A stretch of 54,149 bases of DNA, filler included, from Sphacelaria rigidula (lineage: Eukaryota), in assembly GCA_964200075.2 (NCBI GenBank). It is 3 parts of 3 records of this genome, joined end to end, with 100 filler letters (N's around TTAATTAATTAA, not from the genome) between each part and the next. Parts side by side here need not be neighbours in the genome. Positions count along the whole stretch, not along the records: positions 18,085 to 36,068 come from CAXNAA020000947.1; 2 more parts are not named here. One strand, given 5' to 3'. Each line of letters starts with the position of its first letter. Positions within the stretch are counted from its first letter, which is position 1. Position numbers and translations under genes: made by a program. Shown here piece after piece: positions 1 through 54,149 of this stretch. A model generated the notes under the pieces. The model saw only the letters and a program-made list of their open reading frames with translations. It was not told where the DNA came from and ran no database searches.

Positions 1-653
1 AGGTCAATGATCTGATGACTATGGCAAGCATGATCATGAGTACACCCCCCCTCCTCCTGGCCCAGAGTGAGGTTTTGGCGACAAGGGGGGCCCTCGTGCC
101 GTAAGTTCTCGATGTAGGGCCCCTTGAGTTTCCTTGTGCGGCTGAGCGGGTTGGAGCTTGTGGGGCGCCTGTATCTTCTGAAGCCTTCGTCAGCACGGTC
201 AGCGCTCGTACGGTGCTGTTTTACTGTACTGTGCTGTACTGTACTGTACTGTACCAACCCCCAGACGGATGTGTGCAACAGTATCGTCTGCCAGGCTTCC
301 CACAGTCCAAGCAAGCACACTGCGGGCTGTAGTCGACAGTACAGTCCGCGCCCCTCGTCTCCAATTGTGGACTAAAACCAGAGTTCTTTCACCCTACACT
401 AGGCTCGAGTAGTTATCTGGTTTTACACAAAAATCGAGTATAATGCCATCAATGGTGCACGGCACGGTACTTAGTATCTGCAATTTCGGCTGTGTTGTCT
501 TGTGGGTCATCCAACCTCCCCCCCCCCCCCCGTCGTCAGTTTTGTTCGCGCTCGGTCATCGCAGCGAGTGGAGCATGTTTTATTTCTGTGGCGTTTAAAT
601 TGTGAGGCCACCTCTTACTGCTACAGGCTGGGCCGCCTAAGACGCGGCAAGGA

Positions 654-948
654 TGTGAACACGCGATTTAGCAGCTGAATTTCAGTTTTTTTTCTATGAA
701 ATTTTGACACGATGTACAGGATGTATGTGTAAAGACGCCACCTTTTCCCCCCTTTATATATATTTTTTCATGTTATTCACGATTTTGTTCCGAAAACTGT
801 TCTCAAATGTTTGGTCGCCGATAACTCATGGAGAAGAAAAAAAAGTAGAGTGGAAACGGTGGCGTCGTCGCACTTACATCATGTACATCGTGTCGAAAAT
901 TCATTGAAGACGACCTGAAACTCAGCTGCTAAATCGCGTGTTCGTGTC
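654..948. mobile_element. MITE-like hairpin element
   Basis: Left GAACACGCGATTTAGCAGCTGAATTTCAG and right CTGAAACTCAGCTGCTAAATCGCGTGTTC are near-perfect inverted repeats; imperfect pairing continues inward. Confidence 0.7.
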
Positions 949-996
949 CAAGAGTGGTTCCGTTCCTACGTGGAGATGGACCAGCCACGAAAAAAT

Positions 997-1281
997 GAAA
1001 CGCGGTTATGCTGTTGAGTTTTGTGTATTTTTTCACGAAATTTCGACACGATGCGCATGAGGTATGTTTTGAACCCCCTATTGTCCCCGCTTGACATTTT
1101 TTTGTAATGAGTTGTCGACGCTTTTCCACCAAAAAGAAAACTGTTCCGAAACTGAGATCACCGATAACATACGAGAAAAAAGGGGGGGCAAACGGGTAGG
1201 GGCTTCACATATACCCCATGTATACCGTGTCAAAATTTCATGGAAAACAAATTCAAATCGAGCAGTGAAATCGCGTTTTTC
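997..1281. mobile_element. Second, more diverged copy of the same MITE-like hairpin
   Basis: Shares GAAATTTCGACACGATG...CTGTTCCGAAA...CCGATAAC...CGTGTCAAAATTTCATG...AAATCGCGT with 654-948. Confidence 0.6.
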
Positions 1282-4200
1282 TGCCTAGAACCGGTTCACT
1301 TGCTTTTAGAGCACAATAACCTCAGCCGGAAGTTTGACGTTTTCTACGAGCGCGACGCCTTTGCGCGCTGGAGGCCTCGTCTGCTTGCCACCTCAGACAC
1401 CGCGCGTCTACAGTACGACATGCCTTATTGTACAACCACAACTAGTGCATCACCATCACCTTGCGGCCGCGGCACAACTGACTACTGTAACCGTAAATGC
1501 GATTTCAGCCCTTTTTTTCTCCCCAATTCCGCCGCACATGCCACCCTCAAGTCTCTACCGTTCGCAGCTGAGTGCAGTTTGGTATTTCGTTTAATGGGAA
1601 CTTGTCAGCTCGCAGTGCTATATGAAGTGAAAGACGCGCGTTGATTTGCAGATTACCACGATGTGTCATGGTAGGCACAACTCGCGATAGATCATCAGTT
1701 AGAACCGGCTGAAGAAAACTCCGCTTCTTAGGCGGCCCAGCCTGTATTCTCTGATCCTTTTTGGTTGGATGATGTCAGTTTTGGGACGTTTTGACACAGT
1801 ACAGTTTTTGGCCGCCGGACAAGGAACGGATATCGCTAGCACGTGCCTTCGGACACGCTGCCACTCTTGCGCCACGAAAAACAAGAAAATATATGGATGC
1901 CTCCACAAGTGCCGCGTTCAAAAATCATTGCACTTGTGAACTGCATCTTTGCTTGTGGGTTTCTCCACCGCGCCTGGACCAATAGCGCTGAAAATTTTGC
2001 GCACTAGCTGAACACACGCAACACAGCCAGCATGTGCACCAATCGGTGGCACGTTGGGGACCTTGCACAATAACGAGCGCAACGTTCAGCGATTTCGGGC
2101 AATATCGCGCTCAAAACGGCTTCCCCGCAGCCCAGATTCGGTGCACCGTGAGGGCATGCATGTCTTGGCACGCTGGTGCACTAACTTCCACAAAATGGGC
2201 AGCTGGGCGGCTGCTGTGCTGGCAAATAACATCGATTTGCCCTGGGACAACCTGTGGACAACGACATTTTGCATGAAACTCCTTCACATATCGCCTGTAG
2301 AGATGCTCAGGTCGGGAGACGACGGGAGACAATCGTACGCGCGCTGCCAGCACTGCAAGGCGCTGAAACTTGAGCCACATGCCATGTGAACCACATTCAA
2401 CAAGCCCATGTCGCCGAAGGGTTACGGGCCCATGTCGCTGAGTTGGGGCTGCGCGCTGCAGCAGTGCGCAACGGGGTGAAAAGAAGCCAGAGTTTGTGCC
2501 GACTTTTCTTCTTTTCTCCCCATTTGACGCAAGACTGCTGCATCACCTCACTGAGGAGTCCAGCCCACCTTCCGATTCGCCACATTTTTTTCATTTCAAG
2601 TTGGATTGATGTTCAGAGGTCCTTTTTGAAACCTCGGAGCAGAGTGAATCGGAAAAATGGGGCTCGGCTCCTTTCCGTGAAGTAATGTGTATGTATTGTC
2701 CCAAGAAACGTGGTGGCGGTATCCATTCGCTGTCGGAGGGTCCAAAACTGTGTACAATGTCTCGAAGCAATAAAAACAAAATAAAAAAAGTACCATGTCT
2801 TCTGGGAAATGGGCTGAGACAGGTTTATTTCTGGATAAGAGGCCCATATAACTGAATGCAATGATACTAGTGGGTTTGCCCGTACGAAAATGTAGCGGTG
2901 CGTTACTGCCTATGTTCACGGCATGTACTAGCATACTGTGCCGCACTGCATACGGTTGCGCTTACATCGCACATGCTATTTTACCACCTGCTTCTGCACC
3001 CTCGACGAGGTATCGTCGGTCGCGGGGTTCGCCTGTTTACGACCCTTTCATTGCTTTGGCGTGCAAGACTCTTCCTTCGTTGGCATTCGTTGCGCCCGAT
3101 CCTGCTGTCCGTGCATGGGCTATATCTGTCACTGGAAAACTGGGTAGCCGAACGCGCATGAGCTGAACTTGGTTTGGAGATTGGAGTGCATTTGGTGCTT
3201 TTGGACGAGTGCGCCCAATGTTAACATTAAGGGGCTTGGGAAGTGTACGGCAACAGTGGTTTGTTTCGCTACCGTGTTGAAGCATGTGTTGGAAGAGCGG
3301 GTATGTGATATGGTATTCCACCCCCCTTTGAATCCGCGACAGGAAGAGGTACAATTTCCGCCAGGTTCAGGTACAGTAGGGCTTTCGGCTCTTGGATTTT
3401 GGGGTAAATATGACGCATTCAGGTACACCTGTGACCCCTCTCACCAAGACTAGCTATTTGGTGGTTCGGGCCAATTACATGGCCGTGAATTTCACGTGAT
3501 TGTCTTGCGGTACGGCCGATACCTTCTTGGTGACAGGACGTCTAGGTATACCTGGATCTGTCGTTTCGACCTCATGAAGAAAAGGGAACGTCTACGTGCC
3601 GAAAGTGATTTCAACTTACCTTCGCCATGCTCCATTACCAACTATCGTAGCACAACTCTCAGAAGTAGGAGGCCAAATCCAGGTTCGGCATTTATTGCAA
3701 TATCTTGAGCTTAGAACAGAGTAATAAAACGCCATATCTCTCGATAGATAGCAAATTAGTTGAGGGTTAGAGTATCGATCGCGCCCCCGTACCTCAAGGA
3801 ATGACCCAAGTGTGTGTTGGAATAGGGTATTCCCTACATTTGTGTGTATTGAAGAATCGTACTCTCAGCACCAAACATTTGGGTTTGAGTATGGCGCTTC
3901 AACAATACCCAGATACTGTTCGGGAGAGTCAATACCCGGGTATTGACCGTACCCCAACACACCCTTGCAATGATCACCGAAAATCAGCGCCATCCGCTGT
4001 GACTGTCTTACGGGGTTTTGTATGGACTTCAGTATCGAGATATCTCCGTACGTCATCGGATTTAATCGACATGGCGTTTAATCAATGAGAGTGTTTTCAA
4101 CCGGGTTAATTAGGTGTGCATTTGCCCCTTAATTGGACGATTGACCAGATATGCGGATCACGGTCCAATTCGTCTGCGTGGATGACATATGACGGCGATA

Positions 4201-4411
4201 GCTCAACTCATTTTTTGGCTGTCCCAGCTCGTATAATAGTCAAATGTAGTACCGTACAAACAGAATATCACTTGAAGAAAGACACTACGGTACCGGCGAT
4301 AGACTAGCATGATAATAAATGGTATCTGTACACACATGCTATCAATAATGTATACTTCGTATAATATATCTCTTTACATCCTCTGTCGCCGTTTATTTTG
4401 GTACCGCACAG

Positions 4412-5177
4412 GAACAAGATTTACAGAGCCTGCTCGATGCGGTGGACCGAACAACCTTCGACGACACCCTCCGCAGCGATTGCGACCCATCAGCAATGGG
4501 GGCGTGTTCCCAAGTACGGGGGAAATCGTCTACCACCCCATTGCCCAGCAACATAGCCCCCTCCGACAGCGTCACCCCAGACAGCCGAGCCCCACTCTCG
4601 AAAACGACAGGAAGCGGAGTCGAAAGCGTAGATGGTGGCGGCAGCACCGCCATGCCGAATTCGACGGACATGCTGTCTACTGATAGCGGAGCACATGACG
4701 CTGTAATGTTTTCCTTCTCCGCTTCCGCCGCCGGGGCTACTAGCAGTGTTTCTCGGGCAGGGATGGTCCGCGGAATGGGGACCGCGCATTCAGACGTGCA
4801 GGTCGCAGGCTGTGGCGGGGACGCGGTGTCTACAGAGCAATCTGGCGCGGGAGAGTTGCTGGTGCTCGAAGGGCAGGGTCGTGGTGCGTCGGCAGGTAAC
4901 GGAGGTGGATCAGGTTCGGCGCGTGCTGTTTCCGAATCACCTCCTGCTGCTAATGGTAATGGTGACGATGGTGGTGGTGGTGGTGGTCGTGATGCTCATC
5001 ATGCTGATAATCGTGATGATGGTATTGACGCTATACCCGTCGAAGACGTGGAGGTCGGCGATGGCGAGGCAACGCGTCCTTCTTTTCCAGACGAAGAAGA
5101 GGGAGAGCGTGACTGCAGCAACGCAACACCAGAAGTGGTAGCGTCAGCAGACCAAACAGCAGCAGCATCAGGGGCCG
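4412..5177 (+). CDS. FHA-PP2C exon, low-complexity Ser/Gly/Asp-rich N-terminal region
   Basis: cag|GAACAAGAT acceptor, 255 open codons, donor GTGCGG at 5178 gives phase 1 matching the next exon; weakest exon of the model. Confidence 0.6.
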
Positions 5178-8100
5178 GTGCGGTGTCTACTATTTTGTGG
5201 CGGTGTTGATTTGTTTCTCCAGTATCCCCATCAGTGTGTTTCCTCACATCCGTCGTGAGTGGGGGGTGTAATACAAGATTTCGTCGAAAACTGATCATGG
5301 TCATTGTACTCATTTGTGGTCTATGTTCACCACCCTGTGTACCACGTCACAAGATGTACTGCTACCTAAGAGAAGGTCAAGTATCTCCCGAACAGAGATG
5401 GAGGCACGTGTAGTAACTACTACCCCCTATCCAATGTACAGTACAGCTATACGAAACTACTATCCGATATACGGCAGTACTCGTCTTCAATTGTTTAAAA
5501 ATCTGTCAAAATGATACAGTAGGTCTCCACTGTTTTTTTCGCTGCACCCAATCCATCCGCAGGATTTTCGTCATTCACGTATGTAACGATAATAATCTCT
5601 TTTTTCAGAAGTGGAATCCCCGAAATTTGATGAAGAAGTGATTTATGAAAAATATCCCTCCCCCCCCACCTTCCCATCTCCATCCCTTCCCCCTCTCCAT
5701 TTTTTGTGTGTACAGCAGTGAACTCCCCCCAAAGCGCCGCACCACCAGCACCGGGGTCCCTGACAGAAGTCATTCTCAAGTTCACCACGGTCGCGGACGG
5801 CAATGAACCTCCCAGCTTCGCGATCGGACGGGAAGGGGCAACGGTGGGCCGGGGTCCTGGGAACGATGTTTGTATCCCGAGCGATACGTGCATGGGAGAT
5901 TCGGACCACGCGAGCATCGTGTGGAAAGACGGCGCTTTTCATGTCCAGGTGTGTGTGTGTGTGTGTGTGTGTGGAAGAACAAGCGGGGGTTGTTGTCATG
6001 ATCCAATGTTGTGTAACAAAGGAATGCATGGCGCTGAGTGTGTTTTGTTCTGTCAAGTTCATCGAAATGTAAATTCAATCAACACCGATATGATTCGAAA
6101 GTAGTTACGAGTACAGAATACACGTTTTCGGTGTGGCTTGTCGTGCCTCGTTTTTTTTCACCTACTCTACCTCCAGTGTAAGTTTTTTTTTTTTGTGGTG
6201 TCCTGTGTATACGAAGTAAATGTAGTATTTTTTTTCTGATGTTGTATTTTCTCCTGTTGAGACACTTTTTTTTTTCCCCTCCTCTCCCCAACACCGTTTT
6301 TTTTGCATGGTTTGTTCTATTGTTGTTTTTGTGTTTCGTTGTTTGGCGATTTTTTTTTTCTTCCCTTCTATCTCTTTTTCCATTGTATCGTGGAAATATA
6401 TATATATATATATATATTTCGACCGTGTTTGCGTTTGTCGTGACGAGTAGGATCGAGGACATCAGTACGGAGCCGCCGTTCGCATCGGTACGGGAACGGG
6501 CGCAAGGGAGTGGCCCCTGAGAAAGGGAGCTGTATTCTCGGCCGGGAACAGCGTCTTTCAAACCGAGTGAGTTTGTGCCTGAGTAGAGTAAATTGGTGAT
6601 TTCTTGCAGTAGTGAGTACCCCAGGTACACGTGCCCTTCTTCCCCGCCCTGTACTGCGTGCCTGGCTTGCGGCTGACTTCGGAGCGTTGAGGTCAACATT
6701 CCCTCAGCCCATCGGAAAGGCTTACGAGTTGCAAACCCGCTGGATCTCGTCGGATCATTGAGGGGGAATGTTTACCACACCATGGACAATGACATGATGG
6801 ATAACATTGTCAACAAGTGTGCTGCGTACAGTGGTATCAACTGTCGCATCTGTTGCGATAGACGACGGATTCCGTAGTGTACTACGCAGTACCTGTTTCG
6901 AAAGTGTAATCTCAAGTCCAGGGTGGGACGTATACATGGAAGAGAACTTGTTCCAGCTGCTCGCGAAGCTGGATGGATTAGACCTTGACTTTTCTTTTGC
7001 GATTTTGGATGAGCACTGCGCTGCAACGGGGCACTTGCGACAGCGGGCGTTGCGCCGATGCTGTGGTGGGATAGTCTGGGTCCCTCGAGGATGTAGTGTG
7101 GATGGAGCACATGAAGAATGGTGTGAAGGACTAGAGGGAGTAGATCTCCATTTGAGGACCAGACAGCTGTCAAGCTGTTGTTTTCGGAGAATGACACCTC
7201 GTAGATGTTGCCTAGGGGACCGAAAATCGAATGGAATCGAATATATTTATGGCACTGCTTGTAGGGAGGTCAGGAACGTGCTTTTTCCAAACTTTCCAAC
7301 TCACGGTAGTCATAGATGACCAGAAGCTTTGATGCATATTCAAAACCGTCGATTGATGTGAGCATTGCCTCTCCTGTGGCACCTGATCATTGTTTGGATG
7401 GACAAGAGAGACGCACGTAGATCACGATCAGATCGATGTTGTGTGCTTTGTGTCACGTGTTTTGTTCTCACATTGGACAACCGCTCATATTAGCAACAGC
7501 AAGAGAAAATGTGACCTCTTGTCAAGGGTGCGGTTTTGTTGGCTCTTGCAATTTCTTGATAACATCGGCTCTGCATCATGCGGCGCGCGATCTAAATTTT
7601 GGGATTGCGAAAATATTATTGTTGGGTAAAAAAAAACAGAGAAATTGACGAAGAGGACGGCATGCTGTTGGAGATCGTGGCTGGGCCCTTGAAAGGCCAG
7701 CGGAGGAGAGTACTGAAGAGTGGGGCTACTGTCGGACGAGCCACGGAAAACACAATAAGGTATGTGTGTCGGAGCACCGTAGAGACCACCTAGCGCTGAT
7801 TATAACGCAGAAGATGAGTGCCACAAGACCACGAAGCGCTGATCGTAGCGTATGAAGTTGCCACCATCTATGAGAAGGTGATGCTTCGACATATACTTGT
7901 ATGATTTTGTTCCTTTGATATGGTGGTTCCCACATCATCCTCCCCCTTTAATGAATTCCTCGGAGGTCTTGAAGGAGTTGTCTTTTGCGCCGGCTAGCGG
8001 TTGGAATCTTGCCTTTGATTAGCATATATCTTATACGGGTGTTGGGACATCCAACCAACAATAGCGGCAGGAGATTTTTCGTGAGGTTTGAAGTCTGCTT

Positions 8101-11100
8101 TAGAGCGTATGCACCATTTTTTTTGGCTGTCACCATTTTGGTGAGATCTGGGATGTGAACCCGGGACCTTCTGTTCGTGAAGCGTACGAGCTGTCTCATG
8201 GTGTCGCCAATGTTGAGAGGTGATTCCTCGACGGAATTTTATGGGAATTTGTCATTTGTCTGTGATGGTTCCCACATATGTATGTATGTATTATATATAC
8301 TCCTGTATATATGTATATATATAGTCCATACCCCTGGTGTGGTGGTCCGACTGTCGCCATGAGGGTGGAGAGAACGAAGGTTCGATTCCCGATGCGTGAG
8401 GTTTTCCTTCTTAATATCTGATTTCCACCGTGGGAAGCGGGAGAACGTGGGTAAACAAGGTAGTCGACTGAGTTTGTTTGACGTGAGTTGACGCAGCGCA
8501 AGAGTGCTGACCGAATCCGCGAGTTCAAAATGCAAGGTGTGCACCGGGGGAGAGATGGGTTGATCCCTTAAGATCACAGACTCTTCCCGAGGAAGGGAAG
8601 GGGCTTTGAAGTGCGACCAAAAAAAAAAGGACACCGTCAAGATCACCGAGCCTCTAGATGAAAAGTGTAACTCGTGTGCAGTAATGTGGTCGAGTCCACG
8701 TGGCGTTGAAGAAAATGCGAACAAAATATTAGTGAAAACACCATCAAGATCACCCAGTCTTGGTACGGAACAGCGCAAGGTATAACGCGGAGGACTATTA
8801 TACCTAGTGTCAGCAAGGGCACCGGCAAGATGACGTAGCGTCTGAGGAGGACGTCGGAGAGGTATCACGAAACCAGAAGAGGTATCGGAGTGTCGTAGAT
8901 ACTTGGAAGAGGTGGGAACGCATGATGAGGTAACGTAGCTTCTCTGTGAGGCATCAAGAACACCGTTGTTCATTGGAGGATCGCGTAACGTGGGAAGAAA
9001 TGCATCGGATGGGAAAAGAACACGTGGAGTCATCAGCCCATGCATTGATCGCGTATGCTATAATATGATCAGGGGATGGTGTTTCTCGCTGTCTTTCAAG
9101 CGAGGGCCGAGTGACACACCGATTGCCGACCGCCAATCGAATCGCTCCCTTCTTCTTTTTCGCCTAGAATTGCTCAACTTGTTTAATTACCCTTTTTACA
9201 GTTATGGGGAGGAATGGGAGCCGATTTTGGATACTGTATTTTTGGAAAGTGCAAGCTGAACGATATATGCGTCAGAAGCCCGTAATTTAATGAATCATAT
9301 TAATGGAAAATACTGGCGTTACCTACAAATGACGATCTGGCTCATAAGAAGTGCACTAAATTTCTAGCACACATTCATTGAAGTCTGGGAGCGATCGGTG
9401 CTGAGGTGATGTTGTTCCTCCGGAAAGCTCGCTCCACATCAGTAGATAAACAATCTTGTTGCACTAGCTAGTGCCCTGCTTCTGTCTGTGCCACTCGGGA
9501 AGCACACGCCCCCGAGCTTCCACCCCACGTTTACCGTCATTGCGAAGATAGGAAGACAAGAGCACGAACACCAGCTGTTGTGGCCGCCACACACCAACGT
9601 AACTGCAGTAAAAGGCGTGCCTGACATGGTGCTAAAACGAGAAAGTACGGAAATCTGGAGATCATCAGCAGCAGCGTCGCGAATGCAAAAACTACTGAGA
9701 ACGATGTTGATGGTGTGGACGATCAAGAGGTTCACTCTGTGCGGATTGGCTACGCCCTGCATGTCCTACACACAGCTGTGACTGCGGGATTGGAGAGTGA
9801 AAACCTCATTGATCCCATGGGGTCAGGGTCATGGCATGAGTGGAAGGAATCTCATCTTGTCAGTCACTTGGGCACGGTCTGTTTCACTGTGTCCAGATCA
9901 ACATCTTCGACGTCAATTTCCCCCATTTTCGGGATGTACCGGCCGTTACTTGACACATCGTGGCTCTGCCGACCTGGGCATATATAGTGCGCAGTCTGAA
10001 ATCAAAATCACTCTTCGCGCCTTAGCTTCTCCGCTGGAAACCTCAGACACAAAAGCCGGAGTTCATGTGTGACCTCGCTCTCTGCAACTCAATACACGAA
10101 GGGCACTCGCTGTTGAAGGGCGAATTTTCCCTTTGTGCACAGCCGTACAGAACGAAGCAGCACCTGGTGGCATGCCACATGGTAAAATGCCGTCACACAC
10201 TGCTGGCCGCAAAGATGAAAACATGCAACCCAAAACAAAGCTTGTCGAACATGGCATAGTTTGCATCTCATTCTGATACTATTAATATAATAGTACATAC
10301 AGGCGGTTACTAAATACATGACCGCAGTCGCTAGCAGGTGTAACGCACATACTAAAATCGCTCTCGACGCCTTGGCTTTTGCACTGGAGCCCTGACACGA
10401 AGCAGCCGCCAGCTTTGTCTTCTGCAATTCTCCCTCTGCAATTCGACACGTGGAAGAATACTCGCCGTTGAAAAGCGAAATTGCCCTTTGCGCACAGCCG
10501 CACAGAACAAACCAGCGCGTGGGGGCACGCAACCAAGGTACATGTCGTCACAACTTGCTCGCGGCAGGGAAAAAAGTATGCGCACCGATTTATTTTAATT
10601 TTCCATCTTCGACCTCGAAAGACGCTACTGATCTTCAACCCAAAAGTGCCGATCGCGCAACGCTTACAACTCGGCAACGAAGTGGGGGGTTGGACTGCGG
10701 TTTCTTGCGTGCGCTTCCCACACACGCAAGCCACGTCGCCTAGTTTTTTTTCGCGTTTGCGCGTGATGCCGACTCGCAAATAACCCAAGATACTAAAATG
10801 AGGTGTTTCCGCTCTGGGGGGGGATTGCCGGGCCGCTGACGCGACGCCAGCGAGATATCAAACTAGGTTCCCTAGATCTTGTGTGTATGCGGGGGGCTGT
10901 CAAGTGCCATGGACCGGCTTGCTTCCTGTGTCGAGAACCGTGCGATCTCAAGAGCTGCAGCTTTCTCATACTAGACCAACAAAATAAGTGATGAAGCATG
11001 TGTTCTGTCCCTGAGGGCCTCGGCACAGGTCCGACCACCTACTGGCGTGTTCATTATCCCTCCGCATTATTTTTTATTTCAAATCTTGTGTCGATATTGG

Positions 11101-14100
11101 TCGTTAGTGCCCCGTTTCCTACCCATAAGTAGTATATCTCGCCTTCTAAGGTCATATTAAATATCCGAGCACCCCTATATCCGGTGGGGGCGCTTGTAAA
11201 CGGGTATCATGGCTGCATGACCCCGCGCTGGTGAAATCAGGCTGTCTGCAATCTGGAAGATGATCGTAATCGATCCCACAGCCGCTCCGATTTTCGATAC
11301 TTGCCTCACCCCTCCCCTGCTCCCTCTCTCCTGATCGGGCAAAAAAACGGGTGTGCTTTGTCCCGGCTTTGAAAGGATATGAGGTTGATGGTCTTACGAC
11401 TTGTGACATTCAAGATCATGAGTACACCGCACCCCCTTTCGCCCTTATTTCCTTCGACTGCCTGCTGTCCATCGTGTCCATGCTGCAGCATCGCGGACCG
11501 GGAGCTGTCGAGGCACCATAGCATTGTAGAGTGCCAGGAAACCGATGTGTACACGAGCGAGAGCGGCTGCCTCTCGAGTCGCGGCGGCGAGGCGACGAGA
11601 AGCTGCAAGATCGAAGTGGAGAAGAAGGACGGAGGACTGGAAGACCGCAACCGGGGCAGCGGTTGTTCCAAACGATCCACGGAGTATTTTTTGTGCGACG
11701 TCGGGAGCACGAACGGGACTTACGTTCAGGTGGGGTGGGGGGTTGGGAGGATTACGATGCTGTACCTTTTTTTGTTGGTTGTCGCACCATGTAAGTGGTC
11801 ATTCAACGCCAGGAGCTCATATTTTTGCTCCTTGCATCTTCCGCCCTTGCGCTTGTTTTGCGACACACACACACACACACACACACACACAGCGTAGGTA
11901 GGTTACGATATGCTGTCCTACCGTTGGAAAAATAGGGGGCGTGGATATTAGAAAAAGTGACTGCTAGACGAACTCGAGTATCTCACAAGTGTAAATAGTC
12001 TGTATTCTAACAGGGTTTCCGTACATGTGTACCTACCCCGCGGGTACCCACACCTCCTGGTTGTTCGTGCCCTCTACATCCTTGTTCCACCCATTTGGTG
12101 CCGACGTTTTCTGTCAGCTCGTGGGGCCATACGCGAGCAGCCGGCGCTTGGAACTTAGCGACCGTATTCTTATCGGGCGGACAGGCTTCAGCGTCAACCG
12201 CTTCGACTGGGGGATCTGGGAAGATAGAGGTTCCCGCAGAACCATGGAGGATAAATCAGTCGTTATCCAGGTGAACGAAGTACCCTTTGTATTTTGACGC
12301 AATGCTGGTGGTGAAGGAGCATGGATTATTCCTAAAAACTAGTCTCATGGGTTGCAATCTCTAAAAAGAACACGACAAGTGTTGAGTACTGTACTGAGTT
12401 TTGTGTCTGGACTGAAGTGCGTTGCCCCGGAACCTGACACTCAATTCCGCCCCCCCCCCCACCCTCGAAATAATTCACAACAAATGAAATGGCACAAAAG
12501 GATATGGGGGTGGAGTCGTTGACTGCGCTCGGTCTCGGCCCCCAGACCTTCCTCGCTGTTTACGACGGGCATGGAGGGGCCGAAGCCAGCGCGTTTCTGT
12601 GGCAGCACCTGCACGTTGCCATCGCCGAAGCTCTGGAAGAAGCGGCGCCGCGAATTGCGGCTGCGATGCAAGAAGACCGTGAAGCGGTCCGAAAACAGGC
12701 AACGGCAGCGGCGGCGGGTACAATGGCGGCTGCCCCCGCTGATGCGTCAGCGGCGGCAGCGATACCCTCTCTGCGATCTAGCCATGACGCGGACGGCGTG
12801 TTCTCGACCGTTCGGGCTTCGGCGATCGGGCGCGGCGGAGGAGGTGGGGAGGCCATGCGTTGCGCGGACAGGGACGGGGAAGACGGTCATGGTGGCGACG
12901 GCTCCGGGCAAGCCACTGCGGGGCCTGGCAAGGCAGCGATTTTTGCAAGCGGAACCGAGGGGTTGATGGCGTCGCCGGCGGCGGTAACACCCAAGGCCCC
13001 GGCGTCAGCGGCTCCTGCTCCGGCGCAAGGGCGCTTGGGTGGAAGCGACGTTGACGGGACGGAGGGAGTGAGGGACGGCGGAAAACACTCCACTGAGAGA
13101 GAATTTGTCGGTGGAGGAAGCGGCGGGGACGGAAGCGGCGGTGGTGGCTACGGCGCAAGGCCGTGGCGGTACGGCGGATGTGAACGGCAGCCAGCGTCGA
13201 CGATTTCGCCAGTAGCTGCTGCAATCGGCAAGAGGATGGCTATGGCGGCCGATCGACAGCAGTCCAAAGCACCGAGTCTCCCCCAGGAGTGGTTGGTTGG
13301 TGCGAGAGCTTCTCTTGCGGCCGCCGCCGGCACTAGCTGTGGCCGCAGCGTGGGTAAGGCCGCGAGCCGCGGCCATAGCTCCAAACCTCCGTTGCCGACG
13401 TCGTGGGCAGAAGAGGCGTGGGATTTCAACGCGTCCGCTGGGGATGGAGCCGATGGCGGCGGGGATGATGTTCAGGCTGTGGCGGCCGGCGGGGAAGCGG
13501 CGCACGGGGTGCGCACAGCGACGGACGGCGACGGAGGTCAACAGGGCGGGGGAGATCGGGCCGGCTATTCTTGTGATGGTGCCGGTCATGTAAGTGGCGC
13601 CGTAACGACATCGACAGCCAATGAGGGCTATGAATCGGGGGGGGGGGATATGAGCTGGGACACCGGCCGAGAGTCGCCGCCGCCACCGTCTGGGGGTCGG
13701 GGTGGCACTCAGAGCCCCGGCGGCGAGCCTTCTCGGTCGCTGGCGACGGCTGGACTGCCGGCGGGGGGAGCGGGCGGTGCGGCGCTTAGGCCGCAGCGCG
13801 GGACGAAGGGTGTCGTACAGGAGCCGCAGACTTCGGCGGTTGACAGGTGGGATGGATGGCAAAAGGATTGTGATGGTTACAATTAATGATGGATGCTGCT
13901 AATATAAACGTGTGCTTGTTTTCTATCTTTTTCCGTGCCATGCCTTACCGGGCTCTTCTCCGTCTGTGACTTCCGTGTGGTTTTGTGTGCATTGAGTTAG
14001 TTTCTTCTTTCATATTTTTGGGTGCTCGGGCGCGGCCCTAATATGTGTATATATAGAGAGAGAGTGAGAGAGAGAGAGAGAGACTATTATATCTTGCATG

Positions 14101-15620
14101 TAAGGGCCGCTGTGAATTTTTCATCGTGACTCCCACCTTGTGTTTTTCTCATCGTTTTTTTGTGTGTGTTTTCTTTGTTTTCCTTCGTTTTGTCGTGTTC
14201 GGCTCTTGTTCCATTTGTCTGTTATCGTTGTTTTTGTTGTTATCGTCTGGGATTTTTTGTTCCGTTTCTTTGTTTCCCGAACACACTCGAAAGAGAGGTA
14301 AACGAAGCCGTCCGCCGAGCATTCCTGGAAACGGACGAGGAATTCCTACAGACGTCTAGCAGACCTTCGTGCGGCACCACTGCCACCACGGTCATGATCC
14401 TGGGCGATCGGTTCTACAGCTTCAACCTCGGAGACAGCAGGACGGTGCTCTCGCGCTCTGGACGCGTTGGGCTAGCCTCCAAGGTGAAGAATTACGCTTT
14501 TTTTTTTTCGTATCAACGACATTTATCGACATCGTATCGAATAATGTATGTATACTCCCCGTCCCGTAGGTGTGCTTGGTTGTGGGTATTTGGTCGTTTG
14601 GGTGTAATATAGGTTTCAATGGCGATGCTATGGTCGGATTTCTCGTAAAGATGCAGCGCAGACGATGCTGTTGATAAATAGTGCGTTTTTTTGTCTTCTG
14701 AACGTACAAGGAATGGAGTCAAAATACACCCAGTTTTGGCCTTTTTTTCGGGAATCTCCGAGATTTTTTTTTTTTCTTGGAGATATCCTCGGTTAGTGAT
14801 TCCTTAGCATCCAGTGGCAGTGACAGCGAGGACGATTTTTGTCTTTTCGACGTGTTTCTGGCCCTGGAAAAAGGAGGGCGAAATGTGGCCATATTTGGCG
14901 ACTGTTTTTTTTTCTTTTTTGTGGTCGGCATGGGGACAAGCGGCGGTTGTGGCGGGGAGATGAGTGTTGGATGAAAAGACGCCAAATGATGCAACACAAC
15001 GAGGAATCAAACGTCGGATATCGGTAAGGGCCCGCACAAACTCAACCAAACACGATTCCGTAACAGGAAGTATGTTCGAGTCAGTGTAAATATGCTGACA
15101 GTAAGGAACGCAAGGCACCGAAAAAAGCCAGCGTTTCGAATCAGAGTCTCGTAGAGGAGGGGGAGGCGTTGGCGAAGTCACGGTAAGGTTTGTGGAAGAA
15201 GATGATCTGCCTCGCTTTGTGACGATATGTCAATGCGTTGTGCACTGATGGCCATCTATCTCCCCCCACCCCACACGCACAGATTTCTGTCTCGACCTTG
15301 TGTTTATATAATATATATATATACACTGTCTTTCCCTCGTCCAAAAAATAAAATTCAATCCCAACAAACGATCCAACCATCCATCCTCAAACTATTTTTG
15401 AAGTAATTCATGATTAATAATGAATATATATTATTCCCTTTTGTTTTTCGGTCGTTGCGTCACGTTTTTTCTTATTTTATTCCAGGACCACAAACCGAAC
15501 CGTCCGGACGAAATGGAGCGGATAAAGAGGGCGGGGGGAATGGTGCTTCACAAGCGAGTCATGGGGGAGCTGGCTGTTTCGCGCGCCTTCGGAGACCGTT
15601 CTTTCAAGATCGGCATCAAG
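4412..15620 (+). CDS. Partial spliced gene: tandem FHA domains + PP2C (PPM) Ser/Thr phosphatase; 5' start and 3' exons not found on this contig
   Basis: Nine GT-AG exons join in frame: 4412-5177, 5716(or 5719)-5948, 6451-6566, 7640-7759, 11489-11729, 12118-12270, 12501-13846, 14294-14483, 15486-15620. FHA motifs ATVGR..H and ATVGR..SRHH..GSTNGT; PP2C motifs [37 protein letters not shown]. Confidence 0.9.
5716..5948 (+). CDS. FHA-PP2C exon, FHA1 N-half
   Basis: [23 protein letters not shown]...[14 protein letters not shown]; donor GTGTGT at 5949. Confidence 0.85.
6451..6566 (+). CDS. FHA-PP2C exon, FHA1 C-half
   Basis: tag|[44 protein letters not shown]; phase 0 in, phase 2 out; not in ORF track. 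Confidence 0.85.
7640..7759 (+). CDS. FHA-PP2C exon, FHA2 start
   Basis: [39 protein letters not shown]; cag acceptor, GTATGT donor; phase 2/2. Confidence 0.88.
8324..8628 (+). mobile_element. tRNA-derived SINE, family A (intronic)
   Basis: A-box-like TGGTGTGGTGG, B box GGTTCGATTCCC, A-rich 3' tail; colinear with copies at 44182-44534 and 48958-49266. Confidence 0.8.
8640..9040 (-). mobile_element. Possible degenerate Gypsy integrase C-terminal fragment in intron
   Basis: Translation ...[11 protein letters not shown]...[20 protein letters not shown] loosely resembles the post-integrase region of Gypsy pol; PPT-like AAAGGGGGAGGA followed by TGTGGGAACC on - strand near 7935-7950. Confidence 0.3.
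10075..10587. repeat. Two diverged ~155 bp direct repeats
   Basis: ~10075-10230 and ~10430-10587 align (CTCTGCAA..ACTCGC.GTTGAA..GCGAA.TT.CCCTTTG.GCACAGCCG.ACAGAAC). Confidence 0.7.
11489..11729 (+). CDS. FHA-PP2C exon, FHA2 core
   Basis: [16 protein letters not shown]...[15 protein letters not shown]. Confidence 0.9.
12118..12270 (+). CDS. FHA-PP2C exon, FHA2 end and PP2C motif 1
   Basis: [51 protein letters not shown]. Confidence 0.9.
12501..13846 (+). CDS. FHA-PP2C exon, DGHGG motif plus ~390 aa Gly/Ala-rich insertion
   Basis: [22 protein letters not shown] followed by a long open GC-rich stretch; donor GTGGGA at 13847, phase 2. Confidence 0.85.
14294..14483 (+). CDS. FHA-PP2C exon, PP2C core
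   Basis: [15 protein letters not shown]...[31 protein letters not shown]. Confidence 0.9.
15486..15620 (+). CDS. FHA-PP2C exon, PP2C core
   Basis: [41 protein letters not shown]. Confidence 0.92.
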
Positions 15621-16257
15621 GTGAAACAACAATTTGGTAGTCAGCATAGCGCACACATATGCACAAGACAGCACACCCTACGAGTCCTTTTCGGCACTTG
15701 TCTGGGGGAATTCATGACGATCGCTTGTCCGTTTTGCACCGTTCTTGGTGGTGGGGTGATTTGATTTCCAGTCCTTTTCCTGTGTGTTTTTTGCGTGAGT
15801 TGTTGCCGCTGCTGTTTCTTTGGTAGTTTTTGCTAGTTTAGCTTGGCAACGGCTTGTTCAATATATCGGCCTCAACGATATATATATATATATATATATA
15901 CATATACATGGATCGGATGGGGCCACCTATCGGCGGCCCCGTCTTACATGATGGGCGTGGAAAATAATAAAATATGAAAGGGAGAGGGTGAAGGTGATGA
16001 CTCCTAGAAGAGATTAAGCCGAAGATCTGATATGTGTATTGATAATGAAACTCATTTATATGAGAGGAGTAGGAGAAGGAAAATACGGCATGGGTGTGAT
16101 ATTATTGGAATTGAAAAACGCGAGACACATCATTGAGTAGAACGAATGAAAAGTGTGAGGAACGCGGAACACCCGAATGTGTCACCGACATTTCGTTCTG
16201 ATGAAGAAAAAGAGTAGAACCCAGAGTAAAAAGTAGACTGGTCATTGGAGAGTAGGA

Positions 16258-16572
16258 GATTGTACAGAAGTTGATAATTCGCTCACGAAAGAGCAAAATC
16301 TCCATGTACAACAATCGGTTCAAATCCGATCCGACATATACGACATTTAACGGAAAAAATTATGCTTTTCAGGACAGGAAAAAGTACACGACTACATACA
16401 CGAGGCTACGATTGTACAGAAGTTGATAATTTGCTTACGAAAGAGCAAAATCTCTTTGTACAACAGTCGGTTCAAATCCGATCCAACATATACGACATTT
16501 TTTTACAAAAAAAACTGTACTTTTCAGGACAGGAAAAAGCATACGACTACATGATATACCGCGAGGCTGCGA
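16258..16572. repeat. Tandem duplication of a ~152 bp unit
   Basis: GATTGTACAGAAGTTGATAATT...TTTTCAGGACAGGAAAAAG...CGAGGCT occurs twice head-to-tail. Confidence 0.85.
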
Positions 16573-16810
16573 TGGACCACATGGGCTGAAACCCACTGCG
16601 AGAAAAAATTCTGATGATATAACGATTTTCCTAAAAAACTGCCCGCAAACAGTCGCAGAAAGTATGGACGGAAACGTGAAAGCACACGACAAAACCCTCG
16701 CGAAACAACCGGTGTCACACTCCCACGATGTATGTAACTCACGAAAAAGCAATGTAAACCTGTACAATCGCTCCGGTCTACACTTTTCGGCATGTATATA
16801 TATATATATA

Positions 16811-16990
16811 TGTGGGCGCGCACCAGCCGGGGTCACACAGGGGCTTGTTCTTTTTTATGTGTTTTTACCGCGGTGCTTGCCTTTTTTATTTATCGCGAGA
16901 AGGGTTCAGCAGTCCCTTTCCCTCGTACTCGATTTTTGTGTACCCACGACATGTTCGCCCCCCACTGTTGGGCATGGTGTGAGGGGAAGA
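16811..16990 (-). mobile_element. 5'-truncated SINE family B copy
   Basis: Colinear with ~41563-41775 (GGGCGC..CAGCCGGGGTCACAC...GCGGTGCTTGCC...GGGTTCAGCA.TCCCTTTCCCTCGT...CCACTGTTGGGCATGGTGTGAG). Confidence 0.7.
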
Positions 16991-17984
16991 CCTTTATCGT
17001 TAAAAAAAAAAATCTTGCCAACAAATACACAAAGCCAAGACGTGAATCGGCACCATATTCAGTCTTTGAAGATGAAATGATGCCGATTCTCCAAGTGACC
17101 CGTCCAACACCCCGAGAGACATTTTCGCCAAAAGAGTGAACCCCTACCATTACCCTAACCCTAACTCTAACCCCAGTATGTATCTTCATCACGAAGAAGC
17201 AATGTATTTTTGTACAACCTGCGAGTTGAAATATCCCTCAACATTTGCGTATCAACCTTCAGTTGTACAACGACAGTGTACGAACAAAGTTCAACCGAGG
17301 ACGTTTATTGACTCTGGCAATATCTCAGCAAATTTACGAATAGCTCTTAGAAAAACACAGACATTACTGCTGAACATAAACTCTTGCTAACGATGCCAAA
17401 TAATGAAGACTGAAAGCAAGACACAGCAGAAGGTCGTGGGAGTTGACCGGAACAGAAAGCGGGTACTACCGTCTATTACGTGCAAACTTTCAAACACTGA
17501 CAGGATTGGGTCGTTCACACAAATGTCATGTCTCCTATGGCGTATGCATGCTCACGTTTTTCAGAATCAAATTTCCGTCTTCCAGAATTGAAGTGTCAGA
17601 TTCACGATCAGGGTTCCGCGTATTACCTATCACGTGCAAACTTTCAGGCACTCGGAAGTTGGGTTGAAGGTCGAATCTCGCCCTCGTCGATGGTGACCGG
17701 TGATGGAAGAATATTGCACTGTCTCATCAAGCTTTCGAAAATGAAAAATGTCGCAGGGTGGAGTAGAGCTGAAGGTTTTTGTGAAGTTTACTGTTTAAAG
17801 AGTAGATCTACTTGACCCGCTTGCATTGGAGCGTTCACACGTAATCTTATTTTGACATATATGTACATGTACAAGGGGATATTTGTGGGATGGTGTCTGA
17901 GGGGGAGGCGGGGGGGGGGGGGCGTACTCATGGTCATGCATGCCATAGTCAAACGACCATTAACCCCGCACCCCTACAAAGCCG

Positions 17985-18084
17985 NNNNNNNNNNNNNNNN
18001 NNNNNNNNNNNNNNNNNNNNNNNNNNNNTTAATTAATTAANNNNNNNNNNNNNNNNNNNNNNNNNNNNNNNNNNNNNNNNNNNN
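17985..18084. other. Artificial contig spacer N44-TTAATTAATTAA-N44
   Basis: 100 bp spacer with a six-frame stop linker. Confidence 0.98.
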
Positions 18085-18179
18085 AAGAGCGACGCCACGA
18101 AAACAGGTGAGAAGTAGCTCCCCCGAGTTCAACGGGGAGAGAAAAGAAAGAAAGATAAAACAAACAAACAAAAAACGAA

Positions 18180-19199
18180 GGTCATACTCGCTTGTTAAAC
18201 CTTCGATCACTATCTCAGTCAGCCTTTCTTCGGAAATTACCTCGCCAACGTTGTCCAGTTTGTCCCGAAGCTGATATAGTTTGCTCAAGAAAGTATAAGG
18301 GTCTCGCCCTGGTGACATAGTGACGTTGTTGAGTTCTCTCATCAAGATCCTGATTCTCTGCTTTGAAGAATTTTGAAACTTGGGAATCAAAGCCTCCCAT
18401 GCACGTATGTCGTTTGGTCTCTCTGAACCCCTCGGCTGGAAACGAGTGATGCTGCGATAGGGTCTGCACTTCCAAAACCGCCCTGATTCAGGGGTTCTTA
18501 ACAATTAGGAACTACACAAGAATATGGGTCAAGATATCCCCGTTTGCAAATTTATTCGGGATATCCCTCGCAAATTGGAAGAAAAACCCTGGCGTACTCT
18601 CACCTATTTCGAAAGTCGTGTTTTGGATGAGATAAAGGGTTCCTAACAATTCTACTCTCAGGCCGTAAAAGTGCTGATCCTATCGCAGCATCACTCAAAC
18701 GCAACGAATACATCGCTGCAGGACCGGCTGTAAACAGGTACAAGACGTGGAGCAATTGTTGACCGGTCCCAACTCTCAATCTCACGCGTGTTGGAAATCT
18801 GCCTCATATGTGACACCACGCTGGGAGCACGAGATTCTTGAGTAGAATTATGGTCTTCTTAGGCCCAGTTCCGTCCACCGCTGTTATCGTCTCGCCCCCC
18901 GCGGTTGCCTTCACCGATGATAAATACGGTTGAACGGACGACTGCTGGCGGGCGGTTTGGGGACGAGTTCTAGCAGTGCTAGGTCGTGTGGCAGCTGGTT
19001 ATGGCAGGTCTACCTCAGAAAAGTCTTCTTCGAGAATTTACGCGGGGCGTTCGACCCCGTTGAGGATATCCGCAATCCCCGGATGAGTTGAAGCAATGAT
19101 GGGGCGCGTAGAGCGCATCCACTCGACGAACTTTGTACCGTCGAACTTGTTGATGCTCTTGAAAAGGTGAGTCACAGACGGTTCTCCCGACATATTCAT
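18180..19199 (-). pseudogene. Copia gag (disrupted)
   Basis: ATG at 19199: MNMSGEPSVTHLFKSINKFDGTKFVEWMR...* (gag N-terminal FDG.xxW motif); later AWEALIPKFQNSSKQRIRILMRELNNVTMSPGRDPYTFLSKLYQLRDKL..ERLTEIVIEGLTSEYD (UBN2/Retrotran_gag_2-like); stops and frameshifts. Confidence 0.85.
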
Positions 19200-19457
19200 C
19201 TGCCTCACGTTTATAATAAAACCGCCTCTTCACACCTGCAGATCGTTTGGAAAGATCAGGGTTCTTGGGCTCTTGATGGTCGCTGCTGTGGCGACCTTGA
19301 TGTAACACCTCCTCGCTCGTGCTGACCGATGTAGTCTCGAACCGAAGGCTGATGACCTGAAGACCTATGTAAAGGCTGAAATCCTACTCGGCGCAAGGAT
19401 CTATGTGTGAGAAGGTCGTGGGACCTCTGCTGTTGAATTGATTCCCTTGTTGATAAC

Positions 19458-19765
19458 TGTATATTATACTCTCCACCCAAAACGTAAAAACCCAAAAAAG
19501 TGTACTGCCAAAAAGGGGGAGGGGTCAATCATGAAAAACCACTCATGCAAGAATAACACGTCAGAGTCTGATTCCTTGGCCACGCGATTGGGCATGTGCC
19601 TCTCAGCAGATTTTTGCTGCAACCAACACATCGGGTATACCCTTAACAACATGATATTGTCTCTTATTTGCCCTCCACCCATATGTCACGATCCAATCAC
19701 AATATTAATTTCCCTCGCATCCAGGCCTGTTTACATGTATCTGTCGTTGAGGGTGAGTACGATCA
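19458..19765 (-). repeat. Copia LTR shared by two tandem elements
   Basis: TG...CA ends; PPT-like AGGGGGAC on its right and PBS-like GTTATCAAC plus leader on its left; aligns with 23341-23677. Confidence 0.85.
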
Positions 19766-20487
19766 GTCCCCCTAATCACGGCTCAACTCTACTCAATTGG
19801 CAATTCTCATACTCTCATAGTCGATTAGCCCTCCCCCTCACGGCCTAATTCTACTCATGTCTCAAACCCTACCAGACAATATTCATTCCTATATTACCAA
19901 GCACAAAAACTCGTCCCACCCGTGTACGGACATACGGTAACGTCATCTACTTAGCAAACTGAAACTCCTTCCTTTCGTCCTCTTTCTCAATATGTCATGA
20001 CACATTTATGCTCTTCATCCATCCCGTCACGCCTTTCAGTACTGAAAAAGAATTTGGATTCAAAAATTCAAATCATCGCAAACCAAAATGTCAAAAATCA
20101 GAGATATATTCGACAGTATAGAAAAATACATCAACCAAACGCAAAGTCGAAAACCAGTCAAGTTTCCGAATTTTCCACGGCACTCTTTGTGGCACTCCAA
20201 GTCCATCACTAAAAACCATTGAAAAACTATTTTGTCTACAACAAAAAAAATCAAATCCGGTTGTACCCGTCGAAGATCGAAATCCAACACCAAATGCTAT
20301 TAAAAATATTTTGTCTGCAACAAAAAATCAAACCCGGCCGTACTTGTCGAGAATAAAAAATATTCACTGCAAAATTGAAAATCTTACAACCATGGCCTCG
20401 TTCCCCTACTTTTCCGGGGTGGATAAATGTCCCCCAAAACAAATCACACCACCTCACACCAAATCAATGTACAGTGTGTTGCAGACT

Positions 20488-21582
20488 CTACATGATATTC
20501 ATGACAATATTACGGTGAAACTCAAAAGACTCTGTTGGCAACACTTTAGTGAGGAAATCTGCATGTTGATACTCCGATCTCACGTGAATGATGGAATCCT
20601 CATTCCTCCCGACCAACTCCCTGATAAAATGATGCCGTACGTCGATGTGCTTGGAGTTGGAGTTCGTGATTGGGTTCTTCGCCAACTGAATAGCTCCCTG
20701 ATTATCCTCAAAGACCGGGATGCATGGCATTCCCATCTGCGGCAACATGAAACGCCAAACCTGTCTCAAAAACAATACCTCCTTTAGAATATCTGTCATG
20801 GCAACATACGCTGCTTCCGTTGTGGACAGCGTCACACACGTCTGAGTCCTTGAAAACCAAGACACACATCCACCTCCACACATCACTAGCCCTCCTGATA
20901 CCGACCGCCTATCAGCTGCCTTACTTGCGTAGTCGGCATCTGCAAACACATGAAAGCTCAACCCCTGTATACTTTCTTTGCGAAAACAAATCCCCAGCGA
21001 ACTTCTTCGCCTAACATACTCCATAATACCAAGCGCAGCATGCCAATGAAGGTGTTTTGGTGAGGCACAGTACCTCGCTACTGCACGTACTGCGTTAGAT
21101 ATGTTTGGCCTCGTTTGAGTTGCCAGCCACATCAGTGACCCTATCAATTCCCGAAACGGTAATCCCGTTGCCTGCTCTTCTACACTGAACTCTTCAAGCT
21201 TCGCACCAACAGCGATGGGGATACTCTTTGCCCATTCTATTCCGTATTCCTTCGCCAACTCTTTTGCATATGTTTGTCGTGAAATTTTCAGGGTCCCCCT
21301 TGCAATGTCTCTCTCATAGTACAGTCCAGAATACCAACGTAAATCCCCGAGATTTTTTACTGGGACCATCGTGTTGAGATATTCACCAAACTTGTCACAT
21401 CTGTCTTTCTTTCCCACTGCGAATATATCATCTACATGTACTACAATGGTGATAATCACCCTGCATTCCTCAATCAACCGAAATACACATGAATCCGCCA
21501 AGCACTGATCAAATCCCAAAATAAATAAACACTTCGCCAGGTGATTATGCCACTGCCTACTTGCCTGTTTCAATCCGTACAA
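20488..21582 (-). CDS. Copia RT (C-part) and RNase H ORF
   Basis: 364 aa ORF with YGLKQASRQW, VVHVDDIF, DADYA, KHIDVRHHFIRE; upstream RT part (21613-21834) is in another frame. Confidence 0.9.
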   Translation of the reverse strand: MYGLKQASRQWHNHLAKCLFILGFDQCLADSCVFRLIEECRVIITIVVHVDDIFAVGKKDRCDKFGEYLNTMVPVKNLGDLRWYSGLYYERDIARGTLKISRQTYAKELAKEYGIEWAKSIPIAVGAKLEEFSVEEQATGLPFRELIGSLMWLATQTRPNISNAVRAVARYCASPKHLHWHAALGIMEYVRRRSSLGICFRKESIQGLSFHVFADADYASKAADRRSVSGGLVMCGGGCVSWFSRTQTCVTLSTTEAAYVAMTDILKEVLFLRQVWRFMLPQMGMPCIPVFEDNQGAIQLAKNPITNSNSKHIDVRHHFIRELVGRNEDSIIHVRSEYQHADFLTKVLPTESFEFHRNIVMNIM

Positions 21583-23340
21583 ACGTTTGTTGAGTCTTAC
21601 TATTTTACCAAATCAGCTTCCACAACCAGGTGGCAACCGCATGAAAACGTTCTCGTCCAATTCAGACTGTACAAAAGCTTGTTGGATATCAAAATGACGC
21701 AACGCCAGATATTCCTCACAAGCTAGAGTCGCCAACAAACGTACGCTAGAAAATGCTGCAGTGAGGACATACAACTCCCCAAAATCTATGTTCTCCCTCT
21801 GCATATCTCCTCTTGCTACTAGTCTCGACTTCATCTTCGTGAGCTATCCAAACTCGTCCGCCTTCCAGTTATATACCCACTTTGCATGGATATAGTTGTC
21901 CACGAGTTGCTCTTCCGCTGAGTCTATCGTTCCCGCCTCCAGAATTCCCCGCAATTCCCGCCCCATCGAGTCCCTCTATAAATCACCGTACTCCGAGCGC
22001 ACCGCCTGCGTGTATCCGTTGGGGACCGTGAGATCCTTTGCTGGACAATGTGGGACTTCCGGTGGGATGTGCGGCGGGCGCTGCTCACGCAAAGCGGCAT
22101 CTATATCTTCACGCGTCGCCAGCCTCGTCACGAGTCACATCGGTATCCCCCCGCGTCCCCCTTTCTCACCATCCTTGCCCTGTCGCCCGGCATCAACTAC
22201 GCCGCGCGTGAGGAGAGCAGACAGCAAAGATCGCTTATCCAACTGCTGCATGAGTCCCCAGCTGTGGTGCAAGAGTGCAGCCTTGTCTGTCGTGTATTGC
22301 GTCGACCCTGACCGCATCCGCCCTGGCTACCGGGGGTCTGTTTCCAGATCCAGCTCCTTCCTCACGCTTGTTGGGAGCGGCGAGAAAGAATGGTTCATCA
22401 CTTCAGAGGCGGATGATGCATCGCGCGACGCAGTCGAGGAAGATGCTGACGGTATCGGAGATGGGATCGGGGCCGAAGAGCCGGAAACAATCGGCGGGGA
22501 TGTCGGCGGCGATCGATGCATCGGTGGAGTTGACGGGTGCGGCGGCGTGTGCTGCACCGGTGGAAATGTCGGTCGCGGCGGCGGCAGCATCGGCTGGGTC
22601 GGCGGAGTGCGCTGGCGCGGCGGCGGCTCGAATTCCACTGTGTGATATGTCAGCGGGAGCAGCGGTGTGGCGACGGCGGCGGCGATGCTGCCATGAACCT
22701 CCTTCCCCCCGACGAGCGGCGTCTGGACCTCCCTCCCCCCGACGAGCGGCGTCCCGTGGTGCTGCTCTGCTGACGGCGCGGCGGCAGCGGCGACGGTACT
22801 GGAATGTGCCGCCTCCCCCCCGACGATCGGCGTTGCCGACGATTGCAGTGGCACACGTGGTACCGTCCAGACAACGTTGTTGGTGTAGCAGACTGCACCG
22901 GTAGCAGCCTTCAGGACCTTGACCGTCGATGAAGAATGGTTACTGCCATTATTGAGGTAATGGCAGGCCACGGACTGAAGATCAATCTTTCCTCGGCGGT
23001 TGACCCGCATCATGCCGGGTTGCAGAAACGGCACAATCTGTAGCGGCGGGGGCTTGCCGGTTAACACTTCATACGGCGACAGTCTTCCCGGGTTCGCCGT
23101 TGTAGCGGAACGATTGAACCCGTCCGCTGCGCACACCGCGGCCTTCAGCCACATGTGCTCCATGTATCTTCACGAGGAGGTCGGCGTCCATTTTTTATGG
23201 CTGAATAAACCCTGAGGTCGCCTGCGCGAAGCGTAGCCTGAACGCTAGCGTAAAGCCTGAAATTCCTACTCGGCGCAAGGATCTATGTGTGAGAAAGGTC
23301 GTGGGACCTCTGTTGTTGAATTGACTCCCTTGTTGATAAC

Positions 23341-23677
23341 TGTATATTATACTCTCCACCCAAAACGTAAAAACCCAAAAAAGTGTACTGCCAAAAAGGA
23401 GAAAAAAGTGTACTGCCAAAAAGGGGGCGGGGTCAATTATGAAAAACCACTCAGGCAAAAATTACACGTCAGAGCCTGATTTCTTGGCCACGCGATTGGG
23501 CGTGTGCCTCTCACTAGATTTTTGCTGCAACCAACACATCGGGTATACCTTTAACAACATAACTGTATCTCTTATTTGCCATTCACCCATATGTCACGAT
23601 CCAATCACAATATCCATTTCCCTCGCATCCAGGCCTGTTTACATGTATCTATCATTGAGTGTGAGTATATTCGATCA
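23341..23677 (-). repeat. Copia 5' LTR
   Basis: TG...CA ends; followed on - strand by GTTATCAACAAGGGA leader; has an internal duplication of AAAAAAGTGTACTGCCAAAAAGG. Confidence 0.85.
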
Positions 23678-25138
23678 CTATGTGGTCGTGAATCGATGGC
23701 TCATAACCTGTTGGAAATAATGCGCTAGCACAGCACTGTCTCACTAGACAGTTAAGCAGAGGCTTGCACTGTAGCGGTGACGCTACTTGCGAGGAGCAAT
23801 GAAGTGAAAAAGAATATTGTGTTGTTCGGCGCTTCTGGCCTAAATATCAAACAGCCTCCGTTTGCAAGAAAGAGCTGTTGAAACAAAAACTGGGTTACTG
23901 GGGAGAGTGAGAAGCGGTGGCGAGCGAGAGCGAGCCTCAACACTTTCCACTCTCTGGAGAAAAACCAATGCTGTACTCAAAGCAGAAGATCTTCAAACAT
24001 ACCCGAACTTATCATGAAAATATACAGTGACACGACACATACGTGGTCTACAGTTTCACATGAACCGTAACGAACAACATGCAAATCGTGCAGCGTATAC
24101 ACTACAGTATATTGCAGCGACGATTTCAATCATACACAATAAACGTAGACTGCACCATCTAAATTTGCAACAGGAAATGCAAGATTTGGATTCGGCTAGA
24201 CGTTTGTAGATATGGTCGAATAGTTTCACCGAACGTTTCTGAGATTTCCGTAGAGCGGTTAGTGTAGAACCGAACAAAGGTGAACCCGTTCGTCGTCGAA
24301 ATTGATTTTTCCCCCTAAAAAATGCTCTACGACTTGAAAAGGGGGGATTTTCAGTCAAAGAAATCTCTCGGGGCCTAGCAATGTTACTAAGAGCTTGCAA
24401 AAACTGTAGCATCATTTTTCTATACCTGGCGGGAGGGGGGGAGTGCGCGCTCTGGCAGCTAGCGATGGTCGTTTTGATTTTACGGAATAAGATTCTGATT
24501 TGATTCACCTTGTACTCCCTTGCAAGGCTTGTACAATCGAATTGCTACAGGCAGTCACTACATGCAGCAACGAAATTCCAGTAGTCATCCGGGCTTGACC
24601 TACTGCCATCTACTGCTGTGTATCTTGCTCGAAAGCTGTTTTCAGGCAAGACCTTCCTGGTCAGCGCTCAACGGTGCGGGTCACGAATGCAATAGCAGGT
24701 GGTTAATCATTGAACACTCTTGTTTCTAACCATCTTTCGCGTCATGTTAGGATGACTCTCCTCACATGACACTTGTTTGCGGCCGACACCGACACACATT
24801 CACCCTGCCGAGCACGCGACCGTTTGTACGCAGAAGGCTTAGATTGCAGGACACCAGCCTCCATGTGGGTCACCGCCAGAGGCATCTTTTTTCACTCCGC
24901 ATGTCAAGAAGGTCTACACGAGTGTTTGATTTCTCATGCACCCCTCGAGCTGGGATGTGGCAGACTCTCGTGCTTGTTCTGCAGACGTTGGGTGGAATCA
25001 AGGATGACAATAACACCCTTAAGCTTGCGATTTTTATTAGATTTTGGCGAAACCGCGCAACCATCCTTGCCCCTATGTGTGTGTGAGAGAGAACAGTAGC
25101 GGTGACGGGAACATCGCCCTGCATTTCGACGACGTGTT

Positions 25139-25700
25139 TTACTGCGCACCGAGGCATGTCCTGTCCGAGCAGAGAGGTAGAGAGGAACAGATATTTGCAT
25201 TGGTCAGCGCCACGGACAGGAAACGACAACGGTGGGCATCGCACTTTTGTTTCCAGGGCTGTGCTACAACAATCCAGCTGTCGACACGCGAAAACTTGGG
25301 TATGTGATGGTAGCATAATGTCAATCTCCCGAGCGATTCGAAATCGCCGAACGAGGACACATAAAGGACACCGGCGACGAAATGTCTCTCCGCCGTTGCT
25401 CCCCTGGTGATATTGCCATCGAGAAACACGAATGCCGCATTCGTTCGGTGCACCTAGCCACACCTGCTTGACAACTGCTACAGGTGTTTTGGGGCAGGGG
25501 ATGCCGTCCCTAGGTGTAACTGTTTCGCACCATTCCTAAAAATTGGTCATGCCATTTGGATCTCATTTTTGCGTTCGCCCCCAGTTCTGAAAAGCATATA
25601 TGCTTGAAATGCGCACGAAGTTGCGGTAGATTTGTATTCGCCTCCTGAAATCGCTCTAGCAGTTGCCCGCAAGTCCTCTATGTGGCATGGCTCGTCATCA
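25139..25700 (-). pseudogene. Ulp1/C48-like cysteine protease remnant
   Basis: Across frameshifts: EDLRATARAISGGEYKSTATSCAFQAYML...VKQVWLGAP...AFVFLDGNIT..ERHFVAGVLYVSSFGDFESLG...QPWKQKCDAHRCRFLSVA, giving the H, D/E-SL, Q, C motif order of C48. Confidence 0.5.
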
Positions 25701-26359
25701 GACAGGCTGGCAGTTAGTACAGATGCTGGCGGTGCCGGCGGTGCGGGTGAATGCTCGGTCGGCGCCAATGGCGTTGTGGGTGGCGGTGGTGTAGGTAGCG
25801 CTCCTCCTGGTGTTGGTGTACCCCGCGCTGCTGTCGCTGGTGTGAACAGCGCCACCGGTAACGGCGGTGTGAATGGTAGCAAGGGTGCAGGTGCTTGCGG
25901 TACCGGCGGCGCGGGCGACTGTTCTTCTGACGTCGTTTTCGTCTTGGGCGGCGGTGGCGTAGGCGGCGCTGCTGATCTTGGTGTTTCCTGTGCTGCTGCT
26001 GGCAGTGTGGACGGCGGTGTTCATGACGCCGCCGATAGCAGAGGTTTAGGTGGCGCCGGGTTCTCGCCATCCATTGAATCGTAAACCGGGTTCTGTTCAA
26101 TCGCCCTATATTCGCCACCCCCGCAACGGGGCAATGGAGCCATTCCTATTCCCCGCCTCCCCCCGCCATCAGCGGGGGTTCATGGTGTGGCGATGCTCTG
26201 CCCTCCTTCAGAGTTGGGTAGGGAGAACGACACATTGCGAAAACCGCTGGATGAAGCGCCCACGGCTGAGCTTCACTCCACAGGCTCGCTCTCGACCGAT
26301 CTCCCCTCGACGTTGCCATCCCTCGCTTCGCCGGGCGTCGGGTGCAGAAAGAAGTACTG

Positions 26360-26750
26360 TAGATGAACAGAACTCCTCTGTGGCAAAGCACCGGCGAGTT
26401 GAACCGATAAAGTGGAAAATTGTGTACTATACAAGGAGGAACAGAATATGTCGAGGGGAAAATATGGAGAGAAAATGAAGGTGGCATGAAATCGCTTATA
26501 CATTACTTCGACAGTAGCGAGAAAACGGGCGATATACTGGGAGACAAACGGTGGGTACAGACGGCGAGACAGGAAGAGAATACGATATGCAAAGTGCTTT
26601 TGTGTAAGGTAGGGCAGGAGCATCATGAGCTCCCACACGTAGGAGGTGCCTCTATCAGAAGTAGGAACGGTGCTCCATCGGGAGAAGGATGGGTGGTCAA
26701 CCGTCGAACGACTCAGGCAAGCAACAAACGAGTACGCCCTCCCCTATCGT
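26360..26750 (+). mobile_element. LINE 3' fragment (post-RT zinc knuckle and C-terminus)
   Basis: Degenerate C..GKA...VENCVLYKEE then DSSEKTGDILGDKRW...ICKVLLCKVGQ..VGGASIRSRNGAPS; similar to 36180-36310 on - strand. Confidence 0.6.
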
Positions 26751-26820
26751 AGCATGCCTCCCGGGCATTTCCAGCGGGCGAGACGGCACACGTGGACAGA
26801 TAGCACCCTGTGGGGCACGT

Positions 26821-26993
26821 GTACAGGGTTCAGGGAAACTGTGCAGTGTTTCTCGCGGGGGTTTGGCAGTAGGGTGTTTTATTGCGCCACACAATACGCT
26901 TCACAGGGGTCTCAGGGAAACTGTGCGGTGTTGATCGCGGGGATTTCGCTGTAGGGCATTTTTTTCAGCCACACAGTACGCTTTACAGGGTTT
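26821..26993. repeat. Tandem ~82 bp duplication
   Basis: CAGGGAAACTGTGC.GTGTT..TCGCGGGG.TTT.GC.GTAGGG...GCCACACA.TACGCTT.ACAGGG occurs twice. Confidence 0.7.
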
Positions 26994-27534
26994 CGTCACC
27001 CCGTGTACTGTTCATTGTTGTCAACATGCTGTACAGTGTTATAATGCACATAGAGTATGCTCCACCTTACGGCGCGGGCACGGTACCGGCAAACAAAACG
27101 ATGTAAATGTGACAGTGGTAGGTATTGAACTCATGTTTTTGGGATGGGGAGTTCAACGAACTATACATCGAACCGCCCACGATTCGTTATTTCTCATGTT
27201 TGTGCTTTTAATGCATGTCAAGGAAAAACCTCCATAAACAGAAGCATGACTGATCGAGGGATTTTTTCGCGTTTTTGATCTAAAAAATAGTCTCAATAGT
27301 TTTGGTAGCATTGGACGACTGGGTTCTCATGAGCTATGTGGATAGGTCTGCGAGGTATACACCGACAACCCAGCATCTTCACCACGCCTGCAGCAGGAGC
27401 GTCGCTTCGAAGCACAGGCGTGTGGACATACACGGAAGAGGTGCTCCATTGGTAAAAATAACGAATGAGCAGCCTGTCAAGGCATTTCGATCACAAAGCA
27501 CCGAGGTTGTCTTTGTACTAATGGCCGCGAACGC

Positions 27535-27739
27535 TGTAATGCATGAGAAGCCCGTGTGCTCAGGGGACCGCGCCGTAGTCCAAAACACCCGAGGATCGAC
27601 TTTTTTCGAAACCAATCGGGCCAGTCCCTGCAGGAACTACGCACCTGACCCTATCCCTAACCCTAACCCTAACCCTAATCATAGGGATGTTCAAATTCCG
27701 ACGCGGTCCTCTAAGCACGCGGTCCTCTCACGCATTACA
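27535..27739 (+). mobile_element. ~205 bp TIR mini-element with central (CCCTAA)n
   Basis: Starts TGTAATGCATGAGAAGCCCGTGTGCTCAGGGGACCGC, ends GCGGTCCTCTAAGCACGCGGTCCTCTCACGCATTACA; CCCTAA repeats at ~27649-27677. Confidence 0.75.
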
Positions 27740-27977
27740 CGTGCCATCCATCAGCATTAGCCAACAACGTATAAACGACTCGTCAACGGGGAAAGAACAC
27801 CTTCCCGCGAGTACAATAAGTTGGAAAAACCACACATGATACCGAAAACCAGCACGTTGAGGTTGAATCTTTCGCGGCACATGCTTGCGTACGGATTACA
27901 GGTTGACAACCACGACTGGATGACGGTCCAGCCATAGAGCAACGTGTTCCACCTACCCATCGATTTACGGGACAACT

Positions 27978-28195
27978 TGAAATGCGTGAGAGGATCGCGT
28001 GCTTAGAGGACCGCATCGGAATTTGAACATCCATATGGGTTGGGTTAGGGTTAGTGTTAGGGTTAGGGTTAGGTTAAGGGGCGTGGTGCCTGCAGGGACT
28101 GACCCGATTTGTTTTTAGAACGTCGTCCCTTAGGTGTTTTAAACCACGATGCGGTCCCCTAAGCACGCGATCCTGCGGTCCTCTCACACATTACG
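27978..28195 (-). mobile_element. Second, inverted copy of the telomere-repeat mini-element
   Basis: Reverse complement of 27535-27739, with TTAGGG repeats at ~28037-28080. Confidence 0.75.
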
Positions 28196-29659
28196 CAGCC
28201 GACCGGAACGAGTGATTGACTGTCGGTATCGTCAGGAGAAACGTATTTGGGGTACACACAACCACCGACAATGAATCCGAGACGAATAGCCCAACACGTT
28301 CCTGAACCACATATAAGCACTGAGAGGGAGGAGGCACACGCGGTCCGCTTCGTCGGTGGTTGCCCATTCGGACGAAAACCGAGAGGATGCGCACGCACAC
28401 AAACGAAAAGGTGAACTCCAGCCGGGCACACCACCATGTCATTTCGTCACCAACAAATCCTTAAAAAAAGAGACACCACCAAACCAATTTCGAGGGCGGT
28501 TGATCGTATGTACAAACCGATGCAATTGATCAGAACATAGCCCATGGCGGACTGGTTGTAGGCTGTACCAAATGTATGTCGAAACAGTAAAACTGGAGAG
28601 AAATCGTTTCCCAAAAAATAATATTTCCTACGAGCATGATGTGTTACGGATGGGTTTGTTGGAAAGCAGGCGTCCATTGTGACGGGTATAAACCGTTCAA
28701 GCAAGGAAATTTGAGTTCTGAACAAGACAAGATAAACTAAGTACCCCTGAGTACTATTTTACATGTTTCAGTTCGAGCGATGTTCCCAAAGTACCCCCAC
28801 AGTTGTCATAAATCATATCTGAAAGGAGTGTGCCGGCACTCTCGCTAGGGAGTTCAGACCCCGTTTGGGACCTAAACGAGATATTATTTCGAAAAAACAT
28901 ACAATTGATCCTGAGCATACACTGCACTGCATCTTTAGGAGGGTTTTGCAGGCAGTAGGCTCGCCAACCCGGTAACGGGAGCTGCTACTACTGTGTGCCA
29001 GAATAGATGGAGCCGAGTCTCTCCTGCACACCTCCTCCTACGAAATGCTGAGCACTACTGCAAGTAAGTGATAAGGCACATCTTCTGCATATATATACAA
29101 ATTTGTTGTGCAAAGGTACGAAAATGACGGCGGGGCTGTATGTGCTGGATTTTTTGCTACCTCATCTGCTAATGTGCTACGGGTTGTCAAAAACAAAAAC
29201 AACGGGTAGCAACCACGCTGCCCGATGCAGCGACGCAGCCCACCCCAACACCAGTTCCCAACTCTGCCTGGAAGGAAGTGACCATACAAGGCGTGATAGC
29301 TGGTTCAGAATGCATGAAGCACCTCGCACGGGCGCTACTGGCGAAACAACCCCAAGCGTAGGAGGTTCCACAATCTCGTTGTGCGTGTGTCCAGTTTTGT
29401 TTTTGTTTGTTCCACCCGACTGACTGTACTTTTTCCCGGGGCTACTAGGAGCTTAGTAGACGTTACAGAAGTGAGGTAGCTCACGCTCTTGTCTGCACAG
29501 CAGGCGAGTACCTCGCTGCTACATTTTGCCTGCTCTTCACTTCGAAAATATACATGCACGCAAACGACCAGCACTGTACTTGCGTCGGCGGCAGTTGCGC
29601 GACGGGGACGACGCCTTGTTACGTGTGTCCTGTAGCGCTTAGAGGCACGTCCTGTTCAA

Positions 29660-32600
29660 CGAATGCTGCACCATGACGGTGGTTTTTCTGTTGAACTGCT
29701 CATCATGCTTGGGCTACCGTATAGAAACTTCTGGGTTAGGGTTACATGGCCGAAACTGCTTCCGTATCCCAAGCCTATTGGACGAAACAAATTAAATTTC
29801 GATGACGACTTCAACCTCATCCAAATGTTGAACCTCAAAAACGGATCCAGGCTGCTCCTAGTAGACTGAGTCGTGAAAAAAAAAGAATAAAAGTCAAGAG
29901 AAGAAAAGCATAGAAAGGACTAATTGCCGATCTCAACCAAAAAAAGAAGGAAAAAAGAAGGAAAAGGCCCAAGGGATTCAGGGCAGCAGAGTAGATACAG
30001 ACACACACCAGTGGGCTCCGCAGAGCCACCGACTAAGGGCATAATCAACAACCGCTGTGAGCAGACAGGATTATTCGATTGATCATAAAAGGGATTTGCG
30101 CTCTGGCGTGTCTTCTGCGCTGGAGTGTGTCCTGCAGCCCAGGACTGCTGCTGCATGTTGTGTACTCTATTGTAGTAGCTGCGTGCTGTATGTAGCATCC
30201 GCAGCCGGTAACGACTTATAAAGCCGGTAACAATAAATAATGATTTGAAACCAGTATCCATATTTTTCATATAACCATTACCATGATTACCATTATAATA
30301 ATAATGACCAGTGATGACTGGTACCATTTCCGAGCTCTTGGCAATACAGTATAGAACGGTGCAGTAAGTGCAGTACAACAAGTATGGTACCGTAAATACA
30401 GCAAATTCTCGTGTAGACGTTTTGTTTCTTGCCTTCCTCTGCTAAAAAGAGATCCATCCATGGCGAAAAAAAAACGGTTTCGCCGAATTTCGAAACTAGT
30501 TCACTTTTTCTGCATACAGCTTGTACATGGGAGCTCTGGAGCGCCTGGTATACTACTCTTATTCAACCAGTACGCAGCAGTGTAGTACAACCCCGTTTTC
30601 AGAATAGTACAGCTCACCCGAGTGCAGCATAGAACATGGCTGGTCTAGTGAAGTGGGGTTCACTGTAGAGCAGTATACAGTCTGCGAAGTGTTGTGCATG
30701 GTGTGGTAGGGCCTCGACTGTCAGATGAAACCACCATGTGTACAGTGCTACCGTAGTGCGTATATCGCGGTCGTGTCAAATACTGCAGGATCCACCACAT
30801 GCCTACTGCGTTCTCCGGGCATGTGTCACTCTGTGGATGGTATACTCCACGAGGTAAGGTACAAATTGCTACTGGTGCCGTAGTCTTTCGCAACCACCAA
30901 TCGTTGGGCACCTGCTCCTGGGTTCAATCAATACTCTATGTGGAGAGGAATTAATGGAGTTGGCGCGGACGTAGATTTTGAATTGTGAATTTAGAAGGTC
31001 GTACAGGAGCACAGTTGCATGCCGGGATTACCAGACATGACGGCACGGGAAACGAAGGTCTGTTGTAGTTGGGCAATATCGCAAAATGGAAGGAACAGCA
31101 CAATGAAGGACACATTGGATCAAAAGTAGTGACCTTCAACCCCCCATATACCCACCCACCCCTCCGGCTTCTCCGATAACCGCGGGTGTGGTATATCCTC
31201 AAGGCTCGCAGTTGGAATGCAGGCACTGGGGTGCTCCTAAGACGCCGCCCGAGGCAGCCCGCACGCGAGATACGGCACCGTTATCGATCCCGATGTAACC
31301 GCGCTATAGCACTCCTGCTGCAGTGACCGGGCGAAGTAGAACAGATGCAGGTTCCACGCATCTGGCACCAGTCCTCTCGTTTCCGGTGAACAAGGGTGTT
31401 TTTGAAGGAAATTGAAAATACCTAGACCTGCTTGTATCATGGGCCGACATGAACACTCCAGTCTCACGCTCGCAAAACTTTCAACACCACAAGATTGACG
31501 CTCTGTGCCCATATACCCTTGCGCCTCCGCCTCCGGACAGGTGGCGACGTGCGTGCGCCACTCCGGCCGCGATCCCGTCCGGAACATGCCACATACGCTG
31601 TTGAAAGCACACCTCGACCGATATATTCCGAACGTGGGGTGTCGGCGGATAATCTGAGGGAGATCGTCGGGGGCCATATTGACAAAGGGGGTGCTGCGCG
31701 AAAGGAGATAAGCCCCCCATCGTATGCTAAAGACTCGGCGACTGCATTGTTCAGTGCCTCGGAGGCATCAATGGCTTCAGCTGATGACGCAGGTGTGGAA
31801 AACCGTGGCTGCGCAGGGGGGCGCAGCTACCGTCGCAGTGCAGAGCGTAGCAACCTTAAACGTTTCCGGGCGGGGAAGGCGCTATTGGTGAACTTGCGGC
31901 AACTTGCGCGTCGGAAAGCTACACACGGAGGATGTCGCCATCAAATACGTCGTCAGTACCTATTCAAGAGGTGGGTAACACTGCGCGTGAAGGTGTCACC
32001 TTTTGCGGCGATAGACTTGTGAGGATGGGGGGGTTCAACTCCCGATGCATATGGTGCAGATGCCGGAATCGGACTTAAAGTTCGTTGAACGATTGCTTTC
32101 GGTGTCGTTGGGCGACAACAGAAATTGGGCAAGGGCGGGGCTGGACGAGCGGCAGGAGATGGCGAACAGGTTTTTCGAACAAGTTACAAACAAGAAGACT
32201 CCTACTGCGTTGGATAAACTCGTGCCTATCGCAGAATATCGGGATGTCTCGGAAGCGGCAGAGAGGGAGCACCTGTTCTTCGGGGAGGGCGCCGGGCGGA
32301 ACCCTGCAAGAGAGTTGGTCCTGAAGCGCTACCTTCATATGACAAAGGCGTACCAGAGCCTGCACGGTACTCCGGCCTTCGCGCCGGCCGGCGAGGAGCT
32401 GCTGCATGCGCTCAACGGGCGAGTGGTTAGCGGTCCACAGTTGGTGGCCGTTTTGTCGTGCTCTGACATATCCCGGGGAACGTTGGATGACAATATCGCG
32501 TGTTACGTGTGGGGCGGCAAAACAAGGAAGGGGGCAACAAAGCAGAACGTGTGCACGATCCCGCCGAAGAACGTGAAGATCACGCCGAAGAAGGGTCAAG

Positions 32601-35507
32601 GCCGGGACTCGGTGTAGAAATAAAACACGAACAACAATACCATGTATACCCAGAAGCCCCTGATCGCTTTACGTGCGATCGTGGGGGTGCCCAATATTTC
32701 CCAGGAGAAAAAGAGATGGTACTTCTGAAGCTCGGGGCGTCTGTCCCGCTCAGCATTCTTAATTCCAGCGAAGGTGAGATAGATCGCTACCACTGACTGG
32801 TAGTGGTGTCAAAGGAATACGAACACCCACACGACGCTTCCTTAGCAGTTAGCGAGTTACAGCCCGTGTATGTCTAACCTTGGTTCAATATGATAAAGTT
32901 GGTACCCCCAACCCAAACTAGTTGCCAGATATTTATAGTGGGGATTCTGAGCGGACAGACTGATTAAAAAACAAATCCTTCACCCGCGTTCATTTTTTGT
33001 AATACTGGCTGCTCAGCTTTAGGACTCGCCAACAAACGTCTCGTAACACAGTGTACAGAATATGCCTGTCCCGATGCCGAACAGCTAGATCCGCACTACG
33101 TAGCACAAGGTTGTGCGGTTGTCTACGCCGTGGAAGAGCATCGAGAATCTCCTCAGGCCGTCACAGAAGGCGGGTATCCAGCGGTCGAAACTCACCATGT
33201 GGCAAAAGTGCACACTGAATGGACCGACGCTGGGATCGAGCTATTGGTGTTAGCATACGACGGCCCCGACGACGTGGGAAGTCAAGGCGCACGAGCAGCG
33301 AGGGCGGATAAATAAAGTTCAAAAGGGCGTCAGGAAGTTCCATCCGACGTCAACCGCCCCTCTTTCCAGGGGGTCAGGCCTTCAAAGCTTACTTCGGGAA
33401 AACAACAAACACGTACGGAACTACCTTGCCAGCGATACTTTCGAGCGAGTACTAGTCTAGAACCATGACGGGCCCTTGACGGTAACGTATGGAAGCAGAA
33501 TACCGCCAACCCTAAGTGGTTACACACCGACACATATGGCAGAAGAAGCCCCGGAAGCAGACAACGGAGGGGGCAACACAGCTGCGGCGGTTTTGGTAGA
33601 CGAAGAGGGGTGTGACGGTGTGGATAATCGCGGGTGGAATGATGCGAGTCGGCCATGGAATGCGGAAGGGGTGATTACCAAGCTACCGGGGGGGGATGGC
33701 GGCGACGAAGGCGGAGTTAGCGGTGTCAGACGCGGGTGCTTCCGGCGACGGGCTGGTGGAGGCGGACTGCGCGTCGTCTTCAGCGGTGCCGGCAGGGGTT
33801 ATCGGCGGTAGAGCTATGACAGGGGCGCTCATGCGGACATATCTTGAGACATTGTCTGGTGGGGGAACACGCCCAGGGGCGATCGCGGCGATGAGGGAGC
33901 CACACGTGGTGATGATCGAGCTCTCGGAGGGGGCGGTGGCGACGGCGACGGAAGTAGTGGTGTCAGGCGCGAGTGTTTACGGCGGCGGGTTGGCGGTGCC
34001 GGTCTGTGGGTCGAATCCAGCGGTGGCGCAAGGCGGGCGGGGGCATGGAGTACCGGCGATGCCGCCCGTATCGGGAGATGCAGCGGACACTACGGCGGGC
34101 GGGATTATCGGCGGTAGTGCTGTCGCAGACGCGCGCCCACGGACGCATCTCGAGGCAATGACTGGTGGGGGAGGACGCGATAGGGCGGCCGCGGCGATGA
34201 GGGCGCCACGAGTGCGTGTTGGCGCCAGTGCGGAGGTTAGGGCGATTCCACCGTCGTATCATGCAGCATTTTCAGGTGGCGGGGAGCGGGGAAGAGCGGC
34301 GGCAAAAGCACGTCTGCCAGGTGCGATGCCCCCCTCACCGACCTACTCATGACTCGCAACGTCACCTGCTGTGGCAGCGCCATGGCAGTGGGCCTGACCG
34401 AGGTATCCACAGCGCAGTCGGGCCGGCATAGGGGAGGGAGAGATGTTCGCAGTCCACATTACCATCCAATCCGAGAGATTGTTCGAGAAGCAATTGACGA
34501 AGTGGCTCATACCTACCGTCGAAACTGATCATATCATGATTGTTCTCCAGGCTATGTCCACCGGATGGATACCGCCGCAGGGAGCCGAACGCAGTGCAAG
34601 TAAATGTTAAACGCATCGTGAGCGGCGCCCCCCGGCATACACTGGTGAGTAGGGTGTACAGGGCGATCGTGGATCTAAGAGACGGCAGCGAAAGTGCTTG
34701 GCCGTCCGACGGGTGGTATGCTTGGCCGACGCCACCTGTGAAGGTGGCCCTGTTTGTTTTTGTCTACCTGTTAGCTGGCTGTGACTTCCTGCCGCGCGTA
34801 TCCGGGATGCCCCTTCCGACGATGTGGGAGTTCGTTCTGAAGGCGGTGCGATCTCCGAACCTCTTCACAAAACCGATAGGGGAGATTAACGGCAAAACCC
34901 CGCAGGGGAATATCGATGACGGCGTATAGCTGCTCGCCACGGTATCTTTTTCAAGTGCGAAAACACCTTTGAGCAGGTCGCCACAGCCCCGGGTCTTCTC
35001 TTCACCACGTGTGGGCGGGACTTAAAGTCAATCGTGAAGAAGATACGCCTCTGTATCACCACAGTACATGGGTACATGTCTCCTCTTTGCTGCCAAGATT
35101 TGGATGCCTGTAGGACGCACGTGCAAAAGTCTGATGTAGTGTTCGAAAACTGGCGGGGGGGCTTCGGGGTCGAGATGTTCGCAGTGAACTCCAACGGACG
35201 GGGATGGGGTGTGGAGCCGGAAAAGAAAACTCACCACAAGGGTGGGGTGAAGGCGGCGAGCAGAGGGGAGATGAAGCTGACACGGGACAACATAGTTGTG
35301 TATCTGTCAAGGTACACGTACGTTGATACATCTGGCAACGTAGAAACTCTCAGATTTATATGCAAACCGGAAAAGGCGGGGAACAGAAGTCACCGATGGA
35401 AAAAATGCAAGTTTTTGGGGAAGTGCACCCTGAGCTGCGGTTGCCAGGGCCGCTACTTCTTGCCCCCAATTCCTTCCCCCACCGACTGGCACGACTCCCA
35501 CAGCTGA
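29660..35507 (+). mobile_element. Decayed AcademX-like DNA transposon coding region (transposase-like, PIN/XPG-type 5'-nuclease, Cys-rich finger)
   Basis: Ordered frameshifted motifs: LHHDGGFSVELLIMLG (29666), VVTFNPPY (~31126), FKRWVTLRVKVSPFAAID (~31963), LLVLAYDGP..GARAAR (~33240), GIGEGEMF..TVETDHIM (34425-34540), YLLAGCDFLPRVSG (~34765), LDACRTHVQKSDVVFENW..GRGW, KKCKFLGKCTLSCGCQGR (~35400). Termini not identified. Confidence 0.65.
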
Positions 35508-36068
35508 TCTCGCTGGAGAAAATATAGAAGGGCGGATTCACGGCGAACCACCGCTGGGATAAATGCACTGCGTGCCGTGGAAGGGGCGAGGTGAATGAAG
35601 CAACGACGGTTTCGGGAACCGCGGTGAATAGGAGTTCTGGTAGGGAGTCATGTCGGCGCCACGGCGGGAAGTTGGGGGAGGAGAGATCGGTCGCGGGAGC
35701 AGCTACAGCCGGTCGCAATTTTTCCGATAGCGGGCCAGACGAACCGACAGAGGGCGGGTGTAAGCTTTCAGCCGGGATCTATCTGGATTGGAGATCTAGA
35801 CTAAGTTTGCAACAGGTTTGAGAAGGAGGACTCGGCATCGGAAGCGGGTTACGGCCATGATGATGATTTCGCGTTTGGATTAAATCGGTTGGGTAATTTC
35901 GAGGCATGTTTTCTGTAGATGCATTGTACGCCTACACCTGTAGTAGCGGATACTCTGTTGGGTGATTTGGAGGCATGCTTTCTGTGGATACGTTGCACGT
36001 ATATATTTGTAATAGTAGGGGTTGTCGTCTCCATTAGAGTCATCCTACGATAGGGGGGGGGGTATTTT

Positions 36069-36168
36069 NNNNNNNNNNNNNNNNNNNNNNNNNNNNNNNN
36101 NNNNNNNNNNNNTTAATTAATTAANNNNNNNNNNNNNNNNNNNNNNNNNNNNNNNNNNNNNNNNNNNN
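36069..36168. other. Artificial contig spacer N44-TTAATTAATTAA-N44
   Basis: Identical to the spacer at 17985-18084. Confidence 0.98.
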
Positions 36169-36179
36169 TTCTTGCGCTC

Positions 36180-36400
36180 ATGCCTTTCTTTCCGCACCTC
36201 ATTACGTTTCTTCCATACATTACACAAGAACCTCTTACATATCTTATCCCCGTCGTGTTTCACCGTCTCTGGCCACCATCCTATCGTAGAAAGCGTCGCT
36301 AGTGAATATGAAGATATCATTTGTGCTCTATACGTACCTTGGCCTGTAGCGCGGACGCGCCGCTCTCGGTACGCGCCACCTCCAACGACGCTGGGTTGCG
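36180..36400 (-). mobile_element. LINE 3' fragment
   Basis: TIGWWPETVKHDGDKICKRFLCNVWKKRNE aligns with ILGDKRWVQTARQEENTICKVLLCKVGQEHHE at ~26530-26630. Confidence 0.55.
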
Positions 36401-37085
36401 CATGTCGCCCATATTGTTTGCGTTTGCCGTCACCTGATTCGAACCAAATAGACAAACACATAGACGTCATCGAAAAATAAAAAATAAGACGAAAGCATTG
36501 CACAACCACGCAGCTTCTTGAGTTCAACGAACGTGGTTGGAATCTCGCGTATGCAGTCTACTATGTCGTCCTGTTCGATTTTTGTTTTTCTGTTCTTTCT
36601 TTTCTCGAGCGAGTCTTTCAGTGTTTCTTTACTTGGGTACGTCTATCATGCGACCACGGTGGACCCATGGGTGGTCAGTGAAAGTGCGACAATCAATCAA
36701 TCAATCAATATTACGGTCACCGAGCGAGCGACAGATAATGACTGGCTACCGTTACAGTAGATGGCCCAGCGTTCGGTACAGTTCGTGCGGAAGTCGTTAA
36801 ACCGCCGCAAGGTGCATTGCTTCCGGTATTAATCCAGTTTTCTCCCTGCCAGAGCGATACTTGCAGGTTCAAGTTCACAATGTTGATGACTCGAGAGTGC
36901 GCTCGGTCTCCAGCCGTCAGTATGAAGGACGCTACGATGTTGTGATCGATAATGACTACAGTAGAGAGAAGTACATTTATCTCGCGGTATTGTGCGTGAT
37001 ACAAGTATTATTAGAAACGACTTATACCCCTGCTTGTTCCCTAGATCACTTCCAAGTGTATTCCCAAACTTGATCGTAGCATCAC

Positions 37086-37991
37086 CGTCTGCAACTGTCG
37101 CGTTTCTTCGTGAAGCCTTCGCAAGGCCTCCTTTTCCCCCCAAGAACTCGAGGGGCCGTAGACCACACTGAGCAATCGGTCCTTCCCGTGGTTCGGCCGC
37201 CAATTCCTGGCCCTCTCCCTGCGAAAGGTTCGGAGAAATTTCTGACCGAGACAAGCCAACCGAGATCGCTGTCCCTCGTCGAATGCTTCCTTCGCGTCGT
37301 TCAGTGTTGGCGCGCGAGGAGGATGGCATGATCAGGCGGTGTTTCGCAATTAAGCAGGTGCCACGTGGAGATATAACAACACACCAGCACTAAGTTGCAA
37401 ACTGTGACTGACCACTGACATAATTTAAACTGTGACAACCGTGAACAATCGAGATTTACCAGATAGCGTTCTGTTTGGTTCGTCTGATACTGCAGGGCAT
37501 CTCTTGGCTCGTCAACGGTCTTGCTCACTCATTCCTCGACGAATTTTGCTTGTGTCTTCGTATTGGTACCGTCATTTTGGCAAAACGACAAGGTTACGAT
37601 GCAGCACTAGGGTTCTTGTTTTTTCCAGGCCGTACCGTGGTGTTGAAAACATAAAAATGCGTGCCTCCCAGCCCCCCCCCCCCTCCCATGCCCCAACCCT
37701 CCGACTAACGTCTCGTACGATAGTAGCCCACCTGCGCGTTCACGACTGTGCTCTCGGTGGTTTTTCTCATTTCCAGTATGGCGTTTGTCGCCACAACAAG
37801 CCTAGCGGTTTCGCTCCTGGCCACGCGACAAAATCCCCGCACAGATAGCAGACGACGTATTTTTCTTTGACGCAAGAGAGCAAGCAACAGGACCTCCTTG
37901 AATTTCGTACGCTGTTGAATGTACTTCAAGTGACGCAAAGATGTGAGACCCACGAGCGAAAGCGCTTCCGCTTCACAGTCTAGGTATGAAG
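37086..37991 (-). CDS. Putative spliced gene of unknown function (helical/charged), exons 37732-37991, 37460-37555, 37086-37289
   Basis: Three phase-compatible GT-AG exons (YLDCEAEALSLVGLTSLRHLKYIQQRTKFKEVLLLALLRQRKIRR...; ...YQTNQTERYL; EAFDEGQRSRLACLGQKFLRTFRRER...); the middle exon has an in-frame TGA unless an inner acceptor is used. Confidence 0.4.
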
Positions 37992-38411
37992 CTGGTGGGG
38001 GAGCAGTTACTAGGTTCTGAATCCCGCCCGAGGATTACGTATTCTTGGAGTACATCTACTGCACGTGTTGCCTTGTTTTCTTGTACCAAACAAATCACAA
38101 GTGAGCAAAACGTAGTTCGAAATTTTGGTAGTATCATAATTGCATGTCGGTCCATCTGCGAGCGCTGTCGCTGTTGTCGGTTGTACGTGCCATAGCGCAT
38201 ATATTGTGTTTGACTGCTGAAAGAAGTCCAGAGTCGCATCCGTTTCTTTGGTGGCAAACGTTAAGCAAAATGGCGAGAACTATTATACCCGCCACATTGA
38301 CAATAAAGTCAAACAACGCAGAAAGGGGAGAATTATTTTTAGTCGGTCTGGGGTCAATCTACCCTACCCGCACAGAAGCCTTGCGTTATCTTGCAACCTC
38401 TTTGTAGGAAG

Positions 38412-39570
38412 TCATATCCATCTGGGATATCAACGCCCATGGGGGAGATCAACGTCCGTCAAGGACATCCATCTGAGATATCAATGTCCATCAGGGATGC
38501 CCATCTGAGACATGGATAGCTATCTGAGAAATTCGTTTTGAATCCCGGATCGATTGGGGATATCAATCTGGGGTGTGGACGCAAATCTGGGATAACCATC
38601 TGGGATGCCCACCAGGGGCATTCGCCTGAGATATTCATCTAGGATATGGGGTGTCCGTCTGAGATGTCGGACACATCTGGGGTATCCCTCTGGAATATCA
38701 ATATTCGTCAGGGATATCCACTTCGGGTATCCACCTAGGATATTTCTCTGGGGTATCCGCCTGGGATATAGATATTCCTCTCAGATGCCCATCCGGGATA
38801 TCCACGTGGGATATGGATATCCATATGTGATGTCGATCCGGGATATTCATCTGGGATGATCACCTTAGATATCCCTCTCGGATATCGGATGTCCGTCTGC
38901 GATATTTATCTGGGATGCCGGATTTATTCCTAGACGCTAGAGCGCCATATTCTTGTCTTCGCCTCCAAATCAACGTTGAACGCCGGTCATTCGGTTGGAA
39001 TATCATACATCTACTTTTTGTAGCAGTGACGGGTCGAATTCACAGAAAAGCTTGAAGTCGATGCGAATTAGTCATCGGGTGTGTCCCACATGAACGCCCA
39101 TATTCAATACTCTTGTCCAAAAAACACGGTAGTATCGTCAATCAATACCCTCCGGGGACGTGGACATCCCGGATGGACATCCCAAATGGATATTCCCCTC
39201 ATTCACCATGTGGATATTCCATCCCCATGCGGATATCGGGAAGGAACATCCCCGATAGATATCTCGAATGAATATCTCGAATGACTATCTCAGATGAGAT
39301 ATCCCATGTTCACGTGGATATCTTGCATGGGCATCCCAGACAGCTATCCCCATATCGCAGACGGCTATCCCACGTCCACATGAATGTCCCAGATCGTTAT
39401 TCCAGATCGATATCCGGATCGATATCCCAGGTCGATATCCCAGATCGATATCCCAGATGAATATCCCAGATAAATACCCCACATAGATATCACAGACGGA
39501 CATCCATACCCCAGGTGGATATCCGCGTCCCAAGTGGATATCCATCTCCCATGTTGGGGATGCCCAATAG
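38412..39570. repeat. Foldback-like element: inverted arrays of a degenerate 13-mer (GGGATATCCATCT)
   Basis: Left array ~38412-38925 (GGATATCCATCTG variants), right array ~39158-39570 in the opposite orientation (CCCAGATGGATAT variants), ~230 bp unique spacer. Confidence 0.75.
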
Positions 39571-40381
39571 TGCATGACCGTGATCCGCATTCACCGCTGG
39601 AGCTGACGCGTGGCGGTTCCCTCGATGATGGCAAAGCGGTTCGTAGTCGATGAACCGCCGCCCCCGTTCACACCAGGCCGTTTCCCCGCCTCCGAATCGT
39701 TTACGCAGCTTACTGTCCACGCACATTCGGGTCTTACCCCGAAAGCGCTCTTGGGTGCCACAAACTTCTATTTTTTCGTCGGCGTGTTGAACGGCGGAAG
39801 AGGCGGAGGATCGGGGGTGCTGGTTTGTCTACATGCATACTACTTGTGAGTTCCCATGGATAGAAATGCTGAGTGTGAGTGGATGGGTGAGCCATTACTT
39901 TCCATGAAAATCGATTGATTTACTGTACCAGTCTGGCGACGTGAAAAGTTCCCGCGAATATGTCTCTTGACACCTTGCAGAAGTGCGATTGCGCTGTTGA
40001 TGCGACCACTGTGATCTTTTCTATAATATAATATATCGCACAACACAATCCCATCAACGCAGATGTACCAAGTGACTTTTCATGGGCATTACCCCCTTGA
40101 AAATAATCGGCTAATGTGCTGGCAGGCTTGGCGTAGGACTAACATGTAGGACACCGTAAAACTAGCTGGATATTTTACCGCTGAAGCCCTCCACAGGTTC
40201 GTTTTGTCAAGAATCAGCACAGTGGCTTGCTGAGACGTACTGAGAACATACTGTGCGCGGACTACAGCAGTTTCGGGCTGAACTGGGGGACTATTGTGTT
40301 TGTTTTGTAGTTGGCGATTTTCAATCTTTTTTTCACGTGCCACCCCTCATCCCAGGGAACTTCATCCCACAGTTTGGGGAT

Positions 40382-41109
40382 CAGGATAAAGTGGAAATTT
40401 TCAAGGACCCGGATTCGGTTGTCCCTCCATAATTTTTTATCCGAAGCGAGGAAAAAACAAATGCATGTAGCGAACGCCCGCGGCCACGCGCAAGAGGGTA
40501 GCTGGGGCAGGGGGAAAAGAGAAGAGAAACTGTTGCACCAAGCCGGGGTTCGAACCCGCGTCCTGGATCTTTCCCCCCGGTTTCTTCTGGCCCTGGCCTA
40601 TATATTTGTTTTTGCTAGCATTTGCTCACAAATTTGTTTCCAGACCCCGCTGCACCCGAAAAACACTTCTAGCCTTCACCTACCAGCCTACAGCTACTTG
40701 CAGAGACGGGCATCACTCGAAATGTATACATTTGGTACATTTGGGACTTCAAAGTACATTTTTTCACAAAATTTGAAAAAGAAGTGGCGATGGCAGGCAC
40801 AAAAAGGTTCGGCCCAAACGGTTTTAGAACCCGTTTTTCTCGGGGATTCCAAAAAACATGAAAAAAAAATCAGTTTTTTTTCAGTTGTCATCTACATCAC
40901 TCTTTTGTAATTTCTCCCTCATTTTGCAAAATACGGTTTGCGACGTAACTCGTGCCCATCTTCTTTGCTGACGAAAAAACTGTGCTTATTCGAAAGCTCT
41001 CATTCACGGCTTTCATTTGATCTACGGAGGGTACTTGGCCCGACTGTCACGGCGAGATAATTATCAAATTACACCCATTCGGGTCCTTGGAAAATTCCAC
41101 TTTATACTA
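40382..41109. mobile_element. Non-autonomous TIR DNA transposon
   Basis: Left CAGGATAAAGTGGAAATTTTCAAGGACCCG versus right CGGGTCCTTGGAAAATTCCACTTTATACTA (inverted, few mismatches); no coding capacity. Confidence 0.65.
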
Positions 41110-41507
41110 GGCATCCGCTCCACATTCTGAAACAAAAATTGTGTCTGCATTCAATATTGAACGGCTTACGGGCTGACCGGTCGTCGAGGGTCCTGCGACT
41201 ACCCAGCTCCAGGTTCTGAACCTCGGATATTTTTGCTCGATGCAATAATCTCTATTGTTTTTATGAACAAATGAAATTATGTGTGTGCCTTATATTTTAC
41301 CTATTCATGGCGCTAGAGCTGAAAAATTTGCTTTTTTGGGACCAGTAATCGCCGATAATACACCCTCATACTCGAAGTCCTTACGCTGTATCACTCTGAC
41401 TGACAAGACCATCTTGAGGATTGTGGTCTGGGCACGACCTGCTTGTTTTCCGGAAATATATCTACGCTAGGGCTTTCGAGTGCCAGGAAAGAGTACTATC
41501 CGAGAAT

Positions 41508-41864
41508 GTGTGTGTTGTCGTCTCATCTATTCTGGACGCCGGTATACACCTTTCGGTATATATGGGCGCATCAGCCGGGGTCACACACGAGGAAGGTCAA
41601 CACAGGAGTTTTTTCTTTCTTGTTTCTTTTTAGTCCTCCACCTTCCTTCTGCGGTGCTTGCCTGTATTTTTGTATCGCGAGAGGGGTTCAGCACTCCCTT
41701 TCCCTCGTCGACCGTGAAGTCAAATTCTGTGTGCCCACGACAGAGTCGCTCGCCACTGTTGGGCATGGTGTGAGAAAGAATCCCAGATTACTCCGTGATT
41801 TGAACCCACGACCCAACCGTCAGAGGGTTTCGAGGTTGCCAACTAAGCCACCGGAGCGACCGGC
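41508..41864 (-). mobile_element. tRNA-derived SINE, family B, full length
   Basis: - strand head GCCGGTCGCTCCGGTGGCTTAGTTGG (A box) and GGTTCAAATC (B box), (AC)n-like tail; flanked by a 14 bp imperfect TSD TACTATCCGAGAAT / TTCTATCCAAGAAT. Confidence 0.85.
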
Positions 41865-42659
41865 TTCTATCCAAGAATATTCCGAAAAATACCCCACTAC
41901 GAAATTGCCCAACCGAGCTCTGTATGGCACGGAGGGGAGTGAACCAATCCCGATCGCTGTCGTGAAAACAGTCACAGACCCTTCCTTTACTTCAACCTAT
42001 CCATTGCGCTAGAGCCAAAAAGGAATGTATTTTGGACCAAAACCGTCGATAACACCCCTTGTCAATGCAGTCTGTAACCCGTTCAATATCGAGCGAAGAG
42101 ACTATTTTTGTTGCGGAATGTGGGGCGGATGCCTCGTATGTCTCGATTCCCAAAACTTCGGGGTCGAACGTTCACTGCGATGAGCGGTGGCGCGCGGAAA
42201 AACTATTGAAGATCACCGACTACGAAAACATTACAAAAGTCCCCGGGTTCAGCTCGAAACTATTGTCGTACAGACGTTTTAGGTGTCTTGCGCGCGAGGA
42301 CGCGCACGGTACACTAAGACCCATACCCACAGGTGAGTATTTGTATTTCGGGGAATGAATCAGAAAGAGGTACAACACGAGCTATGCGGTTATCGGGGTG
42401 CACTGTACTATGGTGTCCTCATCAGGCAATTTGAACGGTCTAAAGTGCGATCTTGCACATGAATACGGCAGAACACAGATGTAGAGATTTATCTACAGCA
42501 AACTCCCTACGCACACGTTTGAGGCCCAAGTGAATATCGCTGAGCTTTCTAGCTGGTGGTGAACCGCATACCTCAGAAATCGAGCGGACGATTTTCGTAG
42601 GGTCTAGGAACAAAAACGATCGTTCACCGAGCCAGATTTACATTGTGCACGCGACATAC

Positions 42660-43492
42660 AGTGTCTCTCTGGTTTGCCGGGAGGCAGAGCCTCGACATTC
42701 AAACTGGTTCATTTCCTGTAGGTCGGACGGAGTTTGTTGTGGTACTGGTCTCGGCAGAATGGGCTTCGTCCCGGTTCCCATCGTCCGATACGCGTGAGAA
42801 CGATGGTTATGGAATAAATCGACATGACACGGCGTGCTGTGGAAGTGCTGGTCCAACGTTCGACAGTAATGTTCAGGGCAGCAGCAGCCGGGAGAGAAAA
42901 ATAGGTTAAATCCCTTGAGAATGCAAACGCGTCCCGAGAAAGTGAGGAGGTAAAAGTGCGACGAAAACAAAGCAGCCACCCCCTCCGCCGGTATCTAACC
43001 TGTTGCCGAGAGCCTCGTGTGCCCCTTTCGCCCCTTTCTCGTCCAGGCGTGCCGCCGTCGCTACCGCCATCCTCGCTAGCTTCCCTTCGACCTGTGCTAC
43101 TGCCGCAACCGCGCTGCCTTGCGTGAGTCGTTTAACGGTGGGGCAAGCTTGTTCAGGGATCAACAATTTTCGATCTCTGGATACTGTACTGACTGCTGAT
43201 GGAAACATTCGCGTGAAAAGGGAAGAATTAGCTACAGGATTTTCTCGTGGAATCGAAGAGCACGATGAGTACTTTCTGGGGAGTTGCGCGCCCGGGAGCG
43301 ATTTTCTACTGTGTGCAGCATTCAGACCGTTGGTTCCGTCGTTATGCATGGCGGTACAACGGCTTAGACGGGGAGTGAGGTAGACATGAAATTACGGCAT
43401 TAGTCAGTGCTGCGACGGGATATCATCTGCGGCGGTGAGGTGTGTTTCGAAGGAGGATAGCGCCGCCGATGCCGACATGCAATGTGTGTATG

Positions 43493-43525
<33 letters not shown>

Positions 43526-43716
43526 GTATCCCTTCCCCTCTCTCGATCTATTGTTCAAGGACTCACCTGGTGCCGGTTACAAAATTCGTCAACGGAGCCA
43601 CACTGTTTCAGGCATGCGTCACCAGGAGCGTCGGAAGCGAGGCACAGCCACGCTTGCTGCAGCACTATCCTGTCCAGATGACATACTTCTGACCCTTGAG
43701 TGCCTTCTGGATCATC
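42660..43716 (-). CDS. Putative spliced gene of unknown function, exons 43567-43716, 43000-43091, 42660-42836 (possibly upstream part of the 37086-37991 gene)
   Basis: Phase-compatible open exons with donors GTGAGT, GTTAGA, GTATGT and CAG acceptors (DDPEGTQGSEVCHLDRIVLQQAWLCL...HQ|VEGKLARMAVATAARLDEK..|STPCHVDLF..). Confidence 0.4.
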
Positions 43717-44181
43717 CTGCGTGATTTCAAAGTGAACCGGAAATCGAAAAACATGACGTCAGCGCCTAGCTCGCCCCGTAGCTTGCAAGCTAACTCTTTC
43801 ACGAATTCGAGAATGACTGACACCATCGCATATGTCCACCTGCTGTTAGAGGTACTGTGCAGACGCTGGCGATCCCACTATGGCTGGTAGTCGTAGGGAA
43901 GCGGGGGAGGAGGTGATGAAGGACTCGAGCACTAGGCAAAGTGACACGCGCAGCAAATCATGTGCATAGGAGACGACGTGATGACGAACGTTTCGCGTTT
44001 GCTCAATCTTCCAACGATAACGACGTTGTATGCGCGAAAAACAAGTTATGTTATATTGCGGAGTTTTTCCGACAAAAAAAATCCCGCTTTGCCTTTACTA
44101 AGGTAAACGGAAAATACTCTGCGATATAGTTTTCGACATCATTGCGACACGTTGCACTGAACGAAGGACGTGGAATAAGCA

Positions 44182-44534
44182 TTTTTGTTTTTCATCGCAC
44201 TTTGAATTCCTCCCCTTCTTCGGGATGAGCCCGTGGTCTCAAGGGGTCAACCCATCTCTCCCCCGGTACGCGCCTTATATTTTGGTCTTGCGGGTTCGGT
44301 CAGCACTCCCGCACCGCGTCAACTCTCCTCAGAGACGGCATGATAACAGACTAATATACGTCCTCATGACACTCAAACAAACTCAGTCGACTACTTTGTT
44401 TGCTCACGTTCTCACGCTTTCCATGGTGGAAATCAGACATTACGAAGAAAAACCCAACGCATCGGGAATCGAACCTTCGTTCTCTCCACCCTAATGGCGA
44501 CAGTCGGACCATTTCATCACCGGGGCGCGGCGGC
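44182..44534 (-). mobile_element. tRNA-derived SINE, family A
   Basis: A/B boxes (GGTTCGATTCCC) and A-rich tail; contains a ~45 bp insertion absent from the other two copies. Confidence 0.82.
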
Positions 44535-45062
44535 ATACGTATATACGACAATATTATAGTAGATTGCAACTGTGGTGGTGCGCCAGGGTAAAGTGTGGTG
44601 GGCAGCTAAATCGGTTGTTCTGAATTCAATAGGCATTCACTCACTGGAGTGATCTTTCCTTTTCATGTTCACACCACGACAGGGTGCAGGATCAATCTAC
44701 CTTCATACACGCGCAACGCCGTCTGGTAAAGCAACAGATCATTAGTCGTGCTCATCGACAAGTAATCTTCCTGGAAATGCGTCACCCCTCCCCTTCCAAC
44801 ACGCCGGGTGGGGGTCGCTGAATAGTGTGGTAACACTACGACATGGGATGTTGACTGCTTTATACCCAGGACCCCTCACTCCACTGCGGATGTTTCTCGA
44901 ATCCAGAACACATGAGTTACGTCACTTCGAGGAATTGTGAAGCTCCTGTATTACTTGGTCTACAAAATGGGGATGCGCAGTCGCGTACTCGACACACACG
45001 GAGGTATCCAAACTTGACACGATATATGCCAATGCTGCTCTTGTTCGTGTGTCTTCACCTGT

Positions 45063-45516
45063 TGTGAAGAAGCTGGGGAGGCCGTCGTTTTAATATACCT
45101 TTGACTTATCTATCCGTACGTAGCACGAGCTACTGGGATCAAGTATCAGCTTCAAGTATCAACTTCGCTTGTGCCCGGTATGGCATAGACTTCACTTGTA
45201 GGTAGATACTTCTTGGCCAAGAAGGGAATTCCGTTCTCATTTTATTAGCATGGCTCGTTGCTCTCCCTTGTACTCGCTTCGTGGAAGAATCCAGCCGATG
45301 GAGTCAGTGAGGGGGGTTATGCCAAATCCTTTGTACAAGACACCCCGAAGCGTTACCATCTAGGGGATAGGTGATACACACCCTATCTTCCGCTGGTCAG
45401 TAAATCATAGCTAGCAATTACTCTGCCATTCAGACCGGAGACCTTATGGTTTCAGCCAACTACCAGTCTACGGTCCTGAGAAGGAAATGCGGTACACGCC
45501 TTTCGACCTCATGACA
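45063..45516 (-). repeat. Gypsy 3' LTR
   Basis: Aligns with 51168-51631; begins TGTCATGAGG on - strand right after the PPT. Confidence 0.85.
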
Positions 45517-48509
45517 CCAGCCCACCCAGACGAGCCTCTACTACCGTCGTGATGAGTATTTCAAGATGCACCGAAAAATAGAGCTTATATTTACACAAAA
45601 CGTCTTGGGTGGCTAGAGAGAATACGCGAAATAGATTGGTAGGGCGACCCGACCTTCCAATATCTCAACCAGAGAAGTACACAATGCTTCAAAAAGATTC
45701 GTACTGCTTCAAAACGGAGAATCGCGAACTGCTTCTGCACGCTAGCGAAACCTCGGACAAAGAAGCACAAACTGCTTTTAGCAGAACGAAGGACCAAAAT
45801 GGGAAGAGTACAACAACGAGAAACGCCTCCACCTGGGGCACACCAAACGGGTTTTGGCAAAAGGCCAAATGCATGCAAAAAAAGGCACCGTGGGTACCAA
45901 TTCGTAGCCGTCGGCGACAAAGGGCAGGTCTTCGTCGCAATAGAGCTCACCGGCCGCTGCGCCACGGCACATGCTGCGACACTTCTTGCTGTGTGCAAGT
46001 TTTTTCTGTTGAGATTGCATGCGGTACAAGAGGATTGCACGGCGATGAAGCTGGAGGTCGAATTCGCGTTTCCTAGACAATATTGTCTCCACGACCACAG
46101 GTGTTCTCGTGGTTGGAGATGTTGGACACGGCCAATCGGAGGACTTGATCAATCACGTGCTCGATGCTTACGAGATAGGGTGGTGACTCGGTCGAGCAGC
46201 TGTTGAGCACGTTTTGCGTGAGGCCAGCAGGAAGATAATTTGATGTGCCATTACAGTAGTGTTATGCGGGCCGATGCAGGGTTTGAATCGGTGCACGTAG
46301 ACTGGACATTCAGCGTATTTTCCCCTGAAGGTCGCGAGGGAGGTCGAGATAAAGAAGATTGTCGCCGATGACCTCTTCATCAGTTGATGATGGTGAGGGT
46401 CCGGCCGCCAGGATCTTGAAAGGTCCTGTCCAATTGGGGGACAATCTTGCCTTCCAGAATGTGCCGTTGTCAGCTTTGCTAGTGCCTTGGCCTTGACGGA
46501 TAGTCGACAAACTGCCGTAGACCCCAACCCAGTTACCAATCTTCCACGTCGGGCGTTTGTGCGTTAGGTTGTAGGTAAAAGTATTAGATCTCCCAAGGCG
46601 CTAGCGTTAATAGCGTGTTGCTCGCGCACGAGGGTAAAGGCTCTGTGCTGTCTCGAATGCGCTAGTTTAAGATAAGATATCTGATCCTGCTCTGGACCTT
46701 GGTGGGCATCAAACGTGTATCGTTCAAGCACCGTGACGGGCAGCCGATAGAAACTTCCAAGGCGGAGCTCATTCGGAGAAAGGCCGGCGGCGGCGTTAAC
46801 CGAAGTGTTGTAAGACAACATGATGTGCGAAAGATGGAGATCCCAGTCATTGTGGCGACCAGTGAAGGCCATTGGGAGAATCTGAGCGTTGGTGTGATCA
46901 ACCATCTCGGTGCCACCGTTACCTTTGGAGTGGTCGGCGCTCGTGGCAATCTTGGGGATGACGGGAGCATGTACAATTCGTCGGAAAGATCCGAGTGAAA
47001 TTGCTAACCACTGCCGGAGAGGAGTTGTTTCGACCGATCATGGCGCTTCATGTTCTCGAGAACGAAAATGTCGGCGGTGCCTGCGGCCGTAAAATCCCCA
47101 GAGGTTACTGGGTACTCGGATGCGTGGCGACTGAAGCGGCCATTGAAGAGAAAAATGTAAGTGTTACCGCGATCCGTGGTCGGTGAAGGGCCAAAGTAGT
47201 CAAAAGAGACGAGGGTGCAAGGGACATCGGGGAGTCCCTTTGAAATGACGAGCCAGCGTACTGTTTGCCGTGAAGTTTTCCGAGCCTGGCACTTGATTCA
47301 TCGTAGAAATCCAAAAGTGTGTGGAGACTTCCATGCCAGCCCACCAGCAAAAGCGCTTACGTAGCGCTAAGGTGCGCGTGATACCAAGGTGGCCTGACAG
47401 GTCAGTGTGATAACCGTTAGTGACCCAAGGGACGCATTAATAATGCAACATAGATGGGCGTTGGTTTTGTCATCGACTTGCCGCGCGTGGAGTTCAGCAA
47501 TAGCATCCGAAATTGCCCCTGGCAAGGGCGTGGTGTGGCGAAAAAGCAAGTGAACGCCCTCACCTGCGGTAAAAATGATGTCATTGAGCATGAGCTTGTA
47601 TACCGCAGAGATGTTTCGTGGTCGCAGTGTGCCAACCGGGACCAGGAGGTCAGATGGAAAAGGAACTGGGCAACCAATCTGTATAGATTTAATGGCTGCG
47701 CGGCATAATAGGTCCCGCTTATTGGTCACGAGCCCAATCGTGGTGAAAGTACTGGCGAGAAACTAGTGTAGTTGACCTTCCGCCGGGGAGCCGACCAAAC
47801 ACGGTGGAGCAAGCAGCGGTGGGAAAGGTGATGGGGCAGAGATGCCAACGTCAATATCCGCATCGGGATCGGGGTTTGGATCGTCCGATTCATGCTGAGG
47901 AGAGGGTGGTATTGGTAGCGCTGTAGGAGGCGGCGTTGCGTCAGTGGCGCGCGGCAAAGATCGTGTTTGACGCGTGTTTCGCATATTGCGCATTGGAGCT
48001 GTTGTCATGAGACGCTGCGCATGGTTTTGTGGGACCGGCGCTGTGCGACTCACGGCATTACCTGAGGTCGTCGACGGCGGCGGGGCACGCGGGGGATTGG
48101 TGCGGGCAGCAGCTCGAGAGCGCGTATTGTCGGAAACTCGGTGAATAACCGACGGTGGTAGCGTGAAACAATTAGCGTGAGGGTCAAAAGTGCGAAAATT
48201 GACAAAAAAAATCGACGTTTGTAGGCTTTACACCACTCAAGACGGCATGATACGCTGTAGAGCGAGGGCTTTCCATGTTCGTATACCCCCGTTTATAGGT
48301 ACTGAAGATCAAGGGCGTGACGAGTGTATTGTAGAAAAACGCTGAATAGGGTAAGCGGCTTGTCCATCGCGTCCAGTGGGTCGGCAGGCTAGACTGGAAT
48401 CCGCCGCCGTTGCGGGCATGGGGCTTCGAGAGGGAGGATCGGCATTCCGGTTGGTTTTGCATGGACGATGCTTCATGGTACACTGGTAAGCTATCAGGAG
48501 TTTGAGTCA

Positions 48510-48950
48510 GCGTTGAAGGTAATCTCCTCGAAAATGAGGTTGAAGATTCAAATGAGGTTCAACTCCAAACAGTGATTTCCCTGACCTAAAGTCATGACAA
48601 ATGACTTTCACGTGGACGACCTCATGCCCTCCGATCTTCCTGAGACTATTTTGGGATGTTTGTCGTCTTCCGTTACCCCCCCGAAGGGTATGTGCGGCAG
48701 CACCATCTTGCCTCGATTTTGGGGTGAAACGAAAGCACGCTTTTTAGCCCGAAAATGGTGATTTTGCACACACCCTTTGGGGGAACGGAAGACGAGGAAA
48801 CCCCGGAAATACTTCCAGGAGGATCAGGGGGCATGAGGACATCCATGCGAAACATTTGTCATGGCTCAAGGTCAGGGAAAGCACCGTTTTGGAGTTGAAC
48901 CGCATTCTAATGTTCATTCTCGTTTTCAAAAGTAATAACCTGTATTCGCT
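48510..48950. mobile_element. MITE-like long hairpin nested in Gypsy pol
   Basis: GGTTCAACTCCAAA..TTTCCCTGACCT..CATGACAAATG..CCTCATGCCC..TCGTCTTCCGTT pairs with its reverse complement across a centre near 48730. Confidence 0.75.
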
Positions 48951-48957
48951 GTATATT

Positions 48958-49266
48958 GCCGCCGCGCCCCGGTGGTGTAATGGTCCGACTGTCACCATTA
49001 GGGTGGAGAGAAATGGGGTACGATTCCGACGCGTTGTGTTTTTTCTTCGTAATGTATGATTCCCACCGTGGAAAGCGTGCGAACGTCAGTGAACAAAGTA
49101 GTCGACTGAGTTTGGGTGACGTGAGTTGACGCGGTGCGGGAGTGCTGCCCCAATCCGCGAGACCAAAATGAAAGGCACGTACCGGGGGAGAGATGGGTTG
49201 ATCCCTTCAGACCACGGACTCATCCCGACAAAGGGGAGAGGTTCAACGTGTGAGGGAGAAAAAAAA
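48958..49266 (+). mobile_element. tRNA-derived SINE, family A, nested in the Gypsy RNase H region
   Basis: GCCGCGCCCCGGTGGTGTAATGG head, A-tail, colinear with the other copies. Confidence 0.82.
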
Positions 49267-51167
49267 CGCGGACCAGGCTCGCCACCCTTGGCGAGTTCGA
49301 GTGCCCCGTGCGTGGTCCGCGTAGATTATGGGAGGGCATGTCGAACAGATCTTGTCGAAGGCGCCTAATGGCCCAGGTGCTTACTCCGCCTTCCAACTCT
49401 AGTGGACTTCAATTGGACTCGTTGGGCAGGGAAGCGCGGCTGACATGAAGTATGGGTCGAACGGAGCCATCTAGTTGACGTTGATTTAGTGTCGCACCAA
49501 ATCTACCTATGCTGGCGTCCGTGTGAAGTTGGAAGGGGCGAGAGGTGTCTCGTACTACATCCCAACCTCGACAACATAGTACCAGGTCTTCGGTAAGCGT
49601 TTCAATATTCCGCGAACGATAGCTTCCGTGTCGGTGGTGAATAGAACACGGCACCTTTGTGAGTAACTCAGCAAGAGGGCGGATCTTTTTGAACAACCTG
49701 TTAAAATTATGCGATAGTAGGAGAGTTCGCCAAACATTGAGCGAAGTGGACAAATGTTGGTGGGCATCGGTAACTCGGTCATTGCCCGGGCTTTGGTGTC
49801 CGGGTGCAGGCCTGCTGACGAAGTGGAAGGTCCCAGAGAGTCCAAGTCAGTCACACCGAGGCGGGTTTTGGATGGGGACAGTTTCAGATCGTGCGTTCGT
49901 AGGCGAGAAAGAATTCTCGTAGAGTGCATTCATGCGGAATTGGTGAGACATGGAAAACGATAGCGCCATTCATGTACATTATGATGTGTGCTAGAGGCCC
50001 GACGCGTTGTATGCATCAAGCGTTGAAAGAATCCTGGCGCAGTGCGACACCTTGTAGCATACGAAGCCATTCGTAGAGTCCAGACCAGGCACAAAATGTC
50101 GTGAGTGGGACTGTGTCAGGGTGAATAGCGTTCTGGAAAAATCCAGAAGCAAGGTCGAAGGTACTAAGTATTTTTTCCTTCGCCTCAGGCGTCGAAGACT
50201 TCATCGTTGCGGGGGTTCGGATTTTCAACGACGACAGCGACGCGATTCAACCGCTTCACGGTGATGCGTATGCTATCATCCTTTTTGGGGAGGACCACCA
50301 GTGTCAAAACCCAAGGAAAGGAAGAATCTTGTATTAAACCTGCCCCCCAGATATGCATTTGAGGTGACGTTTACATTTTTTGGTGAGAAGTGGGTTTGTC
50401 CGGTACGGCCGGGAAGAGATTGGCGAAGCGCCAGCTCAAGGCGTCTTCCCGAAGGGCAGCGTTATGCGATGCCCAAGATCCGTCTTGTACCGAGGAAATC
50501 GGTCTTGCTAAGGCAGCAGAACATTACTTAATTATTGCATGACAGCTGGTTCCGGACAGCGTTCATAAAGGTCAAAAGTAATGTCGTGCAGTGTGACAAT
50601 TGGTTCCATGCGTGCAAGAAACTATTACGAGATTATCACGGAAGGCGTTAAAGCACTTCAGCAAGAGCATCTGAATTTGACGGCGCGAGGTCCACAGTGT
50701 AAACATGAGGCAAAGTTGTAGAGTACAGGTGAAAAAAAGCTCGTTGACACAGCATACAGAAAAATCTGTCGAAGGGGCGGTGCTGGGCGCCGAAGGATCA
50801 GTTACGTACGTCTCGAGCGGGGTGTGCATTTGGAGCACAGCGGCGATTCCCGAAATATCACCGGGTTCCGAGCTAGCGTGGATCATGAGGGTAGGAGTTG
50901 TTTTCCCGCTGAGACAAAGTGCCCCGTGTCGGCAGATGCACCAATACGGGGTAGCATTTCAACAAGGTGATGTCCCGTAAGTGCGGGCGTGCCAACTCGG
51001 CGAACTAGTGCGATTTTTAGAAGCTTCTGATCATCGGAGAGTGCAAAACTACTATTACCGTTATATCGCAGGTGGCCAACAGCTCCGGTTGCTTGATTGT
51101 TTTAGTAGGCCAGGGGGGCGTGGAGTGTACCAGAGTTTTCAAGGTTGAAGCATCCACGAGGCGCCAG

Positions 51168-51631
51168 TGTGAAAAGACTGAGCATGTCTCCTCTTTGACA
51201 GGCCTGTCTCTTCTCTATCCGTGGCAGAAAGTACTGGCACCAAGTATCTTTTCCAAGTATAAACTCGACTTGTGTTCGATCTGTCTTAGATTTCACGCGT
51301 AGGTAGATGTCTATAGGTCAGGCAGGACACTTGTTCTCCCTCTATTGTGGTTTGGCTTTATTGTGGTCTGGTTCGTTGCTCTTCCTCGTGTTCGCTTCGT
51401 AGAAGGGTCCAGAGGATGAAGTCAGTACGGAGGCATGTGCCAAATCCTCTGTACTAAACACACACTAAGGCGTTACCGCCTTGGAGAAAGGGAACACACA
51501 TCCTATGTTCCGCTGGTCAGCCAATCACAGACGACTATTATTGTGCCAATCAGACCGGAGATTTCAAGATCTCAGGCAACTACCAGCCTACGGTCCTGAG
51601 AAGGAAATACGAGCCTTGCAACCTCATGACA
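51168..51631 (-). repeat. Gypsy 5' LTR
   Basis: Begins TGTCATGAGG and ends TTCACA on - strand, followed by PBS TGGCGCC. Confidence 0.85.
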
Positions 51632-51899
51632 CTGTTCGCATTGTTGTGGCCATTCACCTTGTTGATTACCACCCATTTCCCCGTATGCTTTGCCTTATCC
51701 ATGCTCTTCCCACGAAACGGAACCGCGATAGGCTTTCCCACGCTTGCTCCCGCCACACTGCCGCCCGTTCCGGATCCCGTTCCCGCAATACCGGCGCTAT
51801 TCGCGGTGTTGCTTGAAGCGCCAACTCTCCCTCCTCCTACTGTCCGATCACGCACGACCTGCTGCGATTTAGCGTTGAATCGTGTCGTAGACCACGACC

Positions 51900-52786
51900 A
51901 TCCCCACGTGGCACCGAAAAAGAGGCAGTCATATGAAGGTGAGATGAAGCCGTGAGGTATCACAGACAAATACAGAGGGGGACAGGGAAACAGGCGCAGG
52001 GGCAGCTAGAAAGGCAGGCAAAGAAAGCCGTGGGGGGATAGGAGCAGCGAGAGGGAGAAAGGCGTCCAGGTCGGGGTGAACGCTGGGAACCTTATTGCGT
52101 CTCAGAGGGGAAATGACCGAAAGCTGCGACCATTCGACCTCTCCTGATGGCGAGCGAGCGTACATTTCCTCCTCCTGTATGGTGGCGAGTAAGGATTGAT
52201 CGTTCCAGGATGATCGGTATACACTTTCATGTACGTGAAGGTCACCGAGGTATGAACTGTACTGTTGGGGTTCCAGGCGGACGAATGAGCGAATCGATGA
52301 ATCAAGCAACCAACCGTTCGGTTTTTTGTTGGATGGCTTCGGTCTGAGGTTCGTCTTTGTCGTGAGGAGGACAGAATAGTCCGTACGTCCCTCCGCTGAA
52401 CCGTGGCGTCTGTCTTTATTTTGATTATGACCCGGATTGCGTCAAGCGACAACGAAGGACCATGGTTTGTTGCTGTAAACCATGACGATAACGGTGGGTC
52501 TGACTTCGGGAGGCATAAAAATTGCAGGCGAAAAGGCTCCGAGAGTCGGGTTCCGTTCGCCGTTGGCCAGCTCTCTGTACACACCGGTGATACTAACGCA
52601 CAGCGGCACTAATGCGAGTTGTTCATGCCTCTTGATCTTTCAGTTGTTCAGAAATATATTCAATGATGGAGGGAGATCTTCAGCGACCATCGTCGTGTAT
52701 CTTCTCATTTTTTTGGTGAAACAAATGTACTATCCCCTTCACGTCGATGGAAAATGAATCCATAAATTTTCGAGGAATCAATGAGC
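51900..52786 (-). pseudogene. Second Ulp1/C48 (SENP6/Ulp2-like) protease remnant
   Basis: Across stops and frameshifts: SIIEYISEQL...AIFMPPEVRPTVIVMVYSNKPWSFVVA*RNPG...PNGWLLDSS...NKVPS...SYDCLFF, resembling HW.LV..PG / LDSL / VP.Q.N.YDCG. Confidence 0.4.
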
Positions 52787-52829
52787 CTGTGGAAAGGACC
52801 GAGGGGGCTGCATTGGTAGACGACGTGGT

Positions 52830-53390
52830 GGGCAGTTCCGACAATGTCAGCGACAGTTCCGACAGTGTTGGAACTGTCCCCGACTGTGCCGGGACTGTGG
52901 GCGATATCGGCCGACAGCTCCGATAGCTCCGATAGCTCCGACGCTGTCGCCGACGCCTAGCCCTACAGTAGCTCTACCCCTTACACAATCTCTCACCCTG
53001 ACCCTAACCCTTACCCTCTGTTCTAGTGTCAGAGCTCTCGATGATGGTGTCAGATCTATTGGAACTGTCGGCGATAAAAGGGCAACCCGGTTACTCGAAC
53101 GTGTCCATCACTCGGCCGACACTGTCGATGTCACCGTCAGAACTATCGAAAGGTCGCCGACACATCGAGTTGTCGGCGGTGTCGGCACCACTGTCGAAGC
53201 CGTCGGGTCTGCCAGCGACACTACTGGTGTTACCGGCCACATGCCGACACCATCGCCGACATCGCTGATAGTTCAGGAGGTGCTGCCGACAGCACCGACA
53301 GCTTCGACAGTGTCGGCACTGCCATCAATGTTGGAAGTGCTGGCAGCGTCGTGAGTTCGGCCGACACCTCCAACATTGTCGAAGAGTGCC
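52830..53390. repeat. Degenerate CCGACA/TGTCGG array with a telomere-like core
   Basis: ~9 bp units (CCGACAGCT, CCGATAGCT, AGTGTCGG) in both orientations around CACCCTGACCCTAACCCTTACCC (~52994-53016). Confidence 0.65.
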
Positions 53391-54149
53391 AAGCCTTGCA
53401 GCGGCACAGTCCTTGCAACACTGATGCGCATACATTGAGTGGCTTGATTGTTGATCTACGAGTTGATACTGGTTATCGGACACACTTTAATTTCCGTCGG
53501 AAATCACGTAGTAGTGCTATTGCTACTAGTACACAAGTATCCACGCAAATATGAACACCGCTCGGTTTCGCGACTAGTATACGGTACGCCGAAAGCGCCG
53601 CACGTTAATCTGCAGGTTGTGTGCTATTCGATTTTGCAATGACTGCTCGGCGGCAATTTGAGTGCTTGGGTAGAAGAAGTCCTATTCATATGTGGGGGTG
53701 GTGCTATGTCTTGCGCATAGTAAACAACTGCATACACATGTAAATCAGGAAGAGACCAACGACACGATCGAGAGGTCCGGGAGCACTTACACCTATTTCG
53801 GGCGGATCTCCCGTACCCTGGGTAACAAGTGGATAGTAACAGAGTCTCCATGCTTACGCGATGATCTCTGCCTATCACTCCGCTCACGGTTGATCCTTGC
53901 GCCACATCGCAAGAATCATATGCGTCGTACCTTCGGCCAGAGAACTTCGACAGTAGCCGACAGCAAGAGGAACCGGAGACTCGCCGTTGGCAGGTTACGT
54001 AGTCGTATCTTAGCCACATGCAATACTCTACATTGGATTGGATAGGACTTTCACGCTTTCATGCTAACAACGACATTGGTTTTGTGAAAAAGTTGTATTT
54101 ATTGCCATAGTTTGCAAACGATAGGGTGAGAGACGGGAGGTGGGGGGGG

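Follow-up and report, generated by a model that had tools for sequence, protein, structure and literature searches.

The question raised by this locus is whether a 54,149-nucleotide stretch of Sphacelaria rigidula DNA (the window) contains a DNA transposon of the AcademX type and, if so, how much of it. The original prediction placed on the + strand, at 29660-35507, a frameshifted coding region of about 6 kb that would specify a transposase, an XRN-like nuclease and a Cys cluster. All of the quoted strings are present on that strand. The transposase would be marked by LHHDGGFSVELLIMLG (29666-29713), VVTFNPPY (31126-31149) and FKRWVTLRVKVSPFAAID (31963-32016), the spacing given for the first and third being only approximate; the nuclease by LAYDG (33250-33264), GEGE (34431-34442), VETDH (34518-34532) and LLAGCDFLP (34768-34794); and the 3′ part by LDAC..H..W..G (35100-35168) and CKFLGKCTLSCGCQG (35406-35450). 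The homologous stretch, however, spans only 32045-35876 (3.8 kb). We read this interval, with a probability of roughly 0.6, as a dead, 5′-truncated copy of a multi-copy brown-algal family representing an AcademX-type cut-and-paste DNA transposon.

Predicted proteins of S. rigidula (P0006, P0004 and P0005) matched 32045-35876 on the + strand in tblastn searches, with 48-79% identity and E values of 3e-90 and 1e-111; matches from 32045 onward lie far above chance level. Residues 386-608 of P0006 aligned with 32045-32713 (68% identity, E 3e-90) and residues 607-630, in a different frame, with 32707-32778. This segment (32045-32778) corresponds to the linker that follows the DUF6589-like core of the family protein and is interrupted by two in-frame stops and one frameshift. 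The N-terminal part of the 5′ nuclease, with motifs I and II, occupies 32968-33279 (P0006 residues 614-717, 54% identity, E 3e-26) and is followed by a Gly/Ala-rich, low-complexity spacer between motifs II and III (33280-34332). Residues 31-411 of P0004 then matched 34333-35477 (48-64% identity, E about 1e-111): residues 31-236, in frames 1, 3 and 1, cover the nuclease core (34333-34950; two frameshifts, two in-frame stops), and residues 236-411, at 64% identity, the conserved C-terminal domain up to the Cys cluster (34944-35477). The tail of P0004 reaches 35876, its residues 518-628 aligning at 32-59% identity with a degenerate, low-complexity, acidic segment (35540-35876) that shows one frame change and one stop and ends in ...DDDFAF; P0002 also extends to 35876.

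The predicted frameshifting was borne out by four switches between 32707 and 34947: from frame 2 to 1 near 32707, 1 to 3 near 34413, 3 to 1 near 34590 and 1 to 3 near 34947. Because adjoining matches meet end to end or share a few bases, these switches reflect small indels rather than introns. In-frame stops were found at 32615-32617, 32621-32623, about 34429 (an approximate position, following the frame 1 stretch of the nuclease core), 34927-34929 (the second in the core) and about 35793. With no transposase core, at least four frameshifts, five stops, and one catalytic Asp and four of nine Cys gone, the copy is, to judge from its sequence, incapable of the proposed transposition functions. 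Since it is broken and front-truncated, and intact relatives combine three domains in one protein, it is most likely an ordinary transposon relic, the fossil of an Academ-type element rather than a working one. The copy lies amid retroelement fragments and high-copy repeats.

The stretch holding the three claimed transposase motifs (29666-32016, + strand) is not demonstrably part of the element. The DUF6589-like core of P0006 (residues 1-385) found no match anywhere in the 54-kb window (tblastn, E up to 10), no frame of 28000-32044 was similar to it, and no Pfam family was detected in the ORFs of 29636-32022. The segment 29428-30534 belongs to a separate, far more abundant repeat, with a summed contig depth of 3e4-1.5e5 versus 5e2-7e3 over the nuclease; 30535-32010 shows low repeat depth, with 1-5 variant contigs. 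Thus, with P0006 residues 1-385 unmatched and 29428-30534 assigned to another repeat, the homologous stretch is restricted to 32045-35876. The three motifs were rejected as a transposase, no relative matching them and no Pfam family being found.

Overlapping relatives rebuild one long protein of >1,300 residues, comprising a DUF6589-like domain, a linker of about 250 residues, a 5′ nuclease and a C-terminal domain that closes with a nine-Cys cluster and an acidic tail. The DUF6589-like part and linker come from P0006, whose C-terminal stretch aligns with the start of the nuclease in P0021 (E 3e-9) and in P0158 (E 3e-6); P0160 and P0018 span nuclease motif II to the Cys cluster. Residues 199-313 of P0006 matched profile positions 104-231 of Pfam DUF6589 (PF20231), a eukaryotic family of unknown function, with E 2.8e-5 and 23.4 bits, a score below the gathering threshold of 27 and obtained with this single protein; the window copy encodes none of DUF6589. 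In the Atlas, 28 of the 30 clusters nearest to P0006 share the DUF6589 set at 0.94-0.95, with a structural TM by query of 0.75-0.81 over 354-371 residues. These DUF6589 neighbours are all eukaryotic and most often come from Mollusca, Cnidaria, Basidiomycota and Mucoromycota. Modelling of P0006 with AF2 gave low confidence (pLDDT 34.4), and a literature search found no function tied to DUF6589.

The predicted nuclease and Cys cluster proved real, by the P0006 and P0004 matches and the nuclease fold search, which support a FEN/XRN-superfamily (PIN-like) 5′ nuclease with a Cys cluster downstream of it. In intact members the nuclease has all seven acidic positions (D, D, E-x-E, D-x-D, D), split by the low-complexity spacer. 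The window copy has lost the motif I Asp, since AVVYAVE (33115-33135) stands where relatives show AVDYAVE or IDLPV. Its motif II is LAYDG, and its VETDH replaces the S-DTDQ of relatives. In GCDFLP, the GC and P are invariant across the family alignment (A2). The spacer holds a diverged duplication of 306-bp period, a direct repeat of 33790-33908 and 34096-34214 with 75-76% identity; it is variable and of low complexity in relatives too (alignment A2), and the equivalent segment of the nuclease model has pLDDT <50.

As to which nuclease this is, GEGE and DFLP presumably resemble XRN motifs. GEGE is not a fixed signature of the family: among 28 proteins showing the motif, 12 have GEGE, 10 have GEAE (the FEN1-type E-A-E) and six have other forms. 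The XRN-like part of the original prediction stood on fold instead, as the model search placed Xrn1 and Rat1 above EXO1 and XPG. These searches used one AF2 model (mean pLDDT 64.5, 148 of 411 residues <50). VIA-align against 48,161 chains returned only FEN/XRN-superfamily 5′ nucleases in its top 17 rows, with Z scores of 9.2, 8.8, 8.5 and 8.1 for Xrn1 (270-280 residues aligned), 7.8 for Rat1, 7.7 for EXO1 and 6.9 for FEN1, followed by T5 exonuclease (6.7), XPG (6.2), GEN1 (6.1) and T4 RNase H (6.0); unmatched models often reach a best Z of 7-8. Foldseek gave no PDB match at E<=1e-3. Its rows to rank 24 were XRN1, XRN2 or Rat1 (best E 4.5e-3, versus 0.48 for EXO1), except for a CRISPR-Cas entry at rank 20 (probability 0.11); ranks 11-13 were further chains of entries already listed. 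Its top 15 BFVD matches were giant-virus XRN exonucleases or Mimivirus R528/R528a proteins (best E 8.8e-4). Together, these results support a fold that, on this one mediocre model, appears more XRN-like than XPG/FEN1-like. The match extends over 267-280 residues on Xrn1 about 19-351, but at 10-16% identity, and the family nuclease is far shorter than XRN and fused to a transposase-like domain. With FEN1, XPG, EXO1 and GEN1 it shares the superfamily fold (Z 7.7-5.2) and the acidic order, but Z is lower and the alignment some 60 residues shorter than with Xrn1. The XPG nuclease domain also contains a long disordered spacer. None of 54 family members matched Pfam XPG_N, XPG_I or XRN_N at E<=1, and neither sequence nor profile searches of the PDB retrieved a nuclease for the family.

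In the C-terminal domain, the nine-Cys pattern CxC..C..CxC..C..CxC...C is complete in 21 family proteins. The window copy keeps five of the nine and reads F-I-C..W..C-K-F..C..C-G-C...Y. We take the paired-Cys spacing to be similar to that of the Tesmin/TSO1-type CXC domain (Pfam TCR, PF03638; CxC...C..CxC...C...CxC..C) and of other CxC zinc clusters. None of the 54 members matched Pfam TCR at E<=1. The nearest named Atlas cluster of the nuclease is molluscan, with TCR in 36% of its members (score 0.88), and serves as a lead only.

The family is multi-copy and comprises 268 representative clusters (50% identity) at E<=1e-3, 142 at E<=1e-10 and 33 at E<=1e-30. Among 150 listed, the median length is 157 aa and 98 are <200 aa, mostly short fragments. 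The brown-algal host was confirmed: of 20 clusters looked up, five carried names, all brown algae (Ectocarpus sp. CCAP 1310/34, Pylaiella littoralis), and named relatives were in every case from Sphacelaria, Ectocarpus or Pylaiella. Paralogues inside one species are 27-39% different. Runs of the source organism likewise show several copies: contigs identical to the window have a depth of about 67-88 in X1, and those >=80% alike sum to 498-2,081 over 30535-34593 and 5,154-7,052 over 34594-36060, sums that by the tool's own warning are not copy numbers. Between 4 and 20 different contigs bear variant letters. Depth is about five times greater over the family's 3′ part than over its middle, which internal-deletion DNA transposons alone do not predict. 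These data support reading the region as the decayed remains of a coding sequence from a repeated family.

AcademX is reportedly a lineage of the Academ superfamily of eukaryotic DNA transposons, and is named for its XPG nuclease. The brown-algal family likewise joins a transposase-like domain, a FEN-superfamily nuclease and a Cys-rich cluster in one protein and is multi-copy; it differs in that its nuclease has no Pfam XPG match and a fold nearest XRN. The AcademX layout thus holds for the intact relatives, with DUF6589 upstream in the same protein, but the window copy lacks the transposase, and neither TIRs nor 3-4 bp TSDs were found around it. Published accounts describe AcademX as the nuclease-encoding and AcademH as the helicase-encoding lineage (PMC10045372), the latter with a transposase and RecQ-like helicase (PMC3627910, PMC10045372), and report Academ to be abundant in bivalves (PMC10294476) and in Pucciniomycotina and Mortierella (PMC5751038). 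The transposase family is presumably common to AcademH and the brown-algal family, but the latter has no helicase and instead carries a nuclease, fused in frame, as its accessory enzyme. Academ membership appears plausible from the architecture and from the DUF6589 neighbours, which belong to molluscs, cnidarians and rust-type fungi and coincide with Academ-rich groups; we infer that DUF6589 is the Academ transposase. The literature searched contained no report of AcademX in brown algae. In an intact element, the DUF6589-like domain, presumably a DDE-type transposase, would cut and join the element ends, the fused XRN-like nuclease might trim or resect 5′ ends or flaps at the donor or target site, and the Cys cluster would bind zinc and DNA.

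The relic could instead derive from a mobile or selfish element outside Academ, with DUF6589 a distinct, as yet unclassified transposase or another kind of enzyme and the three-part likeness to AcademX a convergent architecture. The sub-threshold DUF6589 match, the want of a literature link from that domain to a function, the failure of all 54 members to match Pfam XPG, and the absence of visible TIRs and TSDs would all fit such an origin; we consider it unlikely nonetheless, as the layout reported for AcademX is precisely this fusion of DUF6589, FEN-superfamily nuclease and Cys cluster, and the neighbour taxa are those rich in Academ. Decay of a paralogue from a host or domesticated, non-mobile gene family, such as expanded nuclease genes used by the alga, is improbable. 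Many predicted proteins do exist in annotated genomes, and contigs of run X8 (only guessed to be RNA) align to 33018-33674 and 34558-35459 with a likeness of about 84-88%, and hence some copies may be transcribed; but the family is large and mostly fragmentary, its divergence within species is typical of old transposon families, and the window copy is full of frameshifts and stops and set among retroelement fragments and high-copy repeats.

Integrated phaeoviruses are known in brown algae, and a fragment of one, or of another of the Nucleocytoviricota, could have brought an XRN-like exonuclease gene. The giant-virus XRN matches speak for this, as do Atlas leads from the nuclease to Pox_G5 (0.84) and NCLDV XPG clusters (0.82) and one cluster at 0.96 labelled 50% viruses, on six members with known phylum. 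Yet cellular Xrn1 and Rat1 match as well as the viral enzymes, the DUF6589 domain fused to the nuclease has exclusively eukaryotic neighbours, and neither a relative in two scans of 2.9 million viral contigs nor a viral hallmark gene among 48 ORFs scanned in the window was found, making a viral source very improbable. Equally slight are the chances that 29660-35507 is a complete element of some 6 kb whose transposase lies at 29660-32020, an idea largely refuted by the upstream results: 29428-30534 falls in a repeat whose depth exceeds that of the nuclease region by a factor of 20-200, and LHH alone occurs 19 times over the six frames of the window. Still, the quoted strings exist, P0006 is a partial protein, and 30535-32010 shows weak repetition, comparable to that of 32011-34593, so that it could be the 5′ part of a deletion derivative beyond the available proteins.

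At the opposite end of the probable AcademX-type relic, an assembly gap consisting of runs of N around a TTAATTAATTAA linker (36069-36168) lies 190 bp past the coding end, and the 3′ terminus of the element may have been lost or left unjoined there.

Homology to predicted proteins of S. rigidula delimited a decayed coding region on the + strand. In a word-based protein search, the ORF at 32015-32617 matched the predicted protein P0006 (731 aa) with 68% identity, while the piece at 34920-35507 matched five others (P0001-P0003 at 63-73% identity, P0004 and P0005 at 61-63%). Tblastn aligned P0006 residues 386-608 to 32045-32713 (E 3e-90), residues 607-630 to 32707-32778 and residues 614-717 to 32968-33279; P0004 residues 31-236 were aligned to 34333-34950 across three frame changes, residues 236-411 to 34947-35477, and the tail of P0004 reached 35876, all on the + strand. 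The original prediction had placed an AcademX-like transposon with an XRN-type nuclease at 29660-35507; the stretch homologous to relatives is instead 32045-35876. The motif strings quoted in that prediction all occur on the + strand, the spacing given for two of them being approximate, and its description of a frameshifted coding region was borne out by tblastn with P0004 and P0006, which revealed no fewer than four frameshifts and five in-frame stops. Since adjoining tblastn matches meet within a few bases, the frame changes are small indels, and GT-AG introns were ruled out as their source.

Decay extends to the conserved motifs. The first acidic motif reads AVVYAVE in the window copy and AVDYAVE in relatives, with loss of the first Asp; the D-x-D motif has become E-x-D (VETDH versus S-DTDQ); and five of nine conserved cysteines are kept, the others being changed to Phe (twice), Trp and Tyr. 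Comparison of 11 window ORF pieces to Pfam gave chance-level matches only and no family. The window copy is a dead, 5′-truncated relic, by itself junk DNA and relevant to repeat annotation only. No second copy was found when 28300-36060 was compared to the window by blastn; the sole match was an internal duplication with a 306-bp period and 75-76% identity at 33790-34214, within the Gly/Ala-rich open frame of the nuclease spacer. This spacer spans about 350 codons in the relic versus about 140 in Ectocarpus-type relatives.

Three of the quoted strings, lying at 29666-32016 upstream of the nuclease, had been read as transposase motifs. This reading found no support. Residues 1-385 of P0006, which contain its sole transposase-like domain, have no counterpart anywhere in the 54-kb window (tblastn, E up to 10); no Pfam family is matched by ORFs of either strand within 29636-32022; and the segment at 29428-30534 is a different repeat, with a summed contig depth of 3e4-1.5e5 versus 5e2-7e3 over the nuclease region. 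The interval 30535-32010 shows weak repetition (1-5 variant contigs) and might conceivably represent a 5′ piece of a deletion derivative. The frame 1 segment at 31453-32022 was considered as a continuation of P0006 upstream of residue 386 and rejected, as it gave no significant alignment and was not colinear.

The organization of intact members could be pieced together from overlapping family proteins. The C-terminus of P0006 (...HAVDYAVEAH...ELLVLAHDDPDMVGIIKAPEQRGRT) can be aligned with the N-terminal ends of P0021 (E 3e-9) and P0158 (E 3e-6), whose sequence there is ...IDLPVxIHQG...LLxVxYDRxxxVPxIKxxEQxGRT. P0021, P0158, P0160 and P0018 run on through GP-IGE[GA]EL, W-VTS-DTDQ, VNRVY and YLLAGCDFLP into a conserved C-terminal domain that extends up to a CxC..C..CxC..C..CxC...C cluster. 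As judged from these overlaps, intact members thus encode a single protein comprising a DUF6589-like domain, a linker, a nuclease with a low-complexity spacer, a 9-Cys domain and an acidic tail. The 9-Cys cluster is complete in 21 proteins examined. A Cys-rich finger, described as Cys8, is also a feature of Academ elements.

The N-terminal assignment comes from a sub-threshold match of Pfam DUF6589 (PF20231) to P0006 residues 199-313, with an E value of 2.8e-5 and 23.4 bits, below the cut-off of 27. Features and structure from the ESM Atlas support it: DUF6589 is common to 28 of the best 30 clusters by features (0.94-0.95), and the Atlas model of P0006 superimposes on DUF6589/PF30719 clusters with TM scores of 0.75-0.81 by query over 354-371 residues. 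Mollusca, Cnidaria, Basidiomycota and Mucoromycota are the phyla most often represented among the nearest DUF6589 clusters. An AF2 model of P0006 made without an alignment was too poor to use (pLDDT 34.4, pTM 0.21). A literature search on DUF6589/PF20231 returned nothing on function.

Sequence comparisons gave no name to the nuclease portion. P0004, P0005 and P0002 have no match in Pfam, none of 54 family members matches XPG_N, XPG_I or XRN_N at E≤1, and no nuclease was retrieved from the PDB by a sequence search with P0004 or by a profile search with the family alignment A1. The family alignment does display seven conserved acidic residues in the canonical FEN1/XPG order: D (IDLPV/AVDYAV), D (YDR), E-x-E (GEAE/GEGE), D-x-D (DTD; 37 of 40) and D (GCDFLP, whose G, C and P are invariant); we take these positions to correspond to FEN1 and XRN residues. 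The GEGE motif had been put forward as an XRN signature. It is not diagnostic, the 28 proteins showing the motif having EGE in 12 cases, EAE in 10 and other forms in 6. At its own motif, DFLP is the form seen most often (39/51).

A model of the family protein P0013 was built with AF2 on a 54-row alignment (mean pLDDT 64.5, pTM 0.62). The model is good over the C-terminal half; pLDDT falls below 50 for 148 of 411 residues. When this model was compared by VIA-align to 48,161 chains, the first 17 rows were all 5′ nucleases, with unrelated folds appearing from Z 4.8. Xrn1 led with Z scores of 9.2, 8.8, 8.5 and 8.1 (270-280 aligned residues, rmsd 4.6-4.7; 272 residues and rmsd 4.7 for the top row), followed by Rat1 (7.8), EXO1 (7.7, 212 aligned), FEN1 (6.9), T5 exonuclease (6.7), XPG (6.2), GEN1 (6.1) and T4 RNase H (6.0). 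In Foldseek against the PDB, the rows down to rank 24 are XRN1, XRN2 or Rat1 (ranks 11-13 being more chains of entries already listed), the one exception being rank 20, a CRISPR-Cas complex (probability 0.11); EXO1 comes at rank 25 (E 0.48), and the best E value is 4.5e-3, no row reaching 1e-3. Among viral models (BFVD), giant-virus XRN exonucleases or Mimivirus R528/R528a occupy the first 15 places (best E 8.8e-4), with the poxvirus nuclease OPG089 at rank 18 and the FEN1-like Cop-G5R at rank 48. All three structure searches share one mediocre model, and the Z scores of Xrn1 and EXO1 differ by only 1.5. By this model, the domain is predicted to be a 5′ nuclease of the FEN/XRN superfamily, and the order of the matches suggests a fold nearer to XRN than to XPG/FEN1. 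To this extent the structure searches side with the XRN-like nuclease proposed originally.

The family is multi-copy: a HMMER search with P0004 covering 1.84 billion representatives (clusters at 50% identity) found relatives in 268 clusters at E≤1e-3, of which 142 reach E≤1e-10 and 33 reach E≤1e-30, and Sphacelaria and Ectocarpus each have several paralogues. The median length is 157 aa among the 150 clusters listed of the 268, and such short lengths have the look of fragmented transposon relics. Five of 20 clusters looked up bear names, all of brown algae (Ectocarpus sp. CCAP 1310/34 and Pylaiella littoralis); the remaining 15 are unnamed ENA or Logan records. No DNA relatives were found in viral contigs scanned with P0004 and the family alignment A2, nor in metagenome contigs scanned with A2 and P0006.

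Contig depth, which is not a copy number, is in line with a family present in many copies, the 3′ part being the most abundant. Window-identical contigs have a depth of about 67-88 in the sequencing run X1. The summed depth of contigs at least 80% alike is 498-2,081 over 30535-34593 and 5,154-7,052 over 34594-36060, 7-100 times that of the window-identical contigs, a ratio that does not count copies. The 3′ part (34594-36060) has about five times the summed depth of 32011-34593, indicating that 5′-truncated or 3′-only derivatives dominate; this is an odd decay pattern for a cut-and-paste element. Contigs of the run X8, whose RNA label is a guess, lie on 33018-33674 and 34558-35459 at about 84-88% likeness, and other family copies may be transcribed; among the runs listed as containing the stretch itself, none was of RNA.

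Repbase classes Academ among the DDD/E superfamilies (PMC9587614). It includes AcademH, with a helicase and target site duplications (TSDs) of 9-10 bp, and AcademX, with a nuclease and TSDs of 3-4 bp (PMC10045372). Also reported are a RecQ helicase encoded in Academ (PMC3627910), an Academ RNase H-like domain for which Pfam offered no model in 2017 and, within the fungi, a peak abundance in Pucciniomycotina (PMC5751038), and an expansion in bivalves, where elements average 5.6 kb (PMC10294476). The brown-algal family resembles AcademX in joining a nuclease of predicted FEN/XRN-superfamily fold and a transposase-like DUF6589 domain in one protein; like Academ, it is dispersed and multi-copy. 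Unlike AcademX, the window copy has no transposase. No inverted repeat brackets 30400-36036 or 27740-36036, the 5′ end being missing and the 3′ end abutting the gap at 36069, and the candidate ends 27740/36036 and 30380-30600/36036 display neither inverted repeats nor a TSD. The layout of the family and the taxa of its DUF6589 neighbours fit Academ well. We consider membership in Academ plausible (probability around 0.6). Literature searches for Academ in Ectocarpus or brown algae gave unrelated co-mentions only and no account of the superfamily there, Repbase and Dfam being outside their scope; the word Academ does not occur in the main text of the Phaeoexplorer preprint; DUF6589, PF20231, XPG and Academ have no mention in supplementary files 1-12 of the 33 of PMC10294476; and no literature combining Academ, XPG and transposase was found.

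Excision and integration of an intact copy would fall to the DUF6589 domain, the trimming or resection of 5′ ends or flaps at donor or target sites would be the task of the fused 5′ nuclease, and binding of zinc and DNA would be provided by the Cys cluster. That brown algae carry a distinct, undescribed Academ-type lineage whose accessory enzyme is an XRN-like 5′-3′ exonuclease, as opposed to a classical XPG/FEN1 flap endonuclease, is a tentative and rather unlikely proposition. If true, either AcademX overall uses a misnamed XRN-type enzyme or a third kind of accessory enzyme exists in addition to helicase and XPG, and DNA transposition would have co-opted a domain whose other known role is in RNA decay. 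An accessory nuclease closer to XRN would be relevant to the processing of DNA ends by these elements, and possibly to the differing TSD lengths of AcademX and AcademH (PMC10045372). The family extends an Academ-like architecture to stramenopile algae and offers a concrete handle on the role of DUF6589, a transposase-like domain here fused to a nuclease. The decayed copy is of modest interest; the predicted XRN-like nature of the accessory nuclease is the sole point worth following, and an intact copy would make this question testable at the bench.

The window DNA is eukaryotic and rich in repeats. At 11373-14609 (+ strand), a Pfam scan of ORFs recognized FHA and PP2C domains of what is probably a host gene, which includes a long GC-rich (62%) open frame without Pfam family at 12474-13883. 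The same scan identified a copia-type RT fragment at 20491-21612 and a gypsy-type RT-RNase H fragment at 49412-49846, both on the - strand. The scaffold join falls 190 bp past the end of the relic's coding region, at an assembly gap (36069-36168) made of two N runs flanking the six-frame stop linker TTAATTAATTAA. Upstream of the relic, a MITE-like structure at 27553-28170 has 100-nt inverted arms (27643-27742 and 27975-28074, 89% complementary) bearing telomere-like (CCCTAA)n/(TTAGGG)n runs and is part of a very high-copy repeat, its summed contig depth reaching as much as 4.8e5. At 27739/27740, hundreds of contigs stop with unrelated continuations, so this position looks like a true repeat terminus (...CTCTCACGCATTACA). 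In three DNA runs, with 2-11 contigs per joint variant, this end is joined directly to sequence resembling 36037-36060, a joint that skips about 8.3 kb and whose right side is backed by only 24-25 letters. The segment 27740-36036 could be a composite insertion relative to other copies, in which case the 3′ edge of the nuclease element would lie at 36036.
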